Below, piece after piece: positions 1-64,000 of a DNA stretch of 64,000 nt. The position numbers and the translations under genes are program-made. Origin of the DNA: a virus (lineage: Duplodnaviria > Caudoviricetes); IMG/VR virus record IMGVR_UViG_3300011006_000010, positions 54,569 to 118,568 of that record, one strand, 5' to 3'. The notes under the pieces are model-generated. The model made no database searches and was not told the origin of the DNA. It was given only the letters and a program-made list of their open reading frames with translations. Every line of letters starts with the position of its first letter. The first letter of the stretch is position 1.

Positions 1-8
1 CAACTACG

Positions 9-1703
9 TTGGCTAATTTCACTAGTTCAAATCTTAGTTATTATTATGGCACAACTGGTAAGACGGCAATGTCTCTTGGAACTTCAAATCTTACATTTTA
101 TGAGACTGACGGCTCTACTGTTGCTGCAACGTTAGGTAGTAACGGACTGGCAATTTCGGCGGGTAGTATTTCTTTAGGCAATAATTTTTCAGTAGATTCT
201 ACTGGAAGTATTTCTGCATCAGACGGAACTATTGGCGGATGGAATATCTCAAATTCATCACTTGTTGGATACTCAACAGATGCAACGCCGCCAAGCTTAG
301 CAATGTACTCAGGCAATACAACATCTACGCCAAGAACAGCGTTTATTGGTTCTATGGGTATTTACGGTAAAAATCTGGTAGCTGGAACAATTACTACGCC
401 TAAAATTTCAGGCGGTAAATCTAAAACGATCACTGTAAACTTTGCAGATTTCTCAGCTGACGGAACTAGTCCATTCACACAGATTCCTATCGTTGTTGTA
501 TGTCCAAGGTCATCAGCGCCTTGGAACTGTGTTGCTGGAGCTTATGACATTACAACCACATCGTTTAAATGCACGATCAAAAACGAGTCATCAACAAGTA
601 TGAAGCGTTCAGTAAACTTTATTGCGTATGCATATGATAGCGGATGGACAAACAGAGAGGTTGATGATGATGGAAACTGGAGCACGATCACAGATGTGGA
701 CGTAAGCACAAGATATGTAAATGGTATTGACGCTGGAAACGTTGAAAGTCCAATGGACAAAAAACAAGTCACCGACATTGACTTTAGTTTAACAGAGCTT
801 ACTGCAAGTGGCGGAACATCTTATTACCCTATTACCGGTGCTGCATCATCTGGTAGATCTATATTCTTTGCTACAAGCAGAACCACAGTTCCATATTCTA
901 TATTAAGGAATCCAGCTATCTCTGCCGTATATGATAGCACTACAGAAAAAAGCACATATCAAATAAGTGCGTACAGAACAAATACGACGAATTCAATATT
1001 TAACTGGATCGGCATAGACATAAGCAGAACAGATGGTCTTGCTGCCTCGTTGAAAAAGTTTGCAGGTGATACTAGTAGTAATTATATTTATGCAGCTGCA
1101 ACCGAATTAAATATCACAACTACTAGCACAAGTTCTGTAGCCTCTACAACATGGACTTATGGTGGCACGTTTAGAAATAAACCTTATATTATTACGTGCG
1201 TCCTTGATTCGGATGAACCACAGAATGTATATTGCTCGGCTTCGACGTATAGCAATTCGGATACAACTGTAACTTCTGCTAAAATCTACGCAATTAATAC
1301 AAGCACGGTAGGCACCGTAAAAGTTGCGTGCCTTGCTCTTGATCTTGCAGGTGTCTTGAGTATGTCTGGAGATACTGAAGTTTCCGAATACATTCAGTGC
1401 GGTCAGATAAGCATTACACCGAAGGCAAATACACCAACCAGTAAAACACTCACATTCCCAACAAGGTTCGGAGGCACACCAATTGTAATCTGCGGATGTG
1501 CTGGAACAGTTCCTGGAACAACCGTTAAGGGTTGGGGCGTGACGAGCGTCAGTAGTAAAAGCGCAAAGTTCTGGACATACAGAACGAACACAACGGCTGT
1601 TGTATTAAACTGGGTTGCTGTTGATATCGGGGCAATTCTTGCCAAAGACGTCGACAACTATACAGATACAAATGACGCAGAAGGCGAAGAAGATGAAACA
1701 TAA
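9..1703 (+). CDS. Tail fibre / distal tail protein C-terminal part with repeated H-type-lectin-like (gp53-like) modules; probably truncated at the window start
   Basis: S/T-rich; GTIGGWNI tail motif; repeated 'TF...PIVI/VVV' modules ending 'NWIGID/NWVAVD'; frame is open to the window edge. Confidence 0.65.
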   Translation: MANFTSSNLSYYYGTTGKTAMSLGTSNLTFYETDGSTVAATLGSNGLAISAGSISLGNNFSVDSTGSISASDGTIGGWNISNSSLVGYSTDATPPSLAMYSGNTTSTPRTAFIGSMGIYGKNLVAGTITTPKISGGKSKTITVNFADFSADGTSPFTQIPIVVVCPRSSAPWNCVAGAYDITTTSFKCTIKNESSTSMKRSVNFIAYAYDSGWTNREVDDDGNWSTITDVDVSTRYVNGIDAGNVESPMDKKQVTDIDFSLTELTASGGTSYYPITGAASSGRSIFFATSRTTVPYSILRNPAISAVYDSTTEKSTYQISAYRTNTTNSIFNWIGIDISRTDGLAASLKKFAGDTSSNYIYAAATELNITTTSTSSVASTTWTYGGTFRNKPYIITCVLDSDEPQNVYCSASTYSNSDTTVTSAKIYAINTSTVGTVKVACLALDLAGVLSMSGDTEVSEYIQCGQISITPKANTPTSKTLTFPTRFGGTPIVICGCAGTVPGTTVKGWGVTSVSSKSAKFWTYRTNTTAVVLNWVAVDIGAILAKDVDNYTDTNDAEGEEDET

Positions 1704-1715
1704 TACTAAAATCAC

Positions 1716-1741
1716 AGAGACACCGTGCGGGTGTCTCTTTT
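1716..1741 (+). terminator. Intrinsic terminator
   Basis: AGAGACACC-loop-GGTGTCTCT followed by TTT. Confidence 0.75.
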
Positions 1742-1770
1742 CAATCTATGGAAACGAAGGAGGAGTCTAA

Positions 1771-2112
1771 ATGATTTCTATCGATTCAACCACTAATAAA
1801 ATCACGATGACACGCTCAGACTCTTTGATCGTGACTGTAACTCCATATACTTCTGACGGTGAAGTCTATGAACCTGATGAAGGCGATTATATTCGCTTTG
1901 CCATGTCAAAGAAATACCTTGGACAAAGCGGTTATCAGCTATGTGTTACCAAGGAGATTCCTACTGACACATTCATTCTGGAACTGGAGCCAGAAGATAC
2001 GAGCGCTCTTGCATACGGCACGTACAACTACGATATTGAGCTGACACATGCGGACGGCAGAGTCGATACATATATTTCTTCAACGATCACTCTAAATAAA
2101 GAGGTGAAGTAG
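1771..2112 (+). CDS. BppU-N-like baseplate/tail adaptor protein
   Basis: 'ITMTRSDS...LEPEDT..LAYGTYNYDIEL....GRVDT' pattern; GGAGG RBS. Confidence 0.6.
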   Translation: MISIDSTTNKITMTRSDSLIVTVTPYTSDGEVYEPDEGDYIRFAMSKKYLGQSGYQLCVTKEIPTDTFILELEPEDTSALAYGTYNYDIELTHADGRVDTYISSTITLNKEVK

Positions 2113-2113
2113 G

Positions 2114-2374
2114 ATGAACGGAAATGTTACCCTGAATGGTACGTTAAGCGGCACATTGGTTTCATCCTCTGATGGTCTTTCTGGAACGCTGTCAGGCGGA
2201 TCAATGAATGGAACACTGACAGTCCCTGCATCACTTGCCTCAAACAAAGACTACGAAAAGCTAAAAAACAAGCCTCAAATCGAGACAGTTGAGCTTGTAG
2301 GGAACAAATCGTTTGAAGACCTTGGGTTACAGCCTATCGAGAATACGGAGTTAATGGAGTTACTTACATTATAA
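2114..2374 (+). CDS. Small tail-associated protein
   Basis: 'DYEKLKNKPQIETVELVGNKSFEDLGL' motif typical of Firmicutes phage fibre genes. Confidence 0.6.
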   Translation: MNGNVTLNGTLSGTLVSSSDGLSGTLSGGSMNGTLTVPASLASNKDYEKLKNKPQIETVELVGNKSFEDLGLQPIENTELMELLTL

Positions 2375-2387
2375 GGGGGATTTATAT

Positions 2388-3434
2388 ATGGCATTAAAAT
2401 ACTTAGATTATAACGGTGTTGCATATTTGTGGCAGAAGATCATCAATGCTTTAAACGGGAAGGTCGACACAGAGACAGGTAAAGGCTTGTCGTCTAACGA
2501 TTACACTTCCAGTGAAAAGACTAAACTTGCTAATGTAGAATCCGGCGCACAGGTAAACGTTTTGGAAGGCATTCAGAAAAACGGCACAACCGTTACTATT
2601 ACAAATAAGATCGCAAATATTTCTGTACCAACAGCCACAAGTGATCTAACAAACGACAGCGGATTCATCACTTCAGCAGACGTTCCAGATGGTGCAGCAG
2701 CATCTACCGCTACACCATTGATGGATGGCACTGCAGCAGTCGGCACATCAACAGCATTCGCGAGAGGAGACCACGTTCACCCAACAGACACATCAAGAGC
2801 AAGCGCAAGTGACCTGAGCGCTCTTGACACTAGAGTTGGAACCTTGGAAACGGCTGTAGGAACTGGCGGTTCAGTCGATACTAAAATTCAGACAGCTATT
2901 GAAGATCTTGATTCAAGTATCGCTTCGACATCGAATCAGGCTATCGCCTCTGTAACAGTTGTAGATGGTAAGATTACAAACAGTACAAAAATCACCGTTC
3001 CAACAAATAACAACCAGCTGACAAATGGCGCCGGATATCAGACCGCAAGCGATGTTTCTACTGCAATTGCAGGTAAAGCCGATTCTGCTACTACTCTTTC
3101 AGGTTATGGCATCACAGATGCTTACACTCAGACCCAGGTACAGAATTATGTTGCAGGTCTAGGATATCAGACTGCAAGTGATGTATCATCTGCTATTTCC
3201 TCAGCGATTACTACAGTAATGGATTACAAAGGCACTGTTGCTACAGTTGCAGCTCTTCCTGCAACAGGAAACAAGAATGGTGATGTGTACCATGTTACGG
3301 CAAACAACGGTGAATATGCATGGGATGGTTCTACATGGCAGGAGCTGGGTTCTACAATCGACCTGAGTGGCTACGTTGAAGATTCAGACCTTGTGTCTAT
3401 TACAAACGCAGAAATCGACACAATCACAGCATAG
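2388..3434 (+). CDS. Head/tail fibre protein
   Basis: 'KYLDYNG', 'GKGLSSNDYT', 'FARGDHVHPTD', 'TSDLTNDSGFIT' fibre motifs. Confidence 0.65.
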   Translation: MALKYLDYNGVAYLWQKIINALNGKVDTETGKGLSSNDYTSSEKTKLANVESGAQVNVLEGIQKNGTTVTITNKIANISVPTATSDLTNDSGFITSADVPDGAAASTATPLMDGTAAVGTSTAFARGDHVHPTDTSRASASDLSALDTRVGTLETAVGTGGSVDTKIQTAIEDLDSSIASTSNQAIASVTVVDGKITNSTKITVPTNNNQLTNGAGYQTASDVSTAIAGKADSATTLSGYGITDAYTQTQVQNYVAGLGYQTASDVSSAISSAITTVMDYKGTVATVAALPATGNKNGDVYHVTANNGEYAWDGSTWQELGSTIDLSGYVEDSDLVSITNAEIDTITA

Positions 3435-3452
3435 TAAAGGAGGCTATTCAAA

Positions 3453-4325
3453 ATGGCTTCTAAAAAATACTTAGACTATAATGGGTTGTCTCATCTGTGG
3501 GAGAAGATTGAAGATGCAGTAGATGATCGCATCCCTATGTGGAATGGCAATATGCTTGTAAATAACGATGGCGATACAAATGGCTTTTTTGTCGAATATG
3601 AAGAACGTAATTTGATTTGGGCTTGGTGTGATAATGGTTCACTAAAGACGCAAATTCATTATCTGGCTACACCAACCGCAGATACCGATGCCGCAAATAA
3701 AGCTTACGTTGATAGCGCAGTATCTGGTATTACCATTCCTACTAAAACATCCGATTTAACAAACGACAGTGGGTTTATAACCACCAACGATGTTCCAGAT
3801 GAGGTTATGATAGTCAGTTTAACTTATGACGATAGCTATTATGCGAATAAAACTTTTTCTCAAATCTATTCTCATCTTCAAGCAGGTGGTACGGCGATTC
3901 TGTCTTACTCTGAGGATGGAATGACTTCGTATTATCCTATTATTTGGTATGACAATACTGAACTATATTTTGCTGATACTTCGTACGATTCCAATGGGAT
4001 GTCTTATTCTTTATCTAACACTGCCTACTCCATTTCATCCAGTAATGTAATCACTGGCACAGGGGCGTCGTGGACACCACCTACAATCACACTGAATGGT
4101 GCGAGTTCAGGCGATTCATTAAATTTTTATGCTCCAACAACCGCAGGCACTTCAGGACAATTCTTGAAGTCAAACGGAAGTGGCGCTCCGACTTGGCAAA
4201 CTCTAAACATCCCTACCGTTCCTACCTATACCCTTTCAATCTCAAATGGCGCAATCACATTGACAGGATCAGATGGCTCTACAACCAGTGCATCTCTTCC
4301 TGTCTATACAGGGAGTGTAACATAA
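3453..4325 (+). CDS. Fibre protein, paralogue of 2388-3434
   Basis: Shares 'KYLDYNG' and 'TSDLTNDSGFIT..DVP'; also 'DAANKAYVD'. Confidence 0.6.
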   Translation: MASKKYLDYNGLSHLWEKIEDAVDDRIPMWNGNMLVNNDGDTNGFFVEYEERNLIWAWCDNGSLKTQIHYLATPTADTDAANKAYVDSAVSGITIPTKTSDLTNDSGFITTNDVPDEVMIVSLTYDDSYYANKTFSQIYSHLQAGGTAILSYSEDGMTSYYPIIWYDNTELYFADTSYDSNGMSYSLSNTAYSISSSNVITGTGASWTPPTITLNGASSGDSLNFYAPTTAGTSGQFLKSNGSGAPTWQTLNIPTVPTYTLSISNGAITLTGSDGSTTSASLPVYTGSVT

Positions 4326-5735
4326 ATGGCAACAACAGTAACATATAACGGCAATACGATCACCACGGTAGAAAATAATACCAAGACGTTGAATACTGCA
4401 GGGACGTATATGCCGTATGATGTGGTGGTCAATGATGTTAGTGGTACTAAAGATGGCGAGACCTATCAGGATGAAACTAATTTTGTCGTTTTAGATGATG
4501 ACAATGGAAATTATCCCGATCTTGAATTGTTAAACGTTGCCACGAATGGAACATATACCGCAGAATCGGGCAAGGCATACAACTCTGTAACTGTAAACGT
4601 AGACAAGGCTCTGGCGTTTCTTCAAGGAACTCTTACAGAAGCTACAACAAAAGATATGAGTGGTATAACAAATATTGGATACGCTTCGTTTTACAACGAA
4701 AGAAATCTAGCAAGCATCGATTTATCTGAAGTTACAGCAATTGGTACAGATGCTTTTTATAACTGCAACGGGGCAGCAATTGATTTGGTTATTCCAGAGA
4801 GTACTGTGTATTTGGGTTCAGCTGCGTTTAGATATTTCAAAGCATTAAAGTCTGTAGAAATGTACGGCGAGAAGATATTTGCTAATATATATGGAACTGA
4901 TGTGTCTTCTAGTGATGGAAGTAATATGTTCAGAGGATGTACTAGCTTGGAGAGTGTCGCTGTTTATGATCATAGAAATTTTAATGGGAATGGCTACATC
5001 TGTGGCGGATGTACCTCTCTTACAGATTTTTATGCTCCCAGGATGACAAATCTTCAACCTGCGTTTTTCATTGATGATACGGCGTTAAAAAGAGTCGCTT
5101 TCCCAGCAGTATATGCATGTTATGCATCTGTTTTTTCGGGATGCACATCTTTAGAGAAAGTCGATTTTGGGGTACGCACACAGTTTTTTAGATATAACCT
5201 TTTCTTAAACTGCACTGCGTTAAACACCATCGTTCTTAGGGGAACAACCTTAACGTCGCTCACCCCACTAACGGTATTTACAAATAGCAGTTTTTCCGAA
5301 GGCGGTGCTGGCGGTACAATTTACATCCCCGAAGTTTTATACAACGAACTTGGGACTGGCTCATCTTTAGATTATAAATCTGCAACGAACTGGAGCACGA
5401 TCGATGGTTACGGAACTATAACATGGGCAAAGATAGAAGGATCTGAATATGAGCATTATTATGTGGATGGACGAGGCGTTCTTCAAACAGTAACACTCAA
5501 TCTGACAAACTGTAGTGTTTCAAATACATTAGCTCATTATGGGTCTTCAATGGAAACTTATCTCACTCCTGATGATGGATATGTCATAGACGCTGATTCC
5601 ATTGAAATAACAATGGGCGGAACTGACATCACAGACCTTTGTCATATCATTGAAACTGACGGTGTATATAGTGCGTCAATCGAATCGATTACTGATGCGA
5701 TTACGATTACGGCAACGGCAGAGGTGATAACGTGA
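4326..5735 (+). CDS. BspA-like leucine-rich-repeat (LRR_5) virion adhesin
   Basis: Repeated 'F.GCTSL..V' units; 'GTIYIP...YK.ATNW' cap. Confidence 0.75.
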   Translation: MATTVTYNGNTITTVENNTKTLNTAGTYMPYDVVVNDVSGTKDGETYQDETNFVVLDDDNGNYPDLELLNVATNGTYTAESGKAYNSVTVNVDKALAFLQGTLTEATTKDMSGITNIGYASFYNERNLASIDLSEVTAIGTDAFYNCNGAAIDLVIPESTVYLGSAAFRYFKALKSVEMYGEKIFANIYGTDVSSSDGSNMFRGCTSLESVAVYDHRNFNGNGYICGGCTSLTDFYAPRMTNLQPAFFIDDTALKRVAFPAVYACYASVFSGCTSLEKVDFGVRTQFFRYNLFLNCTALNTIVLRGTTLTSLTPLTVFTNSSFSEGGAGGTIYIPEVLYNELGTGSSLDYKSATNWSTIDGYGTITWAKIEGSEYEHYYVDGRGVLQTVTLNLTNCSVSNTLAHYGSSMETYLTPDDGYVIDADSIEITMGGTDITDLCHIIETDGVYSASIESITDAITITATAEVIT

Positions 5736-7270
5736 GTAGTATAATATCTTATAAAAATGAGACTCTTGTTGCACTTAGTAACGGAACGAAAACTTTGAAT
5801 ACCGCATCAAAATACATGGAAGATAATATTGTAGTCTCAAACGTGATTGCTAATGACGAATCGATCTATCAAGATGCCGATGGATATATTGTGTTGGCTA
5901 GCGGACAGGGGTCACATGTTCATACAGAAGTACTCGTTCCAGAAGAAAATGGTACATATGAAGCTGAAATTGGCACTGCCTACGATGTGGTCAATGTCGA
6001 TGTTGACGGCTTTAATGATTTTATAAAGTCGGTAATACAGAGAACAGTCACGTCGATTACACCAGAAGATATTCAGAGCACAACTTCGCTGAGAGCACAT
6101 ATATTCAGAGCATGTCACTATCTTGAGTCGGCGGATATAAGCTGTGTAACCACGTTCTTGTCCAACGGATATCAGTTGAGTGGATGTTCGAGTCTAAAAT
6201 GGGTTAAAGCAGACCTGCTAAACACATTGTCTGGCGGTTATTTTTTTCAAAACGGAACAAGTCTGACAGATATATACATACCGAAAGCTAGTGCGGGAAT
6301 ATACACTCTGCGTGGTTGTACATCTCTAGTCAGAATATTTCTACCATTTCTTGGAAGCACAAAGACGGTTGGAGATCATGCTTTTAATGGATGCACATCA
6401 TTGTCTCACGTCGATTTGGGTGCATGTACATCAATTGCTGCTAATGCATTTTATAATTGTTCAACCTTGAACACCTTGATTTTGAGACGAACAGGAGCCG
6501 TGACTTCGTTATCTAACATTAGTGCTTTCACAGGCACACCATTTGCGAGCGGTGGCACTGGAGGGACTATATATGTTCCCTCTACATTGATAGATACATA
6601 TAAAGCTGCGACCAACTGGACTACCGTAGATGGCTACGGCACGATAACGTGGGAAGCAATCGAAGGAAGCATATATGAAAATTTATATGAGATCAAAAGA
6701 ACGTTAACAAACTGTTCTTCGAGCTGCATGACGTTTTACGCCTACGACGGAGAAAGCTACATCACAAATATTGTTGCAGATGACGGATGTTCTTTTAGTA
6801 CCATTGAAACAATTATGGACGAAGAAGACATTAGTGACACATGTTACTTAAATGGGACAATTACAATCAATTCTATTACTGGAAATATTAATATTACAGC
6901 AACGGCTCAAGCAAGCGATAATTTAATTAATGTATCTACATTGACTCTTTCAGGTAAGACAGAAGTAGGTGGCTACGTCATATCGAGCACCTATCCGTTC
7001 ACTGATTTTATGGAGATCACTCCTTCTACTACCTATTACGTAAACATTAACAGAAATTTAAAGGATGACACAAAAGAATGGAATCAGGTTCTCTTTTATT
7101 ATGATTCAGAGAAAAATTATTTGAGCAGAACAAATCTCCAGGACAATTATTCTTATGGGATAATGACAACAAGAGAATCTCCAGAGGGCGCATATTATGC
7201 TAGAATCAGATATCATTCCAGCGGAAATGAACATCCGTACTATGGGTTATCTGGCGAGCTATGGAAATAA
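5732..7270 (+). CDS. BspA-like LRR_5 virion adhesin
   Basis: 'AFNGCTSLSHVDL', 'AFYNCSTL', 'GTIYVP...YKAATNW'. Confidence 0.75.
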   Translation: MSSIISYKNETLVALSNGTKTLNTASKYMEDNIVVSNVIANDESIYQDADGYIVLASGQGSHVHTEVLVPEENGTYEAEIGTAYDVVNVDVDGFNDFIKSVIQRTVTSITPEDIQSTTSLRAHIFRACHYLESADISCVTTFLSNGYQLSGCSSLKWVKADLLNTLSGGYFFQNGTSLTDIYIPKASAGIYTLRGCTSLVRIFLPFLGSTKTVGDHAFNGCTSLSHVDLGACTSIAANAFYNCSTLNTLILRRTGAVTSLSNISAFTGTPFASGGTGGTIYVPSTLIDTYKAATNWTTVDGYGTITWEAIEGSIYENLYEIKRTLTNCSSSCMTFYAYDGESYITNIVADDGCSFSTIETIMDEEDISDTCYLNGTITINSITGNINITATAQASDNLINVSTLTLSGKTEVGGYVISSTYPFTDFMEITPSTTYYVNINRNLKDDTKEWNQVLFYYDSEKNYLSRTNLQDNYSYGIMTTRESPEGAYYARIRYHSSGNEHPYYGLSGELWK

Positions 7271-7290
7271 AGATGAGGTGATAAGGTTAT

Positions 7291-8664
7291 ATGAGTGACA
7301 CACTTAGAATTTTTGGGAAAACTTATAATAATGCCACTGGCATTAAAGCTCAGGATGCAAATGGTAATACTCTAGTTTTTACCAGAGGCAATTCTGTTGT
7401 CGTTAGCGATAGTTCAAATGCAACTGGCACTACGGCAAATGTAACTACGAACAACGCCGTGGTATTGGGACAAAAAACAGTCACAGAAAGTGGCACGTAT
7501 GATCCAAGCGATGAGGATTTAGATGGCTACTCTGAAGTTGTAGTAGACGTTAATTATAATTCCAGCAGAACTATTCTTTTGAACAATACATTAATCTATA
7601 ATGCTTCAGGACAAACATTGAATGAAGTGGCAAACAGCTCCGCCAATTCCTCAATAGAAACAATAGTTGTTACGGGGACTCTTGGCACTAATGCGGATAT
7701 GAATTCTGGTCAGGCTATTGATGCTTGGGAAAGTTCTTTCCCAAATTTAAAACGTCTAATAATCAAGCCGACGGCTATGACTAACGGGAATAATTATTTT
7801 AAATTTGGTCATTATGCATTCAACGGTCTTCCAAATCTGGAGTACCTTGAATTAGGAAGTAAGAATGGGATATATTTTGATTGGGCAGGCTACTATCAAC
7901 ACACTTCCACTCTTTATGTTGGTTCTGATGTTGGTTTGGAGATAGTCGTATATAGACCTTCGTATGCCAGCCAGGGTGGTTTTTCTTACGGAAAAGTAGC
8001 GCCATCAACAAAGCTGATTCAAATAAATTATCAGACTGGTGAAGTCATGAGAGGTGGAGATGTTCTTTGGACATCAAGCGGGTTAGCAAACGGCACCGAA
8101 CCGAGTGGCGATGTCACTATAAGCGCAATAGATACTGTTGCGTATGGATTAGCTTTTAGACCGGCAATAACATCAGTCACGTATAATGGCACAGATGAGT
8201 GGTTTGGCAACTATTTGTTTTCGGGTTGCACATCAATGACACGATTCTACGCGCCAAACATGACGTCTATGAGGACGAGCATATATGGAATAACTCAGTA
8301 TCCATTTCAAAATTGCAGCGCTTTAACGGATTTTGATGCACCAAATTTCGCAGATGTCTTGCCTAACTATTGTTTTAAGGGTTGCTCATCTTTAGTAACT
8401 ATCGATTTGGCATATTGTACTAAAATACAAACATCTTTTAACGAATGTACCGCATTACGAAACATCATATTGCGAAGCTCAAGTGTATGCACGCTTGCAG
8501 ATTATGGCGTAGCTGCGTTAAGTGGCATTTATAACAATCCGACTGAATCAACGATTTATGTACCTAGCGAGTTAATATCATCATATCAGACGGCGACTAA
8601 TTGGGCTTTGGCATATGAGGCGGGTGTGACTTTTACAGCCATCGAAGGAAGTGACTACGAATGA
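7291..8664 (+). CDS. BspA-like LRR_5 virion adhesin
   Basis: 'FSGCTSM', 'FQNCSAL', 'FKGCSSL', 'TIYVP...YQTATNW'. Confidence 0.7.
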   Translation: MSDTLRIFGKTYNNATGIKAQDANGNTLVFTRGNSVVVSDSSNATGTTANVTTNNAVVLGQKTVTESGTYDPSDEDLDGYSEVVVDVNYNSSRTILLNNTLIYNASGQTLNEVANSSANSSIETIVVTGTLGTNADMNSGQAIDAWESSFPNLKRLIIKPTAMTNGNNYFKFGHYAFNGLPNLEYLELGSKNGIYFDWAGYYQHTSTLYVGSDVGLEIVVYRPSYASQGGFSYGKVAPSTKLIQINYQTGEVMRGGDVLWTSSGLANGTEPSGDVTISAIDTVAYGLAFRPAITSVTYNGTDEWFGNYLFSGCTSMTRFYAPNMTSMRTSIYGITQYPFQNCSALTDFDAPNFADVLPNYCFKGCSSLVTIDLAYCTKIQTSFNECTALRNIILRSSSVCTLADYGVAALSGIYNNPTESTIYVPSELISSYQTATNWALAYEAGVTFTAIEGSDYE

Positions 8665-9209
8665 TAAAGACAGAAACAATAACAATAAACAACAAAACCT
8701 TTTATCATACATATTCTAATTTAGGCTATCTTGTTCAAAGCGCTGATGGTAATTTATATAGCGATGCATACGATATTGTAAGAAAAACATATATAGAAAC
8801 AGATGAAATCGATCCTGATCAGAAAGAATTATTATACAGCGAAGCTGTAAACGCTCTTGTTTCTAATTTAGATGACGAACAGGCGTTAAATTCGCCTATT
8901 CTTTTTAACGAATGGGACATGACAAAAACATATAATGCAGGAGATAGAGTGTTGTATAACAGCACTCTATTTAAAGTTCTTCAGACTCATGAAGCGCAGG
9001 AAACTTGGACTCCATCTAACTCCCCTTCTTTATTTGCAGAAATTCTTGCGGGACAAGGTGGCACAGAAATTGGAGAGTGGTCGCAGCCTGATAGTACAAA
9101 TCCGTACATGACTGGAGACAAAGTTCTTTATAATGGAAAGACTTATGTCTCGACGATTGACAATAATGTTTGGGCACCTACCGTATACGGATGGGATGAG
9201 GTGGTATAA
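8661..9209 (+). CDS. Carbohydrate-binding (CBM5/12-like) tail protein
   Basis: 'YNAGDRVLYN...LFKVLQTH...WTP' and 'YMTGDKVLYNGKTYVSTIDNNVWAP..YGW'. Confidence 0.7.
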   Translation: MIKTETITINNKTFYHTYSNLGYLVQSADGNLYSDAYDIVRKTYIETDEIDPDQKELLYSEAVNALVSNLDDEQALNSPILFNEWDMTKTYNAGDRVLYNSTLFKVLQTHEAQETWTPSNSPSLFAEILAGQGGTEIGEWSQPDSTNPYMTGDKVLYNGKTYVSTIDNNVWAPTVYGWDEVV

Positions 9210-9211
9210 AA

Positions 9212-10168
9212 ATGCCTGAAACTGTTTATAACAAAGTAGTCATTGATGGCGCCACACTCATAGACCTTTCGGAAGATACGGTTACTAGCGCAGCACATAT
9301 TGTCAGCGGTAGAGTAGGACACCTTGCAGACGGATCGCAAGTTACGGGCACGTACTCAGGCGACGGTTCATCAACGCCGTCATTGCAGACAAAGTCGGTC
9401 TCCTATACTCCAACAGAAACGGCTCAGTCGGCTACCGTATCCGCAGATTCTGGCTATGACGGGCTGTCTTCTGTTGATATTTCAGTGGGAGCTATCTCGT
9501 CATCATATGTCGGCTCAGGAGTCGTGCAGAGAAGCTCTAGTGACTTAACCGCTTCTGGAGCTACTGTTACTGCTCCCGCTGGATATTATGCTTCAGCAGC
9601 CACTAAAACGACTTCTATCGGTACTGCAACTACACCGGCTACGACCATAACAGCAAATCCAACAATCTCTGTTTCCTCTGCAGGTCTGATAACGGCAACC
9701 ACTTCAGCAACGCAAAGCGTTACTCCAACAATATCTGCTGGTTATATTTCAGCAGGCACAGCGGGGACGATTACAGTAAGCGGAAGCAATACAAGTCAGC
9801 TGACAACAAAAGCTGCTGCAACATACAACACGTCATCTTCAGACCAGACGATTGCTTCAGATCAGTATCTGACGGGAGTGCAGACAATCAAGGCGGTAAC
9901 GACATCAAACATTACTGCCGCGAACGTCAAGGCAGGAACAACTGTAGAGGTCGGCGACAGCAACGACTCAGACAGAATCCTTAGTGTTGCAGGCACGTTC
10001 ACATCAGATGGTACAGCTAGTGCAAGCGATATTCTGAGTGGCGAGACAGCGTATGTCAACGGAAGCAAGCTGACAGGAACACTTGTCGTTCAGTCGTACT
10101 ACACAGGCAGTTCAGCGCCTTCTGCATCCCTAGGATCTGACGGTGATATTTACCTGCAGACAAGTTAG
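9212..10168 (+). CDS. Tail-associated S/T-rich protein
   Basis: 'NKVVIDGATLIDLSEDTVT', 'ASDILSGETAYVNGSKLTG' motifs. Confidence 0.6.
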   Translation: MPETVYNKVVIDGATLIDLSEDTVTSAAHIVSGRVGHLADGSQVTGTYSGDGSSTPSLQTKSVSYTPTETAQSATVSADSGYDGLSSVDISVGAISSSYVGSGVVQRSSSDLTASGATVTAPAGYYASAATKTTSIGTATTPATTITANPTISVSSAGLITATTSATQSVTPTISAGYISAGTAGTITVSGSNTSQLTTKAAATYNTSSSDQTIASDQYLTGVQTIKAVTTSNITAANVKAGTTVEVGDSNDSDRILSVAGTFTSDGTASASDILSGETAYVNGSKLTGTLVVQSYYTGSSAPSASLGSDGDIYLQTS

Positions 10169-10178
10169 GAGGTAGAGT

Positions 10179-11543
10179 ATGAGCACAACAACTAATGTGT
10201 CGGATTCTGTCAGCCTCGCACCTTCTAACTATACTGGTTTGACGTCGCTCACAACGACAACCACATATCCTGTTTCAAACGGTTATACAGGCTCTGATTC
10301 TACAACGTATGCAAGATTTACTCTATCTTCAGGGGCAACGGGATATCTTTACTACATGTTTGACACGTCTGATATTCCATCAGGAGCAACGATAGACAGC
10401 ATCTCGTGTTCAGTAAGAGCAAGAGTATCATCGACATCGAGAGTCACTTCTACAAATGCACAATTATATTCTGGAACGACTGCGAAAGGATCATCCAGCA
10501 CGTTCGCTTCGACGTCAAGCACAAACACGTTTAGCTTGACCACGGGAACATGGACTAGAAGTGAACTTAATGACCTGCGTTTGAGAATAGGCGCTACAGG
10601 ATCGTCAGGGAGCGGCGGTTCATCCTCCCGCTATATCTATTTCCATGGCGCGACTGTGACGATCGTATACTCTTATCAAGAGATTGCATATGAAATCACA
10701 CTGACAAATAATGCGGGTATCACAACAGATCCTGCAGCTTCAGGAACGGTAGTAAGTGGAAATAATTATACTCTTACTCTCTATCCAGAAAGCGCAGACG
10801 TTACGGTAACGGACAACGGGACTGATGTAACAAACAGCCTTGTTTCTCATGAACCATCTGCCGGAGGAACGGAAACGTATACTCCAGCAAGTTACACATA
10901 TGCAAGCTTGAACAGCACAAACTACTGTGGCTACTGTATTGGATATTCTGCAGAGTCGCCCTATAGCAGTTCATCTAATACGTATTCGAGTGGTAGTGGC
11001 ACGGTTGGGCATATCGATTACAGCTTTGGACTCACATCTGATCTGTTTCCAAGCAATGCAACGATCACAGCGGTTACTTGTGCAGCTACAGGGCATTGTG
11101 AAAGTACGTCACAGTCATCTGAGGTGTCAAGAGTCACTTTATATTTGAACAGCAGCTCTATCAGCAGCACTGAAAGCTTCACAAGTACGTCAAACACTAC
11201 TGTTAATCTGACTGCTACAACGCTGCCGACTGTGTCCAATATAGATACTCTTGTAATGAGACACGAGGTTGGATATTATGGTGGGCTTGTCAACGGTGCT
11301 ACGCTGAGCATCACATATACTGTTCCAACCACTGGGAACGATTACTATACTTATACACTGACTACAGTATCAGCAGACCATGTGATCATCATCGGCTCAG
11401 GTTCATCTGCAGCATTGTATTTGAAGGTCAATGGATCATGGGTAGCTGTGAGCAAGGCATATCAGAAGGTTGGCGGGTCGTGGGTCGAACAGGATATTAC
11501 GACACTGTTTAATACAAATACAAATTATGTTAGAAGAAATTAA
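10179..11543 (+). CDS. Tail-associated S/T-rich protein with two repeated beta domains
   Basis: Two 'P..ATI..I/V.C' domains; C-terminal 'LYLKVNGSW...YQKVGGSW'. Confidence 0.6.
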   Translation: MSTTTNVSDSVSLAPSNYTGLTSLTTTTTYPVSNGYTGSDSTTYARFTLSSGATGYLYYMFDTSDIPSGATIDSISCSVRARVSSTSRVTSTNAQLYSGTTAKGSSSTFASTSSTNTFSLTTGTWTRSELNDLRLRIGATGSSGSGGSSSRYIYFHGATVTIVYSYQEIAYEITLTNNAGITTDPAASGTVVSGNNYTLTLYPESADVTVTDNGTDVTNSLVSHEPSAGGTETYTPASYTYASLNSTNYCGYCIGYSAESPYSSSSNTYSSGSGTVGHIDYSFGLTSDLFPSNATITAVTCAATGHCESTSQSSEVSRVTLYLNSSSISSTESFTSTSNTTVNLTATTLPTVSNIDTLVMRHEVGYYGGLVNGATLSITYTVPTTGNDYYTYTLTTVSADHVIIIGSGSSAALYLKVNGSWVAVSKAYQKVGGSWVEQDITTLFNTNTNYVRRN

Positions 11544-11549
11544 CATCGC

Positions 11550-11575
11550 AGAGAGAAGTGCCCCTTCTCTCTTTT
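11550..11575 (+). terminator. Intrinsic terminator
   Basis: AGAGAGAAG-loop-CTTCTCTCT-TTT. Confidence 0.7.
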
Positions 11576-11597
11576 AACTTTAATTTTTAAAGGAGTT

Positions 11598-11876
11598 TTG
11601 GACATGAAAATTAAAACAGATACTATTATTCGCACTATTATTTTAGCATTGGCATTAGTCAATCAGATTTTAGTTACTACTGGACATTCAGTTATTCCTG
11701 TAACTGATGAACAGGTTAGCGAAATCATTACGCTCGCAGTAACTGTTGGCGCTTCTTTATGGGCATGGTGGAAGAACAATTCTTTTACGCAGAATGCTAT
11801 TAAAGCCGACGAATATCTAGCAGAGCTGCGTGATGAAGAAGACGACATCTCAGAAGGAGATGTCGAAGATGAGTAA
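11598..11876 (+). CDS. Phage holin, SPP1 family
   Basis: 'TIIRTIILALALVNQIL...WAWWKNNSFTQNAIKADE', two hydrophobic segments. Confidence 0.85.
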   Translation: MDMKIKTDTIIRTIILALALVNQILVTTGHSVIPVTDEQVSEIITLAVTVGASLWAWWKNNSFTQNAIKADEYLAELRDEEDDISEGDVEDE

Positions 11877-12186
11877 TGCAATAACAGTTGAGACTATTGT
11901 AATGATTGTCGGCTTTGCTTTGACAATTGTTACTTTTGTAACCACAAGAAGAAAAGACATTGAAAAAGAAACAACAGAACGTACAAAAATGTATACGAAG
12001 GTCGATGAAACATGTAATCGTATCAATGAAATTCTTCGCTCTGTTGACAGAATGTCAGATAAATTTGACGGTTTGAATCACACACAGTCAAGACATGACG
12101 AACAGATCAAGACCGTTTTTAAAACGCTAGACACACATGAAGAACGCATTCAGCGTTTGGAACAGAAGTGTCATTCAATGGATTAA
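11869..12186 (+). CDS. Membrane-anchored coiled-coil lysis accessory (XhlA-like)
   Basis: N-terminal TM segment then coiled coil; ATG at 11869 after AGGAG; lies between holin and lysin. Confidence 0.55.
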   Translation: MSNAITVETIVMIVGFALTIVTFVTTRRKDIEKETTERTKMYTKVDETCNRINEILRSVDRMSDKFDGLNHTQSRHDEQIKTVFKTLDTHEERIQRLEQKCHSMD

Positions 12187-12231
12187 AAAAGAAACCATTA
12201 TGTTAAAAACATGAATTAAGGAGGAATCATT

Positions 12232-13071
12232 ATGTCAAAAATCCCAGATATCTCACACTACCATCCAGTATCTGATTGGGCTAAAGTAAAAGCGAACTGT
12301 TCATTTTTGATTTCTAAAGCAACTCAGGGAATCAGCTATATTGACCCTACTCTCGATTCATTCATCAAAGGCTGTGAAGCTAATAAAATTCCTTACTATC
12401 TATATGTCTATCTAAACAAGGGAGACGAACTTCTCCAGGCTAAATATATGGTTTCTGTGTGCAAATCTAAGGTCGGGTCATATTTTCGTGGGTATGCTCT
12501 TGATGTAGAAGCAGGTAATTCTGCGACAAATGTTAAAAATGCATTAGATTATATCTGTAATCAGTCTCCTAAGGCTCTGCTTTATACGATGTATTCACAG
12601 TATGACAAATATAAAGCTGTTATCACTTCTCGCCCTAGCAACTGTGCATGGTGGGAAGCTAGATATGGTGCAAACAATGGTTCATACAGTGCTACGTATC
12701 CATGTCATACCGGAGTTGATCTTCATCAGTATACAAGCAAAGGAACCTGTAGTGGAGTCAGCGGCTCTTCAGTTGACTTAAATAGAGTTTCTGGTGCAAA
12801 ACCATTGTCATGGTTTACGGATGGCGTCAAGACTGCTACGGCTTCAACTACTACTAAGACTACAGTAAGTTATTATTCAAAATATAGTGGAAAATCTGTA
12901 AGAATTGATACTATTTTCAAAGCAATTGGAGTACCTGCCAAATACAGAGGCACATACAAGAAGAGGCTGCCAGTAGCTAAGAAGAATGGGATCTCTAACT
13001 ACACAGGTACGGCAGCACAGAACAAAAAGCTGATTGATTTAGCAAAGAAAGGTAAATTAGTTAAAGCATGA
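12232..13071 (+). CDS. Endolysin, GH25 lysozyme with C-terminal cell-wall-binding domain
   Basis: 'DISHYH', 'KATQG', 'LDVE', 'HQYTSKG...VDLN'; C-terminal 'GISNYTGTAAQN..L'. Confidence 0.88.
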   Translation: MSKIPDISHYHPVSDWAKVKANCSFLISKATQGISYIDPTLDSFIKGCEANKIPYYLYVYLNKGDELLQAKYMVSVCKSKVGSYFRGYALDVEAGNSATNVKNALDYICNQSPKALLYTMYSQYDKYKAVITSRPSNCAWWEARYGANNGSYSATYPCHTGVDLHQYTSKGTCSGVSGSSVDLNRVSGAKPLSWFTDGVKTATASTTTKTTVSYYSKYSGKSVRIDTIFKAIGVPAKYRGTYKKRLPVAKKNGISNYTGTAAQNKKLIDLAKKGKLVKA

Positions 13072-13952
13072 TTAAAGCGAGTTTAGTATATTATATCAAA
13101 GGACTGCCCTTAACATATGCGGTTCAGAAAACATATGTTGGAACAAAGTATGTTTATGCACTTCAGAGAAAAGACAAAGACGCATGGTTGTCAAGATGTC
13201 TGATCGAAGGACGTACCGCAACCTATGTAGACCATATGGTTCTCAAGAATTTTGGACATGGACAGACATTAGATTGGTATCAATGGAATGAAAAAGATTA
13301 TTGGCTTGTCGTTTGTAAAGCAACAGATATCGACAAGTATAAATGGGGAGTTCAGATTGGGCGTGTGGAATATGTTCCAGACGGCACTATTAACTATACG
13401 GAGATTGAAAGATTGTCTTCATGTAATAGAGCAAGAAAATCTGCAAAATCCCTTGGAGAAATCAAACGTTTAGATGGCGGTCTATCACCAAATAAGAAAT
13501 ATCTTTTTATTTGGGTATGCACGAAGAAGAACAAGCGCATGTTTACATTATACGATTTTGACAAAATCAATGAAGCATGGGATAAGAAAATCGATGCTTC
13601 ATCTAAATATGTTGCTTGTGATTTAGACGAGATCAAAAACGCTAATCTAAAGAGTCAAGACAACGGTATTGTCCAAAGAGTTGCATATGGATCATGTCAA
13701 GGTTTGGCTATCGATAATATCAAGAATGTTTATCTTATCGGCGGAGCCATTGGCAGAAGAACATCAATTCTGAAATTTAAATATGGTGATGGGTGGAAAA
13801 CTCCATCAACGACCTTGGTTTCAATTGGTAAGAATTTTACTAAGCATAGTGAAACTGAAGGTATTCAGGTTAAAGGCGATACTATTTATTTTAGTATTAC
13901 CGACAAATCAAAAAAGGATAGATATATTATCTATTCAATCGAAAAATACTAA
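13068..13952 (+). CDS. Helveticin-J-like (class III bacteriocin family) protein
   Basis: 'VQKTYV...YVYALQ', 'GHGQT', 'W..QIGRV', 'RLS..NRA', 'KRLDGGLSP', 'ETEGIQ' resemble the helveticin J pattern as I recall it. Confidence 0.6.
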   Translation: MIKASLVYYIKGLPLTYAVQKTYVGTKYVYALQRKDKDAWLSRCLIEGRTATYVDHMVLKNFGHGQTLDWYQWNEKDYWLVVCKATDIDKYKWGVQIGRVEYVPDGTINYTEIERLSSCNRARKSAKSLGEIKRLDGGLSPNKKYLFIWVCTKKNKRMFTLYDFDKINEAWDKKIDASSKYVACDLDEIKNANLKSQDNGIVQRVAYGSCQGLAIDNIKNVYLIGGAIGRRTSILKFKYGDGWKTPSTTLVSIGKNFTKHSETEGIQVKGDTIYFSITDKSKKDRYIIYSIEKY

Positions 13953-14005
13953 TATATCAAAAGCATTCATAATATAGCGTAGGCTATATTCAAAGGAGTG
14001 AAATT

Positions 14006-14194
14006 ATGCTGCCAGATATATATAAACGTGTCAGAGAAGACGCAGTTCCTCTTTGGACACGAGATGGGACACAACATTTTCCAAAATCTTTATATGGATT
14101 ACCTTTGAAAATAATTGATCAAACTCCAACGACTTATACGTTGAAGTTTACTGAAGAATATATCTTCGAGATGAAAAAAGATGATTGTTATTGA
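14006..14194 (+). CDS. Small hypothetical protein
   Basis: AAGGAG RBS, 62 aa. Confidence 0.5.
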   Translation: MLPDIYKRVREDAVPLWTRDGTQHFPKSLYGLPLKIIDQTPTTYTLKFTEEYIFEMKKDDCY

Positions 14195-14240
14195 TTGACT
14201 CAGAGATGTATATGTGATATCTTATCATCAATGAGTGTAG

Positions 14241-14277
14241 AGGGGAGTATGGCTTAATGTCATATTCCCCTTTTTTT
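14241..14277 (+). terminator. Intrinsic terminator
   Basis: AGGGGAGTATG...CATATTCCCCT followed by a T run. Confidence 0.75.
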
Positions 14278-14299
14278 GATTTTCTGTTATAATGTATAT

Positions 14300-14851
14300 A
14301 TGGATAAATATTATTTAAATGAAGCAATCGAATATACTTGCGACGTCCTTGACATTTCTAAGCCAAAACTTAGAACATCTATGCTTAGAGAAGATAGAGG
14401 AAAGACAGCTAGATATTATATTACTGACAGAGGTGGAAGATTATTTATTGATCTGAAATCTTTTACGGATATGCGTCAATTATATTTCACTCTTTTTCAT
14501 GAGCTATTTCACCATTTTCAAGCTATTAAATGTGGGATGTATAAGTCTCAAGGAAATAGCAGTTCAATTGATTTTGATGAAGAGCATATAGATTTTTGGG
14601 CACAGGAATTGAGTAATTACAAAGCTAACGGTGTAGAAGGATACGACGATCAATACCTCGAATTGGATTCTAACGCATTTGGAATCTATATGTCTAAAGT
14701 ATTATGGAATCTAGATGTCCCGTATAATTCAGAGGCTGTAGACAGAGATAAACTTATTGAATGTGTGGTCAAAATAAAAAAAGCAATACCCGCACAAGAT
14801 GTGCTAGGTATTGCTGAAGACTATGATTTATTGGATCTAGGAGAAAATTAG
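14300..14851 (+). CDS. HExxH zinc metallopeptidase (ImmA/IrrE-like), probably leaderless
   Basis: 'LFHELFHHFQ' plus downstream 'ELDSNAFG'; TGnTATAAT at 14285-14293 lies 6 nt before ATG 14300; no SD. Confidence 0.6.
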   Translation: MDKYYLNEAIEYTCDVLDISKPKLRTSMLREDRGKTARYYITDRGGRLFIDLKSFTDMRQLYFTLFHELFHHFQAIKCGMYKSQGNSSSIDFDEEHIDFWAQELSNYKANGVEGYDDQYLELDSNAFGIYMSKVLWNLDVPYNSEAVDRDKLIECVVKIKKAIPAQDVLGIAEDYDLLDLGEN

Positions 14852-14866
14852 TTTCTCCTTTTTTTT
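14839..14866 (+). terminator. Intrinsic terminator
   Basis: AGGAGAAA-loop-TTTCTCCT followed by a T run. Confidence 0.6.
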
Positions 14867-14874
14867 GTGGAAAA

Positions 14875-15015
14875 TTATCTATTACCTTTTGCTCTATTAT
14901 GTGTTTTACAGAGCATCGTGCAATTTGACAGGTTGGTTTCACCTTTCTTACCGTCAAGATAGTCTCTTACTGCCTGGATCTTCTGCTCAGGTGTAAATTT
15001 GGATTTTCTTTCCAT
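14875..15015 (-). pseudogene. Chimeric 46-aa remnant: IS3-family OrfA N-terminus fused to an HNH endonuclease C-terminus
   Basis: Manual translation MERKSKFTPEQKIQAVRDYLDGKK|GETNLSNCTMLCKTHNRAKGNR*; AAAGGAG RBS; IS3-like end sequence 'AAGTAGACAGTTTAAATAA' upstream. Confidence 0.6.
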
Positions 15016-15104
15016 ACAAAAATCACTCCTTTCAACAGTTTACTTATTTAAACTGTCTACTTAGAGTGATCATATCAAATTGCTCCTGTGTGGTCTTTAT
15101 AAAT

Positions 15105-16043
15105 CTACGAACGCAACTTGATCTCCACCGAAAGAATAAAGTCCGCCATTGCCATAGCTGCGTTTACAAATAGCCTTGCGTGGTGTTCATCTATGGCTAT
15201 TCTGGTTGCGCCTACACCGTGGGCGTCACTGTCTTTATTCCTCATCTCAGAAATTGCAGATACAATTTTCTCCAAACCTGAGAGCAGAGTGTTAATACGC
15301 CTGTCCGTGTTAGCATCTCCATGCATATTGTATAGATTTTTGACCTGTTTATACAAATTGCTAATTCTACCGGAAGTCGAAGGAGTTTCTCCCTTTTTCT
15401 CTATGACATAGCAGAATACTTCTTCAAGCAGTGTACGCGATTTTGTTATGGCACTGTCATAGTTGTGCTGGTCTACATCGTTCAAGGCTCGCGTAGAAAT
15501 ACTTCTAATATATTCACGATCAATATTTCTGATTTTCGGTGCTTGGACTTCGACTTTTGCACCTATCTTTCTGACAACAAAATGATCGCCTGTAGAAACA
15601 AGTTCATGTCCGCCAAAATACAATGTGCCGTTGATTTTTTCAATGATGGTCTGAACAAAATAATTATATGCGGTTTCTATTACGCTTGCCTCATGACCTG
15701 TTAGCACACTGGAGAATTGCTGTTTCCCAAATAGATATGCTAAAAAATCAGAGCATCGGTTGACCTTTATACAGTGTTCAAAAAGGTTGTCAAGGTATTG
15801 CCAACGGCTGAGATTTACACCTCCCCAGCTATAAGTCATTGGCAATCCGAATAGCGTAGATAATTCACATAAATTCGGGCCGCTCAAATATGGCATGGAA
15901 ATCTGAATCTTTGTGTGGTTATCACTAAATTCATATTCTTCAAATTTTGTATCTCCATCCAGAATGGCGTATATCTCCTTGTTCATCAACAATCTAAATG
16001 GATTCTGAGTTTCTTTTTCCATACCAACACTCCTAATCAACAC
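15105..16043 (-). CDS. Abortive-infection protein with C-terminal Abi_C (HEPN-like) domain
   Basis: 'SAITKSRTLLEEVF', 'RNKDSDAHG', 'HARLFVNAA'. Confidence 0.8.
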   Translation of the reverse strand: MLIRSVGMEKETQNPFRLLMNKEIYAILDGDTKFEEYEFSDNHTKIQISMPYLSGPNLCELSTLFGLPMTYSWGGVNLSRWQYLDNLFEHCIKVNRCSDFLAYLFGKQQFSSVLTGHEASVIETAYNYFVQTIIEKINGTLYFGGHELVSTGDHFVVRKIGAKVEVQAPKIRNIDREYIRSISTRALNDVDQHNYDSAITKSRTLLEEVFCYVIEKKGETPSTSGRISNLYKQVKNLYNMHGDANTDRRINTLLSGLEKIVSAISEMRNKDSDAHGVGATRIAIDEHHARLFVNAAMAMADFILSVEIKLRS

Positions 16044-17475
16044 AGGTGTCTATGTACGATATAGCAGCTGCTTCATCTTCCTCTATGGCTATCTCGACTG
16101 CCCGTACTGCCGTTGCGATAAGTTTCTCCGCCTGTCTGCGAAGAGCAAAGGATTTCTGTACCTTTTCGGCTATGTCTTTTTGTGACATATCGTCAATAAG
16201 TGGCAAAGGCATGGATAGTAAAAAGTCTTTCGATATAGCTGTCAAAATTGTTCCGGAGCAACGCTGTTTCATAAGTGCTTGAATCGGTTCAGACTTAAAT
16301 AGCACCAACAAAGTCTCGGAGTTGATGTGATCCGAATCAATAACATAAAAACCAGTTGAGCAAAGCGCGTTGTGGTAATCATCCGTTATCAGTGCGCAGC
16401 TTTGCAGCGAGCCTTCGATAGACGATATAATCACTTGACCTTTATTGACTTTTCTCCTTGCTCTTGTAGGTAAGTCTTTGCCATGGATTTTTTCAACGCC
16501 ATAGACATTACCAAACATACCTACATTTGCCAACTCTATATATTGATAATCCTTTTTCTCATCAGGCACGTAATTGGCATCATGAATGTCGCATAATGTT
16601 CCGACCGATTCTGTGGTATTTAATCTTTTTTCTATGTCCTCATACTTCGGTTGGTAATATTCCGCATCCAGTCTGCCTGAGGTGCCGAAGGATTCTGAAA
16701 GTAACTTTTCAGAAATGCCGTTTTTTGACACCATTGCTGAATCAAATCCTAAAGCAGACAAAAGAAATGTTTTTGCCTCTTCATGTACTTCAGATTCCTT
16801 TACCACCTTATCATGAGCAGACTGTATTACTTCCTTGATTTGCTCCTGTAAGCAGGATGAAAAAATCGGAATAAGTAATTGATCAAAATCCTCCAGCAAA
16901 AGTCCGGTCTGAGCTGCCCCGCGTTTGAATTTCTGAATTTGATTCTGACCATACTTCGTCTTTATGAAGGTAAGGAGTACTTCCGGGAGAATATCTGTTT
17001 GTTTGCTTCTCATGATTGCCAACTTACAACTGCAAGTTGCTTCGGAGTCCGATGTGACAATTGCACTATTGCCGACTATCGCACCCACAATAGACATAAG
17101 CACATCTCCACGTTTAAGATGTGACCTTTTCATGTGCGGATGATTAAACGTATTCGTGTCTATACAAACTGGCGACGCCGCTTCGATAAATATATTGTAT
17201 ATATCCTGACCTCGGTAATATGGGATACCTTTATTGCGGAAAGCATCGCTAATCGACATATGATTTCCGTCAGAGACAGAAAATGATGCCGTAAAAGACT
17301 GCAATGTTTTTTCTTTTAGGAAATCGGACACTTCCAGATTTCCTTTTTTATAGAATTCTGCATCTATGCGAGCAGTTCTCTCAAGAGCAGAAAGATATAT
17401 TTCGCTGCACTCCAGCCCATCCATCAAAGCCTTGTATTTGGCTTCATCGAAAGGTTCAATGGATGGGCTTATCAA
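16033..17475 (-). CDS. Restriction-modification specificity (HsdS-like) subunit
   Basis: Two TRD halves, each preceded by 'RIDAEFY/RLDAEYY'; 'GDVLMSIVGAIVG'. Confidence 0.85.
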   Translation of the reverse strand: MISPSIEPFDEAKYKALMDGLECSEIYLSALERTARIDAEFYKKGNLEVSDFLKEKTLQSFTASFSVSDGNHMSISDAFRNKGIPYYRGQDIYNIFIEAASPVCIDTNTFNHPHMKRSHLKRGDVLMSIVGAIVGNSAIVTSDSEATCSCKLAIMRSKQTDILPEVLLTFIKTKYGQNQIQKFKRGAAQTGLLLEDFDQLLIPIFSSCLQEQIKEVIQSAHDKVVKESEVHEEAKTFLLSALGFDSAMVSKNGISEKLLSESFGTSGRLDAEYYQPKYEDIEKRLNTTESVGTLCDIHDANYVPDEKKDYQYIELANVGMFGNVYGVEKIHGKDLPTRARRKVNKGQVIISSIEGSLQSCALITDDYHNALCSTGFYVIDSDHINSETLLVLFKSEPIQALMKQRCSGTILTAISKDFLLSMPLPLIDDMSQKDIAEKVQKSFALRRQAEKLIATAVRAVEIAIEEDEAAAISYIDTCVD

Positions 17476-19451
17476 AAAAAACTTAAACCTTCCTTTTTTG
17501 CAAATTCAGCAAATGCCTCGGCAATACCGTCCTCTGTCAGACCGTCATGATTATACAAATCATGATCGACTATCATATGACCATGTTCGTCGAGGATGAT
17601 ATGCCCCTCTCTGTCGGTACGCACAATCTTATCGCCGGAACTATCCTTGCTCGGCTTCCGCATAGTGGCAAAGAATATAGGATAATCGTCCTTCTTCGGG
17701 CAGAGGGCATCATCCCACTTCTGGATGAACAGCACCGATGTCTTAGTCCCAGTATGCGGCTTGAATACATTTCCGTGCAATCCGACCACAGCAAGAATAC
17801 GGCAGCGTTCCAAGATAAAGTCACGGATGTACTTGTCGCTCGCATTATTAAACCGTCCCTGCGGCAGTACAATCGCCATTCGACCGCCAGGCTTCAGGAA
17901 AGAGAGGTTTCTTTCGATAAAGAGAATGTCCCTTCCGACCTTACTCCGATATTTACCTTTGGCATTTTTACCCAGCTCATATTTTGCGATGATACGGCTC
18001 TCTTTGATGTCCCCGGCAAAGGGCGGATTCGCCATAACGATATCGAAATTAAAATCCCGGTTCTCGTCCCTATTCGCGCGAAGCGCACGCAAGCCGCGCC
18101 AGCCCTCAAAGTAGATATCCTGCCACGCCTCATCCTTTGTGGTATCATCCCAACGCTCATAATCAAGCGTATTCAGATGCATGACGTTCGTCCTGCCGTC
18201 TCCGGCAATTAGATTCAGTGTTCTTGCCACACGAACAGCCTTTTCGTCAAAGTCAATGGCAAACACATTTTTGCGGACGTAATCCTCACATTCGGCAGGC
18301 TTCTTTTCTGTGGTGAACAGATGACTCTGCTCGATACCTTTCTCTTTCAGAATGCTTTTCCATACATAGAAGATTGTATGGACAGGAAAGCCGCATGAAC
18401 CCGAAGCAGTGTCTATCATTTTCTCTGTCTTTTTTGGATTGAGCATACGGACGCACATATCAATCACATAGCGCGGCGTAAAGAACTGTCCCTTTTCGCC
18501 TTTTTGCGACTTGCTCATCAAATATTCGAAGGCATCGTCCACTACATCCAAATTGGAGTTGAACAGTTTCACGTCCTGCAGAGATGATACACACACCGAA
18601 AGGTGGGACGGCGTGAGCGCAATAACGGCATCGGACGCAAATACGCCCGGCCACTTATCTTTCGCCTTTTCAAACAGCGATTGGATATTTGCTTTCAAGT
18701 CTTCGTCCGTATCGCCATAATTACGGAATTCGAGCATCCGGCTGTGATCTCTGCCGCTCTCCATTTCGTCATATAGCTTGGTATAGATGAGCTTGAATAC
18801 TTCCTCGAAAACATCCACTCCGGCATTCGCAAGGACTTCATCCTCCATTTCCTCAATCAGCCCCTTAAGGGACTTCTTTTCGCTAACGAGCTTGTCCTTT
18901 TTCACAAGGTCATCAATCGTCCAGCGTTCGGTCAGGATATCCTTCAGCTTCTGCGTGGCAGTAGGGATGTTCGGAATATCCTCAAAATAATTGGGATCTT
19001 TCCTATGGTAGAAAGAAATCTGCTGACCGTTTGTCCATACGCCCATTGTCGCGCCTGTGGCATTACAGTAGGACTTAAGCTGTTCCTTTCCATCAGAGAG
19101 CTTCGGTTTTTTTACTTCTATAATGATGTATTCCACATTAGGATGTGACTTTTCAAAAATCACTATATCGGCGCGTTTTATCTCTCGTCCGAAATGGATA
19201 TGACGCTCCAGTTCCATCTGGTCGGTGGAATAGCCGTAATCATGAACGAGTGTGTAAATATAGAGCTGCCGAACAGCCTCCTCTGGCGTCAGCTTGATTT
19301 CCTTCTGCCGCACCAAGCATTGGATATAAGGTACATCTGCGCCTTTAACGGTTTTTGTGTAAATCTTGCTTTCAATTGCCTGTACAGCCTCATTGCTGAA
19401 AAGAGAGCTGTTATGGCTGCTGTCTTTGAAAAGTTGTTCCAGTGAATACAT
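17472..19451 (-). CDS. Fused restriction endonuclease (HsdR_N-like) and N6-adenine methyltransferase
   Basis: 'PEEAVRQ','RADIV','IEVK','QLKSY','WTNG'; 'GQFFTPRYV','DTASGSCGF','NPPF'. Confidence 0.9.
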   Translation of the reverse strand: MYSLEQLFKDSSHNSSLFSNEAVQAIESKIYTKTVKGADVPYIQCLVRQKEIKLTPEEAVRQLYIYTLVHDYGYSTDQMELERHIHFGREIKRADIVIFEKSHPNVEYIIIEVKKPKLSDGKEQLKSYCNATGATMGVWTNGQQISFYHRKDPNYFEDIPNIPTATQKLKDILTERWTIDDLVKKDKLVSEKKSLKGLIEEMEDEVLANAGVDVFEEVFKLIYTKLYDEMESGRDHSRMLEFRNYGDTDEDLKANIQSLFEKAKDKWPGVFASDAVIALTPSHLSVCVSSLQDVKLFNSNLDVVDDAFEYLMSKSQKGEKGQFFTPRYVIDMCVRMLNPKKTEKMIDTASGSCGFPVHTIFYVWKSILKEKGIEQSHLFTTEKKPAECEDYVRKNVFAIDFDEKAVRVARTLNLIAGDGRTNVMHLNTLDYERWDDTTKDEAWQDIYFEGWRGLRALRANRDENRDFNFDIVMANPPFAGDIKESRIIAKYELGKNAKGKYRSKVGRDILFIERNLSFLKPGGRMAIVLPQGRFNNASDKYIRDFILERCRILAVVGLHGNVFKPHTGTKTSVLFIQKWDDALCPKKDDYPIFFATMRKPSKDSSGDKIVRTDREGHIILDEHGHMIVDHDLYNHDGLTEDGIAEAFAEFAKKEGLSFF

Positions 19452-19589
19452 AATAATTCTCCTATGCTTCTATTTTTCTTTGTCCGAAAAGTGTCACCAC
19501 TGATGATACTTTTTATTTTGTCTCGATGTCCAGACCTTTGAAATGTTCCTTCATCTCATCTGTCATGCCCTGCGTCCCATGCAGACCTT

Positions 19590-19673
19590 CTACATATCTA
19601 TGTCTTCATATTGAGTATAGAATTCATCGTTCTTATTTTCTCTGGCTTTACTTAGATCTGCTGTTGTTGCCAT
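19590..19673 (-). pseudogene. N-terminal remnant of an EcoRI-family adenine methyltransferase
   Basis: Manual translation MATTADLSKARENKNDEFYTQYEDIDM*; 'KNDEFYT' is the family N-terminal signature; GGAAGG RBS. Confidence 0.65.
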
Positions 19674-19780
19674 GTTAATTACCTTCCTAAACAATATAAG
19701 ATAATTATATTAAATCGAGATGGTAATTTCAATTGTTAGAAAGAACAAAAAAAAGCGCAAGCAATAAAGCTCACGCAGAT

Positions 19781-19837
19781 TTTTTAACATATTAATGCAT
19801 TACTTGTGGTGCAAATAGTGTATTAATATGTTAAAAA
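19781..19837. repeat. 16-bp perfect inverted repeat
   Basis: TTTTTAACATATTAAT (19781-19796) / ATTAATATGTTAAAAA (19822-19837). Confidence 0.7.
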
Positions 19838-19852
19838 GAAAATTTAAATTAT

Positions 19853-20187
19853 GTTGATGTAATCAATGTTTTTCCGTTTAAATGATGTAGGTTAGAACGA
19901 GCCTTTATTAGTTGATTTTTTACATCATTTCATACATCATACGCATAAATTTTGCGATTAAAATTGCATTGATAAATACAGCATATTTCTCAATAACAGA
20001 AATTTGAACTTATAAATTATTTGAAATAACCGAAAAAACATTGATGAAACCAACATTTTTTTACTTTTTTGTATTTTATTGATTTAATGACTAAAGTAAA
20101 ATACGATTCAAAATTTAGTTGATTTTTTCAATATATTTTTTAGTTTCAATTTCGAGAATTTCTGTCTTACATCATTTTACATCATTT
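19853..20187. other. Putative attP with integrase arm-type repeats
   Basis: TACATCATTT at 19921, 20168, 20178; TACATCAT at 19933; inverted copy 19880-19889; TTAGTTGATTTTTT at 19908 and 20115; directly downstream of the integrase. Confidence 0.6.
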
Positions 20188-21285
20188 ATAAACATTATTT
20201 AGAGAGTTAATAGATTCCTTGTCAAAATCCTGCGTAACATAAACATCTAAAGTTACCATTACGCTCTTATGACCAAGATAACTCTGAATTACTTTAGGAT
20301 TGACTCCCTTTTTAAACAAAAGAGTAGCGAACGTATGTCTCAGCATATGCATATGAAGCTTTGGAAAGTCAGGATATTTTTTAACGATTTCTTCATAAAG
20401 CCTGCGAAGAGCAGAATTTGCAGACGATGAAGTTACACAGTTCCCTCTAGCGTTGATAAATAGCAAATTAGAATCTGTTTCTGTTCTAAATTTTAACTCA
20501 TTGACAATAGCCTCTTTCGCCATGTTGTTAAGTGGAATTTTCCTTTTTGAAGTTTGTGTTTTCAGGTTGCTTAACTTATGCCCCTTGCCAGATTCGTAAA
20601 TCATTTGAGAGTTAACATCTAGATGATCTTCATGAATGTCTTCTAGACACAACCCAAAACATTCGCCACTTCTCATTCCAGTTGCAAGCACCAGCTTAAA
20701 CAGATTCAAATACTTTACCTGATAAATTCCAGCATAATCTAAAAATATTTTTACCTGTTCCTCATTCAGACATTCAGTCTTTTTTGGAATTTGATGAGAC
20801 TTTAATGGTATAGATGCAAACATATTTCTGTCGACATAACCAACTTGTACTGCATAATCATACATGCTGCTGACGATCGTTCTTGTAGCTCCACATAATC
20901 CAGCAGAATAATCTCTGATTCCATCATAAAGGGCGACTATATCACTGACCTTAACTTTGTTCACTCTGACATTACCGATCTTTTTATGTATATGATTCTT
21001 GTATACTGCATTATAGAAGGTAATCGTTGCTCCTCTAAGATCATTTTTCTTGAGCGAAATCCACTCCTCATATAACTGATCGATCTTAACGTTGCATTTA
21101 GTGTCGTTTAATTTTAAATTATCCTTTGATCTTTCCTCAATTAATTTCTTTTTAATACTTCTCAGACTGCTATCGTAGATATATCTTCTTTTGCCGAACC
21201 TATCAACGTACGTAGCCTGATACGATCCATCTTTTCTTTGTGTAATACCTTTCCCAAGATCCTTGCCTTTTAAACTTTTACCCAT
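20182..21285 (-). CDS. int: Tyrosine integrase with Tn916-type N-terminal arm-binding domain
   Basis: 'GITQRKDGSYQ'; catalytic 'TGMRSGE','HMLRHTFAT','LGH','VY'. Confidence 0.92.
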   Translation of the reverse strand: MGKSLKGKDLGKGITQRKDGSYQATYVDRFGKRRYIYDSSLRSIKKKLIEERSKDNLKLNDTKCNVKIDQLYEEWISLKKNDLRGATITFYNAVYKNHIHKKIGNVRVNKVKVSDIVALYDGIRDYSAGLCGATRTIVSSMYDYAVQVGYVDRNMFASIPLKSHQIPKKTECLNEEQVKIFLDYAGIYQVKYLNLFKLVLATGMRSGECFGLCLEDIHEDHLDVNSQMIYESGKGHKLSNLKTQTSKRKIPLNNMAKEAIVNELKFRTETDSNLLFINARGNCVTSSSANSALRRLYEEIVKKYPDFPKLHMHMLRHTFATLLFKKGVNPKVIQSYLGHKSVMVTLDVYVTQDFDKESINSLNNVYK

Positions 21286-21305
21286 ATTACTCCTTTCTTT
21301 ATAAG

Positions 21306-21356
21306 TAAAAAAGGCTCGTGTATAACCACATTTATCTTATCACGGATACACGAGCT
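21306..21356 (-). terminator. Hairpin/terminator upstream of the integrase
   Basis: On the - strand, GCTCGTGTAT...ATACACGAGC followed by a T run. Confidence 0.55.
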
Positions 21357-21370
21357 TGCATAGTATGTTT

Positions 21371-21922
21371 TTAATAAATGGCGAAAGCTGCTCCAATCCT
21401 CTTTGCAATTTCTTCAGTTGAATATTCAAAGTTGTCATTAATAATAGTAAGGTCGCACATAAATCTTGCGTCTCTATGATTTTCAGTATCTCTTTTAAAA
21501 CGAGCCTTTACTTCTTCTTTGTCATCTCTGACTGCCATACACCTAGCCATTCTAGTATCGTCATCCACATCAAGATAGACGCTCTTGACAACGATACCGT
21601 TCTTGTTTGTCCATTCCTTAAATCGTTTCAGCCCGCTAGGCGTTAGAATTAAAACTTGATTTTCATCTTTGTGAATAGACGATTTTAAAGCTCCATAATG
21701 CCAGTCATTATAAGATTCGGTTTCAATAAAGATATCGTTAGCCATACCCATAATGAATTCCCTTTCGGTATAGAAATGATAGTCAACTCCACTTTTCTCA
21801 TCTTTTCTTTTTGGTCTTGTTGTGACTGTAATGACTTTTTTTAAAATATCTTCTTTGTCAAAGTAATCTGCGAGAGTGGATTTGCCACTCCCACTTTTGC
21901 CAACCAGTACTAGAATCATCAA
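21371..21922 (-). CDS. gmk: Guanylate kinase
   Basis: 'GKSGSGKST','TTRPKR..E..GVDYHF','YG'. Confidence 0.88.
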   Translation of the reverse strand: MMILVLVGKSGSGKSTLADYFDKEDILKKVITVTTRPKRKDEKSGVDYHFYTEREFIMGMANDIFIETESYNDWHYGALKSSIHKDENQVLILTPSGLKRFKEWTNKNGIVVKSVYLDVDDDTRMARCMAVRDDKEEVKARFKRDTENHRDARFMCDLTIINDNFEYSTEEIAKRIGAAFAIY

Positions 21923-21947
21923 TTTCCTCCTTTATTTTGATCTCTGT

Positions 21948-22265
21948 TTAAACTAAATGATTTATGATTGCTACAATGTCTTCATACTTTACAATTGGCA
22001 TATCTACTGCAATTGCATATGCCTCTTCAAGCAGACAGCCTCTTGAATCACATTCGTCAAGCTGCACAAGCATAGAAGCTTTTGACAGAAGTGTTAGCCC
22101 CAGGTCGATATAATCTCTATAGCTAAGCAAATGAGTTTCAGGTAAAATAGGGTTTAAAACAGTAAATCCATTTTTTGTCAGATACTCTTCTGCATTTCTA
22201 AATTTAATATGGTAGTTTTTATCATCGCTGACTTTACCACTTAAAAAAACTAATCCATCTTTCAT
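21948..22265 (-). CDS. DUF4406 / nucleoside deoxyribosyltransferase-like protein
   Basis: 'FLSGKV...F..AE..L...G..VLNP','SRGCLLE...A'. Confidence 0.65.
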   Translation of the reverse strand: MKDGLVFLSGKVSDDKNYHIKFRNAEEYLTKNGFTVLNPILPETHLLSYRDYIDLGLTLLSKASMLVQLDECDSRGCLLEEAYAIAVDMPIVKYEDIVAIINHLV

Positions 22266-22305
22266 AAGCTATTTAATCTCTCCTCATCTCTTCGTTTCTC
22301 TGAAA

Positions 22306-22788
22306 TCATTCCGTATCATCTACGACTCTTTTATAGAAAGCTTCTCTGATACGACTTGCAATAGGAGTTATACTGATCACTCTATCTTCAAGCTTTAACT
22401 TGCTAGACATTGTTCTGATATCATCAATGCCTTGCATATATTCATACGTATCTCCTTTAAAACATTCTCTACAGACAGGTACGTCATTAACTCTAAATAC
22501 GTCTGGTTTTCCACATTTAAAACAGATATGTTTTGCACACTTAAGATACGCATCATTGATCATCTTTAATTCGCCACAGAGACCTCTGCAAGGTGGATTA
22601 TTCGCATTGAAGATAAAAGTAAGCACTCTACTACCTTCGTTGTTAAATCTCATTCCATCAAATTGAATATATGTATCATATTTGTTGGCTAGAGCTTTGA
22701 CATCTTCTCTGATTAAGTCAGAAAATGCATACGCCCATCCTTGTGGAAATCCTGCATTCTTGTAATCGTCCATTAATTCAATCCTCAT
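22306..22788 (-). CDS. Hypothetical protein with CxxC...CxxC zinc finger
   Basis: 'GFPQGW','CFKCGKP','CREC'. Confidence 0.5.
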   Translation of the reverse strand: MRIELMDDYKNAGFPQGWAYAFSDLIREDVKALANKYDTYIQFDGMRFNNEGSRVLTFIFNANNPPCRGLCGELKMINDAYLKCAKHICFKCGKPDVFRVNDVPVCRECFKGDTYEYMQGIDDIRTMSSKLKLEDRVISITPIASRIREAFYKRVVDDTE

Positions 22789-23222
22789 TTACAATAGATA
22801 TGTGTTTTGTGTCTATAGACCACTTTTAATGTTCTCCACCACCCGTGATATGATGATTTTTCACAGAAATATAATGCTTTCATATTGTTATATTTACCAG
22901 CCTTGACTTGCTTCAAGGCTTTTTTTGTGCTTTTGGTGATCTTTGCTCTATTCAGGTATTTTACTGTTACAAACTGATTCTTTGCGTAGATTACTTTTTT
23001 TACTGTGTTGGGAAATTTCTTTGAATAGACACGATTCATAATCGTTCTCCCAACTAGAGTCATACCTTTCACACCATGCGTATGTGCTTCAAGATACATT
23101 ATTTTCTGAATTAGTCTTTCTTCGCTTTTTGTCATCTTATATGATTTGGCATTTACTTTTGTGGGGATAAGCATAAGTGACAGCATAATGATCACTATCA
23201 ATCGTTTTGTTAAGTTATGCAT
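22785..23222 (-). CDS. SleB-like cell wall hydrolase (Hydrolase_2)
   Basis: Signal peptide; 'MYLEA...GMTLVG..IMNRV....FPNTV..VIY..NQF','ALYF'. Confidence 0.85.
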   Translation of the reverse strand: MHNLTKRLIVIIMLSLMLIPTKVNAKSYKMTKSEERLIQKIMYLEAHTHGVKGMTLVGRTIMNRVYSKKFPNTVKKVIYAKNQFVTVKYLNRAKITKSTKKALKQVKAGKYNNMKALYFCEKSSYHGWWRTLKVVYRHKTHIYCK

Positions 23223-23302
23223 TGCCTCACACTCCCTTCTTAAATTTTTATATATTTCTGCAAATGCAAGAAGGAATTGTTATTCAATTCCTTCGCATAA
23301 GA

Positions 23303-23491
23303 TTAAGTACTGCTTAATGACTTTATTATAGAAATACAACTACGACAAATGATGTGTGGCTCTTCTTTTTCGTCATAAAATGTTTTAAAATCTTCTGTGG
23401 CTTCGCCACATACATCACATCTTTCTTTGAATTTAAGTTTTCTGGCAAAAACTACTTCAGATTTTGCGACAGTTCGTTTCTTTCTAGGCAT
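23303..23491 (-). CDS. Small zinc-finger protein
   Basis: CDVC...CRSC. Confidence 0.5.
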   Translation of the reverse strand: MPRKKRTVAKSEVVFARKLKFKERCDVCGEATEDFKTFYDEKEEPHIICRSCISIIKSLSST

Positions 23492-23897
23492 CTTTATATT
23501 TCTTCAGGTTTTCACATGGCTGGATGTAATAGTATTTATATGTTCCATTAGGTAATTTGCCCAAAGGAGAGACAGTCACAGCGATGTCTAAATCTTCGTC
23601 GATATATTTAATTTCGTATAAGAGATCGTCTGAACATAATCCTTCTTCTTTGATGATTGTCCGCAGCAGACAGAAATCGTCTGTATTTCTGATCAGTTTC
23701 ATAAGAAGTTCGTTTTTTTCTTTGTCCCGAACCTGACTATATTTGGTCAGTTCAACAATGTCTCCAACATTGAGACGTTCTTCCTTCTTGTGCATGTTCT
23801 TTCTACTGTCTTTTACGAGCTTACCATTTTCATAGATCTTGACACGCATTCCTTCATTGTCTATAGTCACAATTCTCACTCTAGACGACATCAACAT
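23484..23897 (-). CDS. Hypothetical protein
   Basis: Overlapping operon context. Confidence 0.5.
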   Translation of the reverse strand: MLMSSRVRIVTIDNEGMRVKIYENGKLVKDSRKNMHKKEERLNVGDIVELTKYSQVRDKEKNELLMKLIRNTDDFCLLRTIIKEEGLCSDDLLYEIKYIDEDLDIAVTVSPLGKLPNGTYKYYYIQPCENLKKYKDA

Positions 23898-24120
23898 TGT
23901 CCTCGCTTTCCTCTTTTGTACTGTATGGTTCGATTGTTTCTAATCTGATAATTAATGATCTGATTACATACATGAGGTACAAAATAATAACACTTGAAAT
24001 GAATCCTAAAAATCCATTCAAAGACCAGTGAATGACAAACTGTAATGCAGTAAATACTGTCAATGCTGTTGCTAATCCTAATCCGTAATTAACCAAATCT
24101 CTTCTTTCAAATTCTTCCAT
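23881..24120 (-). CDS. Small two-TM membrane protein
   Basis: Probable start MEEFERR after GGAG; two hydrophobic helices. Confidence 0.5.
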   Translation of the reverse strand: MEEFERRDLVNYGLGLATALTVFTALQFVIHWSLNGFLGFISSVIILYLMYVIRSLIIRLETIEPYSTKEESEDNVDVV

Positions 24121-24403
24121 TTTTAATCTCCGTTTCCTCGATATATCCTTCACAAATATCTGTGTTCTCAAAATGGTGGGTGTCGTCAGTTATGGTTCTA
24201 AATACTTCTTTGAGCACTATTGGTTCAAGCTCTTTCATCATCCAACCCAACATTTCTGGATCAAATACTCCAACCGTCCATCTTACCTCTGATGCGTTAT
24301 GATGGATGTAATATTTATAATTTCTAATGCAACCTGTGTTATGGCATCTTGTGCTACACATCGATATTTTTCTGATTTCCATAAGACTCCTTAAACAAAA
24401 CAA
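24107..24403 (-). CDS. Hypothetical protein
   Basis: ORF in operon context; Cys cluster; real start probably MEIRK. Confidence 0.45.
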   Translation of the reverse strand: MFCLRSLMEIRKISMCSTRCHNTGCIRNYKYYIHHNASEVRWTVGVFDPEMLGWMMKELEPIVLKEVFRTITDDTHHFENTDICEGYIEETEIKNGRI

Positions 24404-24447
24404 TCAATTTATCACTGTTTTATATACGTATTACACCTTTTACCTGA

Positions 24448-24852
24448 TCAATAAAGATTTTTGTTGGCATATGACTTGTCTTCAGCATAATCAAATTCGT
24501 AAGTATCACAAAAAATTTCAACAGCAACCTGGGGGAGATAATATTTGTTTTCTACATCATAGATATCAAAGATGTGCATTTGCGATCCGTCCCATTCTCC
24601 GAAGAACAGCCATGTGTCAAAGACTCTGAATATATCCACATCTAAAGATTGTGCATAATTCCAGAACCCATTTAACGGCTTTCTGCTATCGAGCTTTCCA
24701 TATTTTGAATAGGCTACAACCGATTCTGTTTCATAGTCGTAATGAATAGACACATAGATCCCTTCAGACTCAACTAGAGCATGAATCTCACCGTCAGATT
24801 CAAACATTCTGTTCAGTACGGAGTAAAAACTCTCAGTAGGATCTTGACTCAT
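24448..24852 (-). CDS. RNA-ligase-like (nucleotidyltransferase) protein, short or degenerate
   Basis: 'LFFGEW','IFDIYD','YLPQ'; no clear KxDG motif. Confidence 0.4.
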   Translation of the reverse strand: MSQDPTESFYSVLNRMFESDGEIHALVESEGIYVSIHYDYETESVVAYSKYGKLDSRKPLNGFWNYAQSLDVDIFRVFDTWLFFGEWDGSQMHIFDIYDVENKYYLPQVAVEIFCDTYEFDYAEDKSYANKNLY

Positions 24853-24959
24853 TAATAGTCGTCCTCATCATCTTCATCAAAGAATTCTTCGGTTTCATCA
24901 AAGATGTCATCTCCGACGACGACGATTAATTCTTCAATGTCATCAATCAAATAATCCAT
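24852..24959 (-). CDS. 35-aa highly acidic peptide (not in the ORF track)
   Basis: Manual translation MDYLIDDIEELIVVVGDDIFDETEEFFDEDDEDDY*; 1-nt overlaps with both neighbours. Confidence 0.5.
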   Translation of the reverse strand: MDYLIDDIEELIVVVGDDIFDETEEFFDEDDEDDY

Positions 24960-25462
24960 TATCTTCCTGTGCTCCCAAATCCAATTTCATCACGCTCAGT
25001 TTCACCGAGATCATCAACGATATCCCATCCTTCACCAATAACATTGCCTTCTTCATCGTGCTGAATGGAAACACCATAGTACTCAAGAATCATCTGTGCT
25101 ACTCGTTCATTTTTACGAAGAACAACTTCTTCATTAGATGTATTTTTTAACATCAGGCAGACTTCGCCATGGAAATCTCCGTCAATAATGCCTACAATAT
25201 TAGCTAGAATAATACCCCTCTTAGTTGACAGACCGCTACGTGGATAGATTTTTGCACAGCAGTTGTAATTCATGTCCATTGCAAATCCCATTGGCACCTT
25301 TTTCATTTCATTTGGAGCAAGAGTAACCTCTTCAGGCAGAAATAAATCATAGCCTGCAGATTTCTCTGTTGCTCTTTCAGGCAAGTTGATTTCAGGATTG
25401 ATAATTTTTAATCTAGGCAACAAACTCATCTCCTTTACCATTCTGCAATACGTCTTCGACAT
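24959..25462 (-). CDS. dut: Trimeric dUTPase
   Basis: 'SAGYDL','PRSGL','GIIDGDFHGE','ERVAQ','GFGSTG'; real start probably MSLLPR. Confidence 0.92.
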   Translation of the reverse strand: MSKTYCRMVKEMSLLPRLKIINPEINLPERATEKSAGYDLFLPEEVTLAPNEMKKVPMGFAMDMNYNCCAKIYPRSGLSTKRGIILANIVGIIDGDFHGEVCLMLKNTSNEEVVLRKNERVAQMILEYYGVSIQHDEEGNVIGEGWDIVDDLGETERDEIGFGSTGR

Positions 25463-25679
25463 CGTCTCCTAAAGCATCGTCGTTAGAAGCGGTGAGATTT
25501 AACTTGTCGATATTTCCTGCTTCGCTTACTGGTATGATCTTGATGTTGCGGATGTCAACTGCGCCAAGGCTTTCAATTGCACTAGTTAATACGTTTAACG
25601 AAGCTACTATAGCAAAATCTGAACTCGTATTAGTCACATAAACTCGTGACTTTAAGTCATATTCAACAATATAATCCAT
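25413..25679 (-). CDS. Hypothetical protein
   Basis: AGGAG RBS, operon context. Confidence 0.5.
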   Translation of the reverse strand: MDYIVEYDLKSRVYVTNTSSDFAIVASLNVLTSAIESLGAVDIRNIKIIPVSEAGNIDKLNLTASNDDALGDDVEDVLQNGKGDEFVA

Positions 25680-25690
25680 TTTTTATCTCC

Positions 25691-25900
25691 TTATTTAATA
25701 TGATAACTGCATACGTTATTGAGGTCGATGATGACTTCGCCATCTTTTCCCGAACAACGTAGGAACTGACCGTCAATATATGTGTCTTTAATAAATCTGA
25801 CGATATTTAATCCTGCATCGTCATAGAACTTAAACTTCTCTTCGTTTTGAATAAGACATTCAAACTTGTCTCCGTTATTCATTTTTAGAACGATCTTCAT
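25691..25900 (-). CDS. Hypothetical protein
   Basis: Operon context. Confidence 0.5.
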   Translation of the reverse strand: MKIVLKMNNGDKFECLIQNEEKFKFYDDAGLNIVRFIKDTYIDGQFLRCSGKDGEVIIDLNNVCSYHIK

Positions 25901-26422
25901 TTAGTCACTCCCATCCGACTTGATTTCATAGGTGTAATTTGTACAACTGATGATCTTTGCGTATTGATTGTCGCTAGCCAATTTTACGCCGAGCACATCA
26001 TCATAATGTGATTTTTGATCAGGAATATAACGACCGAATTTAATAATAATGTTCGGCAATTTTTTTAAGACGTCTATAATGTAAGACAACTCTTCTTCTT
26101 TGTACCCCGTATAAATGACGATATCATCGTTACATTGATATTTTATTCTTAAGACTCTAATCAATTCCAAGACATCCCACAGTGAATCAAATGGCTCCAG
26201 CCCAATACAACAGATTGCTTCTGTAATAGGGTTATTGAGATACCGCTTGGCGATATCTGATACGTCTATTTCGATACTGGGCATGGCAGCCAAACTGCTG
26301 TTTTGGCAGATTGGCTTACCATACTCTTTATCACATTTAAATGAACAGTTGGGAAATTCAATAACCATAGATGGTCTTTTATAGTTAATAAAATCTTCAT
26401 CTAAAATATTTTTGACAAACAT
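25901..26422 (-). CDS. nrdG: Anaerobic ribonucleotide reductase activase (radical SAM)
   Basis: 'CSFKC...CQNS','GLEPF','IYTGY','KFGRY','LASDNQ'; adjacent to nrdD. Confidence 0.85.
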   Translation of the reverse strand: MFVKNILDEDFINYKRPSMVIEFPNCSFKCDKEYGKPICQNSSLAAMPSIEIDVSDIAKRYLNNPITEAICCIGLEPFDSLWDVLELIRVLRIKYQCNDDIVIYTGYKEEELSYIIDVLKKLPNIIIKFGRYIPDQKSHYDDVLGVKLASDNQYAKIISCTNYTYEIKSDGSD

Positions 26423-27688
26423 TTAAATTTCCTCTGTTGTCTGATTAATTCTTTCCCATCTACGCATTTTATATTCAGCTTTACGTTCTTTTGAATATGT
26501 TTTAATTGGCGTGTAGAATCCTACGATTCTTGTATATTCAGTTTCTACGGGTTTTCCACATATTGGACAGACACTTCCATAAAATGCATGATTGTTTTCG
26601 CAGGCTTGAATTTTGATATTGAAAGCAAAGTATGTAACTCCTTGATCGGCAATATAGTTTGTCATCTTCCATGCTTTATCAAACGAATCAAACGGAGCAT
26701 CAATATTAGCATGAAGAATAGATCCGCCATTACAGAACCCGTCAAATAAAGAAGCGATTCTCACTCTTTCCTGCAACGTTGTTTTAATACCTAGAGGAAT
26801 AAACTGATTTCCATACAGAGGAAGATCGTAAATATCTGCGTCAGGATAGAAAAACATATCTTTTTGCATCAATTTAGCAGCGGCTGTTTCTCCAGGTATC
26901 TGCTCAGTATTAATCTGATAGTTGCAACGTTCTCTTGTGATAAAATCATCGGCGGCTTTACGCATTGTTTTAAAAATTTTATCACCAAGAGCTGACGCCT
27001 TTTCATCATAATATGTATTTCCAAATTCGTCTTGATATGTATACCCAAATTTTTTCATTGTTTCATAGATGCCAATAAATCCATTTGTATTGTAAAGATG
27101 ATCAAAATCTACAAGCCCATGGCTGAAATTTGGGAGCAATCCTTTATCTACATTTCGCTTAATGATATATCTAACTCTATCAAGAGCCATCAAATTAATA
27201 TTTACACGATGTCTCAATTCATCTAAATACTCTTCTTCTGAATTTGTATCTAAAGCGATACGAGCTAAGTTGATAGTAGAAACCTTAACAGATCCAACTT
27301 TTAATGCCGTCCCCCCGATACTGTTAAAATAACCCAGGTCTTCAATATTTGACTTGAGTCTACAACAATTACTCAAGCTATTGACGGAACTGTCGATAAA
27401 CAGGTTTGAATCAGACCATTTCATATTATGTTTGATTGCCCATTTGGCAAATTCTTCATCTACAAATTTTCCATCTTGTCTCAACAAAGAAATGGTGCTG
27501 ACCGGGAACGTAAACATATTAGTAGAACGAATTTCACTCATGACTTCCATGTACCATTTTTGAAATTCAATAATTTCTTCTTCATAATCAATCATGAAAG
27601 TCCCGTCAGGAAATATCGCTCCTCCAAACAACGCTTCAAAATAAGGATGGTCAAATACGCTTGTATTAGTAAATGCACTTTGAGAACC
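26423..27688 (-). CDS. nrdD: Class III ribonucleotide reductase, exon 2
   Basis: 'QSAFTN','TFPV','NCCRL','EQIPGE','CPICG','TRIVGFY' glycyl-radical loop. Confidence 0.9.
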   Translation of the reverse strand, partial: GSQSAFTNTSVFDHPYFEALFGGAIFPDGTFMIDYEEEIIEFQKWYMEVMSEIRSTNMFTFPVSTISLLRQDGKFVDEEFAKWAIKHNMKWSDSNLFIDSSVNSLSNCCRLKSNIEDLGYFNSIGGTALKVGSVKVSTINLARIALDTNSEEEYLDELRHRVNINLMALDRVRYIIKRNVDKGLLPNFSHGLVDFDHLYNTNGFIGIYETMKKFGYTYQDEFGNTYYDEKASALGDKIFKTMRKAADDFITRERCNYQINTEQIPGETAAAKLMQKDMFFYPDADIYDLPLYGNQFIPLGIKTTLQERVRIASLFDGFCNGGSILHANIDAPFDSFDKAWKMTNYIADQGVTYFAFNIKIQACENNHAFYGSVCPICGKPVETEYTRIVGFYTPIKTYSKERKAEYKMRRWERINQTTEEI

Positions 27689-28846
27689 CATGCTATCTTA
27701 TGTTTCCATAAGCACTGACTATTTTTTACTACCTTTATTACCGATAGTATCTCTCTTTCAGACAACGTGCCAATAGTTGCCTTACTCTTCTTCGCGAAGA
27801 TAGTCGATACAGGCTTCAAACTAATTATTTTTTCTTAGTGGATATTCATATTCTTCTCTGTGATACATTTTGGTTGTACCGTTTTTTATTCCTATGATAA
27901 CATTTACAGGCACGTTATATTTTTTTGCAATTTTATTTAATGAAATACTTGTGTCTTTTATTAAATGAATTATTTCCGTTACCTGATCATAAGTAAAAGA
28001 TGCTGGGTTTGATGTATTTTTGAATTTTCTTATAGGATAATCTATGTTGTCTCTTTTATGCCAAATTCCTTTATTTATTCTAGATATTGCCCTTCCTTCG
28101 ACATTATATAATTTTCCAATCTCTTCAAAAGACTTATATGTTTTTTGCAATAAATATATTATTGAATCAATATCTTCGTCATGAATTTTTCCAACAATAT
28201 TTTTACTATTTCTGATTGGATAATTATTTTTAGGGTTATAATATGACTTTCCTTTATCTATTTCGTTTACTGTTGTGGAGGAAAGATTATATTTTCTACC
28301 AATCTCTCTGAAGCTTAATGAGGTATATTGTAAGTCACTAATAAGTTCGATTAATATTCCTTCATCTAGCAATGATTCTGGATGATTAATTCCTTTATAA
28401 ATAGGAGGACTCTCTCCGCCTTTTGTAATGTTATAACCGTTTGGAGTTATTGAATTATAATATTTAATCCAATATTTTTCTCTTTCGTTATAATTAGGAA
28501 TCGATCTTTCTAATACTTCAAACCAAAAATGTTCTTTGCCATATTTTTGTATTGCTCTTGCAATTATTTCTCTTTTTGCGGAACTAGGTTTACAATGTTC
28601 TTGAAATCTTTCTTTTGTGTTAATTGCTTGACCAATATAAACTTTATTGTTTATGTCGTTTTTTATAATATAAATATCTTTTTTAATGCAATTCTTCTCC
28701 TTTTAATAATATATGAATATCTAATTAGTTTGATTCCCACGAGATTGCCATATTTGTAAGTGCTAAACAAACTTAGGTTTCCTCGTTAGCCATTTTTTAA
28801 TGACCCCATTGGCTAATGGAAAAGAGATAAACGGACAATTCTACTT
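27689..28846 (-). mobile_element. Group I intron in nrdD carrying a homing endonuclease
   Basis: Splicing restores YVRD|GSQSAFTN in frame; P1 GGAU|AAGUAGAAUUGUCC with U.G at the splice site; P/Q elements CUAACGAGGAAACC and GGCAAUCUCGUGGG; R 'UCGACUAU'; P9 CUUAUG-GAAA-CAUAAG; terminal G at 27689. Confidence 0.88.
27821..28687 (-). CDS. Intron-encoded GIY-YIG homing endonuclease (~288 aa, ATT start)
   Basis: In-frame extension of the track ORF: 'KKDIYIIKNDINNKVYIGQA...RF..H...REKYWI..YNS..PNGYN...GG' followed by repeated HTH modules; AAGGAG lies 9 nt before ATT. Confidence 0.8.
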   Translation of the reverse strand: MKKDIYIIKNDINNKVYIGQAINTKERFQEHCKPSSAKREIIARAIQKYGKEHFWFEVLERSIPNYNEREKYWIKYYNSITPNGYNITKGGESPPIYKGINHPESLLDEGILIELISDLQYTSLSFREIGRKYNLSSTTVNEIDKGKSYYNPKNNYPIRNSKNIVGKIHDEDIDSIIYLLQKTYKSFEEIGKLYNVEGRAISRINKGIWHKRDNIDYPIRKFKNTSNPASFTYDQVTEIIHLIKDTSISLNKIAKKYNVPVNVIIGIKNGTTKMYHREEYEYPLRKNN

Positions 28847-29530
28847 ATCCCTGACGTAAGGTTGATTTACAGCATAAATAAATCTTTGGAAATTCTGATT
28901 AGCGTATTTTCTTTCACTCCCTGAAGATTTAATTCCTAAATAGTCGTTATTCACATCTTTTTTCCAGAAGTAAAACATATAAGGAATGATATTTGGGAGT
29001 CCAACTGCGCCGCTGGATCTGTTCGCACTGTAACTCACAAACTCTTTAACGAAATCAACAAACGTTGTTAGGTGCATTGCCGGCTGGGCATTTAATCCTT
29101 CGATAAAATAAAGCCCCTTTTCCGCCAAATCTTTCAAATCAAACGCAAAGCAATAAGGCTTTATAGACGAAGATGGAGCATCATGCATATATAAGTCTCC
29201 AATCCATTCCATTTTTAGCCATTCATTAGCTGTTTTAAATCCGTATTTTTTTTGGATTTCATAATATATTTTGTTAAATGCCAACAATTTTAAATGAGGC
29301 TTGGACATTTCTCTTTCCAATGCAACAACGTCTTTATGTCCAACATTCGCATTTCCATCAATTGAAGCGTCAGCTACAGTATCTTTATCAACGAAATTAT
29401 CAATGAATTCAGTATAGTCCAATTGTTCATCGCCAAAGCCATTAAGACGAGCAATGTCAGTCCCATAATCGCTTTGCAGTTTGTTATATTGCGTTGTAAA
29501 ATTTTTGTTCAACTTAATATTAATCTGCAT
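28847..29530 (-). CDS. nrdD: Class III ribonucleotide reductase, exon 1
   Basis: 'DGNANV','LYMHD','PYCFA','SGAVGLP','FQRFIY.VNQP'. Confidence 0.88.
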
Positions 29531-29535
29531 ATGCC

Positions 29536-29745
29536 TTACCCCCTATTATTTACCCATTTGATTGCCTGACCGAATTCTAATAATTCGTCGTCAACCTCAA
29601 GATAAGGCACAGACAAAATACCTTTTTCTTTCATAGCATCCTGATCATTTTCAATTGAATAATCAATTCCCTTTTGCTGTAATTTAGCTTCCAAAACTTT
29701 ACATCTTGGACAGCCAGTTGAATAAACCTTTATCAATACACACAC
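29536..29745 (-). CDS. Glutaredoxin/NrdH-like redoxin
   Basis: 'YSTGCPRCKVL','SVPYL'. Confidence 0.8.
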   Translation of the reverse strand: MCVLIKVYSTGCPRCKVLEAKLQQKGIDYSIENDQDAMKEKGILSVPYLEVDDELLEFGQAIKWVNNRG

Positions 29746-29963
29746 CCCTTATTGTTTTTAGATTGTCTGTACCTCTCATATTCTTCCATTTCTTTGCTAG
29801 TAGTCAAATAATATTTACCCATGATCTTATTCAAGCGTTTGCAAGCAATATAGAGATACTTAATTTCAAATTTACCGCCAAAAAAATCACTACATCCCTG
29901 AATAGATCCTTGATATAGTAACTCATTAGTATCGGCATCATAAATATTATATTGTTTATCCAT
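29733..29963 (-). CDS. Hypothetical protein
   Basis: GAGGAG RBS. Confidence 0.5.
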   Translation of the reverse strand: MDKQYNIYDADTNELLYQGSIQGCSDFFGGKFEIKYLYIACKRLNKIMGKYYLTTSKEMEEYERYRQSKNNKGCVY

Positions 29964-29981
29964 CTTGTCTCCTCTTTATTC

Positions 29982-30437
29982 CTAGTTGTAAATGCGGTTA
30001 ATTAAACTTGTTGCAAACTGTTTTTCGTCTTCGACGTTTTCTTTATAAACAGACAACATTGTTTTCCCTTTCTCTCTATACGTTGCAACCACTGTATGAT
30101 CTTTGCTGAATTCGATCACAATACGTGAAGAATCGTCCTGAACAGATGACTCGTCATACAATTCTTCGTCATCATACACACCATCTAAATATTCACACCA
30201 TCCAATGTCATAATACTCATCATCGCTATCGCTCAGTTCACGCATTGATTTATAGGCGCTTTCAGAAGATTGCGCATTTGTTGCAATTGCTACATTGTTT
30301 CTGCTAACACAGACAACATCGAGATCGACACAGGATTTGGCTGTTTCAGAAAATGAGTATCCCTCATCACATAATTTTTCAAAGACTTGTTCTCTGATTC
30401 GTTCGTCTTTTGGAATTAAAATTCTCCAATATTCCAT
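29982..30437 (-). CDS. Hypothetical acidic protein
   Basis: GGGGG RBS; first gene after the promoter at 30469-30497. Confidence 0.5.
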   Translation of the reverse strand: MEYWRILIPKDERIREQVFEKLCDEGYSFSETAKSCVDLDVVCVSRNNVAIATNAQSSESAYKSMRELSDSDDEYYDIGWCEYLDGVYDDEELYDESSVQDDSSRIVIEFSKDHTVVATYREKGKTMLSVYKENVEDEKQFATSLINRIYN

Positions 30438-30468
30438 TCAACCACCCCCTTAATTTTACTGTAACACT

Positions 30469-30497
30469 ATTATAAAGGTGTAATTCGCACATGTCAA
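30469..30497 (-). promoter_or_regulatory. Consensus sigmaA promoter with an operator-like motif in the spacer
   Basis: TTGACA-17 bp-TATAAT; the spacer contains TGTGCGAATTACACC. Confidence 0.8.
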
Positions 30498-30514
30498 TGG
30501 ATAATGTGTACATT

Positions 30515-33500
30515 TTACACCTTTTTAATAATTACTTTTTTTAGCCAATAATCATATTTATCAGGTACATTCTCCCAGATCATCCTGCCATTAGACGGAT
30601 CAACTTTGCCTGTCGGACGCTTCTGATGTTCTTTAGACAATGCTGTAATATGCAGAATATCGCCATCGCCGAATGGATATCTGGAGAACTGTGAAGCCCA
30701 CATCTTCACATTGCGTGTTTTCCCCGAAAAGATTTCATATAAAAGTATATTAACGATCTTCGATTTCTTGGCTACTGAAAGAACAAAGTAATCTCTTTTA
30801 TCTGCTCCAGGGCAAACTGTCTGACAATAACCAAGGTGCTCAATCTCATTCTTCAACATGTCTTCTATAGAGGTTTTCTCATGAACAGAAGCCACTAGAT
30901 CTCTTATCAAAGGCGTTGTGTCTTCAACCTTTATCTGCTTCGCCGTTTCTTTAGACGCATATCTACGTAACATATCTATGTCAATTTCAGATGAATTTTT
31001 TCTAAATATCTTTTTTCCATCATACTTATCAAATATTCTCTTTATCTCTAATAATGTATTAACATTGCCAAATTCTTCAAAGAAATTTATTTTAATAAGA
31101 ATATTAATCTGCCTAGAATCTAGAGTCGTATTCTGTAAATCTTTTAACAGATCAACAAAAGAATCATAATGGTTATCTCTTAATTCGTATAACTCGTTCC
31201 CGATTTTTTCATTCATATATTTAATTGATCCAATTCCTTTATATATAGAATTAGTTTCTTTTTCATACATATATTGTCCAATAGAATGTCGAAATCTAGG
31301 GGCTAGAAGCTTTATTTTAATACTTTTTGTATACTTGATAAGTTCCATCTGTTTATCCTCGTTGTCTGAATTATTGAGAGCTGCAGTAAGGAATTCTAGC
31401 GGATAATAATATCTTAAATATCCTGCTACATATCCCAAGTAAGAATATGGCTGTGAATGGTTGAGTGAAAATAAATAATTACTTGCATCTTCAATGACCT
31501 GTATAAATGCAGTAATATCTTCATTAGATTTTTCTTCAGAGATGCCATATTTTTCTTTCATGGTCTTGATATATCCATTAATATGATTAATCTTGTTTTT
31601 ATCGTCAGGAGCATAACCGCCATTTTTAATGATAGGAAGCCAGTCTTCTGTTCCATACTTCTTGGCAAAACATCTTCTGACAATATCTGCCTGCCCCATC
31701 GTAAATCCACAGTATTCATGCAAGAATTGAATGATCTGTTCCTGAAAAACGAGGTATCCAAAAGTATTTGACAAAAAGTCATCTATGGGTTTTGCTCCAG
31801 TTTTTCTAACAACTCCATTTGCTAAATCATCTCTATATGAAGCTCCTGCAGGTCTGATTGCCGAGTTCCCAATACTCATTAATGTCATTCTGTCAACGTT
31901 TTCATTAACAGACTGCATTTGTCTGATATTTTCATCAGACAATAGCTTGCCAATATAAGACTCAGCATATTTTCCTTCCCATTGGAAGATGCCGACTGTG
32001 TTATCTCTAATAGAATTCCACACATTCAGATCATCAATATCGACATTGTCTGGAACTAGCCTTTCAATTCCAGCCATCTTACATGTTTCGTTTATGACTT
32101 CAATTGTATCTAGTTTTAATAAATCTAATTTTACATAATTCAATCCGTCAATTTCCTTCATGTTAATCTGACTGACAGGATATGGATCATTGGCAGTAGA
32201 CATAATGCCGAATTTTTCAGCTATATTAACTGGAGATACGACCATGCCACAAGGGTGATTTCCACAAGATACAATAGTGCCATTTACCAAATCAACATAT
32301 TTGAATACGCCTGAATATTTTTCCTTTGCTTTATCCAAATCTGCTTCAGCAGCATTCTTTATTTCTGAAGCGTAGCTAAGATAGTCTATATCCTCAGAGT
32401 CCTTATATAGACCTCTGCAAACGTCATCAATTGCACCCTTTAAGGCTATCGTATTAAAAGTGACGATATCGCAGCAATATAGCCCATGTTTATTGACGAT
32501 GTATTTCTTAACATCATCAATTCTAGACGGAGGGAAGTCAGTGTCAATATCAGCTAAGCTTACTCTTTCTGTATTCATAAACCTTTCAAAGTTAAGCTTG
32601 TGTTTTATCGAGTCCATTTCAGTAATGCCTAATAAATAGCAGATGATGCTGCCGTTAACAGAGCCACGACCATATCCAACTTCTATGTCGTGTTCTTTAC
32701 ACCACTGAATGATATCATCCATTAAAAGAATGAAATCTATAGCTCCATTATGTTTATATGTTTTAAATTCATTCAAGACTCTGTTCTTGTATTCTGCATA
32801 ATTTGGCTTCGCTTTTATATTTCTCCATCTCGCACCTTCATTAATTCTTTTCTTGAAATATGCTTCAGGATCGTCCCATAAGTGAGGGTATTTATAAGAC
32901 ATATCTAGTGAAAACTCTTCTACGGCATCAGCTAATTTGTTTGTGTTTTCAATAGCCTCTAGAACTACATCCATAGGTAAGGAATTCTGCTTCTCATATG
33001 CTTCAATCAGAGTTCCATAAGTTTTAAATTCTAAATCCCACAAATCTTCTTCTGCAAATCTTACATTTTTTGCCTTTTGCAAAATCTTCCTGCCTTCCAT
33101 CTGAGAAGAATCTATTGCGTGTGTATCCGTACCAACAATCAAAGGAATTCCAGTCTTTTTATGAAGCTCATACAGTTTTTTGTTATAAGAAATCTGATCA
33201 TCAACGTTATGATGCTGAATTTCTAAAAAGCATCTGTTCTTGTTTTTTATGAGGAACTGAATAAATTTTCTCTGAAGCTCTGAATTGCCTTTGTTTAAGA
33301 TCCCACCCAGGCATGCAGTTAGAACATATACGTTACTGCTTGTTTTAATCAGTTCATCAAACGTAATTCTTGGAACATAATAGAAATGTCCATCTTCTCT
33401 ATTAAAGGAAGCACTGGACATTCTATTAATTTCTTCAACTCCTGCATAATTCTTGGCTAACAATGTACAATGATAATTATCTCGCACTTTTTCACCGTTA

Positions 33501-33730
33501 ACATCTTCAGTGATATAAGCCTCAATCCCATGAATATATTTAAGACCGTTCTGTTCGCAACACTGCTTCTTTTTGACCCATCCTAGAACATTGCCATGTT
33601 CCGTAAATGCGATCGCCTTCATACCACATTCTTTTGCCTTTAAAACATATTCGTCAAAAGACGTAATAGAATCTATGTTAATCTGTGCATTTGAAAACAT
33701 GCTATGTAAATGTAAAATTGTATAATTCAT
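30515..33730 (-). CDS. dnaE: DNA polymerase III alpha subunit
   Basis: PHP 'HLHS','TEHG','GIEAY'; 'GRGS','DIDTD','KLDLL','FQEQI','FSLNHS'; start MNYT after GGAGG. Confidence 0.95.
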   Translation of the reverse strand: MNYTILHLHSMFSNAQINIDSITSFDEYVLKAKECGMKAIAFTEHGNVLGWVKKKQCCEQNGLKYIHGIEAYITEDVNGEKVRDNYHCTLLAKNYAGVEEINRMSSASFNREDGHFYYVPRITFDELIKTSSNVYVLTACLGGILNKGNSELQRKFIQFLIKNKNRCFLEIQHHNVDDQISYNKKLYELHKKTGIPLIVGTDTHAIDSSQMEGRKILQKAKNVRFAEEDLWDLEFKTYGTLIEAYEKQNSLPMDVVLEAIENTNKLADAVEEFSLDMSYKYPHLWDDPEAYFKKRINEGARWRNIKAKPNYAEYKNRVLNEFKTYKHNGAIDFILLMDDIIQWCKEHDIEVGYGRGSVNGSIICYLLGITEMDSIKHKLNFERFMNTERVSLADIDTDFPPSRIDDVKKYIVNKHGLYCCDIVTFNTIALKGAIDDVCRGLYKDSEDIDYLSYASEIKNAAEADLDKAKEKYSGVFKYVDLVNGTIVSCGNHPCGMVVSPVNIAEKFGIMSTANDPYPVSQINMKEIDGLNYVKLDLLKLDTIEVINETCKMAGIERLVPDNVDIDDLNVWNSIRDNTVGIFQWEGKYAESYIGKLLSDENIRQMQSVNENVDRMTLMSIGNSAIRPAGASYRDDLANGVVRKTGAKPIDDFLSNTFGYLVFQEQIIQFLHEYCGFTMGQADIVRRCFAKKYGTEDWLPIIKNGGYAPDDKNKINHINGYIKTMKEKYGISEEKSNEDITAFIQVIEDASNYLFSLNHSQPYSYLGYVAGYLRYYYPLEFLTAALNNSDNEDKQMELIKYTKSIKIKLLAPRFRHSIGQYMYEKETNSIYKGIGSIKYMNEKIGNELYELRDNHYDSFVDLLKDLQNTTLDSRQINILIKINFFEEFGNVNTLLEIKRIFDKYDGKKIFRKNSSEIDIDMLRRYASKETAKQIKVEDTTPLIRDLVASVHEKTSIEDMLKNEIEHLGYCQTVCPGADKRDYFVLSVAKKSKIVNILLYEIFSGKTRNVKMWASQFSRYPFGDGDILHITALSKEHQKRPTGKVDPSNGRMIWENVPDKYDYWLKKVIIKKV

Positions 33731-33772
33731 ATGGTACCTCCCTAACAATCTAACATACTCATGGAATCATAA

Positions 33773-34022
33773 TTATAAAGGTCTATATAATACTAGCGGA
33801 TAATCAGGTGCCGTAAAAGAGAGGTTGTAGCTGATGAAGTCAGCAGCTTCTTCCTCGTCTTTACACACCCCCCCCTTTGATTAAGTGCTCAATCATCAGA
33901 TCGTAATCATAGACGGCTTGATTTGAAGACGTGACTCCCATAAAAGCATCTTCATAATCAGGATCGGCAAATACAATCACGTCTTCAAACCCCATATCTA
34001 ATATCTGATCAATTACGTTCAT
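33773..34022 (-). pseudogene. Hypothetical protein with a frameshift at a G8 tract
   Basis: Removing one G at 33868-33875 extends IKGGV into CKDEEEAADFISYNLSFTAPDYPLVLYRPL*. Confidence 0.5.
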
Positions 34023-34473
34023 GTTTGAAATCTCCTTCGGAAGAATCAACGAAGATTACCAACGTATCTTGCTTTATGCAAACTGCAGAAACTGGCAAAC
34101 TGCCAATTCTATCCCAATCTTCGCGCATTCGCCAAGAGCTTTTACCAAGAACATCAACAAATTCAGCATCATCGTCTTCGACGAAATCCCATATGCGACC
34201 ATAGAAAATTTTACTATTTTCTGACGACGCCGAATTATCATCTAGAATCATGATATTTCCGCTCATATCATACCTGGATAGTAGTTTTGAAACCGTCATT
34301 TTATCATTTAGGATTCCAAGGTTTTCAAAATTTTCAGAGACTTTTATAAAGCATTCTGCATAGCCAGAGGCAAATCCTTCCTCAAAGGCACGGTCTTCTG
34401 ACACTGTTACCAACCACCAAGTTGCTGATAAATACGCAATAATTATCAATATATAAACAATCGCATTCAACAC
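34009..34473 (-). CDS. Membrane-anchored hypothetical protein
   Basis: N-terminal TM segment. Confidence 0.5.
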   Translation of the reverse strand: MLNAIVYILIIIAYLSATWWLVTVSEDRAFEEGFASGYAECFIKVSENFENLGILNDKMTVSKLLSRYDMSGNIMILDDNSASSENSKIFYGRIWDFVEDDDAEFVDVLGKSSWRMREDWDRIGSLPVSAVCIKQDTLVIFVDSSEGDFKHERN

Positions 34474-34798
34474 ACATCACTTCCTATCTGTAATCATCTT
34501 CTGATTTAATATGCTCATACAAGTGTCTATATAATTTATTTCTCAAATCTTCGATTTCTTTTCTTAATTCATTAATTTCTTTTGTTGCTCTTTAGTAGTC
34601 TTTACTTCGTTTTTCTTAACATTCAAAATATCCCGCGCACCGTAAGCCCTAATAAAAATCCACAAATAACCCCAGTCAAATAAGCCATAGCCGTTATAGT
34701 CATTGCATTCCCCTAATTATATTTACTAACACTTACTAGAGCCATAAGCGTTACTCCAGTTGCTAATCCGATCATAAATCCAATTACAAACCCAATCA

Positions 34799-35212
34799 TT
34801 ATTGTTCATCATCCTTAACGCTTTTAGAGAATGGTCTTTGCACACACACCTTTTTGTCTACAGTCTTCTGAAAATGAGAATTACTGCCAAAAATATGTTT
34901 TATAATTGCATAAGCTACTGCTGTATAAATCGAATAATTTTCAGTTTTTTCATTTGAAAGTTTTACAACTTCTTTTTCTCCATCAGCAAAGAATACAATC
35001 GTAGCTCTATTATTGATAATAATCTTCGTAATTAATTCAGATAAATCAGTTGTAATCAGCAGTTTCTTGTATTGAATGGGATATGTATCAGCCTTAACAG
35101 CGTAAAAATAAAGGCTCGGCATCACATGGTCGTTTGGTAACATAAATTTCCCCCTTGATTTATTTTGATTTAGTTGATCTGATATAATCCTCGATAAATT
35201 TATATTTGTCAT
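34799..35212 (-). CDS. Hypothetical phage protein
   Basis: 'IIINNRATIVFFADGEKEVVK...AYAIIK'. Confidence 0.5.
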   Translation of the reverse strand: MTNINLSRIISDQLNQNKSRGKFMLPNDHVMPSLYFYAVKADTYPIQYKKLLITTDLSELITKIIINNRATIVFFADGEKEVVKLSNEKTENYSIYTAVAYAIIKHIFGSNSHFQKTVDKKVCVQRPFSKSVKDDEQ

Positions 35213-35364
35213 TGATAGGTTTAAAATTATCCTTGTCGATCACATTTGCCTCCATGGCAAAAATTGTGTACCCTCGTAAAAAACTTAATGTTAATAATGC
35301 TTGTTCTGCATTCTGTTCTTTTTCCATTTTAATCCTCCTCCTTATACACTTCAGGCAACGGCAT

Positions 35365-35673
35365 TCAGGCTACTGCTTCGTAATCTGTATCACACTCTAT
35401 GCTTGGAAATGCAATCCACTCTTTTGTGACTCTGTCATAATAGCCGACGATACACAAAGCGTTGTCCAGTTGCATAAGGACGCGCATTTCGTCAAAAGGT
35501 AACATTTCGGTGCACGAAATCCACTCCGGTTCTTCGTAAATATAATCCCCGATATCTTCAAATCTTTCGTTAGTTTTGCTGATAACAGATGAATCAATGT
35601 GTTCGCTTTCCATTTTAGCGATAAGATAACCCCATAAGTAATTTAGGCTTGATAATGCGTCGTGTTTGTTCAT
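35365..35673 (-). CDS. DUF551-like protein
   Basis: 'WISCTEMLP...VL'. Confidence 0.5.
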   Translation of the reverse strand: MNKHDALSSLNYLWGYLIAKMESEHIDSSVISKTNERFEDIGDYIYEEPEWISCTEMLPFDEMRVLMQLDNALCIVGYYDRVTKEWIAFPSIECDTDYEAVA

Positions 35674-35853
35674 TTGTTATTCCTCGCTTTCTATCTGTAG
35701 TTCACCCCATGTTTCCCGATAATTACAACATCATATTTAATCAGACATTTTATTGACAAGCATACCCATTTCAAGAACGATATGTCGTAATCGCAAATCT
35801 TCCATAAATCATCATTCAAATCTCTTGCTTTAATGCTCCATTTACTACCCATA

Positions 35854-36123
35854 TCATTCCTCACTCCAATCTAATCTTTGCCCACACCACCGACAGTATG
35901 GGAACCTTACGTAGTTAAGTTCACCCGTTTCACAATTTGGACAAAAATATTCCCACTTATAAAAGCTCTGGTTACTTTTATCAAAACGTGGCTTCATTGG
36001 CTCAGCCCTCTTAATCAGTTCATCAGCCAGCTCTATAGCTTTGTCTTTGTCATGTTTCTCTTTCGTGTCGTGGCAGACCACTCTGTATAGCATGGTTTTA
36101 ATTAGTTTGTAATCATTGGTCAT
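35854..36123 (-). CDS. Zinc-ribbon protein
   Basis: 'CPNC','YCRWCGQRLDW'. Confidence 0.6.
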   Translation of the reverse strand: MTNDYKLIKTMLYRVVCHDTKEKHDKDKAIELADELIKRAEPMKPRFDKSNQSFYKWEYFCPNCETGELNYVRFPYCRWCGQRLDWSEE

Positions 36124-36485
36124 TTATAGCCCCTTTCCAAATAACAACTGCGCTAGGAAATGGCGCAGATTGATATTCTTTTCCATTATCGTCAGTAAAC
36201 TTGATTCTGCCTTTTAAAAAAAATCGTATTTCAGCTTTGTCAAAGATGTAGTCATGCCAGTATCTTGTATCAGTTCTAGCAGGTTTCAAACTTTCCTCAT
36301 AGCATTTCTTAATCCATTTAGATATCTCTTTGCCATATGGTGGGTTGCAGAACACGTTCTCCCCCCCCCCCCCCCCGGGAGCAAGGATCAAGTGTAAAGT
36401 GAAACTCTCTGTTTAAATCATCAAACAGGTTTTGAGGTGTGCACCACTCTTGACTTTTGCTCGTGAATAAAGAATTGTTAATCAT
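36113..36485 (-). pseudogene. Phage N6-adenine DNA methyltransferase (Dam/PF05869-like), frameshifted at a G16 tract
   Basis: 5' part MINNSLFTSKSQEWCTPQNLFDDLNREFHFTLDPC; 3' part 'VFCNPPYG','ARTDT','KGRIKF','APFPS'; frames join if the tract is G15 or G18. Confidence 0.75.
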
Positions 36486-36492
36486 TAATTAC

Positions 36493-36810
36493 TCAATCTC
36501 CTTTATTATTATTTCCATCAATAATGTTATAACCAAGGTATTCTAAAAGATTGATAACATCATCGTCTGTAAATTGTGCCCCAGATGGCAATGTTAACGC
36601 GTTGATAATCGAGCTTAAATAATGATGATAACCAACAAAGAATCCTAATTCCCTTAAACATTTATAACGTCTGTCGAGCATTATCTGCCTTCTAGGTGGT
36701 TCAACTTTATAGACTTCTCTTGAAACATAAAGAAGTTCTAACAAAATATCTTTATTAATTGATAAATCTTCTTTTGCTCTATATCCCCAATATTCATTGA
36801 TCATGCTCAT
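36493..36810 (-). CDS. Hypothetical protein
   Basis: Operon context. Confidence 0.5.
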   Translation of the reverse strand: MSMINEYWGYRAKEDLSINKDILLELLYVSREVYKVEPPRRQIMLDRRYKCLRELGFFVGYHHYLSSIINALTLPSGAQFTDDDVINLLEYLGYNIIDGNNNKGD

Positions 36811-36989
36811 TTATCATCGCTCCTCTTATGTGCCTGATAATATAACTCATCTCTCTCTTCTTTTCCCATTCTGTATCGCCACAACGGACAATCTTTTGTC
36901 GGACACAGACGAACCTCTGATGACTGATCACAGCAGCAGTCTAAACATTTGGCCCTAATAGCCTTAGCCTTCGTTAATCGTTCTTGCAT
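36807..36989 (-). CDS. Small Cys-rich phage protein
   Basis: 'KAIRAKCLDCC...EVRLC...CPLW.YRMG'. Confidence 0.6.
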   Translation of the reverse strand: MQERLTKAKAIRAKCLDCCCDQSSEVRLCPTKDCPLWRYRMGKEERDELYYQAHKRSDDK

Positions 36990-37405
36990 TTATCAATTAC
37001 CTTATGTATTTTTTTGCGAATATGATGTTTGAATTTATCATCAAGAGCAATTGGTTCTTCTTCTAGCTTTCTTAATGTTTCTCTTGAAATCCCAAGCATT
37101 TTATGAAGTTTGGTTCTACTGACATTATTTTTTTTAATAAGTGCAGTCAATTCTCTGCCTTTATTCATTTCATTATTCATAAATCCAATAAAATCTTTTC
37201 TTGTCGGCAAAGAGCTTTCTCCTTTTTTATTGCTAGCGACACATAATCTTACGTCTGATGATTTAATAGGATATGCAATCTTGCTACCCACATCGACATA
37301 GATAACATCCGTGCTGATGGATTCTACTTTATTCTTTGCCTTCTTATCGTTTTTGTTTTTTGTTTCTGCGAATTCCTTAATTTCTTTTGTCAAAAATTTG
37401 TACAT
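36974..37405 (-). CDS. HTH DNA-binding protein
   Basis: C-terminal 'SRTKLHKMLGISRETLRKLE'. Confidence 0.55.
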   Translation of the reverse strand: MYKFLTKEIKEFAETKNKNDKKAKNKVESISTDVIYVDVGSKIAYPIKSSDVRLCVASNKKGESSLPTRKDFIGFMNNEMNKGRELTALIKKNNVSRTKLHKMLGISRETLRKLEEEPIALDDKFKHHIRKKIHKVIDKCKND

Positions 37406-37443
37406 CTCTTCGTCTCCTTAATTCTTTTAGTTATCTGTACGTA

Positions 37444-38097
37444 TTACACATTTATAATGTCTTTTAAATACTTGCATTCATCTAACATGGTATCGCAAAA
37501 GTCATGCCACTCTTCTAACTTATGATTTTTTCTTTGTTTAATGATATTAATCAATGCCTGATAAGACATTTCATATGTTCTCTTTTGCATATATGACGAT
37601 GGAAGAAGCTGAATCAGCGAATACCAGACATCTTTTTTAGTAGGATAACGTTCCGTAATGATATCAGCACAATCATCATAATTAACATACAGGGTTCTTA
37701 GATTTTCCAAATGGTAAATAAATGGATAGAACCAATTATGTAAATCTTCTTCACTCATTTTGTCATGTGCAAAATCTTCGATATCGAATGGCTTCGACAT
37801 GATTTTATGCATTGTTGATGTTGAGTTGCAATTTACTCCAACTTTATATGTATCCATCTCCTTTAAAAGATAAAGAGGTGCAGTCATATCAAATGTGACT
37901 CTGATCATTCTCAGATACTTTGCATGTTCTGTTCCAGCTTTATATAATCGTCTAGCTAGATCCAAATCCTTTTCGCCTAATGTATCGTTTTCTAAATCTG
38001 AATCGCTTAATTTCCATGAGTTCATTGGATTCCTAGCTGCATATACAGCTCTTGCAACATTTGTCACTTTAATGTTCTCAATTTTAATTAGACTCAT
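37444..38097 (-). CDS. ThyX-like (Thy1 fold) protein
   Basis: 'AARNPMNSW','HAKYLR','APLY..KEMDTY','STMHK','LPSSY.QKRT','RKNHKL.EW'. Confidence 0.65.
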   Translation of the reverse strand: MSLIKIENIKVTNVARAVYAARNPMNSWKLSDSDLENDTLGEKDLDLARRLYKAGTEHAKYLRMIRVTFDMTAPLYLLKEMDTYKVGVNCNSTSTMHKIMSKPFDIEDFAHDKMSEEDLHNWFYPFIYHLENLRTLYVNYDDCADIITERYPTKKDVWYSLIQLLPSSYMQKRTYEMSYQALINIIKQRKNHKLEEWHDFCDTMLDECKYLKDIINV

Positions 38098-38110
38098 TTT
38101 TTCTCCTTTT

Positions 38111-38432
38111 GGATTGCCATCTTATCCTTGTCATAGTCGTTAATAATTGGGAGGTATAAAATAGTAGCGTTTTGTCTTGGTTAAGTCGATTAGTTATAAA
38201 GATGAAAATAACTATTATGAATTAAATTCTAACTATGGCAAGGACAAGACGACAATCCTTTTATACAACCTTCTTCCTACAAAACTGCTAACCAAGCTAT
38301 TTTTTGATAGTACCCCCTAACTTTTTCAATGCCGACACATCAGCAGATTTATTTTTTTGGTTATACTATTCGGGAAAGGATAGCTGATGTATGATTGAAA
38401 TCCTGATCAGCAGCTTGGTAAGAAGAAGGTTG
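38111..38432 (-). ncRNA. Putative structured RNA (two long stem-loop domains)
   Basis: 27-bp stem 38111-38137/38232-38258 with three G.U pairs on the - strand; second domain 38266-38432 with 11-, 8- and 8-bp helices. Confidence 0.5.
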
Positions 38433-38439
38433 AAATAAC

Positions 38440-40035
38440 CTATTTAATCTTAAATTCGTTTGTAATTACTTGAAGATAATGTTTTCTTCCAAAATATCCT
38501 GACTGCAATGTGCCAATGCAATACAAGTCATCTCCAAACAATTCTGCATCTTGAGCAAATGCCTTCGTTTTATCTGACACATTCCAAATAATAAGTCTAA
38601 CTTCGTCTTTCTGAACTGGAGAAAGATATAAATGATTGCCTTTCCCCATTTCTCCAACAACGAAATCTGAAATATTTACTTTGAATTTTAAACTTTCAAA
38701 ACCGTGTCCTGAAATATTGTCAGCTTTGCTGACAATTTTAATCAAATCATCACTCAACTCTAATGCGTCAATTTCGGCATCGTAGCTTTCTTCAGTTGAG
38801 TATTGATACTCAACGAAGCATTCTTCTAGATAATTTTTAAAATCTTGAATGTCATCTTTTGAAATGCTTCTTACACCAAAGCTATTTGGATGTCCTAAAA
38901 AATATCCGAATCCAGAATCCTCACATATCTGTCTCATGTCCTCTGTATTAATACTTCTGCACGATCCTGAGAAATATCCGTTTTTTTCTTTTAGGACAAA
39001 TACTGGTCTTTGGTATTCTCCAAGAACCTTGTTTGCAATTAAACCACTTAGTCCAGAATCCTGGTCATCAATCATAACGAATATGATCTTGTCATCCTTT
39101 TGTTCTTCAAGTAGTTCTTTATTGGCTTTCATTACATTAGAAACAATTGCGTCTTGCTTTTTCTTAAGACCATTAAATCCAGAAATATATTTCTTAATTT
39201 CCTGATCATTGTCTGTCAAGAAAGCTTCGACAGCCATTTTATTTTCATTCATTCGCTGACATGCATTAATCTTCGGAGCAACAGAGAACGATACTGCACG
39301 AGAGTTAAATCCAAATCCACCAACAATTTTTTTTAGAGTTTTATTTTTTAAATGGTCTAGTCCGTCTTTAATAAGAAATCTGTTTTCCATATATTTTTCA
39401 GAAACATCCATCATGTCTCCAAGCAAAGCACAGCAACAAAGATCTGCATATTGTTCTGCAAAATTAGTTTTCATTTCACTGTCTATATAATTTATAAATT
39501 TATAAACGACACCGCCACCTGAAAGCTGATCGTTTTCCGTTCCATAAGAACTTACTAATGTAATATAGTCTTCGTATGGTTCATCTCCAATATGATGGTG
39601 ATCAAGAACAACAATCTCTTTGCCCATTTCATATAATTTTTTATAATTATCTATTACCGAATCTAATGAATCTACGATAATGGCAACATCAATATCTGTG
39701 CAAAATTCCACAAAACCTTTTGTCGTTCCGTGTATTTTGCCTTCGTTAATGTAATATGAAACATCGGCTCCCATATCTTTTAAATATCTGGTCATGATTG
39801 TTCCAGACATAATTCCATCTGTGTCAACGTCATACAATACACCGAATCTTTTCTTATTTGCTACGCCATTGATCACAATATCACTAGCTTCTTTGATGTT
39901 AGGAAGAACGTCAAAGGGCAAAAGGTCTTCTTCCATAGGCTCTAAGAATGCATCGATATTTTTAATCCCCCTGTTTTTCAAAATTGTATTAACAATTTTT
40001 CTAGGCTCCATCCCAGAAACATCCAAGCTAACCAT
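38440..40035 (-). CDS. RecJ-like DHH exonuclease
   Basis: 'DVDTDG','DHH','GDMMD','PKINA..R','GLIAN','SGSCRS','GHPNSFG'. Confidence 0.88.
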   Translation of the reverse strand: MVSLDVSGMEPRKIVNTILKNRGIKNIDAFLEPMEEDLLPFDVLPNIKEASDIVINGVANKKRFGVLYDVDTDGIMSGTIMTRYLKDMGADVSYYINEGKIHGTTKGFVEFCTDIDVAIIVDSLDSVIDNYKKLYEMGKEIVVLDHHHIGDEPYEDYITLVSSYGTENDQLSGGGVVYKFINYIDSEMKTNFAEQYADLCCCALLGDMMDVSEKYMENRFLIKDGLDHLKNKTLKKIVGGFGFNSRAVSFSVAPKINACQRMNENKMAVEAFLTDNDQEIKKYISGFNGLKKKQDAIVSNVMKANKELLEEQKDDKIIFVMIDDQDSGLSGLIANKVLGEYQRPVFVLKEKNGYFSGSCRSINTEDMRQICEDSGFGYFLGHPNSFGVRSISKDDIQDFKNYLEECFVEYQYSTEESYDAEIDALELSDDLIKIVSKADNISGHGFESLKFKVNISDFVVGEMGKGNHLYLSPVQKDEVRLIIWNVSDKTKAFAQDAELFGDDLYCIGTLQSGYFGRKHYLQVITNEFKIK

Positions 40036-41038
40036 CTCCTTTATATGGTATTAATTTTTCATTGATTATTTTTTTGAACTCAATTTCTCCAAGATCAGTG
40101 GGTGAAATTTTGTTTGAATAATCAGAATCTTCCCAGTAATAAATATTGAATACCTTCATAATCCCACAAACTTTTAATAATCCCATATTCCTTTCGACAG
40201 TTTCATAATTCAGCCCTTCGTCCATCAGAAATATATAATTCTTTGCATTCAACGCCAGCAGCATTGAAGCTTGTTTTCTAGAAAGACTTGAACTGCCAAG
40301 CGCAACTATATTTCTTACTCCGAATGTGAATGCCTGCATACAAGATTTTTCACTTTCGACTATGTATACAGATTCGACACTTTCTAAATACTGATAACTC
40401 TCAAAATAGTTATAAAGCGTAGAACTCATTTGACACGGTTCTATGTAATAGTATTTCTGCTCATCTTCTCTAGGAGTTCTATTTATCCTGGCTTTCAAAC
40501 CAATGATTTCCCCTGTTTCATTTCTTATCGGAAATACGATTGCCTGACTTTCTACGTCGAAACATACTTTATAAAATTTCTGAGCCAGAATTGATATTCC
40601 GTCTCTCAAAAATCTTAGATTAGCATCATGAGAATATTTATCTAAAACGCTTTCATCTAGAATGCGACATCTATTTTCTTTTTTAACTCTTAAAGCACCA
40701 TAGAAACTTCTAAAGCCACTTTGTTTATTTATATATGTATAATCATCAATGCCAAGAACATCTTTAGCAGCATTAATAACATCTTTAAAATCAACATGTC
40801 TTTGCAGTATTACAAAACTAAATATGTCTCTGATCTGATTTCTTGCATAATCATGTACGAGTAAAGCATCATTATTTTTTAATCTTATGACAATGCTCTT
40901 AGGAGACGAAGTGATGTCACGCCCAAACGATATGTATGTTTCGTGCACTTTGATATTCGCATATTCAAATTTTTCTAAATATTCGACAATCAGCTTAGGA
41001 TTTTCTAAGAATTTAACCTTCATATCCTCAAGCATCAC
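40028..41038 (-). CDS. DNA primase (TOPRIM)
   Basis: 'IVFPIRN..G.IIG.KAR','LYN','IVESEKS','ALG','MDEG'. Confidence 0.8.
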   Translation of the reverse strand: MMLEDMKVKFLENPKLIVEYLEKFEYANIKVHETYISFGRDITSSPKSIVIRLKNNDALLVHDYARNQIRDIFSFVILQRHVDFKDVINAAKDVLGIDDYTYINKQSGFRSFYGALRVKKENRCRILDESVLDKYSHDANLRFLRDGISILAQKFYKVCFDVESQAIVFPIRNETGEIIGLKARINRTPREDEQKYYYIEPCQMSSTLYNYFESYQYLESVESVYIVESEKSCMQAFTFGVRNIVALGSSSLSRKQASMLLALNAKNYIFLMDEGLNYETVERNMGLLKVCGIMKVFNIYYWEDSDYSNKISPTDLGEIEFKKIINEKLIPYKGDG

Positions 41039-41049
41039 ATCACCTCAAT

Positions 41050-42600
41050 TTAAATATTTCCATGTTTAGGTCTGCAATAAGCTACCTCTCTAAATAGAGC
41101 ATGTGCTGGATCAAACTCAAGAAGAAAACCTTCTCCATTGCCACTATCATTTCCTGACCTGTTTTTATCTATAAACATCACACAATAGTTTTTTGTCATA
41201 TCGGCGTCAAAATCCTCTTCTATCCATTTGCCATTGTTATATTTTCTCCTAAAAGGATGACAGAAATTTTTAGATTTTGGATCAAGCTCAACATCATAAG
41301 CTCGCCTGATCATCAGTAGCAAGTTGCAGATTTCCTTTGTCGCCTTTGAATTCGACAATAATCCAGCATGCAAGTACAAGGTGCCTTTATAGGCTTCGCC
41401 AATTTGCTGCGTCATAAGAACAGCAATGTCATATTTCCTGGCAAGATTAAACAATGTCCTGCTGTCTTTTACTAATGACAAATCTTGTCTTTGCCCAACA
41501 AAGCTGGTTTCTGCAAGTTTAAATGTGTCAAAGATGGCGAGCGTTACACCTTTTTTCAAAACATACTCTCTAATTTTCTTAGACACCACTTCCATATCTG
41601 TGCAGTTCATGCCTATAAAGAATATCTTCCCCCTAAAATATTCCTTATACCACGCTTTTGCTAATTTCATCTGTCGCCTATCTTCGTCATTAATATATCC
41701 ACCCTCAAGCTTTGTTCTTGTGAGATTGTAATATCTGCAATATTTTGCTAAAATCCAAACCATCATTTTGGATTTAAACACACTCATTTCTTCTTCGTTG
41801 GAAATCACAAGCACCTTTTCCCCATTCATTGCCTGTGCGAAGATTAAAGAGATCAGATATGTAGACTTCCCTACACCAGAAAATCCAGATATGATTCCTA
41901 AATTTTTCTTGTGTATCCCCATGGTTTGCCTAGAAAGATATGGAAACACATTTATTCTGTCTCCATTGACATCTACACCACATGATTCATACGGAACTCC
42001 AGCAGCTTCGCCTTCTTCTAATCCCCTCAACCATTTATCATCAAATTCAAGTTCATTTTCTTCTATGATCTTGCTTGATTGTCCATTGTCAATTGCAGAA
42101 AGCGTCAGCTGATAAAAGTCGATCACCTGTTCAGATGTCATTTTTCTGAAAATTTCTATTGGCAATATTCTTTCGCCATCATAATTTACTTTTTTAAGAA
42201 CATTAAATCCTGCATCATGCAATTGGAGAATAATATTTTCTCTATATAGTTTATCAAGATAACTGTCAAAGTTTTGTTGATGAACTGACCCCATCATCAT
42301 TTCAAGAGTTGAATAGCCACCCAGTTCTTCAAGCCTTTTCATAACTTCATCAGATGAATTGGAGATCAAAGAAACTTCATCGATGGTATTAAGATGTTTA
42401 TTCCTTAAATCTCTTAAAAGGTTAAATAAAAACCGTCCATCCTTAGTCAGAAAGCTATTTTTATCAAGTTTAACTTCATCTATTAATAAGATGTCGCTTA
42501 ATAAACAAGCTATTACATTTCCTTCCGTAGATATTCGGTCTTGCAAGAGGACTGGTGAGTATCTCTCAGCCACGCCTCCAATAAACATATTTTTATCCAT
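41050..42600 (-). CDS. DnaB-like replicative helicase
   Basis: Walker A 'GFSGVGKST','SNEE','IFDTFK','DKNRSG'. Confidence 0.88.
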   Translation of the reverse strand: MDKNMFIGGVAERYSPVLLQDRISTEGNVIACLLSDILLIDEVKLDKNSFLTKDGRFLFNLLRDLRNKHLNTIDEVSLISNSSDEVMKRLEELGGYSTLEMMMGSVHQQNFDSYLDKLYRENIILQLHDAGFNVLKKVNYDGERILPIEIFRKMTSEQVIDFYQLTLSAIDNGQSSKIIEENELEFDDKWLRGLEEGEAAGVPYESCGVDVNGDRINVFPYLSRQTMGIHKKNLGIISGFSGVGKSTYLISLIFAQAMNGEKVLVISNEEEMSVFKSKMMVWILAKYCRYYNLTRTKLEGGYINDEDRRQMKLAKAWYKEYFRGKIFFIGMNCTDMEVVSKKIREYVLKKGVTLAIFDTFKLAETSFVGQRQDLSLVKDSRTLFNLARKYDIAVLMTQQIGEAYKGTLYLHAGLLSNSKATKEICNLLLMIRRAYDVELDPKSKNFCHPFRRKYNNGKWIEEDFDADMTKNYCVMFIDKNRSGNDSGNGEGFLLEFDPAHALFREVAYCRPKHGNI

Positions 42601-43063
42601 CTTTGACTCCTCCTAGAATTTCTTCCAGTCCGATTCGTTTTTTCTTAGGTTTGAACTTCATGTCAGGAAGAATTTCTACCTCCTTCCTGACAGTCTGTTC
42701 CTTTGGCTCATAATCATCTAATTGATTTTTATAGATTGTAGCCATATATCTTATTCTCCCGTAAGAACTTCCGTTTGAACGAGAGTTGTACATTTGTAAT
42801 TTTTCCAAATTGTCTTTTGTAAATGACAACATTTTGGAATAGCCATGCACTTTTGCAATTGCATCAAATTCTGTGTATACGGCTGTGCTTGTCAATTGCT
42901 TCCCAAATACATCCCATAAAGCTTCGTAGAACATGTCTTTGTCACTTTTTGAAATGGAATGTTCATAAGAGCAATAGTATTTATTGGCTTTTCCAACTTT
43001 GACTAGATATGCTTCATCTCTATTAATTTTCTTTCCGCAGAATCTGCATTTGACCAATGCCAT
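42593..43063 (-). CDS. Zinc-finger protein adjacent to the helicase (possible loader)
   Basis: 'VKCRFCG...YYCS'. Confidence 0.5.
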   Translation of the reverse strand: MALVKCRFCGKKINRDEAYLVKVGKANKYYCSYEHSISKSDKDMFYEALWDVFGKQLTSTAVYTEFDAIAKVHGYSKMLSFTKDNLEKLQMYNSRSNGSSYGRIRYMATIYKNQLDDYEPKEQTVRKEVEILPDMKFKPKKKRIGLEEILGGVKDG

Positions 43064-44197
43064 TTAATCACCGAGGATATTCCATGCTTCTAAACGCTGA
43101 GCGTCAGATAAAGTTCTAACAGATCCGATCTTTTTTACGTACTTTGTAAATTCTGATTTCACATCAGCATCTTTGCAGGCTTTATATTTTGCCTGTAATT
43201 CACTTACGCTTGGTACTGACATCTCTTCTTCGCCAAATAATTCATCATCAGAATTATCTAACTCTTCAACTTTTTCTTCTGGTTCAGGAGCAGGAGTTGC
43301 TTTTTTCTTAGTCCTTTTTGGCTTGTCAGTTTCATCAGAACCTGGGTTCTTTGATTTTGCAATTGCATCAGTCAATGCCTTATATAATTCGTCTGGGTCA
43401 AGAGGGATTTCATCAACAATGTGTTCAAATCTTGACTTCGCATCAATACTATATGAGTCATCTCTGAATACGATTTTACGATTTTCTTTTTTAATTTTTG
43501 AACGCTTAATGTCCTCTTTTGTGACGATGTTTCTTCTGCCTGTTGATTCCATTTCAATCGTTCTATCAATACAAGCGATGCCTACAATATGTGCCTTGGT
43601 TTTAATAGCCTCAAAAATTCTCTGAGACAAATCAGTAGAAAGAATTGAATATTCTGACTGGCTGATAGGATCAACTTTATTTCTGATTTTTACATGACCA
43701 CAGAACCAAACTCCAACACCAACAGCTTTAAGCTGCCACACACGTTCAAGAATATATTCAGCAATCTTATCTTCGCCTGCACCAAAGCCACCCCAGGCAG
43801 CATTCAATGTTAATGCTTTCTTGAAATCCTTTGTGCCTCTATGAGTTTTGTTATACTGATCAATGACGTAAGGAACATGAATAGACACAAGCTGATCAAG
43901 GGTGTCCATAATAATCAATTTCAAATCTGGGTAATCAGTTTTCTTGTGTTCAACGATGTCTGTGATAACCTCATCAAATTTTTCATAATCTTCACAAGTT
44001 TCAGCAGTATAGCCATCTAATGCATCCATGCCCTGCTCTTTACCAATATCGAGGATGATATATCCATCTTCGCCGTAATACTTCTCACAGAACTTAGCCA
44101 TTGTTGATGTTTTACCAACGCCAGACTCACCAAGCAAGATAAACGTTTTATCTTCTAATTTATCTGTGACCTTAGTTCTTCTTCCAAATTTTCCCAT
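43064..44197 (-). CDS. AAA_24 / Sak4-like ATPase
   Basis: 'GESGVGKTS','MDTLD','GHVK','AKSRF'. Confidence 0.75.
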   Translation of the reverse strand: MGKFGRRTKVTDKLEDKTFILLGESGVGKTSTMAKFCEKYYGEDGYIILDIGKEQGMDALDGYTAETCEDYEKFDEVITDIVEHKKTDYPDLKLIIMDTLDQLVSIHVPYVIDQYNKTHRGTKDFKKALTLNAAWGGFGAGEDKIAEYILERVWQLKAVGVGVWFCGHVKIRNKVDPISQSEYSILSTDLSQRIFEAIKTKAHIVGIACIDRTIEMESTGRRNIVTKEDIKRSKIKKENRKIVFRDDSYSIDAKSRFEHIVDEIPLDPDELYKALTDAIAKSKNPGSDETDKPKRTKKKATPAPEPEEKVEELDNSDDELFGEEEMSVPSVSELQAKYKACKDADVKSEFTKYVKKIGSVRTLSDAQRLEAWNILGD

Positions 44198-44214
44198 TTT
44201 AACTCCCCCTTTTC

Positions 44215-45384
44215 CTAAGCGAACAGATCATCATCTTCGTCTTCAAAAATGTTGTCATTAATTTCTTCTGATTCTTCCTCTGCTTTAGCCAAGAAGTATG
44301 AAATGTCTAACATTTCTGAAGTAATAATGGTTTCTTTTCTGCCGGTTGTATAACCTCTTGAAGGTTTTACAAATACATTCTGAGTAACTCTATCTCCCCA
44401 GATTGTTGTACCCATATCTCTATAGATATCATTCCAAGTAATTTCTCCAAAGAGCAATGAATCTCTCTGTTCTTCGGTCAAATCATCTTCTGTTAATTCA
44501 ACACGCTGACTTCCGTTTAATAAGTTTACCAGCATGCCAAGCTCGAACACTTCTTCGCCTTTGATGTTTTTGAATCTTGAAATCTGGTGTTCAACTTTTT
44601 TCTTTTCAAGTTCATCATCGTCCCTTGCAGTTTTTACAACGATTGTATATGGAGCATAAACATGTTCTTTTAAATTTCTGTCATAAGTTTCAACGGCGCC
44701 GTTAACTGTATAATAACCTTCGTTAACTGTTGATTCGTCTAATGAATCTTTGTCGTAATATAATTCCAGAACAGCTTCTGCACTTGGTTCGCGTTCTGTA
44801 AGATAGATTCTGTTTGGTTCATATGTCTGATACCAACGACCATTTGTCGGATTGTAATTAAATGTAAGGTTGCCAGCAATATAGAAATTCGATTTTTCGT
44901 ATTTCCCTGAATCAATAATCTTTTTAAACATTTCAATAAAATCCCAAGCTGCAAGGTATTCTCTGCGTTTCTTTCTTTCCTTGGCTAAGGCTTCATCGAT
45001 ATCTTCTGCAGTTTTATTAGCAATCCAATCTAAATATTTAGGATCGATATCCGTATTGCCTTTTTTATATTTTTCAATGGCGTCAATAAAATCTCTGTTT
45101 GATAAATCAATAACGAATTTATTCCAATTCGCAACTCTATCAATTTCTTTTGACGAAAATCTATTATCCCAGTCAACCGTAATGCTGTCGCCACCCTTCC
45201 CGAAAAGATAGATTTTATCCATCTTTCCACCTCTAGAACGAAGCATAAAATTATTGACTCCACAACGCATGTTGAACATCAGAGATCTCTGCGTCCATGT
45301 TCCATAGTCTTTTTCTTCATAAAATTTCATTTTTTCAGTGTCTTTAACTGGCGACACCAGACCCGACATTGTGAATCTAATCAT
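44215..45384 (-). CDS. Probable single-stranded DNA-binding protein
   Basis: Position in the replication cluster; acidic C-terminus 'EDEDDDLFA'. Confidence 0.5.
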   Translation of the reverse strand: MIRFTMSGLVSPVKDTEKMKFYEEKDYGTWTQRSLMFNMRCGVNNFMLRSRGGKMDKIYLFGKGGDSITVDWDNRFSSKEIDRVANWNKFVIDLSNRDFIDAIEKYKKGNTDIDPKYLDWIANKTAEDIDEALAKERKKRREYLAAWDFIEMFKKIIDSGKYEKSNFYIAGNLTFNYNPTNGRWYQTYEPNRIYLTEREPSAEAVLELYYDKDSLDESTVNEGYYTVNGAVETYDRNLKEHVYAPYTIVVKTARDDDELEKKKVEHQISRFKNIKGEEVFELGMLVNLLNGSQRVELTEDDLTEEQRDSLLFGEITWNDIYRDMGTTIWGDRVTQNVFVKPSRGYTTGRKETIITSEMLDISYFLAKAEEESEEINDNIFEDEDDDLFA

Positions 45385-45442
45385 CTGTTTTCTCCTTGGT
45401 AATGTTGTTCGTATTAAAGTGTAATTTGTACACTTATAGATT

Positions 45443-45649
45443 TTAAAAATAATCGTCTTGCTTTTCTATTTTTTTCACATCGACGATTCCTATCGTTTTG
45501 CAATTTGGGCAACTGACAAGCTTCAGGTCGTAGCTCATGAGTGAATAATCCCACCACGTATCTGCTTGTCTGTATCTAAATTCCTTCTTGCATTTTTTAC
45601 ATGTGATAGAATCTAAATCACACAATAAATAATCCCCCTTTGATGCCAT
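45443..45649 (-). CDS. Small zinc-ribbon protein
   Basis: 'CKKC','CPNC'; start MASKG after GAGGAG. Confidence 0.55.
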   Translation of the reverse strand: MASKGDYLLCDLDSITCKKCKKEFRYRQADTWWDYSLMSYDLKLVSCPNCKTIGIVDVKKIEKQDDYF

Positions 45650-45713
45650 GTTATCTCCTCTGAGGATATAATAGCACAAAGGTGTAATTTGTACAAGTCC
45701 AAATTATACAATT

Positions 45714-46067
45714 TTAGTAAAAACTGATCAGAAGCTCGCAATTGTCGCCCTTGAATTTCAAATTGTCAGTTTCCAATCCAGAAATTTCTTTTTCTGAGAA
45801 CAGCTCAGTTTCTGAGAAGAGACCAAACGAAGTTGACGAACAGAACTTTCCTGTCTCAATAAAAACCTTATCAGCTTCTTTGTCGATATAGAAAGATACT
45901 CCGGCATCAATATCATCTACATCAAAATCGACAAAAGAAGAGTACCCGTCATACATTTTTACTTTTAACGCAACGTGTTCTTTCTCTTTAGAAATTTCAT
46001 TTTCAAAAAAATCTTCAAAAGCATTAATAAACGACATAAACATATTCCCCCTATAATTCATTCCCAA
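45714..46067 (-). CDS. Hypothetical protein
   Basis: ORF in operon context. Confidence 0.45.
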   Translation of the reverse strand: MGMNYRGNMFMSFINAFEDFFENEISKEKEHVALKVKMYDGYSSFVDFDVDDIDAGVSFYIDKEADKVFIETGKFCSSTSFGLFSETELFSEKEISGLETDNLKFKGDNCELLISFY

Positions 46068-46100
46068 GGTGGGGATTATTCACCCACCTTGTTATACATC

Positions 46101-47021
46101 CTATTCTAAAAAATCACGATACTTCTTCAAAAATAATCCTTTACGATAGAAGCTCATTCCGAACTGATTACGCACCAAAGGAGCTGTTGATCTTTCAATC
46201 GCAAAATCCAAAGGTGTAACACCATTATATTCTGCAGCGCACCACATGAACCAAATTTTCCCGGATTCCTGCAGATCAACAACGGAAATGTCTTTTAACT
46301 TTGTATCTTTTGTAACGTAGTTATAATGAGTTCTCAGTTTATGACTTGCGTCATCTGGATCAAGAGTCCTAATGTCATCATTCAAACTTCTATATTTATA
46401 GATATAATCACTTGGTTCATATGCATATTCAAAGCCAAGTGTATTTGTATATCCTCTTTCCGACATGCATTTTTTAATAATCCCTGCAAGCTTATCAGAG
46501 ATATGAACGAAACCATCAAGACGAGACTCAATGTCAACTGTGTTGATAGTGAAATTAACATTCTGAATTTTAATATTTAATAAATCCCGAAAGTTATTGC
46601 CCTTCAATCCTTCAAAGATTCCAAGAACAAGAAGCTGATCAGAATAATTAATAAAACTATCTACAACCTCAAGAACATCTTCTCTTGTCACGATCTTCTT
46701 ATTCCTATCTTCAATATTCACAAAACGTCTAAGTACATCTCTGGTGTACTCAGCAAAACTACTGTTGCCATCAGTTGCCCAATTCGCATATCTATTGTAC
46801 TGAGAGTTTTTAACGATAAGAACATTCAACGTTTTAAACTTCTTGTCATCAGAATACATCTTGCTGATTTCTTCACTAGTAAATTCTGAAACATCTTTCC
46901 CAAATTCAATTTCAAATTCTTCGCAATAATCAAAGAGGTATTCAAAATATTTAAAACTTCTAGTATCGCCATTCTTGTGGCAGTATTCTTCGTACTCTAA
47001 TTTTTTATCTACGTTATACAT
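46101..47021 (-). CDS. MrpR/YopR-like lysogeny repressor (degenerate tyrosine-recombinase fold)
   Basis: 'MYN..K','FE...GKDVSEFT.EEI','Y..WA','LGIFEGLKG....LLNIK','LQESG'; no HxxR/Y catalytic set. Confidence 0.6.
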   Translation of the reverse strand: MYNVDKKLEYEEYCHKNGDTRSFKYFEYLFDYCEEFEIEFGKDVSEFTSEEISKMYSDDKKFKTLNVLIVKNSQYNRYANWATDGNSSFAEYTRDVLRRFVNIEDRNKKIVTREDVLEVVDSFINYSDQLLVLGIFEGLKGNNFRDLLNIKIQNVNFTINTVDIESRLDGFVHISDKLAGIIKKCMSERGYTNTLGFEYAYEPSDYIYKYRSLNDDIRTLDPDDASHKLRTHYNYVTKDTKLKDISVVDLQESGKIWFMWCAAEYNGVTPLDFAIERSTAPLVRNQFGMSFYRKGLFLKKYRDFLE

Positions 47022-47070
47022 AATTAAATCTCCTTTACTTATTCATTTTAACAAGGAGGAAATATTGATA

Positions 47071-47469
47071 TTAAAAGAAGACCATAAACCTTTTCAAACC
47101 ACCATATTCAAACTGATAGTTTTCAACATTATCAAGCCAATTGTTATAATCTCCCGTCAATTCTTCCAACCAATCTAAATCAATTTCTTCCTCAATATCC
47201 TCATCACCATTAAACAGCAAATCCTCAAAAGAATCAAACAGATTGTCAAATTCGTCTTTTAAATTTTCCAATTCATCATATTTTTCTTCCCATTTTTCAT
47301 AGAAGAACTCATTTTCGCCGTCAGGTTCCTGCATTTCAACGTCTCCACATCTTTCACTAATGGCATCTTTGATTACTTCCAACTTATCAAGTGCAGATGT
47401 GCGTAACTCAGGTTCCTTAAATTCATCTAAATCAATTGCATAAATTGCTTCCATAAAACTTAATTTCAT
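47071..47469 (-). CDS. Highly acidic protein
   Basis: 42 D/E versus 11 K/R in 132 aa (manual count). Confidence 0.55.
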   Translation of the reverse strand: MKLSFMEAIYAIDLDEFKEPELRTSALDKLEVIKDAISERCGDVEMQEPDGENEFFYEKWEEKYDELENLKDEFDNLFDSFEDLLFNGDEDIEEEIDLDWLEELTGDYNNWLDNVENYQFEYGGLKRFMVFF

Positions 47470-47484
47470 TTTTCTTCTCCCCCC

Positions 47485-48456
47485 TTATCTTAATAAAAGA
47501 TCTCCCATAATACTACTTGAAGTTCTTAAACGCTCTTCTTTGGCACCAATATATCTCATTGTGGTAGTTACGCTTGCATGGTTGAGAGTTTCCTGTACAA
47601 CTTTTAAATCGTGTGTATTGTCATATAAAATCGTTGCACAGGTACTTCTTAATTTATGAGCAGTAATATGCTTTTCAATATTGTATGTATATTTTTTCAA
47701 CATGTTACCGATAGCATCTGGCGAAATCCTATTTCTGCTTTTAGAAATAAATAAGGCATTGGTTTTAGCTTTATCGTCTTTCTTTTTATTCAGAATCTCA
47801 GTTCTATCTGGCAAATAATCCTTGATGACGTCTACCATCTCTTCGGTGAGAAAAATCGTTCTTGTCTTATTTCCTTTTTCTGTAATTGTCAATTCTCCAT
47901 TTTCAAAATTCAAATCTTCAAGATTGATTTCTCTAATTGAACCAACACGCAAACCACTTGTTAAAGCTAACATTACAATTGCATAATCGCGTCTTTTAAT
48001 ATTGGCGTTCCTGCTTTTCTGATAATCGCTGCCAACTCCATTGAAGATATTGTTTTTTACAGTCTGGATTTCTTCAAGCGTCAGACTAGTGATCTTATGT
48101 TCGTTTCTGTCTTTAGGTGCATCCATTAATTCACATAAATTTCTATCAATATGTCCACTCACAACTAAATAATGATAGAACTTATTTACTTCATAATATT
48201 TCATGCGATTTCTATTGATAAATCTCATAAGATCTTTTAAAGTTACTTTCCCAACATCTTCTAATTTAGAATACGAAACATCAGTTTCATTTTTGATATA
48301 TTTAAGATACTTATATGCACCTCTAATATATTCATTTCTTGTAAGGTAACTATTTTCTGACATATATTCCGAATAATCTTTTAATTCAGGATATTCTTCA
48401 AATAAAATTTTCAATCCCTCTTCAACTTTAATTTCAGATTCTAATCTGCCCTTCAT
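47485..48456 (-). CDS. XerC/D-like tyrosine recombinase
   Basis: 'RDYAI','SGLRVG','EKGNK','HKLRST.AT','LNH','TMRY'. Confidence 0.88.
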   Translation of the reverse strand: MKGRLESEIKVEEGLKILFEEYPELKDYSEYMSENSYLTRNEYIRGAYKYLKYIKNETDVSYSKLEDVGKVTLKDLMRFINRNRMKYYEVNKFYHYLVVSGHIDRNLCELMDAPKDRNEHKITSLTLEEIQTVKNNIFNGVGSDYQKSRNANIKRRDYAIVMLALTSGLRVGSIREINLEDLNFENGELTITEKGNKTRTIFLTEEMVDVIKDYLPDRTEILNKKKDDKAKTNALFISKSRNRISPDAIGNMLKKYTYNIEKHITAHKLRSTCATILYDNTHDLKVVQETLNHASVTTTMRYIGAKEERLRTSSSIMGDLLLR

Positions 48457-48473
48457 GATAATACCTCTCCCTA

Positions 48474-49523
48474 TTATTCTTCGTTTTCTGTTTTTTCATA
48501 AATTCTATATAACTCAATGGTTCCTGGTTTGTCCCAATCAACTTCTCTTGGAGGTTTGTACAGACCATCATCATCAATAAACCGTAAGAATTCTTCTTTG
48601 CCACAATCTCTAATATAGTCTGCTACTGGCATTTTCCTTGGTATAAAAATGCGTTTATAAAAATCATAATTTCTAAACTTGTCAAACATAATTATCGCGT
48701 CTGTAAGGTTATATTCCTTAGTTCCTATAACATTATCAAACAATTCATTGGGTGGCTCTGGACAAGACGAATATTTATCTTCTCCGATTTTAGAATCGTT
48801 GTACCAAATATATTTAACGCCACAATACGGCTCTTTGCTTTTCATATATTTAACGTATCCAGATTTAACTCCGTACTTAATTTCAAACTCCTTACTTAAT
48901 TTGCAAGTTTTAGAAATGCCGTATTTATCAGTATATCTTCCACAGTCATAATTATTTTGTCTTTTTAAATATCCATATAATATCTTGTTTAGCTCACCGA
49001 TATCATCAATTTTTGTATATTCCATAAATCTTAACAATAACAAATAATAACTGTTTTCCTTGTTGTATGTTTCTGCGTCGATCTCAGTTACATCTCTTTC
49101 CTGCTGACACCCTCTACACCAATGCGTTTCTATTGGCAACGGAGTCTGAGGATATTCTTTCCAAATCAAAACCTTCATCACATGTCCACAATGATTACAT
49201 CTATAATATCTGAAGTCAAAATTTCTACGCATTTTCAAATGATTTCCGTCTAATGCATCTTTAAATACTAACTGGTCACCATGACACGTCTTATAATAGC
49301 CTGGGTTTCTATCAATTAAATTTAATTCATCAATAGTCAAATGTTTATTTGCCTCGATGCTTTCTTTTCTTGCTCTTGATCCGTTTCTGTCTGGATACAA
49401 ATGCTGATTGTATCTATCAACGCCAAACATAATGCATGTCCACAAAATCGTACCACCAAATCCAAAAATCAAAGAAGGCAACAATCCAATAAGCCAAATT
49501 CTAAAACATTCAAATGAAGTCAT
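48474..49523 (-). CDS. Membrane-anchored protein with zinc ribbon
   Basis: N-terminal TM; 'CNHC','CRGC'. Confidence 0.55.
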   Translation of the reverse strand: MTSFECFRIWLIGLLPSLIFGFGGTILWTCIMFGVDRYNQHLYPDRNGSRARKESIEANKHLTIDELNLIDRNPGYYKTCHGDQLVFKDALDGNHLKMRRNFDFRYYRCNHCGHVMKVLIWKEYPQTPLPIETHWCRGCQQERDVTEIDAETYNKENSYYLLLLRFMEYTKIDDIGELNKILYGYLKRQNNYDCGRYTDKYGISKTCKLSKEFEIKYGVKSGYVKYMKSKEPYCGVKYIWYNDSKIGEDKYSSCPEPPNELFDNVIGTKEYNLTDAIIMFDKFRNYDFYKRIFIPRKMPVADYIRDCGKEEFLRFIDDDGLYKPPREVDWDKPGTIELYRIYEKTENEE

Positions 49524-49572
49524 AATTTTTCACCCCTACTCCTTAAATATTATATCATGTGATTGAAGTTTT

Positions 49573-49935
49573 CTAAAAAATATTAACAGTATTCTCCTTT
49601 TCGCTTTCCTTCATAGGATTTACATTTCTTGGGAATGCTTCTTTCCATTTTACATTTCCAATTCTCTTTTCCCACAGATCAAATTGAGAATAACGCTTAA
49701 TCAATCTATAATAACCAACAACATCGCCTAAGCTATAACGATTGCTCGTTTCTCTAAGCATCTGATTATATAATTCATTAACTAATGTTGAATACTCAAA
49801 GTCATTCATCAAGTTAGCCCAACAAGGAACGCCTAAGGCAGTTTTCTCAAAATCACGACGCTTGTCACTCTTATTATAATAGCATCCATTGCAATGTCTT
49901 CTTTCGCATTCTCTCTTTGCTTCTGTTTTGTTCAT
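49573..49935 (-). CDS. Hypothetical protein
   Basis: AAGGAGG RBS. Confidence 0.55.
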   Translation of the reverse strand: MNKTEAKRECERRHCNGCYYNKSDKRRDFEKTALGVPCWANLMNDFEYSTLVNELYNQMLRETSNRYSLGDVVGYYRLIKRYSQFDLWEKRIGNVKWKEAFPRNVNPMKESEKENTVNIF

Positions 49936-50066
49936 ACAACGCCCTCCTTATATGTCCATATTACACATTCTGATTTTTAAAAATTGATGACTGAGTTTTA
50001 AAAATTTATCATTCTAATTTACCACCCAGTCATCAATCACTACATTTATGTACGTATTACACCTTT

Positions 50067-50095
50067 ATTATACACAAATAAAACTAGGTTTTCAA
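50067..50095 (-). promoter_or_regulatory. sigmaA promoter with an operator-like motif at the start site (50049-50063)
   Basis: TTGAAA...TGTGTATAAT followed by GGTGTAATACGTACA. Confidence 0.6.
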
Positions 50096-50201
50096 ACCTT
50101 TTCTTAAATTATTTAAGATTTCTTTCTTAAGACTTCTTTCTTTCACCAATCCCTTGAACATTTCAAGCACCTCATCCCCAGAAATTTCAAACGCCTATTT
50201 A

Positions 50202-50552
50202 CTATTTTAATCCATATGATTTGAACATTACTTCATAAGTATTTACTCTTTCAAGTTCTGTTGCATCATCATGTTCATCTTCAAAGAACATTTGAAATTT
50301 ATATCCCTGCGCATTTAGAATCTTTGCAATTTGAGACACTTTCAATAACTGCAAAGCAAACTTCTCTGTCTCTTCAATGCTGCCAGCAGAATCCTGTTTC
50401 CAAACAATTGTAAATTCTACGTCTCCAATAGAATCATCATACTCATATTCATTGCTAGCATGTACTTCTAAAGACATATTAGTGTGGTGTAAGATAGTAG
50501 CTAAAGCCTCTTTCATTGCGATTAAATTTTTCTGATTTAAAATCTTTCCCAT
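50202..50552 (-). CDS. Hypothetical early protein
   Basis: GGGAG RBS. Confidence 0.55.
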   Translation of the reverse strand: MGKILNQKNLIAMKEALATILHHTNMSLEVHASNEYEYDDSIGDVEFTIVWKQDSAGSIEETEKFALQLLKVSQIAKILNAQGYKFQMFFEDEHDDATELERVNTYEVMFKSYGLK

Positions 50553-50562
50553 AATCTTCTCC

Positions 50563-50754
50563 CTAATTTTCCATATTCCCTAAAAATAATTCACGAATGC
50601 GAGATTCCAAATCCGCATAATCAGTTCCATAAATATTAGAAGCAAAATCATCATCCTCTTTTTCTGGATTTTCAATTACAATTTCCTTTACTTCAAGAAA
50701 GTCTTCAAATGTTTCAATAATACTTCCAATCAATTCATTTAATCCTGTTTTCAT
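50563..50754 (-). CDS. Small acidic early protein
   Basis: Start MKTGLN after AGGAGG. Confidence 0.55.
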   Translation of the reverse strand: MKTGLNELIGSIIETFEDFLEVKEIVIENPEKEDDDFASNIYGTDYADLESRIRELFLGNMEN

Positions 50755-50767
50755 TTTTCTTTCCTCC

Positions 50768-51067
50768 TTAAAACTTTTCAAAATAGAACTTACTGCAAGC
50801 ATCGTCTGTTGAATAATATTCTGTTCTTAACATTTCAACTTCAACTTCTACACTTACTACACATTTTTTAACTACTACTTCCATTGTCTTTTTGCAAACT
50901 TCAGGTGACATTACTTCAACCCATTGAGCACCATCTACAAAATCGTAACTCTTCAAATATCTGCCACAATTATCCATTGGCGTTGTGTCACAATGGAAAT
51001 CGCAATCATGTCTTCCAAAAAATGCTGTTTTTTCTTTAATGTATTCTTTATATGTTGTAGTTGTCAT
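50768..51067 (-). CDS. Hypothetical early protein
   Basis: GGAGGAG RBS. Confidence 0.55.
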   Translation of the reverse strand: MTTTTYKEYIKEKTAFFGRHDCDFHCDTTPMDNCGRYLKSYDFVDGAQWVEVMSPEVCKKTMEVVVKKCVVSVEVEVEMLRTEYYSTDDACSKFYFEKF

Positions 51068-51078
51068 TTCTTCTCCTC

Positions 51079-51339
51079 CTATTTCATTGCTTCGCCCATT
51101 GCTTTTAAATCTTTCAACGTATAACCGCTACCAGGAGCTGTGCTTAATACAAAACGGTCACCTTTAAATAAATTATTCCAACTTTCATATGCACCAAGTG
51201 AAGACGACCACTCTCTTTTAATAACAACATCCGTGCCTTCAAGAACTCTTTCGTAAATCTGATTGTTTTCATCTCTTTTAATAATCCATTTCATTTCTTC
51301 AACTCCTTTGCTATATCCGTTTTTTACCAAGATTTCCAT
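51079..51339 (-). CDS. Hypothetical early protein
   Basis: ORF; start uncertain. Confidence 0.5.
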   Translation of the reverse strand: MEILVKNGYSKGVEEMKWIIKRDENNQIYERVLEGTDVVIKREWSSSLGAYESWNNLFKGDRFVLSTAPGSGYTLKDLKAMGEAMK

Positions 51340-51358
51340 TTCCTGTTTTCCATTTTTC

Positions 51359-52033
51359 CTACTTCAAGATACAATCTTCATCAAAAACTTTTTCGTTGGC
51401 GATAACCACGTAAAGCCCTTTCTTACATTTTCTTACAGTTCTATTGTAATTTTCGCCTTCAATTTCTACCTCAACAGACGTTCCTTTTTCAAACATTTTT
51501 GATTTGTACTTGATCCCAAACTCAGATTCATTACACAGAATTTCAAAATACTTGCCATTAACTTTCTTTTTTCCAAAATGATTGTCAGGATAGAACCAAT
51601 TTCCTTTTCTAACACCGTAATCACGTACTTCACATCCGTCCTCAACCCATCTACATTTCAATTTTTCTGGCTTGATTTCTACTTTTTTCTCTCTTGGTTT
51701 TCTTGGCTCCCTGCTAGCGATGATCTCATCAACATTTAATGACTTAAGCCCATCAACATCTACAGAGTAGAAATACGTAACATTGTAATGTTTGCCCGTG
51801 TGATGCCATGAAGAAAGCGTTAATAAATTATCTTTCATCTCTTCGACAGTAAGCTTTGCAATTTCTTCTAAATCCAGATCTAAATCATAATCATATACAA
51901 TATCCAAAATCGAATCCATAATTTTTGCCTTAGTCCATTTGCTCAGAGGCTTTTCGCCATTACCATAAGCTTCTGCTGCTCTAACGCTCATACTTCTACC
52001 AACATAACCCTTATTCACGTTCCACATTTTCAA
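51359..52033 (-). CDS. Hypothetical early protein
   Basis: AAAGGAG RBS; 'GYVGRSMSVRA..AY..GEKPLSKW','SSWHHT'. Confidence 0.6.
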   Translation of the reverse strand: MKMWNVNKGYVGRSMSVRAAEAYGNGEKPLSKWTKAKIMDSILDIVYDYDLDLDLEEIAKLTVEEMKDNLLTLSSWHHTGKHYNVTYFYSVDVDGLKSLNVDEIIASREPRKPREKKVEIKPEKLKCRWVEDGCEVRDYGVRKGNWFYPDNHFGKKKVNGKYFEILCNESEFGIKYKSKMFEKGTSVEVEIEGENYNRTVRKCKKGLYVVIANEKVFDEDCILK

Positions 52034-52051
52034 TTTTCTCCTTTCTAATTT

Positions 52052-52507
52052 CTAAAATTCATAATCATAATAATAATCTGCATGTCCAAAAGATACGTTC
52101 GCTCTGTTATATTTGGTCTGCTTCCCTTTTTCCTTGATTTTATCAATATCAAATCCTGCAAGTACGACTCTCACTTTGAAATCGAAATCTTCATCAATTC
52201 CTTTGATATCGTCAATAGTTAATGTTTTAGTGAAGCACCAATACTTTCCACGTTTTGTCATTTCTAAAATTGGATTTTCTTCATTGCTGAACAGAACCCA
52301 GTTGTTGTCGAAATGAAAGTCGCCAACATGCTCATGATCAAGTTCTCTTACCTTGACATGTTTCTGATCTTTCACTTCAACCACTTCGTAAGCACGTCTA
52401 TCAGTATACAAATATTCTGTCATACCTGTTCCAACTTTGATTTCGTCAACCAGATTTTTATTTTCTTCCAATCTATTAAAGAAACTGCCATACCATTCTT
52501 TTGCCAT
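52052..52507 (-). CDS. Hypothetical early protein
   Basis: AAAGGAG RBS; 'VGTGMT..LYTDR.AYEV'. Confidence 0.6.
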   Translation of the reverse strand: MAKEWYGSFFNRLEENKNLVDEIKVGTGMTEYLYTDRRAYEVVEVKDQKHVKVRELDHEHVGDFHFDNNWVLFSNEENPILEMTKRGKYWCFTKTLTIDDIKGIDEDFDFKVRVVLAGFDIDKIKEKGKQTKYNRANVSFGHADYYYDYEF

Positions 52508-52555
52508 ATTTAAATTCTCCTTTCTTATTTACAAAAGTTTGTTAATGAAATTTGT

Positions 52556-53074
52556 TTAACGAATTCTCTTTAAGGCTCCGCCACAACCACCACCATGCAC
52601 GAATTCATTAGGATATCTAATCAATTTGCACATTCTGTTTCTGCCAAGCTCATATCCACACTTTTCACAAACGACAGCGTATTTTGTTTTTGGCTGAGCG
52701 ATTCCAAATTCTTCTGAGCTTGATGTTCTTGTAATCTTGATTTCTGGATATCTGTTCATAATTTTTCTAGCATCCTTTTTCCAATTCCCACCATGATGTT
52801 CTCCTGGATTAGCAGCATGAAGAATCTCGTGGATGATAGTTGACTTTACTGCATTCAGATCAGAATCATCACCAAGAATAGATTTACTGATTTCGATAGC
52901 ACAACAAATTACGTATTTCTGATTTTTATTATCGTATTCCCAATGATACTTGCATGCTCCCCAACGGCTTGTAGCTCTGCTATTAACCGTTACGCTCTTG
53001 ATAGGTACAGGAGTGATTCCACAGTTGACCACCATTTCATAACATTCATCATAAAGCATTTTTAAATTCTTCAT
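52556..53074 (-). CDS. SprT-like zinc metalloprotease
   Basis: 'RWGAC','HEILH','HHGGNWK','CEKCG'. Confidence 0.75.
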   Translation of the reverse strand: MKNLKMLYDECYEMVVNCGITPVPIKSVTVNSRATSRWGACKYHWEYDNKNQKYVICCAIEISKSILGDDSDLNAVKSTIIHEILHAANPGEHHGGNWKKDARKIMNRYPEIKITRTSSSEEFGIAQPKTKYAVVCEKCGYELGRNRMCKLIRYPNEFVHGGGCGGALKRIR

Positions 53075-53077
53075 TTT

Positions 53078-53347
53078 CTAATCTCCTTTTCTAATTTCTT
53101 TAAGAATCCCTAAATCATCATAGAACTTAATCAGATCTTTATATACAAATTCATTAATCAAATCTACATAGAACGTGCCAACAATTCCGTTATAATCGAA
53201 ATCAATAATTCTCAATTTTCTGAATTTCTCAGGAAGAGTATCCGATTCAGAAGCACAGATTACTCTTTTTGAGAAATTGTCATAGATGCTGACATAGATT
53301 TTGATACCTGTGTCAAGAAATTTTCCAATCGTCATTTTTATCACCAA
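53078..53347 (-). CDS. Hypothetical early protein
   Basis: Operon context. Confidence 0.5.
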   Translation of the reverse strand: MVIKMTIGKFLDTGIKIYVSIYDNFSKRVICASESDTLPEKFRKLRIIDFDYNGIVGTFYVDLINEFVYKDLIKFYDDLGILKEIRKGD

Positions 53348-53628
53348 TATCTATCAACGATGATGAATCTATCCTTGCACCATAAGACATCCCATTCATC
53401 ATCTTCTTCAATTGCACGAATGCATTCGTCTAAATCATCTTTATCATATTCATCATGAAATCCTGCAAATTTCAACAGACCCTTGGCGTCTACGGCTGTG
53501 AATGCCCCAAAGTCATCCACTCGATATTCTTCACAATCCCAATCGAGAATGTAATTTTCAATTTCCTTGACTTCATCTTCTGAAAAACCACATCCTCTTA
53601 AGTATTTTTTAACGTTTTCTAATTTCAT
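53341..53628 (-). CDS. Hypothetical acidic protein
   Basis: Start MKLENV after GAGGAGG; the longer track ORF runs into the ncRNA unit. Confidence 0.55.
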   Translation of the reverse strand: MKLENVKKYLRGCGFSEDEVKEIENYILDWDCEEYRVDDFGAFTAVDAKGLLKFAGFHDEYDKDDLDECIRAIEEDDEWDVLWCKDRFIIVDRYW

Positions 53629-53688
53629 GGACAATTCCTCCTCTTTTTTCATTTGTTTAAAAATATTGACGTAGCTATATGTTTTTTT

Positions 53689-53851
53689 GAAAATCAACAA
53701 ACTTGGTGTCTTCCTTTACTGCTGTGAAGCAAATTTCTGAAAGAAATTTGCCTGGATGCCCGTCATCGCGCGACGGGCATAATTCTTCTTCCACGAAGTC
53801 TTGAAGAAGAATTATTGTTTATCTCTTTTCAAATATCCGACACTGGATTTC
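53689..53851 (-). ncRNA. RT-associated structured ncRNA unit A
   Basis: Conserved 40-nt motif, three perfect hairpins (53729-53751, 53756-53780, 53781-53813) and closing stem AACAA/TTGTT; homologous to units B and C. Confidence 0.7.
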
Positions 53852-53863
53852 AAATTCTAAATT

Positions 53864-54478
53864 CTAATATTCTTCAAATACATACACCACTTTCATATGG
53901 AATGCAGATTCAATATCATCGATCATCTGAGTTGTGGTCAGCGAAATCAAATCTTTAGCAAGACTATTCAACTCAACGTTCATGATTTCAGCCACTTCTG
54001 AATAGATCTGTTCAATTCTTGCGTAAATCTCTTCTTCTAAGGCTAACGGGGTTGAGCAAAGAAGAGTCTTCTTTCCATTTACAATCACCAATTCAGAATC
54101 ATAATCGCTTGAAAATTTCCATACTCCATAGTTAATTGCATCTTTTAAAGAATTGAATGTGTTTACTTTGCTCTGTTCATTTCCAGAGACAACATATGAA
54201 TACATTCTGACATTTGGAAACGCATCTTCATCTTTGATTTCTGAATAACTTAAACATTCTACAATTCCATATTTTTTCAAATCATCAACTGTACAATGAC
54301 CTCTGCTGATTGCAAAACGTTCAATTGCCCTTTTTGCAAATTTGATATTGTCGTTATACATTTCCTCGGCAACTGCCTTGATAAAAATATCAAATGCGTC
54401 TTCCCATTCATTAGTTTCTGTAACATAAGGAAGTGTCTCGCCGTCCATATACCAATCTACTCTCCATCTAATTCCCAT
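53864..54478 (-). CDS. Hypothetical early protein
   Basis: AGGAGG RBS. Confidence 0.6.
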   Translation of the reverse strand: MGIRWRVDWYMDGETLPYVTETNEWEDAFDIFIKAVAEEMYNDNIKFAKRAIERFAISRGHCTVDDLKKYGIVECLSYSEIKDEDAFPNVRMYSYVVSGNEQSKVNTFNSLKDAINYGVWKFSSDYDSELVIVNGKKTLLCSTPLALEEEIYARIEQIYSEVAEIMNVELNSLAKDLISLTTTQMIDDIESAFHMKVVYVFEEY

Positions 54479-54496
54479 TTTTCGTTCCTCCTTTTT

Positions 54497-54811
54497 TTAG
54501 AAAATCCAATTCAAATTTTTAAATAATCCGTATTCTTCAGCTTCTTCATATGTATAGCAATCAGCGCAACCGTTTCCTTTAACGGTTCTTTCTCTGATGG
54601 CTTTCTTTAAATCATCGAGTTTTGTATATTCAACACTTTCTTCAGAACACACTCCCCTTCCATCGTCATACCAAAAATTAGTTGTATAAGTGTAATCACC
54701 GATTCTTGAGGACTTCTCTTTCCAATAATTTCTGTAAATTGTAAATCCCTCATACGTTTCTAATTCCTCACTTTTGTACTCAAAGCCTGAGATATGCCAA
54801 GTACAAATCAT
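54497..54811 (-). CDS. Hypothetical early protein
   Basis: Operon context. Confidence 0.55.
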   Translation of the reverse strand: MICTWHISGFEYKSEELETYEGFTIYRNYWKEKSSRIGDYTYTTNFWYDDGRGVCSEESVEYTKLDDLKKAIRERTVKGNGCADCYTYEEAEEYGLFKNLNWIF

Positions 54812-55201
54812 TTAACTCACCACCTTGTAGAATTTTAATTTTCTAGTTTTATAGATTTCGTCTTCCAATTTTCCAATTTTCATAACATAAATTTCTTTAT
54901 AGTTCTTTTTGCTTTCTTCAAGTCTAATTTCGATAAATGGCTTATGGTCAACTCCATAGTCACGGATGCCAAACCAATATTCATCCAACAATTCATCATG
55001 ATCAGCATCATGTTTAAAACTGCTCCAATCAATAAATAAATCACTTGCATAGTTTTCGCATAAAGCTCCAACCCTCTGAATGAGATGGGTGAGAATACTA
55101 TGTGTGTTCCCATCATAATAAGCAGTGTGCGAGATTTCATTCTCGACCCTAGTAAGTTCAGTCTCTTTTACCAATTCCAATTTCAAATCTTCAAGTTTCA
55201 T
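54812..55201 (-). CDS. Hypothetical early protein
   Basis: AAGGAG RBS. Confidence 0.55.
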   Translation of the reverse strand: MKLEDLKLELVKETELTRVENEISHTAYYDGNTHSILTHLIQRVGALCENYASDLFIDWSSFKHDADHDELLDEYWFGIRDYGVDHKPFIEIRLEESKKNYKEIYVMKIGKLEDEIYKTRKLKFYKVVS

Positions 55202-55219
55202 AAATTCATCTCTCCTTTT

Positions 55220-55528
55220 CTATTCGTAATATCCAAGCATTTCTTTTAATAAAGCCGTCGTATAAGGAAAATCAAATTCATAATTGTCAAGTTCTTGTAA
55301 TTCTGAATACAAAAGCTGAATCGGATATGTTTCAGAATCTACTGATTCGATCCTGCTTGGCTTAACCTCTTCAATAAATTCTAATAATTGAAGAACCTCA
55401 TCGGGATTTGGGCTTAATCTACGAATCATCGGTGTCGAGGTGTCAATGATGTAATACTCGTCACCGTACATCTCGACCAAAAGATATTCGTCCATTTCAA
55501 AGATGGTGCTCATTTTAATAGTAGTCAT
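55220..55528 (-). CDS. Hypothetical acidic protein
   Basis: Probable start MTTIKM after GAGGAAGG. Confidence 0.5.
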   Translation of the reverse strand: MTTIKMSTIFEMDEYLLVEMYGDEYYIIDTSTPMIRRLSPNPDEVLQLLEFIEEVKPSRIESVDSETYPIQLLYSELQELDNYEFDFPYTTALLKEMLGYYE

Positions 55529-55619
55529 TTTTTCTTTCCTTCCTCGCTCTGCATTTTCATAAGGACTTGCGACCTTCATTGGTTGCATTAAGGAAGTGGA
55601 AATCCACTTTCCATTTTTC

Positions 55620-55753
55620 AAAAATCAGCAAGCACGGTGTCTTTCTATACTGTAGTGAAATTAATAAATGTCATTTATCAATTTTCAAATTTCAAATTAT
55701 TAGACCGCTATGGCGTGTCTAATAATTTGGCTCGCTCTCTTTTTATAGATTCT
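55620..55753 (-). ncRNA. RT-associated structured ncRNA unit B
   Basis: Conserved motif, hairpins 55657-55686 and 55693-55729, closing stem AGCAAGC/GCTCGCT. Confidence 0.65.
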
Positions 55754-55755
55754 TA

Positions 55756-55925
55756 GAAAATCAACGAATGCGATACCTTTCTATAATGATTTGATGCAAA
55801 TTTCTGAAAGAAATTTGCCAGCTGGATCTAGGATCCAGGCTGCCTCCTTATATTCAGGAGAGCTGTGGAATACAGCTCACCTGAATATAAATTCGCCTTT
55901 TTTCTAAATCTCGGTACTAGATTCT
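55756..55925 (-). ncRNA. RT-associated structured ncRNA unit C
   Basis: Conserved motif, hairpins 55796-55818, 55822-55838, 55848-55890, closing stem AACGAAT/ATTCGCC. Confidence 0.7.
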
Positions 55926-55960
55926 ATTTTTTAAAAGTTCAACACTAACTTATTGAATTC

Positions 55961-57016
55961 TTACTGTTTTTCGATCAGGTTCTTGAATTCATAATAGAGT
56001 TTGTATTCTTCTTCTTTTCTTAAAAGCTCATCCAAATGTTCATCTAATGCAGCCAACTTTACTTTCACATTCGTCTGATAATTCTTATAGACTTTTGCTC
56101 TCTCTGTGTTGATGATGTAATCTCTATAGGCAACGTATGTAAGGAAGACTTTCATACGCTGAACGTATTTATTTGAGATTTTCATACCGTAAATTGGTTT
56201 ACGATATTTTACATATTCACGGACGTTGCACTCAGAAATGTAGCGTCTGGCAATGATTTCATAATTATATGTTCCCTTTGGATAATCCACACTATCACCA
56301 TGAAGAACATTCACATAACAAGAGTCGTCACGACGGTAATGATTTTTGTCACAATGAATTACAAATTTCTCAAGTTCATCATTCATAACGTCCTTAAACC
56401 ATTCATCACTAAAGATTTTCTTTTTCATTCTTTTGAAATACTCGTCTTCAAAACTTCTCTTACTGTTGACGTAGCAATAAAGAGAATCCAAATTCTTCAT
56501 CACAACATTATTAGGGTTGTCTTTTCTAAATGCATCTTCAAATTTCTGATTTTTCATATTTTCGTATTTGTAGAACATACGGCAATATTTGAGTTCGTCG
56601 TTTGTGAGGTGTACATTTCTATAAGAAGTAAAATCTCTAAAGTCTACAATGAATTCAGAGAGGTCTTCGTCTGTGCTTAACAAAATGGCTTTTACTCTTT
56701 CATTTTTTGGCAAATCCTTCAAATGGTTATTAGGTGTACGTGTTACACATCCGAAGATAATCTTATATTCATCATCTTTAATCTTGTCTTCAATGAAGAT
56801 TTTTGCTACGAAATCATTAACCACTTCAAAACGATCGCTCGTCGCCCAACTCAAATAACGAGTTTCAAATTCCGTAGGATTGTCACATGCAACTAAAGTT
56901 GTAAAGCCTGGATGGTAAATCAAATAATGTACAGTGTCATATGCTGTTTCATGTAATACGATAATGCCTAATACGTTTGCAAATCTAACAACTGTCCCAA
57001 CTTTTAAAATGTTCAT
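55961..57016 (-). CDS. Hypothetical 351-aa protein between the RT operon and the ncRNA units
   Basis: AAGGAG RBS; no recognisable motif. Confidence 0.6.
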   Translation of the reverse strand: MNILKVGTVVRFANVLGIIVLHETAYDTVHYLIYHPGFTTLVACDNPTEFETRYLSWATSDRFEVVNDFVAKIFIEDKIKDDEYKIIFGCVTRTPNNHLKDLPKNERVKAILLSTDEDLSEFIVDFRDFTSYRNVHLTNDELKYCRMFYKYENMKNQKFEDAFRKDNPNNVVMKNLDSLYCYVNSKRSFEDEYFKRMKKKIFSDEWFKDVMNDELEKFVIHCDKNHYRRDDSCYVNVLHGDSVDYPKGTYNYEIIARRYISECNVREYVKYRKPIYGMKISNKYVQRMKVFLTYVAYRDYIINTERAKVYKNYQTNVKVKLAALDEHLDELLRKEEEYKLYYEFKNLIEKQ

Positions 57017-57052
57017 CTTATTTTCTCCTTTTTTCTTTTTAATTTTTGATTT

Positions 57053-57208
57053 TTACATTTTTGCTAACTGTGAACGGATTTCGTCAATCTGACTGTTTAA
57101 ACGACTATCTTCCTCGAAATCTCTTGCATCCCATCTATCCTTCATCTGAAGAATAAATTCTGCCGTTTCTAATTCATCTAACTTGTTTTCTAATTCTGCT
57201 TTGGTCAT
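57053..57208 (-). CDS. 51-aa coiled-coil peptide (not in the ORF track)
   Basis: MTKAELENKLDELETAEFILQMKDRWDARDFEEDSRLNSQIDEIRSQLAKM*; AAAGGAG RBS. Confidence 0.55.
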   Translation of the reverse strand: MTKAELENKLDELETAEFILQMKDRWDARDFEEDSRLNSQIDEIRSQLAKM

Positions 57209-57209
57209 A

Positions 57210-57656
57210 TTATCTCTCCTTTCTATATACCCAATGTTTTAAAACAACAAACTCTCTTCTGTCACGATTCTGATAGAAGAATCCATTTCCGAAATCCAAT
57301 TTTCCAAGTTTTCCAAGACACATCAGATAGGCTTCCAACTGTACTTCAGCGAACCATCTGTCTTCTGCATATACCAACTCAGAATCGCATTTCTCATTTT
57401 CAGGTTTGTAAACAAAGATTGGAAACTTTCTATCATTTCCGTTTGACTCATAATAGATTTCAAATAACATTTCTGCAGTACCCCAAGGGTCATCGAACAG
57501 ATCATCAATATAATAATTCTGTAAATCTGTTTCACTGATCAGGTCGTCATCTTCTTCAAAATCCCTTTCTCCAACCTTCATCACCCCTTTCTCAAAGTTG
57601 AATTTATAATTCTTGTGATTTCTAACTGCTGTTAACAATTCACTATAAAGACTCAA
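57210..57656 (-). CDS. RT-associated accessory protein (148 aa)
   Basis: Overlaps the RT 3' end by 14 nt; TTG start with GGGAG upstream. Confidence 0.6.
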   Translation of the reverse strand: MSLYSELLTAVRNHKNYKFNFEKGVMKVGERDFEEDDDLISETDLQNYYIDDLFDDPWGTAEMLFEIYYESNGNDRKFPIFVYKPENEKCDSELVYAEDRWFAEVQLEAYLMCLGKLGKLDFGNGFFYQNRDRREFVVLKHWVYRKER

Positions 57657-58923
57657 GTCTCATCATCTCCCTTCCCAAACATTCAAATAACTGTTTGTTG
57701 TACGTCAGACTGTTCCTCATACATTGCATTGTGTAGTACCCCTCAAGCCAATGTTTTCTGTATTTGTGAATCTTTTCCCCTTTGTCTCTGAAAAGGATGC
57801 CATCCTTTTTCGTCAGATTCGTATGCAAGCGACCTAATTTACGATATTTAAATTCTGAAGAATTGATTGCGTCTTTCACAAATTTCTCCATTTCATTGAT
57901 GTCGCTTTCGCAATTAATCGTTGAAAGACATGTACTCGCCCATGAGTGCTCGCCCAAATACATCCATCTAATGACAGACTTGAAAGCCGACTTTCTCTTA
58001 CGGTCTCTTGTCAACTCTAAAATCGTACTTTCAAAATTCCTGAATCTAGCAGGCGACAATGTGATTTTAGAACCCTTGAGTTCAAATCCTAAGAATTTAA
58101 TCCATTTGTCATAGTAGATTGACTCTACTTTCTTTGGATTCAGAGACACACCATACCGACCCATGATTTTTCTAGTTTCGGATTCGACTTTTGAATTTTC
58201 TGAATCGAGAACGATAACATCATCAGAGTAGCGATAGTACACTTTATATTTGTTGCTCATATATACGTCATAGTCATATGGAATGGCACACGCCAAGAAT
58301 GAAGCTACGGCACAACCCTGTTTCAATCCTTGATATTTCTTTCTGAGTTCGTTGTTCTCATCAAAGTACCAATCTTGATGATAATACTTGGACAGATAAT
58401 CAATAATGCAGTGTTCATCTTTTGGCAATTTGGATTTCATTTTTTCAAAAATCCCATCAATACATTCGATAGATACATTATCAAAGTATTTACTGAAATC
58501 CATCTTCACTCCAATGCGTTCTTTGACATCGCCATCACGAATTGCAATTTCCTCAATTTTAGATAATCGTCTTGAAATTTTCTTAATTACCATTTGAGTG
58601 CCGATACCTTTCTGATATGAAACACAATTTGGATGAATCATTTCGGGAAAAGCATCAAACAGACAGTCGTTGATAATCATCAGCATGATTCTATCGATTG
58701 GTTCGTTGATGTAGACCTGACGCATTTCTCCATTCTCTTTTGGAATCAGTCCAATATGAGGAGGGAAGATTTTATACGTACCTTCCCTAATACGTCCGTA
58801 GACCAAATTTCTAATCTGTGAATTATAGAAAACTGAAATCCATTTTGGATTAATATTTTTTTCTACACTTCTTTCTACGATTTTCTGGCAGCGATTTTCA
58901 TCGTTCATCATTTCCCAAAGCAT
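57643..58923 (-). CDS. Stand-alone reverse transcriptase (unknown-group type)
   Basis: 'IPKENGEMRQVYINEPIDR','MDFSKYFD','GLKQGCAVASFLA','YYRYSDD','LNPKK','IKFLGF'. Confidence 0.92.
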   Translation of the reverse strand: MLWEMMNDENRCQKIVERSVEKNINPKWISVFYNSQIRNLVYGRIREGTYKIFPPHIGLIPKENGEMRQVYINEPIDRIMLMIINDCLFDAFPEMIHPNCVSYQKGIGTQMVIKKISRRLSKIEEIAIRDGDVKERIGVKMDFSKYFDNVSIECIDGIFEKMKSKLPKDEHCIIDYLSKYYHQDWYFDENNELRKKYQGLKQGCAVASFLACAIPYDYDVYMSNKYKVYYRYSDDVIVLDSENSKVESETRKIMGRYGVSLNPKKVESIYYDKWIKFLGFELKGSKITLSPARFRNFESTILELTRDRKRKSAFKSVIRWMYLGEHSWASTCLSTINCESDINEMEKFVKDAINSSEFKYRKLGRLHTNLTKKDGILFRDKGEKIHKYRKHWLEGYYTMQCMRNSLTYNKQLFECLGREMMRLESL

Positions 58924-58929
58924 TCATAA

Positions 58930-59160
58930 TCACTTCCTTCCATATTTTTCATATTCTCCTAACGTCCACCATCTATAGATGCGTTCTTCGACATCGTTGC
59001 TTTCTAAAGGAAGATTTGTTCTAATCTTTCCCTTACTTGATGAGATATGAACCTGAATAGGTACGGTGAGTGTAAAGAAGTGATCGCCATGAATTTCATG
59101 ATGGTTTGAAATCATGGATTCGTCAAACAACAATTCTTCATTCAAATCTGGATATGCCAT
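58930..59160 (-). CDS. Hypothetical protein
   Basis: AAAGGAG RBS; directly upstream of the RT. Confidence 0.5.
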   Translation of the reverse strand: MAYPDLNEELLFDESMISNHHEIHGDHFFTLTVPIQVHISSSKGKIRTNLPLESNDVEERIYRWWTLGEYEKYGRK

Positions 59161-59184
59161 TTTTCTAAATCTCCTTTCTAATTT

Positions 59185-59472
59185 TTAATTTTTAAATCTT
59201 TCCCAATTCCATACAACTTCATCATAGATGTCAAGAAGTTCATATTCATAAATTCCTTGATACCTATGTTCGATAAGACCTACCTTAATCGCATCGTCAA
59301 GAATGTCTCTTGAGGCTTCATATGAGCCGATATTGTTCGCAAACACGCCGTCATTGATGATTGTGTCGGGTTCGTCAGCTTCGTCTCTAGCCTCAAAGTA
59401 ATACTTGTTCTCTTTTTTGTTTGGAAAGTGGCTTGCACCTGAAATGCAAATTTCAATTTTCTTAAATTTCAT
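59185..59472 (-). CDS. Hypothetical early protein
   Basis: AAGGAG RBS. Confidence 0.55.
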   Translation of the reverse strand: MKFKKIEICISGASHFPNKKENKYYFEARDEADEPDTIINDGVFANNIGSYEASRDILDDAIKVGLIEHRYQGIYEYELLDIYDEVVWNWERFKN

Positions 59473-59504
59473 TTTTCTATTCTCCTTTTTAAATTTTGTT
59501 TTCC

Positions 59505-59744
59505 CTAATCTTCTACAATGAAGCGACGACGAATACCGTTGTCTTCATAGATATCGATGGTTCTGGTGCCATCATAATTTGTCCTATCTGTAATTCTCTT
59601 AATCCATTTGCAAGAATGTAATTTTTTGTGTACGAGCATCCTTGCGAGGTCGCGATAGATTTTTTCGACGTCTTCAATCACACGAACTTCTGTGTAGACA
59701 CCATTCTTTTTGTCATAGACGATTTCAACTTCTTTTACTTTCAT
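59505..59744 (-). CDS. Hypothetical early protein
   Basis: AAGGAG RBS. Confidence 0.55.
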   Translation of the reverse strand: MKVKEVEIVYDKKNGVYTEVRVIEDVEKIYRDLARMLVHKKLHSCKWIKRITDRTNYDGTRTIDIYEDNGIRRRFIVED

Positions 59745-59763
59745 TTTTCTGTTTCTCCTTTTC

Positions 59764-60447
59764 TTATTTCAATTTTTCACGAACGAACTTAACGTTGTTC
59801 GCCTTGTAGCATTTCAAGCATGTGACACAATCTCTTGCTCCACAATTGATATCAATGTTGTGCTGATTGATATAGTCTTTTGTATAGACCGTGAAGACCT
59901 TATCAATGAAATTGAATTTTTTCAAAATTCCTTCATCGGTGATATTGAGTTTTGGACTTGAATACAGGATTTGCAAATTCTTAGGTTTTGCGTATCCCTT
60001 TTCATTAATCGCCCACTCAATAATGAATGGGTTCTTCGTCCAAAGTGCGAATGACTTATTCGGATTGTCATTGCAGATTTGGAAGTAGTTAGCTACTTGC
60101 GTAACGCTCTGCAGGTCGCCGAATGCTTCAAACCTGAAGTACTGCTTTGCGATTCTATCAAGAGACAAATGCTCTTTCAAAATTTCGGAATTCAGAATTT
60201 CAGTATTTGCAACATATTTTTTTACGAATTTCTGCCCGTAGAGCTTTTCAAGACCGAATACGTAACAGAAGTGGCAAATCAAATCCGTATTTTTTGAATA
60301 TTCAAGACAGAATTTATTTGCCTTGCGATAAGTAGAAAGGGAATAAATCCCTTTCATCTTGCCTGTGTGTTTTGTACACCAACGGACCCCCGTTGATTTC
60401 TCCCAAGACGCTTTTGGAAGTCTAGAATCTGAATTTAAATTTTTCAT
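59764..60447 (-). CDS. Gp88-like (radical-SAM-related) phage protein
   Basis: 'HTGKMKG..SLST','ICHFCY','FRFEAFGDL','FALWTKN','NCGARDC..CLKCY'. Confidence 0.55.
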   Translation of the reverse strand: MKNLNSDSRLPKASWEKSTGVRWCTKHTGKMKGIYSLSTYRKANKFCLEYSKNTDLICHFCYVFGLEKLYGQKFVKKYVANTEILNSEILKEHLSLDRIAKQYFRFEAFGDLQSVTQVANYFQICNDNPNKSFALWTKNPFIIEWAINEKGYAKPKNLQILYSSPKLNITDEGILKKFNFIDKVFTVYTKDYINQHNIDINCGARDCVTCLKCYKANNVKFVREKLK

Positions 60448-60451
60448 TTTT

Positions 60452-60808
60452 TCACTCCTTTTCTGTTTTGGTTTTCATAAATTCAACGGCTTCGTAGAAA
60501 CTGCCGAAATAGTGACCTTGCCACCATGATTGTGTGGTGTCGTTATACAACAAGACGACGACCCACGGTTCAAAGGTCGTACCTCGATTCAGAAGGGTGT
60601 AGTCGCCCTTTTGAAAAATCACTTTTAAATTTTCCCAATTTTTGACATACACCCTTAGGTCAATAAGGTCGTCTCTGCTGAAAGTGATGTCGCCTCTTGA
60701 ATAACGGACTAACACCTCTTTAAGCATGCTTTCGTCTCCATATCTGTATTCATCGAATGCGAATGCCCGTTCATAGGTTTCACGAACGCAAATTTTTCTT
60801 TTTCCCAT
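60452..60808 (-). CDS. Hypothetical early protein
   Basis: AAGGAG RBS; 'WWQGHYF'. Confidence 0.55.
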   Translation of the reverse strand: MGKRKICVRETYERAFAFDEYRYGDESMLKEVLVRYSRGDITFSRDDLIDLRVYVKNWENLKVIFQKGDYTLLNRGTTFEPWVVVLLYNDTTQSWWQGHYFGSFYEAVEFMKTKTEKE

Positions 60809-60881
60809 TTTCGATTCTCCTTTTAAATTTTTGAAATTTCAGCATTTAGGTGTAATATGTACATCTGTAGTTATGGTTCAT

Positions 60882-61097
60882 TCATGGTTTATAATTTAAT
60901 GCAATTATGCAGTCTTTATAAACATCGTCTGGGTCATCGTAGTCGGCTAAATCAAAGTCGTCACAAACGAATGCAGCTCTGCGAATGAGTTCTTTAATTT
61001 CATCTGTATCCCATGTGTCCTGAGCGTCAATTCTTTCCATGAGTTCGTCTAGTGTGATGTCTCTCAACTCACTTGGCGTTAAATTCTGATTTTTCAT
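60882..61097 (-). CDS. Small acidic early protein
   Basis: AAGGAG RBS. Confidence 0.55.
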   Translation of the reverse strand: MKNQNLTPSELRDITLDELMERIDAQDTWDTDEIKELIRRAAFVCDDFDLADYDDPDDVYKDCIIALNYKP

Positions 61098-61132
61098 TTT
61101 TTAGATTCTCCTTGTTCTCAATTTTTCAATTT

Positions 61133-61429
61133 TCATAATTTTATAGATGTAATGAAATAGTCGTCTGTTATATCTTCATAGAAATCTGCAGTTACGGTGA
61201 TATCTGCATTCTTCATTCTTTTCAGTTTCCCTTCTACATAGTCTGGGATTAAGAACGCAGATTTAAAATGTCTGCATTCATATGCGTTATCCGAAATTCT
61301 ATAGACTAAATTTCGGCTATAATTGACGTAGTAATAGACGGTCGTTGTTTTTAATTTGACAATTGCCATCAGTTCAATATCGGACGAACTGTCCAACTTG
61401 TATTTCAAAATCTCTAAATCTCTTTTCAT
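61133..61429 (-). CDS. Hypothetical early protein
   Basis: ORF with RBS. Confidence 0.5.
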   Translation of the reverse strand: MKRDLEILKYKLDSSSDIELMAIVKLKTTTVYYYVNYSRNLVYRISDNAYECRHFKSAFLIPDYVEGKLKRMKNADITVTADFYEDITDDYFITSIKL

Positions 61430-61653
61430 TTTTCTTTTCTAATCTCCTTTTAAGTTTTTGTTTTTTTTATTCTTCAGTTAATTGATCAAAATCTCTATAG
61501 CCGTACTGAACATAGAGAATGTCAGTTAATGACTTTTCATTGTATCCGTTTATACTTGTAACAACCTGAAGAGTTTCTTCGCTTGTGCCTAAGTCTAGAA
61601 GCACGTCCCACATTTCATCTAATTTCATTTTTTATCTCCTTTTTTGATTTCGC

Positions 61654-61704
61654 TTTTTAAAAGACAGCCTTTGAATTATCAGATTGAAAAATCAAGGACT
61701 GTCT
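61654..61704 (-). terminator. Putative intrinsic terminator
   Basis: On the - strand, AGACAGTCCTTGA...TCAAAGGCTGTCT-TTT. Confidence 0.5.
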
Positions 61705-61712
61705 AGTCTTAT

Positions 61713-61760
61713 TGTACAAATTACACCTTTTCATTTCAAGTAAAAAGTGTAATACGTACA
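61713..61760. promoter_or_regulatory. Inverted pair of 15-bp operator-like motifs
   Basis: TGTACAAATTACACC (61713-61727) and AGTGTAATACGTACA (61746-61760). Confidence 0.65.
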
Positions 61761-61840
61761 TCTTTAATTGTGAATTTCGTCATATTCATCCCAAATGTGA
61801 TGTCATTGTATGTATCGCAATCAATACAATTGCTACGGGG

Positions 61841-62152
61841 TTAAAACGCATATAACCTCTTTTTATTGAGAGTGGTTACGTATACCACCTCTCCTAGGTA
61901 CTTAAGCACTTCCCATTTAAAGGTGCCAATGGTGCGTATGATAACGTCTTCATAGATAGCTTCACACAAGCCCCATTTAAACACACACTCATCTACGAGT
62001 GTATCGATATAATCCTGCGAGAGGCTGATTACTTCGTGCCCTTCAGATTCAATGACTGCAGTCATCTCTTCGAGTTCTATGATGTCTTCAGTTTCATGGA
62101 TGTCATAGATGGAATCACCTTCCATCTCAATAATATAGATTGTTCTGTTCAT
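61841..62152 (-). CDS. Hypothetical acidic protein
   Basis: AGGAG RBS. Confidence 0.55.
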   Translation of the reverse strand: MNRTIYIIEMEGDSIYDIHETEDIIELEEMTAVIESEGHEVISLSQDYIDTLVDECVFKWGLCEAIYEDVIIRTIGTFKWEVLKYLGEVVYVTTLNKKRLYAF

Positions 62153-62355
62153 AATAGTATTCTCCTATAATGTACTAAAGCGTGCAGCTTCCTAATGAGA
62201 CTCTGACTCTTCGTCTAAAATTGCCTTGCCACAGTTGTATATGAGGATGGTGCCCCAAAAGAGGTGCCATATTAGCCATATGGTGAACGTGCGTACGTCT
62301 GTACACTCGTAGTCACATGCTACCAGAATGAATGATAGCATGATGATGATTATTC

Positions 62356-62550
62356 TCATGCTAGAGCACCTCCCACGACTTGAGCCACATTGTTATTGAT
62401 CCATTTCCGTGCGTGGTCTTGAAGACCTTTGATGTCAGTATGGTCTTCAATGAGATTGTAGATGTAATCATCTGTAGGTTGTAGGTGTCTGTTTTTGCAT
62501 AAGTCCACTACGATACTAGTGTTATTTTTCATGGTATAATTCTCCTTCAT
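62356..62550 (-). CDS. Hypothetical protein
   Basis: ORF; real start probably MKNNTS. Confidence 0.45.
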   Translation of the reverse strand: MKENYTMKNNTSIVVDLCKNRHLQPTDDYIYNLIEDHTDIKGLQDHARKWINNNVAQVVGGALA

Positions 62551-62556
62551 TTTGTC

Positions 62557-62772
62557 TTAGATTGTTATGTCTAGGGCGTAACCATCTTTGCATGGTGTTA
62601 TCTCCATGCCTACTACTTCCTTTTCGTGGAGGTATCTGAATCCCCAAAACTCTTCATATGTTACCGTGTGTTCACGGAGTTCAGTGATGTCTCGTAAGAA
62701 GATGAATCTAATGTATTTAGGTTCATTTAATAATGTGCTTACTAATTCTAATGTGGTCATTCCTTTATTCAT
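62557..62772 (-). CDS. Hypothetical protein
   Basis: GGGAG RBS. Confidence 0.5.
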   Translation of the reverse strand: MNKGMTTLELVSTLLNEPKYIRFIFLRDITELREHTVTYEEFWGFRYLHEKEVVGMEITPCKDGYALDITI

Positions 62773-63096
62773 TGTTATTCTCCCTTTCTTCTAGTGATTT
62801 GGTATCATGCCGTTGTAATGTATCGGGACGTAAAATTCCCTAATGAGATAGTAATTGACCGTAAATGACGGCAAAAGAAAAAGCCGTGTTTAACGGCTTT
62901 CCATGAATCTATTGGCAAGACGCCAATAGTTTGAGCGTTTGACTTGTGGCATGCTAGCGATAAGCTGGCCACAAGAATTTAAGTCGCGGCATTCATGCCA
63001 TAAGATTGTGCTGCACCAATAAATCGGATATAAATTTTTTCCTTCTTTAGTCATTTTTTTGTCTCTCTTTCTTTTTTTTCTTTAAATTTAGGGTGT

Positions 63097-63123
63097 AAAA
63101 AAAACGGGCGTTGCCCGTTTTTT
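63097..63123. terminator. Bidirectional intrinsic terminator
   Basis: A8-CGGGC-GTT-GCCCG-T6. Confidence 0.75.
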
Positions 63124-63129
63124 CTGAAA

Positions 63130-63732
63130 CTATTTTTTCTCGATATTTTCAAGCTTTTTCATTTTATGACTAATTTTCTTCTCAAGTCTGCCCATGTTTC
63201 TTGTTAATGTTCCATTGTCAAGAAGTACAACCATGCACATTTTGAACCCTTTTTGAGTTGGCGTAAAACCAACGTTACAAGTCGCTTGAATAAAATTCTT
63301 ATATGCTGCTTGAGTTGAGCATCTCAAACCAACGGTCTCTAAACATTTGTTGAATAGAGCCTTGTCTTTGTAAGCAAGTACCATCTTGCGAAAGACTTTC
63401 ATGTCACTTCTTGTAGGCTCTAAAGTGCTCGCATACTTGAGGGTAAGGGACTCCCTGAAGGTTTTCAACTCTGTTTTGCTTGCGCTTTTATGCTCTGCTT
63501 TATAAGCTTGATAGTCTTCTGTCTTTTTTGCGCTGACCATTAAGTCAGTGGCAAGTGAGTAAGCGAAATTTTGCGCCTTCTTTGCGTCGACAACTTCAAT
63601 AAGTCCGGAAGTAACCATGTTAGCGATGATTCTGTCGTAATCCGACGTGTTTAAAACCGTGTTGCGTGTGATGTCTTTTAAAGTGAAAGCTGCTTTAGTT
63701 TTAGCTGTCTTTGTTGTTTTAGTTTTAGTCAT
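63130..63732 (-). CDS. Basic Lys/Thr-rich hypothetical protein
   Basis: Probable start MTKTKTTK after GAGGACAAGG. Confidence 0.55.
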   Translation of the reverse strand: MTKTKTTKTAKTKAAFTLKDITRNTVLNTSDYDRIIANMVTSGLIEVVDAKKAQNFAYSLATDLMVSAKKTEDYQAYKAEHKSASKTELKTFRESLTLKYASTLEPTRSDMKVFRKMVLAYKDKALFNKCLETVGLRCSTQAAYKNFIQATCNVGFTPTQKGFKMCMVVLLDNGTLTRNMGRLEKKISHKMKKLENIEKK

Positions 63733-64000
63733 TTCCTTGTCCTCTTTCTTTTTTTCTTTCAGATAGGCAAGGCTACGCGCTGAAGCCCATCTGTGTATAT
63801 GGAGACATGTCACCCTCGCTCTTGCCGGCCGGCCGTCGTCGCGAGAAAATCCATATACATTCATCTATTCTTTTGTGTTCCACTTACCGGCTACCTCATC
63901 AATATCAGTCCAATGAGAGAGAGAGAAAGCCTTGCCTAGCAAGGACTTATAGAGTATGTTACTGATGATTGAGCGGAGGGAGACGCCTTGCGTCCCTGCT

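Follow-up and report, generated by a model that had tools for sequence, protein, structure and literature searches.

A probable UG27-type reverse transcriptase system with three structured RNA units in a 118-kb gut-type phage

The window analyzed here, i.e., a 64,000-nucleotide (64 kb) stretch of a 118.6-kb phage genome, carries on its minus strand a predicted gene series consisting of a reverse transcriptase (RT), a small open reading frame (sORF), a 51-aa ORF and a 351-aa ORF (p351), followed by putative RNA units C and B, with unit A coming after four unrelated small genes (Table 1). The array comprises these three units only, and unit A lies 1.8 kb away from B and C. In the PADLOC search, the RT matched the RT_UG27 model over profile positions 6-419 of 420 (E 4.8e-125, 415.8 bits), as compared with 89 bits for the runner-up model, RT_UG26, which bears out an earlier guess, made in the original prediction, that the enzyme might belong to UG27. 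Pfam identified an RVT_1 domain (E 1e-17), and the motifs IPKENGEMR, DFSKYFD, GLKQG, YSDD and KFLGF were read in the translation. Both these motifs and the gene overlap were as first described for this RT. Judged by its sequence, it is a UG27 enzyme of full length (426 aa). UG27 systems occur in gut phages and their RTs belong to class 2 of the UG/Abi RTs (Mestre et al., 2022, NAR 50:6084, PMC9226505). The overlapping ORF, which had been put forward as a partner gene, proved to be the catalogued UG27 small helper, RTas346 (PADLOC E 5.4e-13, positions 2-145 of 147). A scan of viral contigs for close relatives of the RT returned no matches; the relatives used for comparison were found by protein search and contig look-ups.

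Table 1. Features of the RT locus, with positions counted along the window.
Feature	Position	Strand	Description
RT	57643..58923	-	UG27 reverse transcriptase, 426 aa, intact YSDD active site
sORF (small helper, Mestre cluster 346)	57210..57656	-	148 aa, 14-nt overlap with RT stop
51-aa ORF	57053..57208	-	between sORF and 351-aa gene; good ribosome-binding site
351-aa orphan (p351)	55961..57016	-	occupies large-helper (bORF) position; candidate replacement third component
Unit C	55752..55923	-	fold -64 kcal/mol, z -6.3; three cargo hairpins
Unit C 5' hairpin	55902-55920	-	loop AGUACCG; unit also with basal stem and 7-bp P1
Unit C start motif AUC-N7-UAUAG	55781-55795	-	motif match
Unit C pseudoknot arm GGUAUC	55772-55777	-	paired columns
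Unit B	55620..55744	-	fold z -6.5; two cargo hairpins; P1 at 55730-55736
Unit B start motif UUC-N7-UAUAG	55645-55659	-	6-mer GACACC at 55636-55641
Unit A	53686..53848	-	fold -57.3 kcal/mol, z -5.4; three cargo hairpins
Unit A 5' hairpin	53835-53848	-	loop AGUGUC; basal stem and P1 at 53817-53823
Unit A start motif UUC-N7-UAAAG	53714-53728	-	pseudoknot arm GACACC at 53705-53710
Predicted cDNA of unit A	53726..53816	+	about 91 nt, three tandem DNA hairpins; DNA fold -26.4 kcal/mol, z -7.6
Predicted cDNA of unit C	55793..55890	+	about 98 nt, three tandem DNA hairpins; DNA fold -32.4 kcal/mol, z -9.7
Predicted cDNA of unit B	55657..55730	+	about 73-74 nt, two DNA hairpins; DNA fold -17.3 kcal/mol, z -7.0

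Other classes of RT were rejected. The retron model NF038233 gave 37.6 bits as against a cut-off of 235, PADLOC retron RT models reached E 1e-5 to 1e-6 at best, and the VTG triplet was absent from the RT sequence. For a group II intron, the TIGR04416 model was likewise below its cut-off (79.5 versus 300 bits), and an Rfam search of the 64 kb found no family over threshold, group II intron RNAs included. A diversity-generating retroelement was rejected on a search of the 12 kb around the RT (positions 50000-62000), in which there was no TR/VR-like repeat pair, the long direct repeats in this interval being the three units and low-complexity repeats of the ribosome-binding-site type only. Motif reading, repeat search and Rfam gave the same outcome as the original prediction, which had found neither VTG, nor a TR/VR pair, nor group II intron features. 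No tRNA was found in the window.

The three units had first been recognized by ends that align without gaps over 40 nt. These copies are real: a 32-nt degenerate consensus of the common end occurred exactly three times in the 64 kb (at 53690, 55621 and 55757), with none expected (100 shuffles). A repeat search also put these copies into one group, over 70 nt (identities of 79% for A/C and 63% for A/B), and when the entire 118.6-kb genome was searched with a profile of the 3' block, they were the only strong matches (E 4e-9 to 4e-8). One correction concerns the strand. Since every gene here lies on the minus strand, the units are to be read as reverse complements of the sequence as originally printed, and the 40-nt "end" is the 3' part of each RNA unit. 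The 2-3 near-perfect hairpins described for each unit were recovered, in folds that outperformed those of shuffled sequences (z -5.4 to -7.2). Each unit RNA is predicted to fold as a long hairpin, in which a basal stem and the 7-bp P1 helix would close a cargo of 2-3 hairpins, and the MFE folds of units A, B and C gave one common architecture.

On the coding strand, all three units fit the pattern (A/U)UC-N7-UANAG-N3 plus a 6-mer, on the 3' side of an internal loop. The published AUCNNNNNNNUANAG motif was found on the RT strand as an exact match in unit C, with UUC replacing AUC in units A and B; spacing and UANAG were as published in all three. A 24-nt start pattern had four matches in the window, versus 0.69 expected, three of them being the units and the fourth a stray within the sORF gene. 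Covariation was evident among the units in the P1 helix (AUAAAC/GUUUGU, GCGAGC/GCUUGC and GCGAAU/AUUCGU). Covariation in P1 and the basal stem is shown unit by unit, not by column, because alignment by MAFFT was confined to the 5' hairpin and 3' block of six units, i.e., those of this phage and of a sister locus, L004 (ENA ERZ28653728, scaffold_1008, a 78-kb metagenomic phage contig).

The 6-mer that follows the motif pairs, in units A and C, with the 5' hairpin loop and so creates a pseudoknot; unit B has no 5' hairpin and therefore no pseudoknot partner. Across the six units, 25 of 25 cells were paired, with compensatory changes in three of the five pairs, while 4 of 500 shuffles were equally good and slid controls were 20-48% paired. 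When 22 units from five loci were considered, an exact 5-mer complement was found upstream in 18 cognate cases, as compared with 53 of 416 non-cognate cases (Fisher 3.5e-12, with units that are not independent). This exact-complement test and the column-wise pair count superseded a loose descriptor (motif plus any hairpin loop, G-U allowed), which was not specific, having 10 matches in the genome versus 9-24 in shuffles. A search for similar units beside RT homologues had been suggested at the outset, and such units were present in L004, L003, L002 and L007.

In five other UG27 systems, ncRNA units are copied into hairpin ssDNAs of 50-100 nt (bioRxiv 10.64898/2026.09.22.753630, September 2026). 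According to the same preprint, the cDNAs start at AUC and are lost in a YSAA mutant and upon deletion of either helper; a minority of units are about 135 nt long and lack the pseudoknot, and additional units in a neighboring intergenic region are also mentioned (bioRxiv 10.64898/2026.09.22.753630). The original prediction, in which a single RT uses several templates that have the same scaffold but differ in their hairpin cargo, agrees well with these data. The units here share the start motif and the pseudoknotted build. The locus is probably a UG27-type RT system of a 118-kb gut-type phage, with pseudoknotted units A and C, in which the three units would serve as templates for distinct hairpin ssDNAs. 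By analogy with the five systems, DNA synthesis by the RT and its helper or helpers would begin at the (A/U)UC triplet and run back through the cargo as far as the P1 junction. The expected output would be three distinct ssDNAs (about 74, 91 and 98 nt), every one of them made of 2-3 DNA hairpins in a row. We infer transcription, cDNA synthesis and its boundaries at this locus, the predicted cDNA boundaries having been taken from published mapping (bioRxiv 10.64898/2026.09.22.753630). It is no more than a reasonable guess that the hairpin DNAs, for which a decoy function had originally been put forward, might bind or titrate host proteins.

The cargos themselves have little sequence in common. 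The first cargo hairpin is identical in units A and C (24 nt), and a short-word BLAST of the three cargos against the phage genome and L004 returned only this common hairpin and one marginal 15-nt match. Within the 105 nt before the start triplet, there were 2-3 separate hairpins here and in L004, versus one long hairpin in L003, L002 and L007. Given this difference in cargo, the cDNA ends mapped in the published systems may hold only approximately here.

Overall, the locus resembles canonical UG27 systems in its RT family and small helper family, and in being phage-borne among small early-type genes. The units lie on the RT strand in both, and share (A)UC-N7-UANAG, a 3-nt spacer, a 6-mer pairing with the 5' hairpin loop, and a closing helix around sequence-variable hairpin cargo, with extra units in an adjoining intergenic region. 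The pseudoknot rule also holds in canonical arrays, unit B resembles the published minority without a pseudoknot, and the predicted products are within the published size range. In contrast, RTas337, i.e., the canonical large helper (bORF), is missing from this genome, where the 351-aa orphan takes its place, and the cargo is made up of 2-3 short tandem hairpins instead of one long imperfect hairpin. Furthermore, UUC replaces the published AUC as start triplet in two units out of three here, and five of the six units of the clade formed by this phage and L004 have UUC or CUC. Of the three units, only C has the UUYA stop motif, as UUUA, at the P1 junction on the 5' side of the cargo; A and B have none at this position. 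Finally, there are three units here, versus 5-8 in L003 and L002. The type of system has already been published; new here is the variant make-up, i.e., the missing RTas337 with an orphan in its place, the tandem hairpins, the UUC starts and the split array of three units.

L004 has the same gene order, with RTs that are 68%, sORFs 57% and 351/356-aa proteins 31% identical to those of this phage (the last with E 8e-37, at the matching position), whereas identities to RTs from canonical UG27 loci were 40-47% and those to the sORFs of L002, L003, L006 and L007 were 22-31%. Its units, likewise three in number, have the multi-hairpin build seen here and pseudoknots that covary. L004 differs in that its units form one tandem array ending in an intrinsic terminator, in its unrelated cargo sequences, and in having no 51-aa ORF between the sORF and the large gene. 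The 51-aa ORF had no family match and no counterpart in L004, and its membership in the UG27 system is doubtful. The RT, sORF and 351-aa genes are contiguous in both phages, and their immediate neighbors differ.

A PADLOC search with RTas337 gave no match to p351 or its neighbors, even at E 10, nor to anything in the whole 118.6-kb genome. The same search succeeded in L003, L006 and L007, and in the phage BS-TP1, which served as a positive control (1.9e-131). A PDB sequence search with p351 gave no match at E 1. The AF2 model of p351, built from a two-row alignment, was too poor for a fold search (mean pLDDT 45, pTM 0.36), and the ESM Atlas yielded no usable feature match for p351, with structure rows at TM <= 0.30. 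The position of p351 in two related phages, which is its only tie to the system, suggests that this protein may stand in for the missing canonical large helper. Tentatively, and with somewhat less than even confidence, we propose that RT and small helper constitute the UG27 core and that the third protein is exchangeable. In the two-phage clade, a non-homologous 351-aa orphan would have taken over the large-helper role, and along with this, in the template, the single long hairpin would have given way to 2-3 short hairpins in series, with UUC or CUC as the start triplet.

Alternatively, p351 might be a true, extremely diverged RTas337 homologue, in which case the system would be a canonical three-protein UG27. 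We regard this as unlikely. Its position after the sORF and before the array matches, as does its size class (351 and 356 aa versus 268-365 aa for bORFs), and the low identity between the two phages, as compared with that of their RTs, speaks for fast evolution; in the low-confidence AF2 model, the C-terminal two thirds appear largely helical, like bORF. However, neither BLASTP (E > 3) nor PADLOC gave a signal, whereas PADLOC gave 1e-42 to 1e-155 for the bORFs of loci whose RTs are just as distant. In addition, hhalign of p351 against bORF profiles of 4 and 35 sequences gave probabilities of 0.24% and 0.42%, respectively, and an exhaustive HMMER search of 1.84 billion representatives found one relative only.

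Less probable still is that the locus is a decaying remnant, which has lost an essential large helper and no longer makes cDNA, with the RT and three scattered units on their way out. RTas337 is missing from a genome rated 100% complete, and deletion of bORF abolished cDNA in both systems tested (bioRxiv 10.64898/2026.09.22.753630). The small number of units, the splitting of the array by four genes, the lack of a 5' hairpin in unit B and the UUC start of two units would also fit with decay. Against this, the RT is full length with every catalytic motif, the sORF is full length, and all unit helices are near perfect. Moreover, the sister locus has the same trio and three units, and compensatory changes have kept the unit helices and pseudoknots in both phages, which points to selection on RNA structure after loss of the canonical helper.

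A reading of the units as transcription punctuation, with the hairpins as terminators, the conserved 40-mer as a phage promoter or operator and no tie to the RT, is very improbable and was rejected: the units do sit in intergenic gaps immediately upstream of genes, and in unit A the distance from the end of the conserved block to a start codon is about 45 nt, but no minus-strand terminator-like or promoter-like site coincides with them, sense-direction U-tracts are missing from the hairpins, the 118 kb contain no further copy of the motif despite dozens of operon boundaries, long-range covarying helices and a pseudoknot are not promoter features, and the same grammar recurs beside UG27 RTs of unrelated phages.

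UG27 is a widespread phage retroelement with a short hairpin DNA product, and as a plain instance of it the locus adds nothing new. What sets this copy apart is the lack of the standard large helper, at whose position an orphan gene is found. An apparently intact natural system without a helper that is essential elsewhere is a useful contrast case, and, should cDNA still be made here, it would show which UG27 parts are truly core. It would also provide a second, unrelated third subunit for comparison, and it would show that one cargo can comprise several hairpins independent of each other, a point relevant to whether it is structure, and not sequence, through which the products act.

With retrons, to which the original prediction had likened it, the locus would share an RT copying part of a structured ncRNA into short hairpin ssDNA, an analogy of output only. 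In addition to the low model score and missing VTG of the RT, it differs from them in having several templates per RT, with the template downstream of the RT gene, and no a1/a2 repeat pair with a branching G was identified here. DRT2, DRT9 and DRT3, which are defense RTs of classes 1 and 2, belong to the same UG/Abi superfamily and likewise pair an RT with a dedicated ncRNA template; however, the RT here scored 36 bits with Drt2 (cut-off 390) and 21 bits with Drt3a (cut-off 200). Furthermore, those systems are bacterial defense genes with long or concatemeric products, whereas UG27 is phage-borne and makes short hairpins.

The 426-aa reverse transcriptase (RT) carries every motif listed in the original prediction and is a full-length UG27 enzyme (PADLOC RT_UG27, E 4.8e-125; next group, 89 bits), in line with the earlier guess of UG27. 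The adjoining 148-aa ORF was identified as RTas346 (cluster 346), the UG27 small helper (sORF; PADLOC E 5.4e-13, full length). Scores for the RT against models of other classes lay far below the cut-offs, i.e., group II intron RT (TIGR04416, 79.5 bits vs. 300), retron St85 RT (NF038233, 37.6 vs. 235), Drt2 (36 vs. 390) and Drt3a (21 vs. 200).

UG27 is an already known system, outlined by Mestre et al. (2022; PMC9226505) as a class 2 UG/Abi RT carried by phages and accompanied by clusters 346 and 337 and a putative ncRNA; a detailed, experimental account followed in a preprint of September 2026 (10.64898/2026.09.22.753630). According to this preprint, the non-coding region consists of arrayed ~150-nt units of conserved structure and variable sequence, in which reverse transcription begins at the AUC of AUCNNNNNNNUANAG and ends past a UUYA motif, yielding hairpin ssDNAs of 50-100 nt. 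These products are abolished by a YSAA mutation or by deletion of either helper, and their function is given as unknown.

The window corresponds to bases 54569-118568 of the 118,568-bp virus record, which has a CheckV completeness of 100%, and from 15 kb to 64 kb of the window almost every gene lies on the minus strand. Replication genes follow downstream, encoding Pol III alpha, a DnaB-like helicase, a DHH/RecJ-like protein and an anaerobic NTP reductase. The array comprises three units and is interrupted by four genes without relatives in the sister locus L004 (ENA ERZ28653728 scaffold_1008). Elsewhere, a restriction-modification-like block (15105-19451, minus strand) encodes a 659-aa protein with HSDR_N, N6_Mtase and Eco57I methylase domains and a 480-aa protein with a type I specificity domain. 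A region left intergenic by the longest-ORF gene call (28373-28840, minus strand) shows a GIY-YIG-like motif in translation (…IYIIKND…VYIGQ…) and probably represents a homing-endonuclease gene that either starts unusually or is broken. The 342 nt separating the DHH/RecJ-like gene from the following one (38098-38439, minus strand) contain no gene and had no match in Rfam.

Features of the UG27 locus, in window coordinates
Feature	Position	Strand	Details
RT, 426 aa	57643-58923	-	
148-aa ORF	57210-57656	-	overlaps RT stop by 14 nt
51-aa ORF	57053-57208	-	
351-aa ORF	55961-57016	-	
339-nt gap	downstream of 351-aa ORF		holds units C and B
Unit C	55752-55923	-	start motif AUC-N7-UAUAG, spacer AAA, 6-mer GGUAUC
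Unit B	55620-55744	-	start motif UUC-N7-UAUAG, spacer AAA, 6-mer GACACC
Four small genes	53864-55621	-	between C/B gap and unit A gap
163-nt gap	after four small genes		holds unit A
Unit A	53686-53848	-	start motif UUC-N7-UAAAG, spacer GAA, 6-mer GACACC
Predicted cDNA, unit C	55793-55890	+	98 nt
Predicted cDNA, unit B	55657-55730	+	74 nt
Predicted cDNA, unit A	53726-53816	+	91 nt

The sequence block reported as shared by the units proved genuine: its degenerate consensus was found at three sites in the window against an expectation of none, and a profile search of the whole genome gave strong matches to units A, B and C only. The three conserved units thus stood but the plus strand on which they had been printed did not; they belong to the minus strand, and the conserved block is therefore the 3' part of each RNA. 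All three units contain a start motif, a 3-nt spacer and a 6-mer, and their folds far exceed those of shuffled sequence (z -5.4 to -7.2). One architecture is common to the MFE folds, namely a basal stem of the GAAAA/UUUUC type, a 2x2 internal loop and a 7-bp P1 that varies in sequence by unit while keeping complementarity (AUAAAC/GUUUGU, GCGAGC/GCUUGC and GCGAAU/AUUCGU), inside which lie 2-3 cargo hairpins and then the single-stranded motif segment. Units A and C also form a small 5' hairpin, the loop of which (AGUGUC and AGUACCG, respectively) complements the 6-mer that follows the motif. A weak fourth block match, CUC-N7-UAAAG-AAA-GCCAUC (54594-54619, minus strand; nhmmer E 0.043), lies inside a 104-aa ORF (54497-54811), with no complementary hairpin loop seen upstream; it could be due to chance, or be what is left of a unit that a gene has overwritten.

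The nearest relative, L004 (RT 68%, sORF 57% and large ORF 31% identical), has three units built as in the source phage. In the six-unit alignment of this clade (A1), five pseudoknot pairs were formed in 25/25 cells, with compensatory changes at three of the five; just 4 of 500 shuffles matched this pairing, and slid controls had 20-48% of cells paired. The same rule (UANAG and a 3-nt spacer ahead of a 6-mer that complements an upstream hairpin loop) holds in canonical arrays, for example those of MT835776 (five units) and Bacteroides phage BS-TP1 (eight units, N8 spacing). Exact 5-mer complements were found upstream in 18 cognate cases (22 units) vs. 53/416 non-cognate ones, with a p-value that is indicative only because the units are not independent. 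Given that the canonical arrays and L004 follow this motif/pseudoknot rule, units A, B and C are of the UG27 ncRNA kind.

Synthesis of cDNA at the source-phage locus is predicted, with limits transferred from the published boundaries (10.64898/2026.09.22.753630). Folded as DNA, the predicted cDNAs form three (A), three (C) and two (B) hairpins (z -7.0 to -9.7), and the start-proximal 24-nt hairpin is identical in units A and C. The cargo had no significant match in the rest of the phage or in L004, in agreement with the preprint, which found no complementarity of UG27 products to phage or host genomes (10.64898/2026.09.22.753630). A marginal 15-nt exact match to unit C cargo (cDNA positions 73-87; blastn-short E 0.008), outside the window at G000:C1:21656-21670 of the whole phage record, is probably due to chance. 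Cargo hairpins of both phages, otherwise unrelated, contain a GGATCC/GATC palindrome (CUGGAUCCUAGAUCCAG at 55826-55842 in unit C; CTGGATCCAG at L004:12941-12952), which in DNA stems would display double-stranded restriction or methylase-type sites.

The canonical large helper (bORF; RTas337, cluster 337) was found in MT835776 and two further UG27 loci, L006 and L007 (1e-42 to 1e-155), and in BS-TP1 (1.9e-131), whereas it is absent from the source phage. RTas337 matched neither the 351-aa ORF at the bORF position, even at E 10, nor any part of the 118,568-bp genome, and a 35-sequence large-helper profile likewise gave no match in either. In addition, the cargo consists of 2-3 tandem hairpins in the source phage and L004, in contrast to one long hairpin in MT835776, BS-TP1 and L007, and 5/6 clade units start at UUC or CUC rather than the published AUC. 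The locus is best classed as a UG27 system with variant features. It is possible that it is a decaying remnant, given that the bORF is essential in tested UG27 systems; however, both protein genes (RT and sORF) are intact, and compensatory change has preserved the RNA helices across two phages.

Among 1.84 billion representatives, only the L004 gene product is related to the 351-aa protein, which also had no match to any family, in the PDB or among Atlas clusters. That it is an extremely diverged bORF appears unlikely; hhalign against large-helper profiles returned probabilities of 0.24% and 0.42%. Its AF2 model was too poor in quality for use. The two phages share 7/39 genes in the region, and since the RT, sORF and large ORF form a contiguous trio in each but have different immediate neighbours, there is moderate evidence, from gene order, that the orphan is part of the RT module, in which it is a candidate third component. 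As for the units, a role as promoter/terminator punctuation is not supported, given the covarying pseudoknot pairs in A1, the limitation of strong block matches to three sites genome-wide, and the finding that no minus-strand promoter- or terminator-like site falls on the units.

The L004 array is closed by a clear intrinsic terminator (GCUGACAGAUGUCAGUUUUUU, L004:13440-13470). In the window, by contrast, the hairpin following unit B (55592-55611) lacks a U-tract when read in the sense direction, and transcription therefore probably continues into the next genes. In BS-TP1 (PQ571274.1), an isolated phage, the UG27 RT (7962-9224) is annotated in GenBank as 'tail protein', and the 1.35-kb unannotated gap after it (9225-10573) contains the eight ncRNA units, whose ATC-N8-UANAG motif is one base longer than the published N7.
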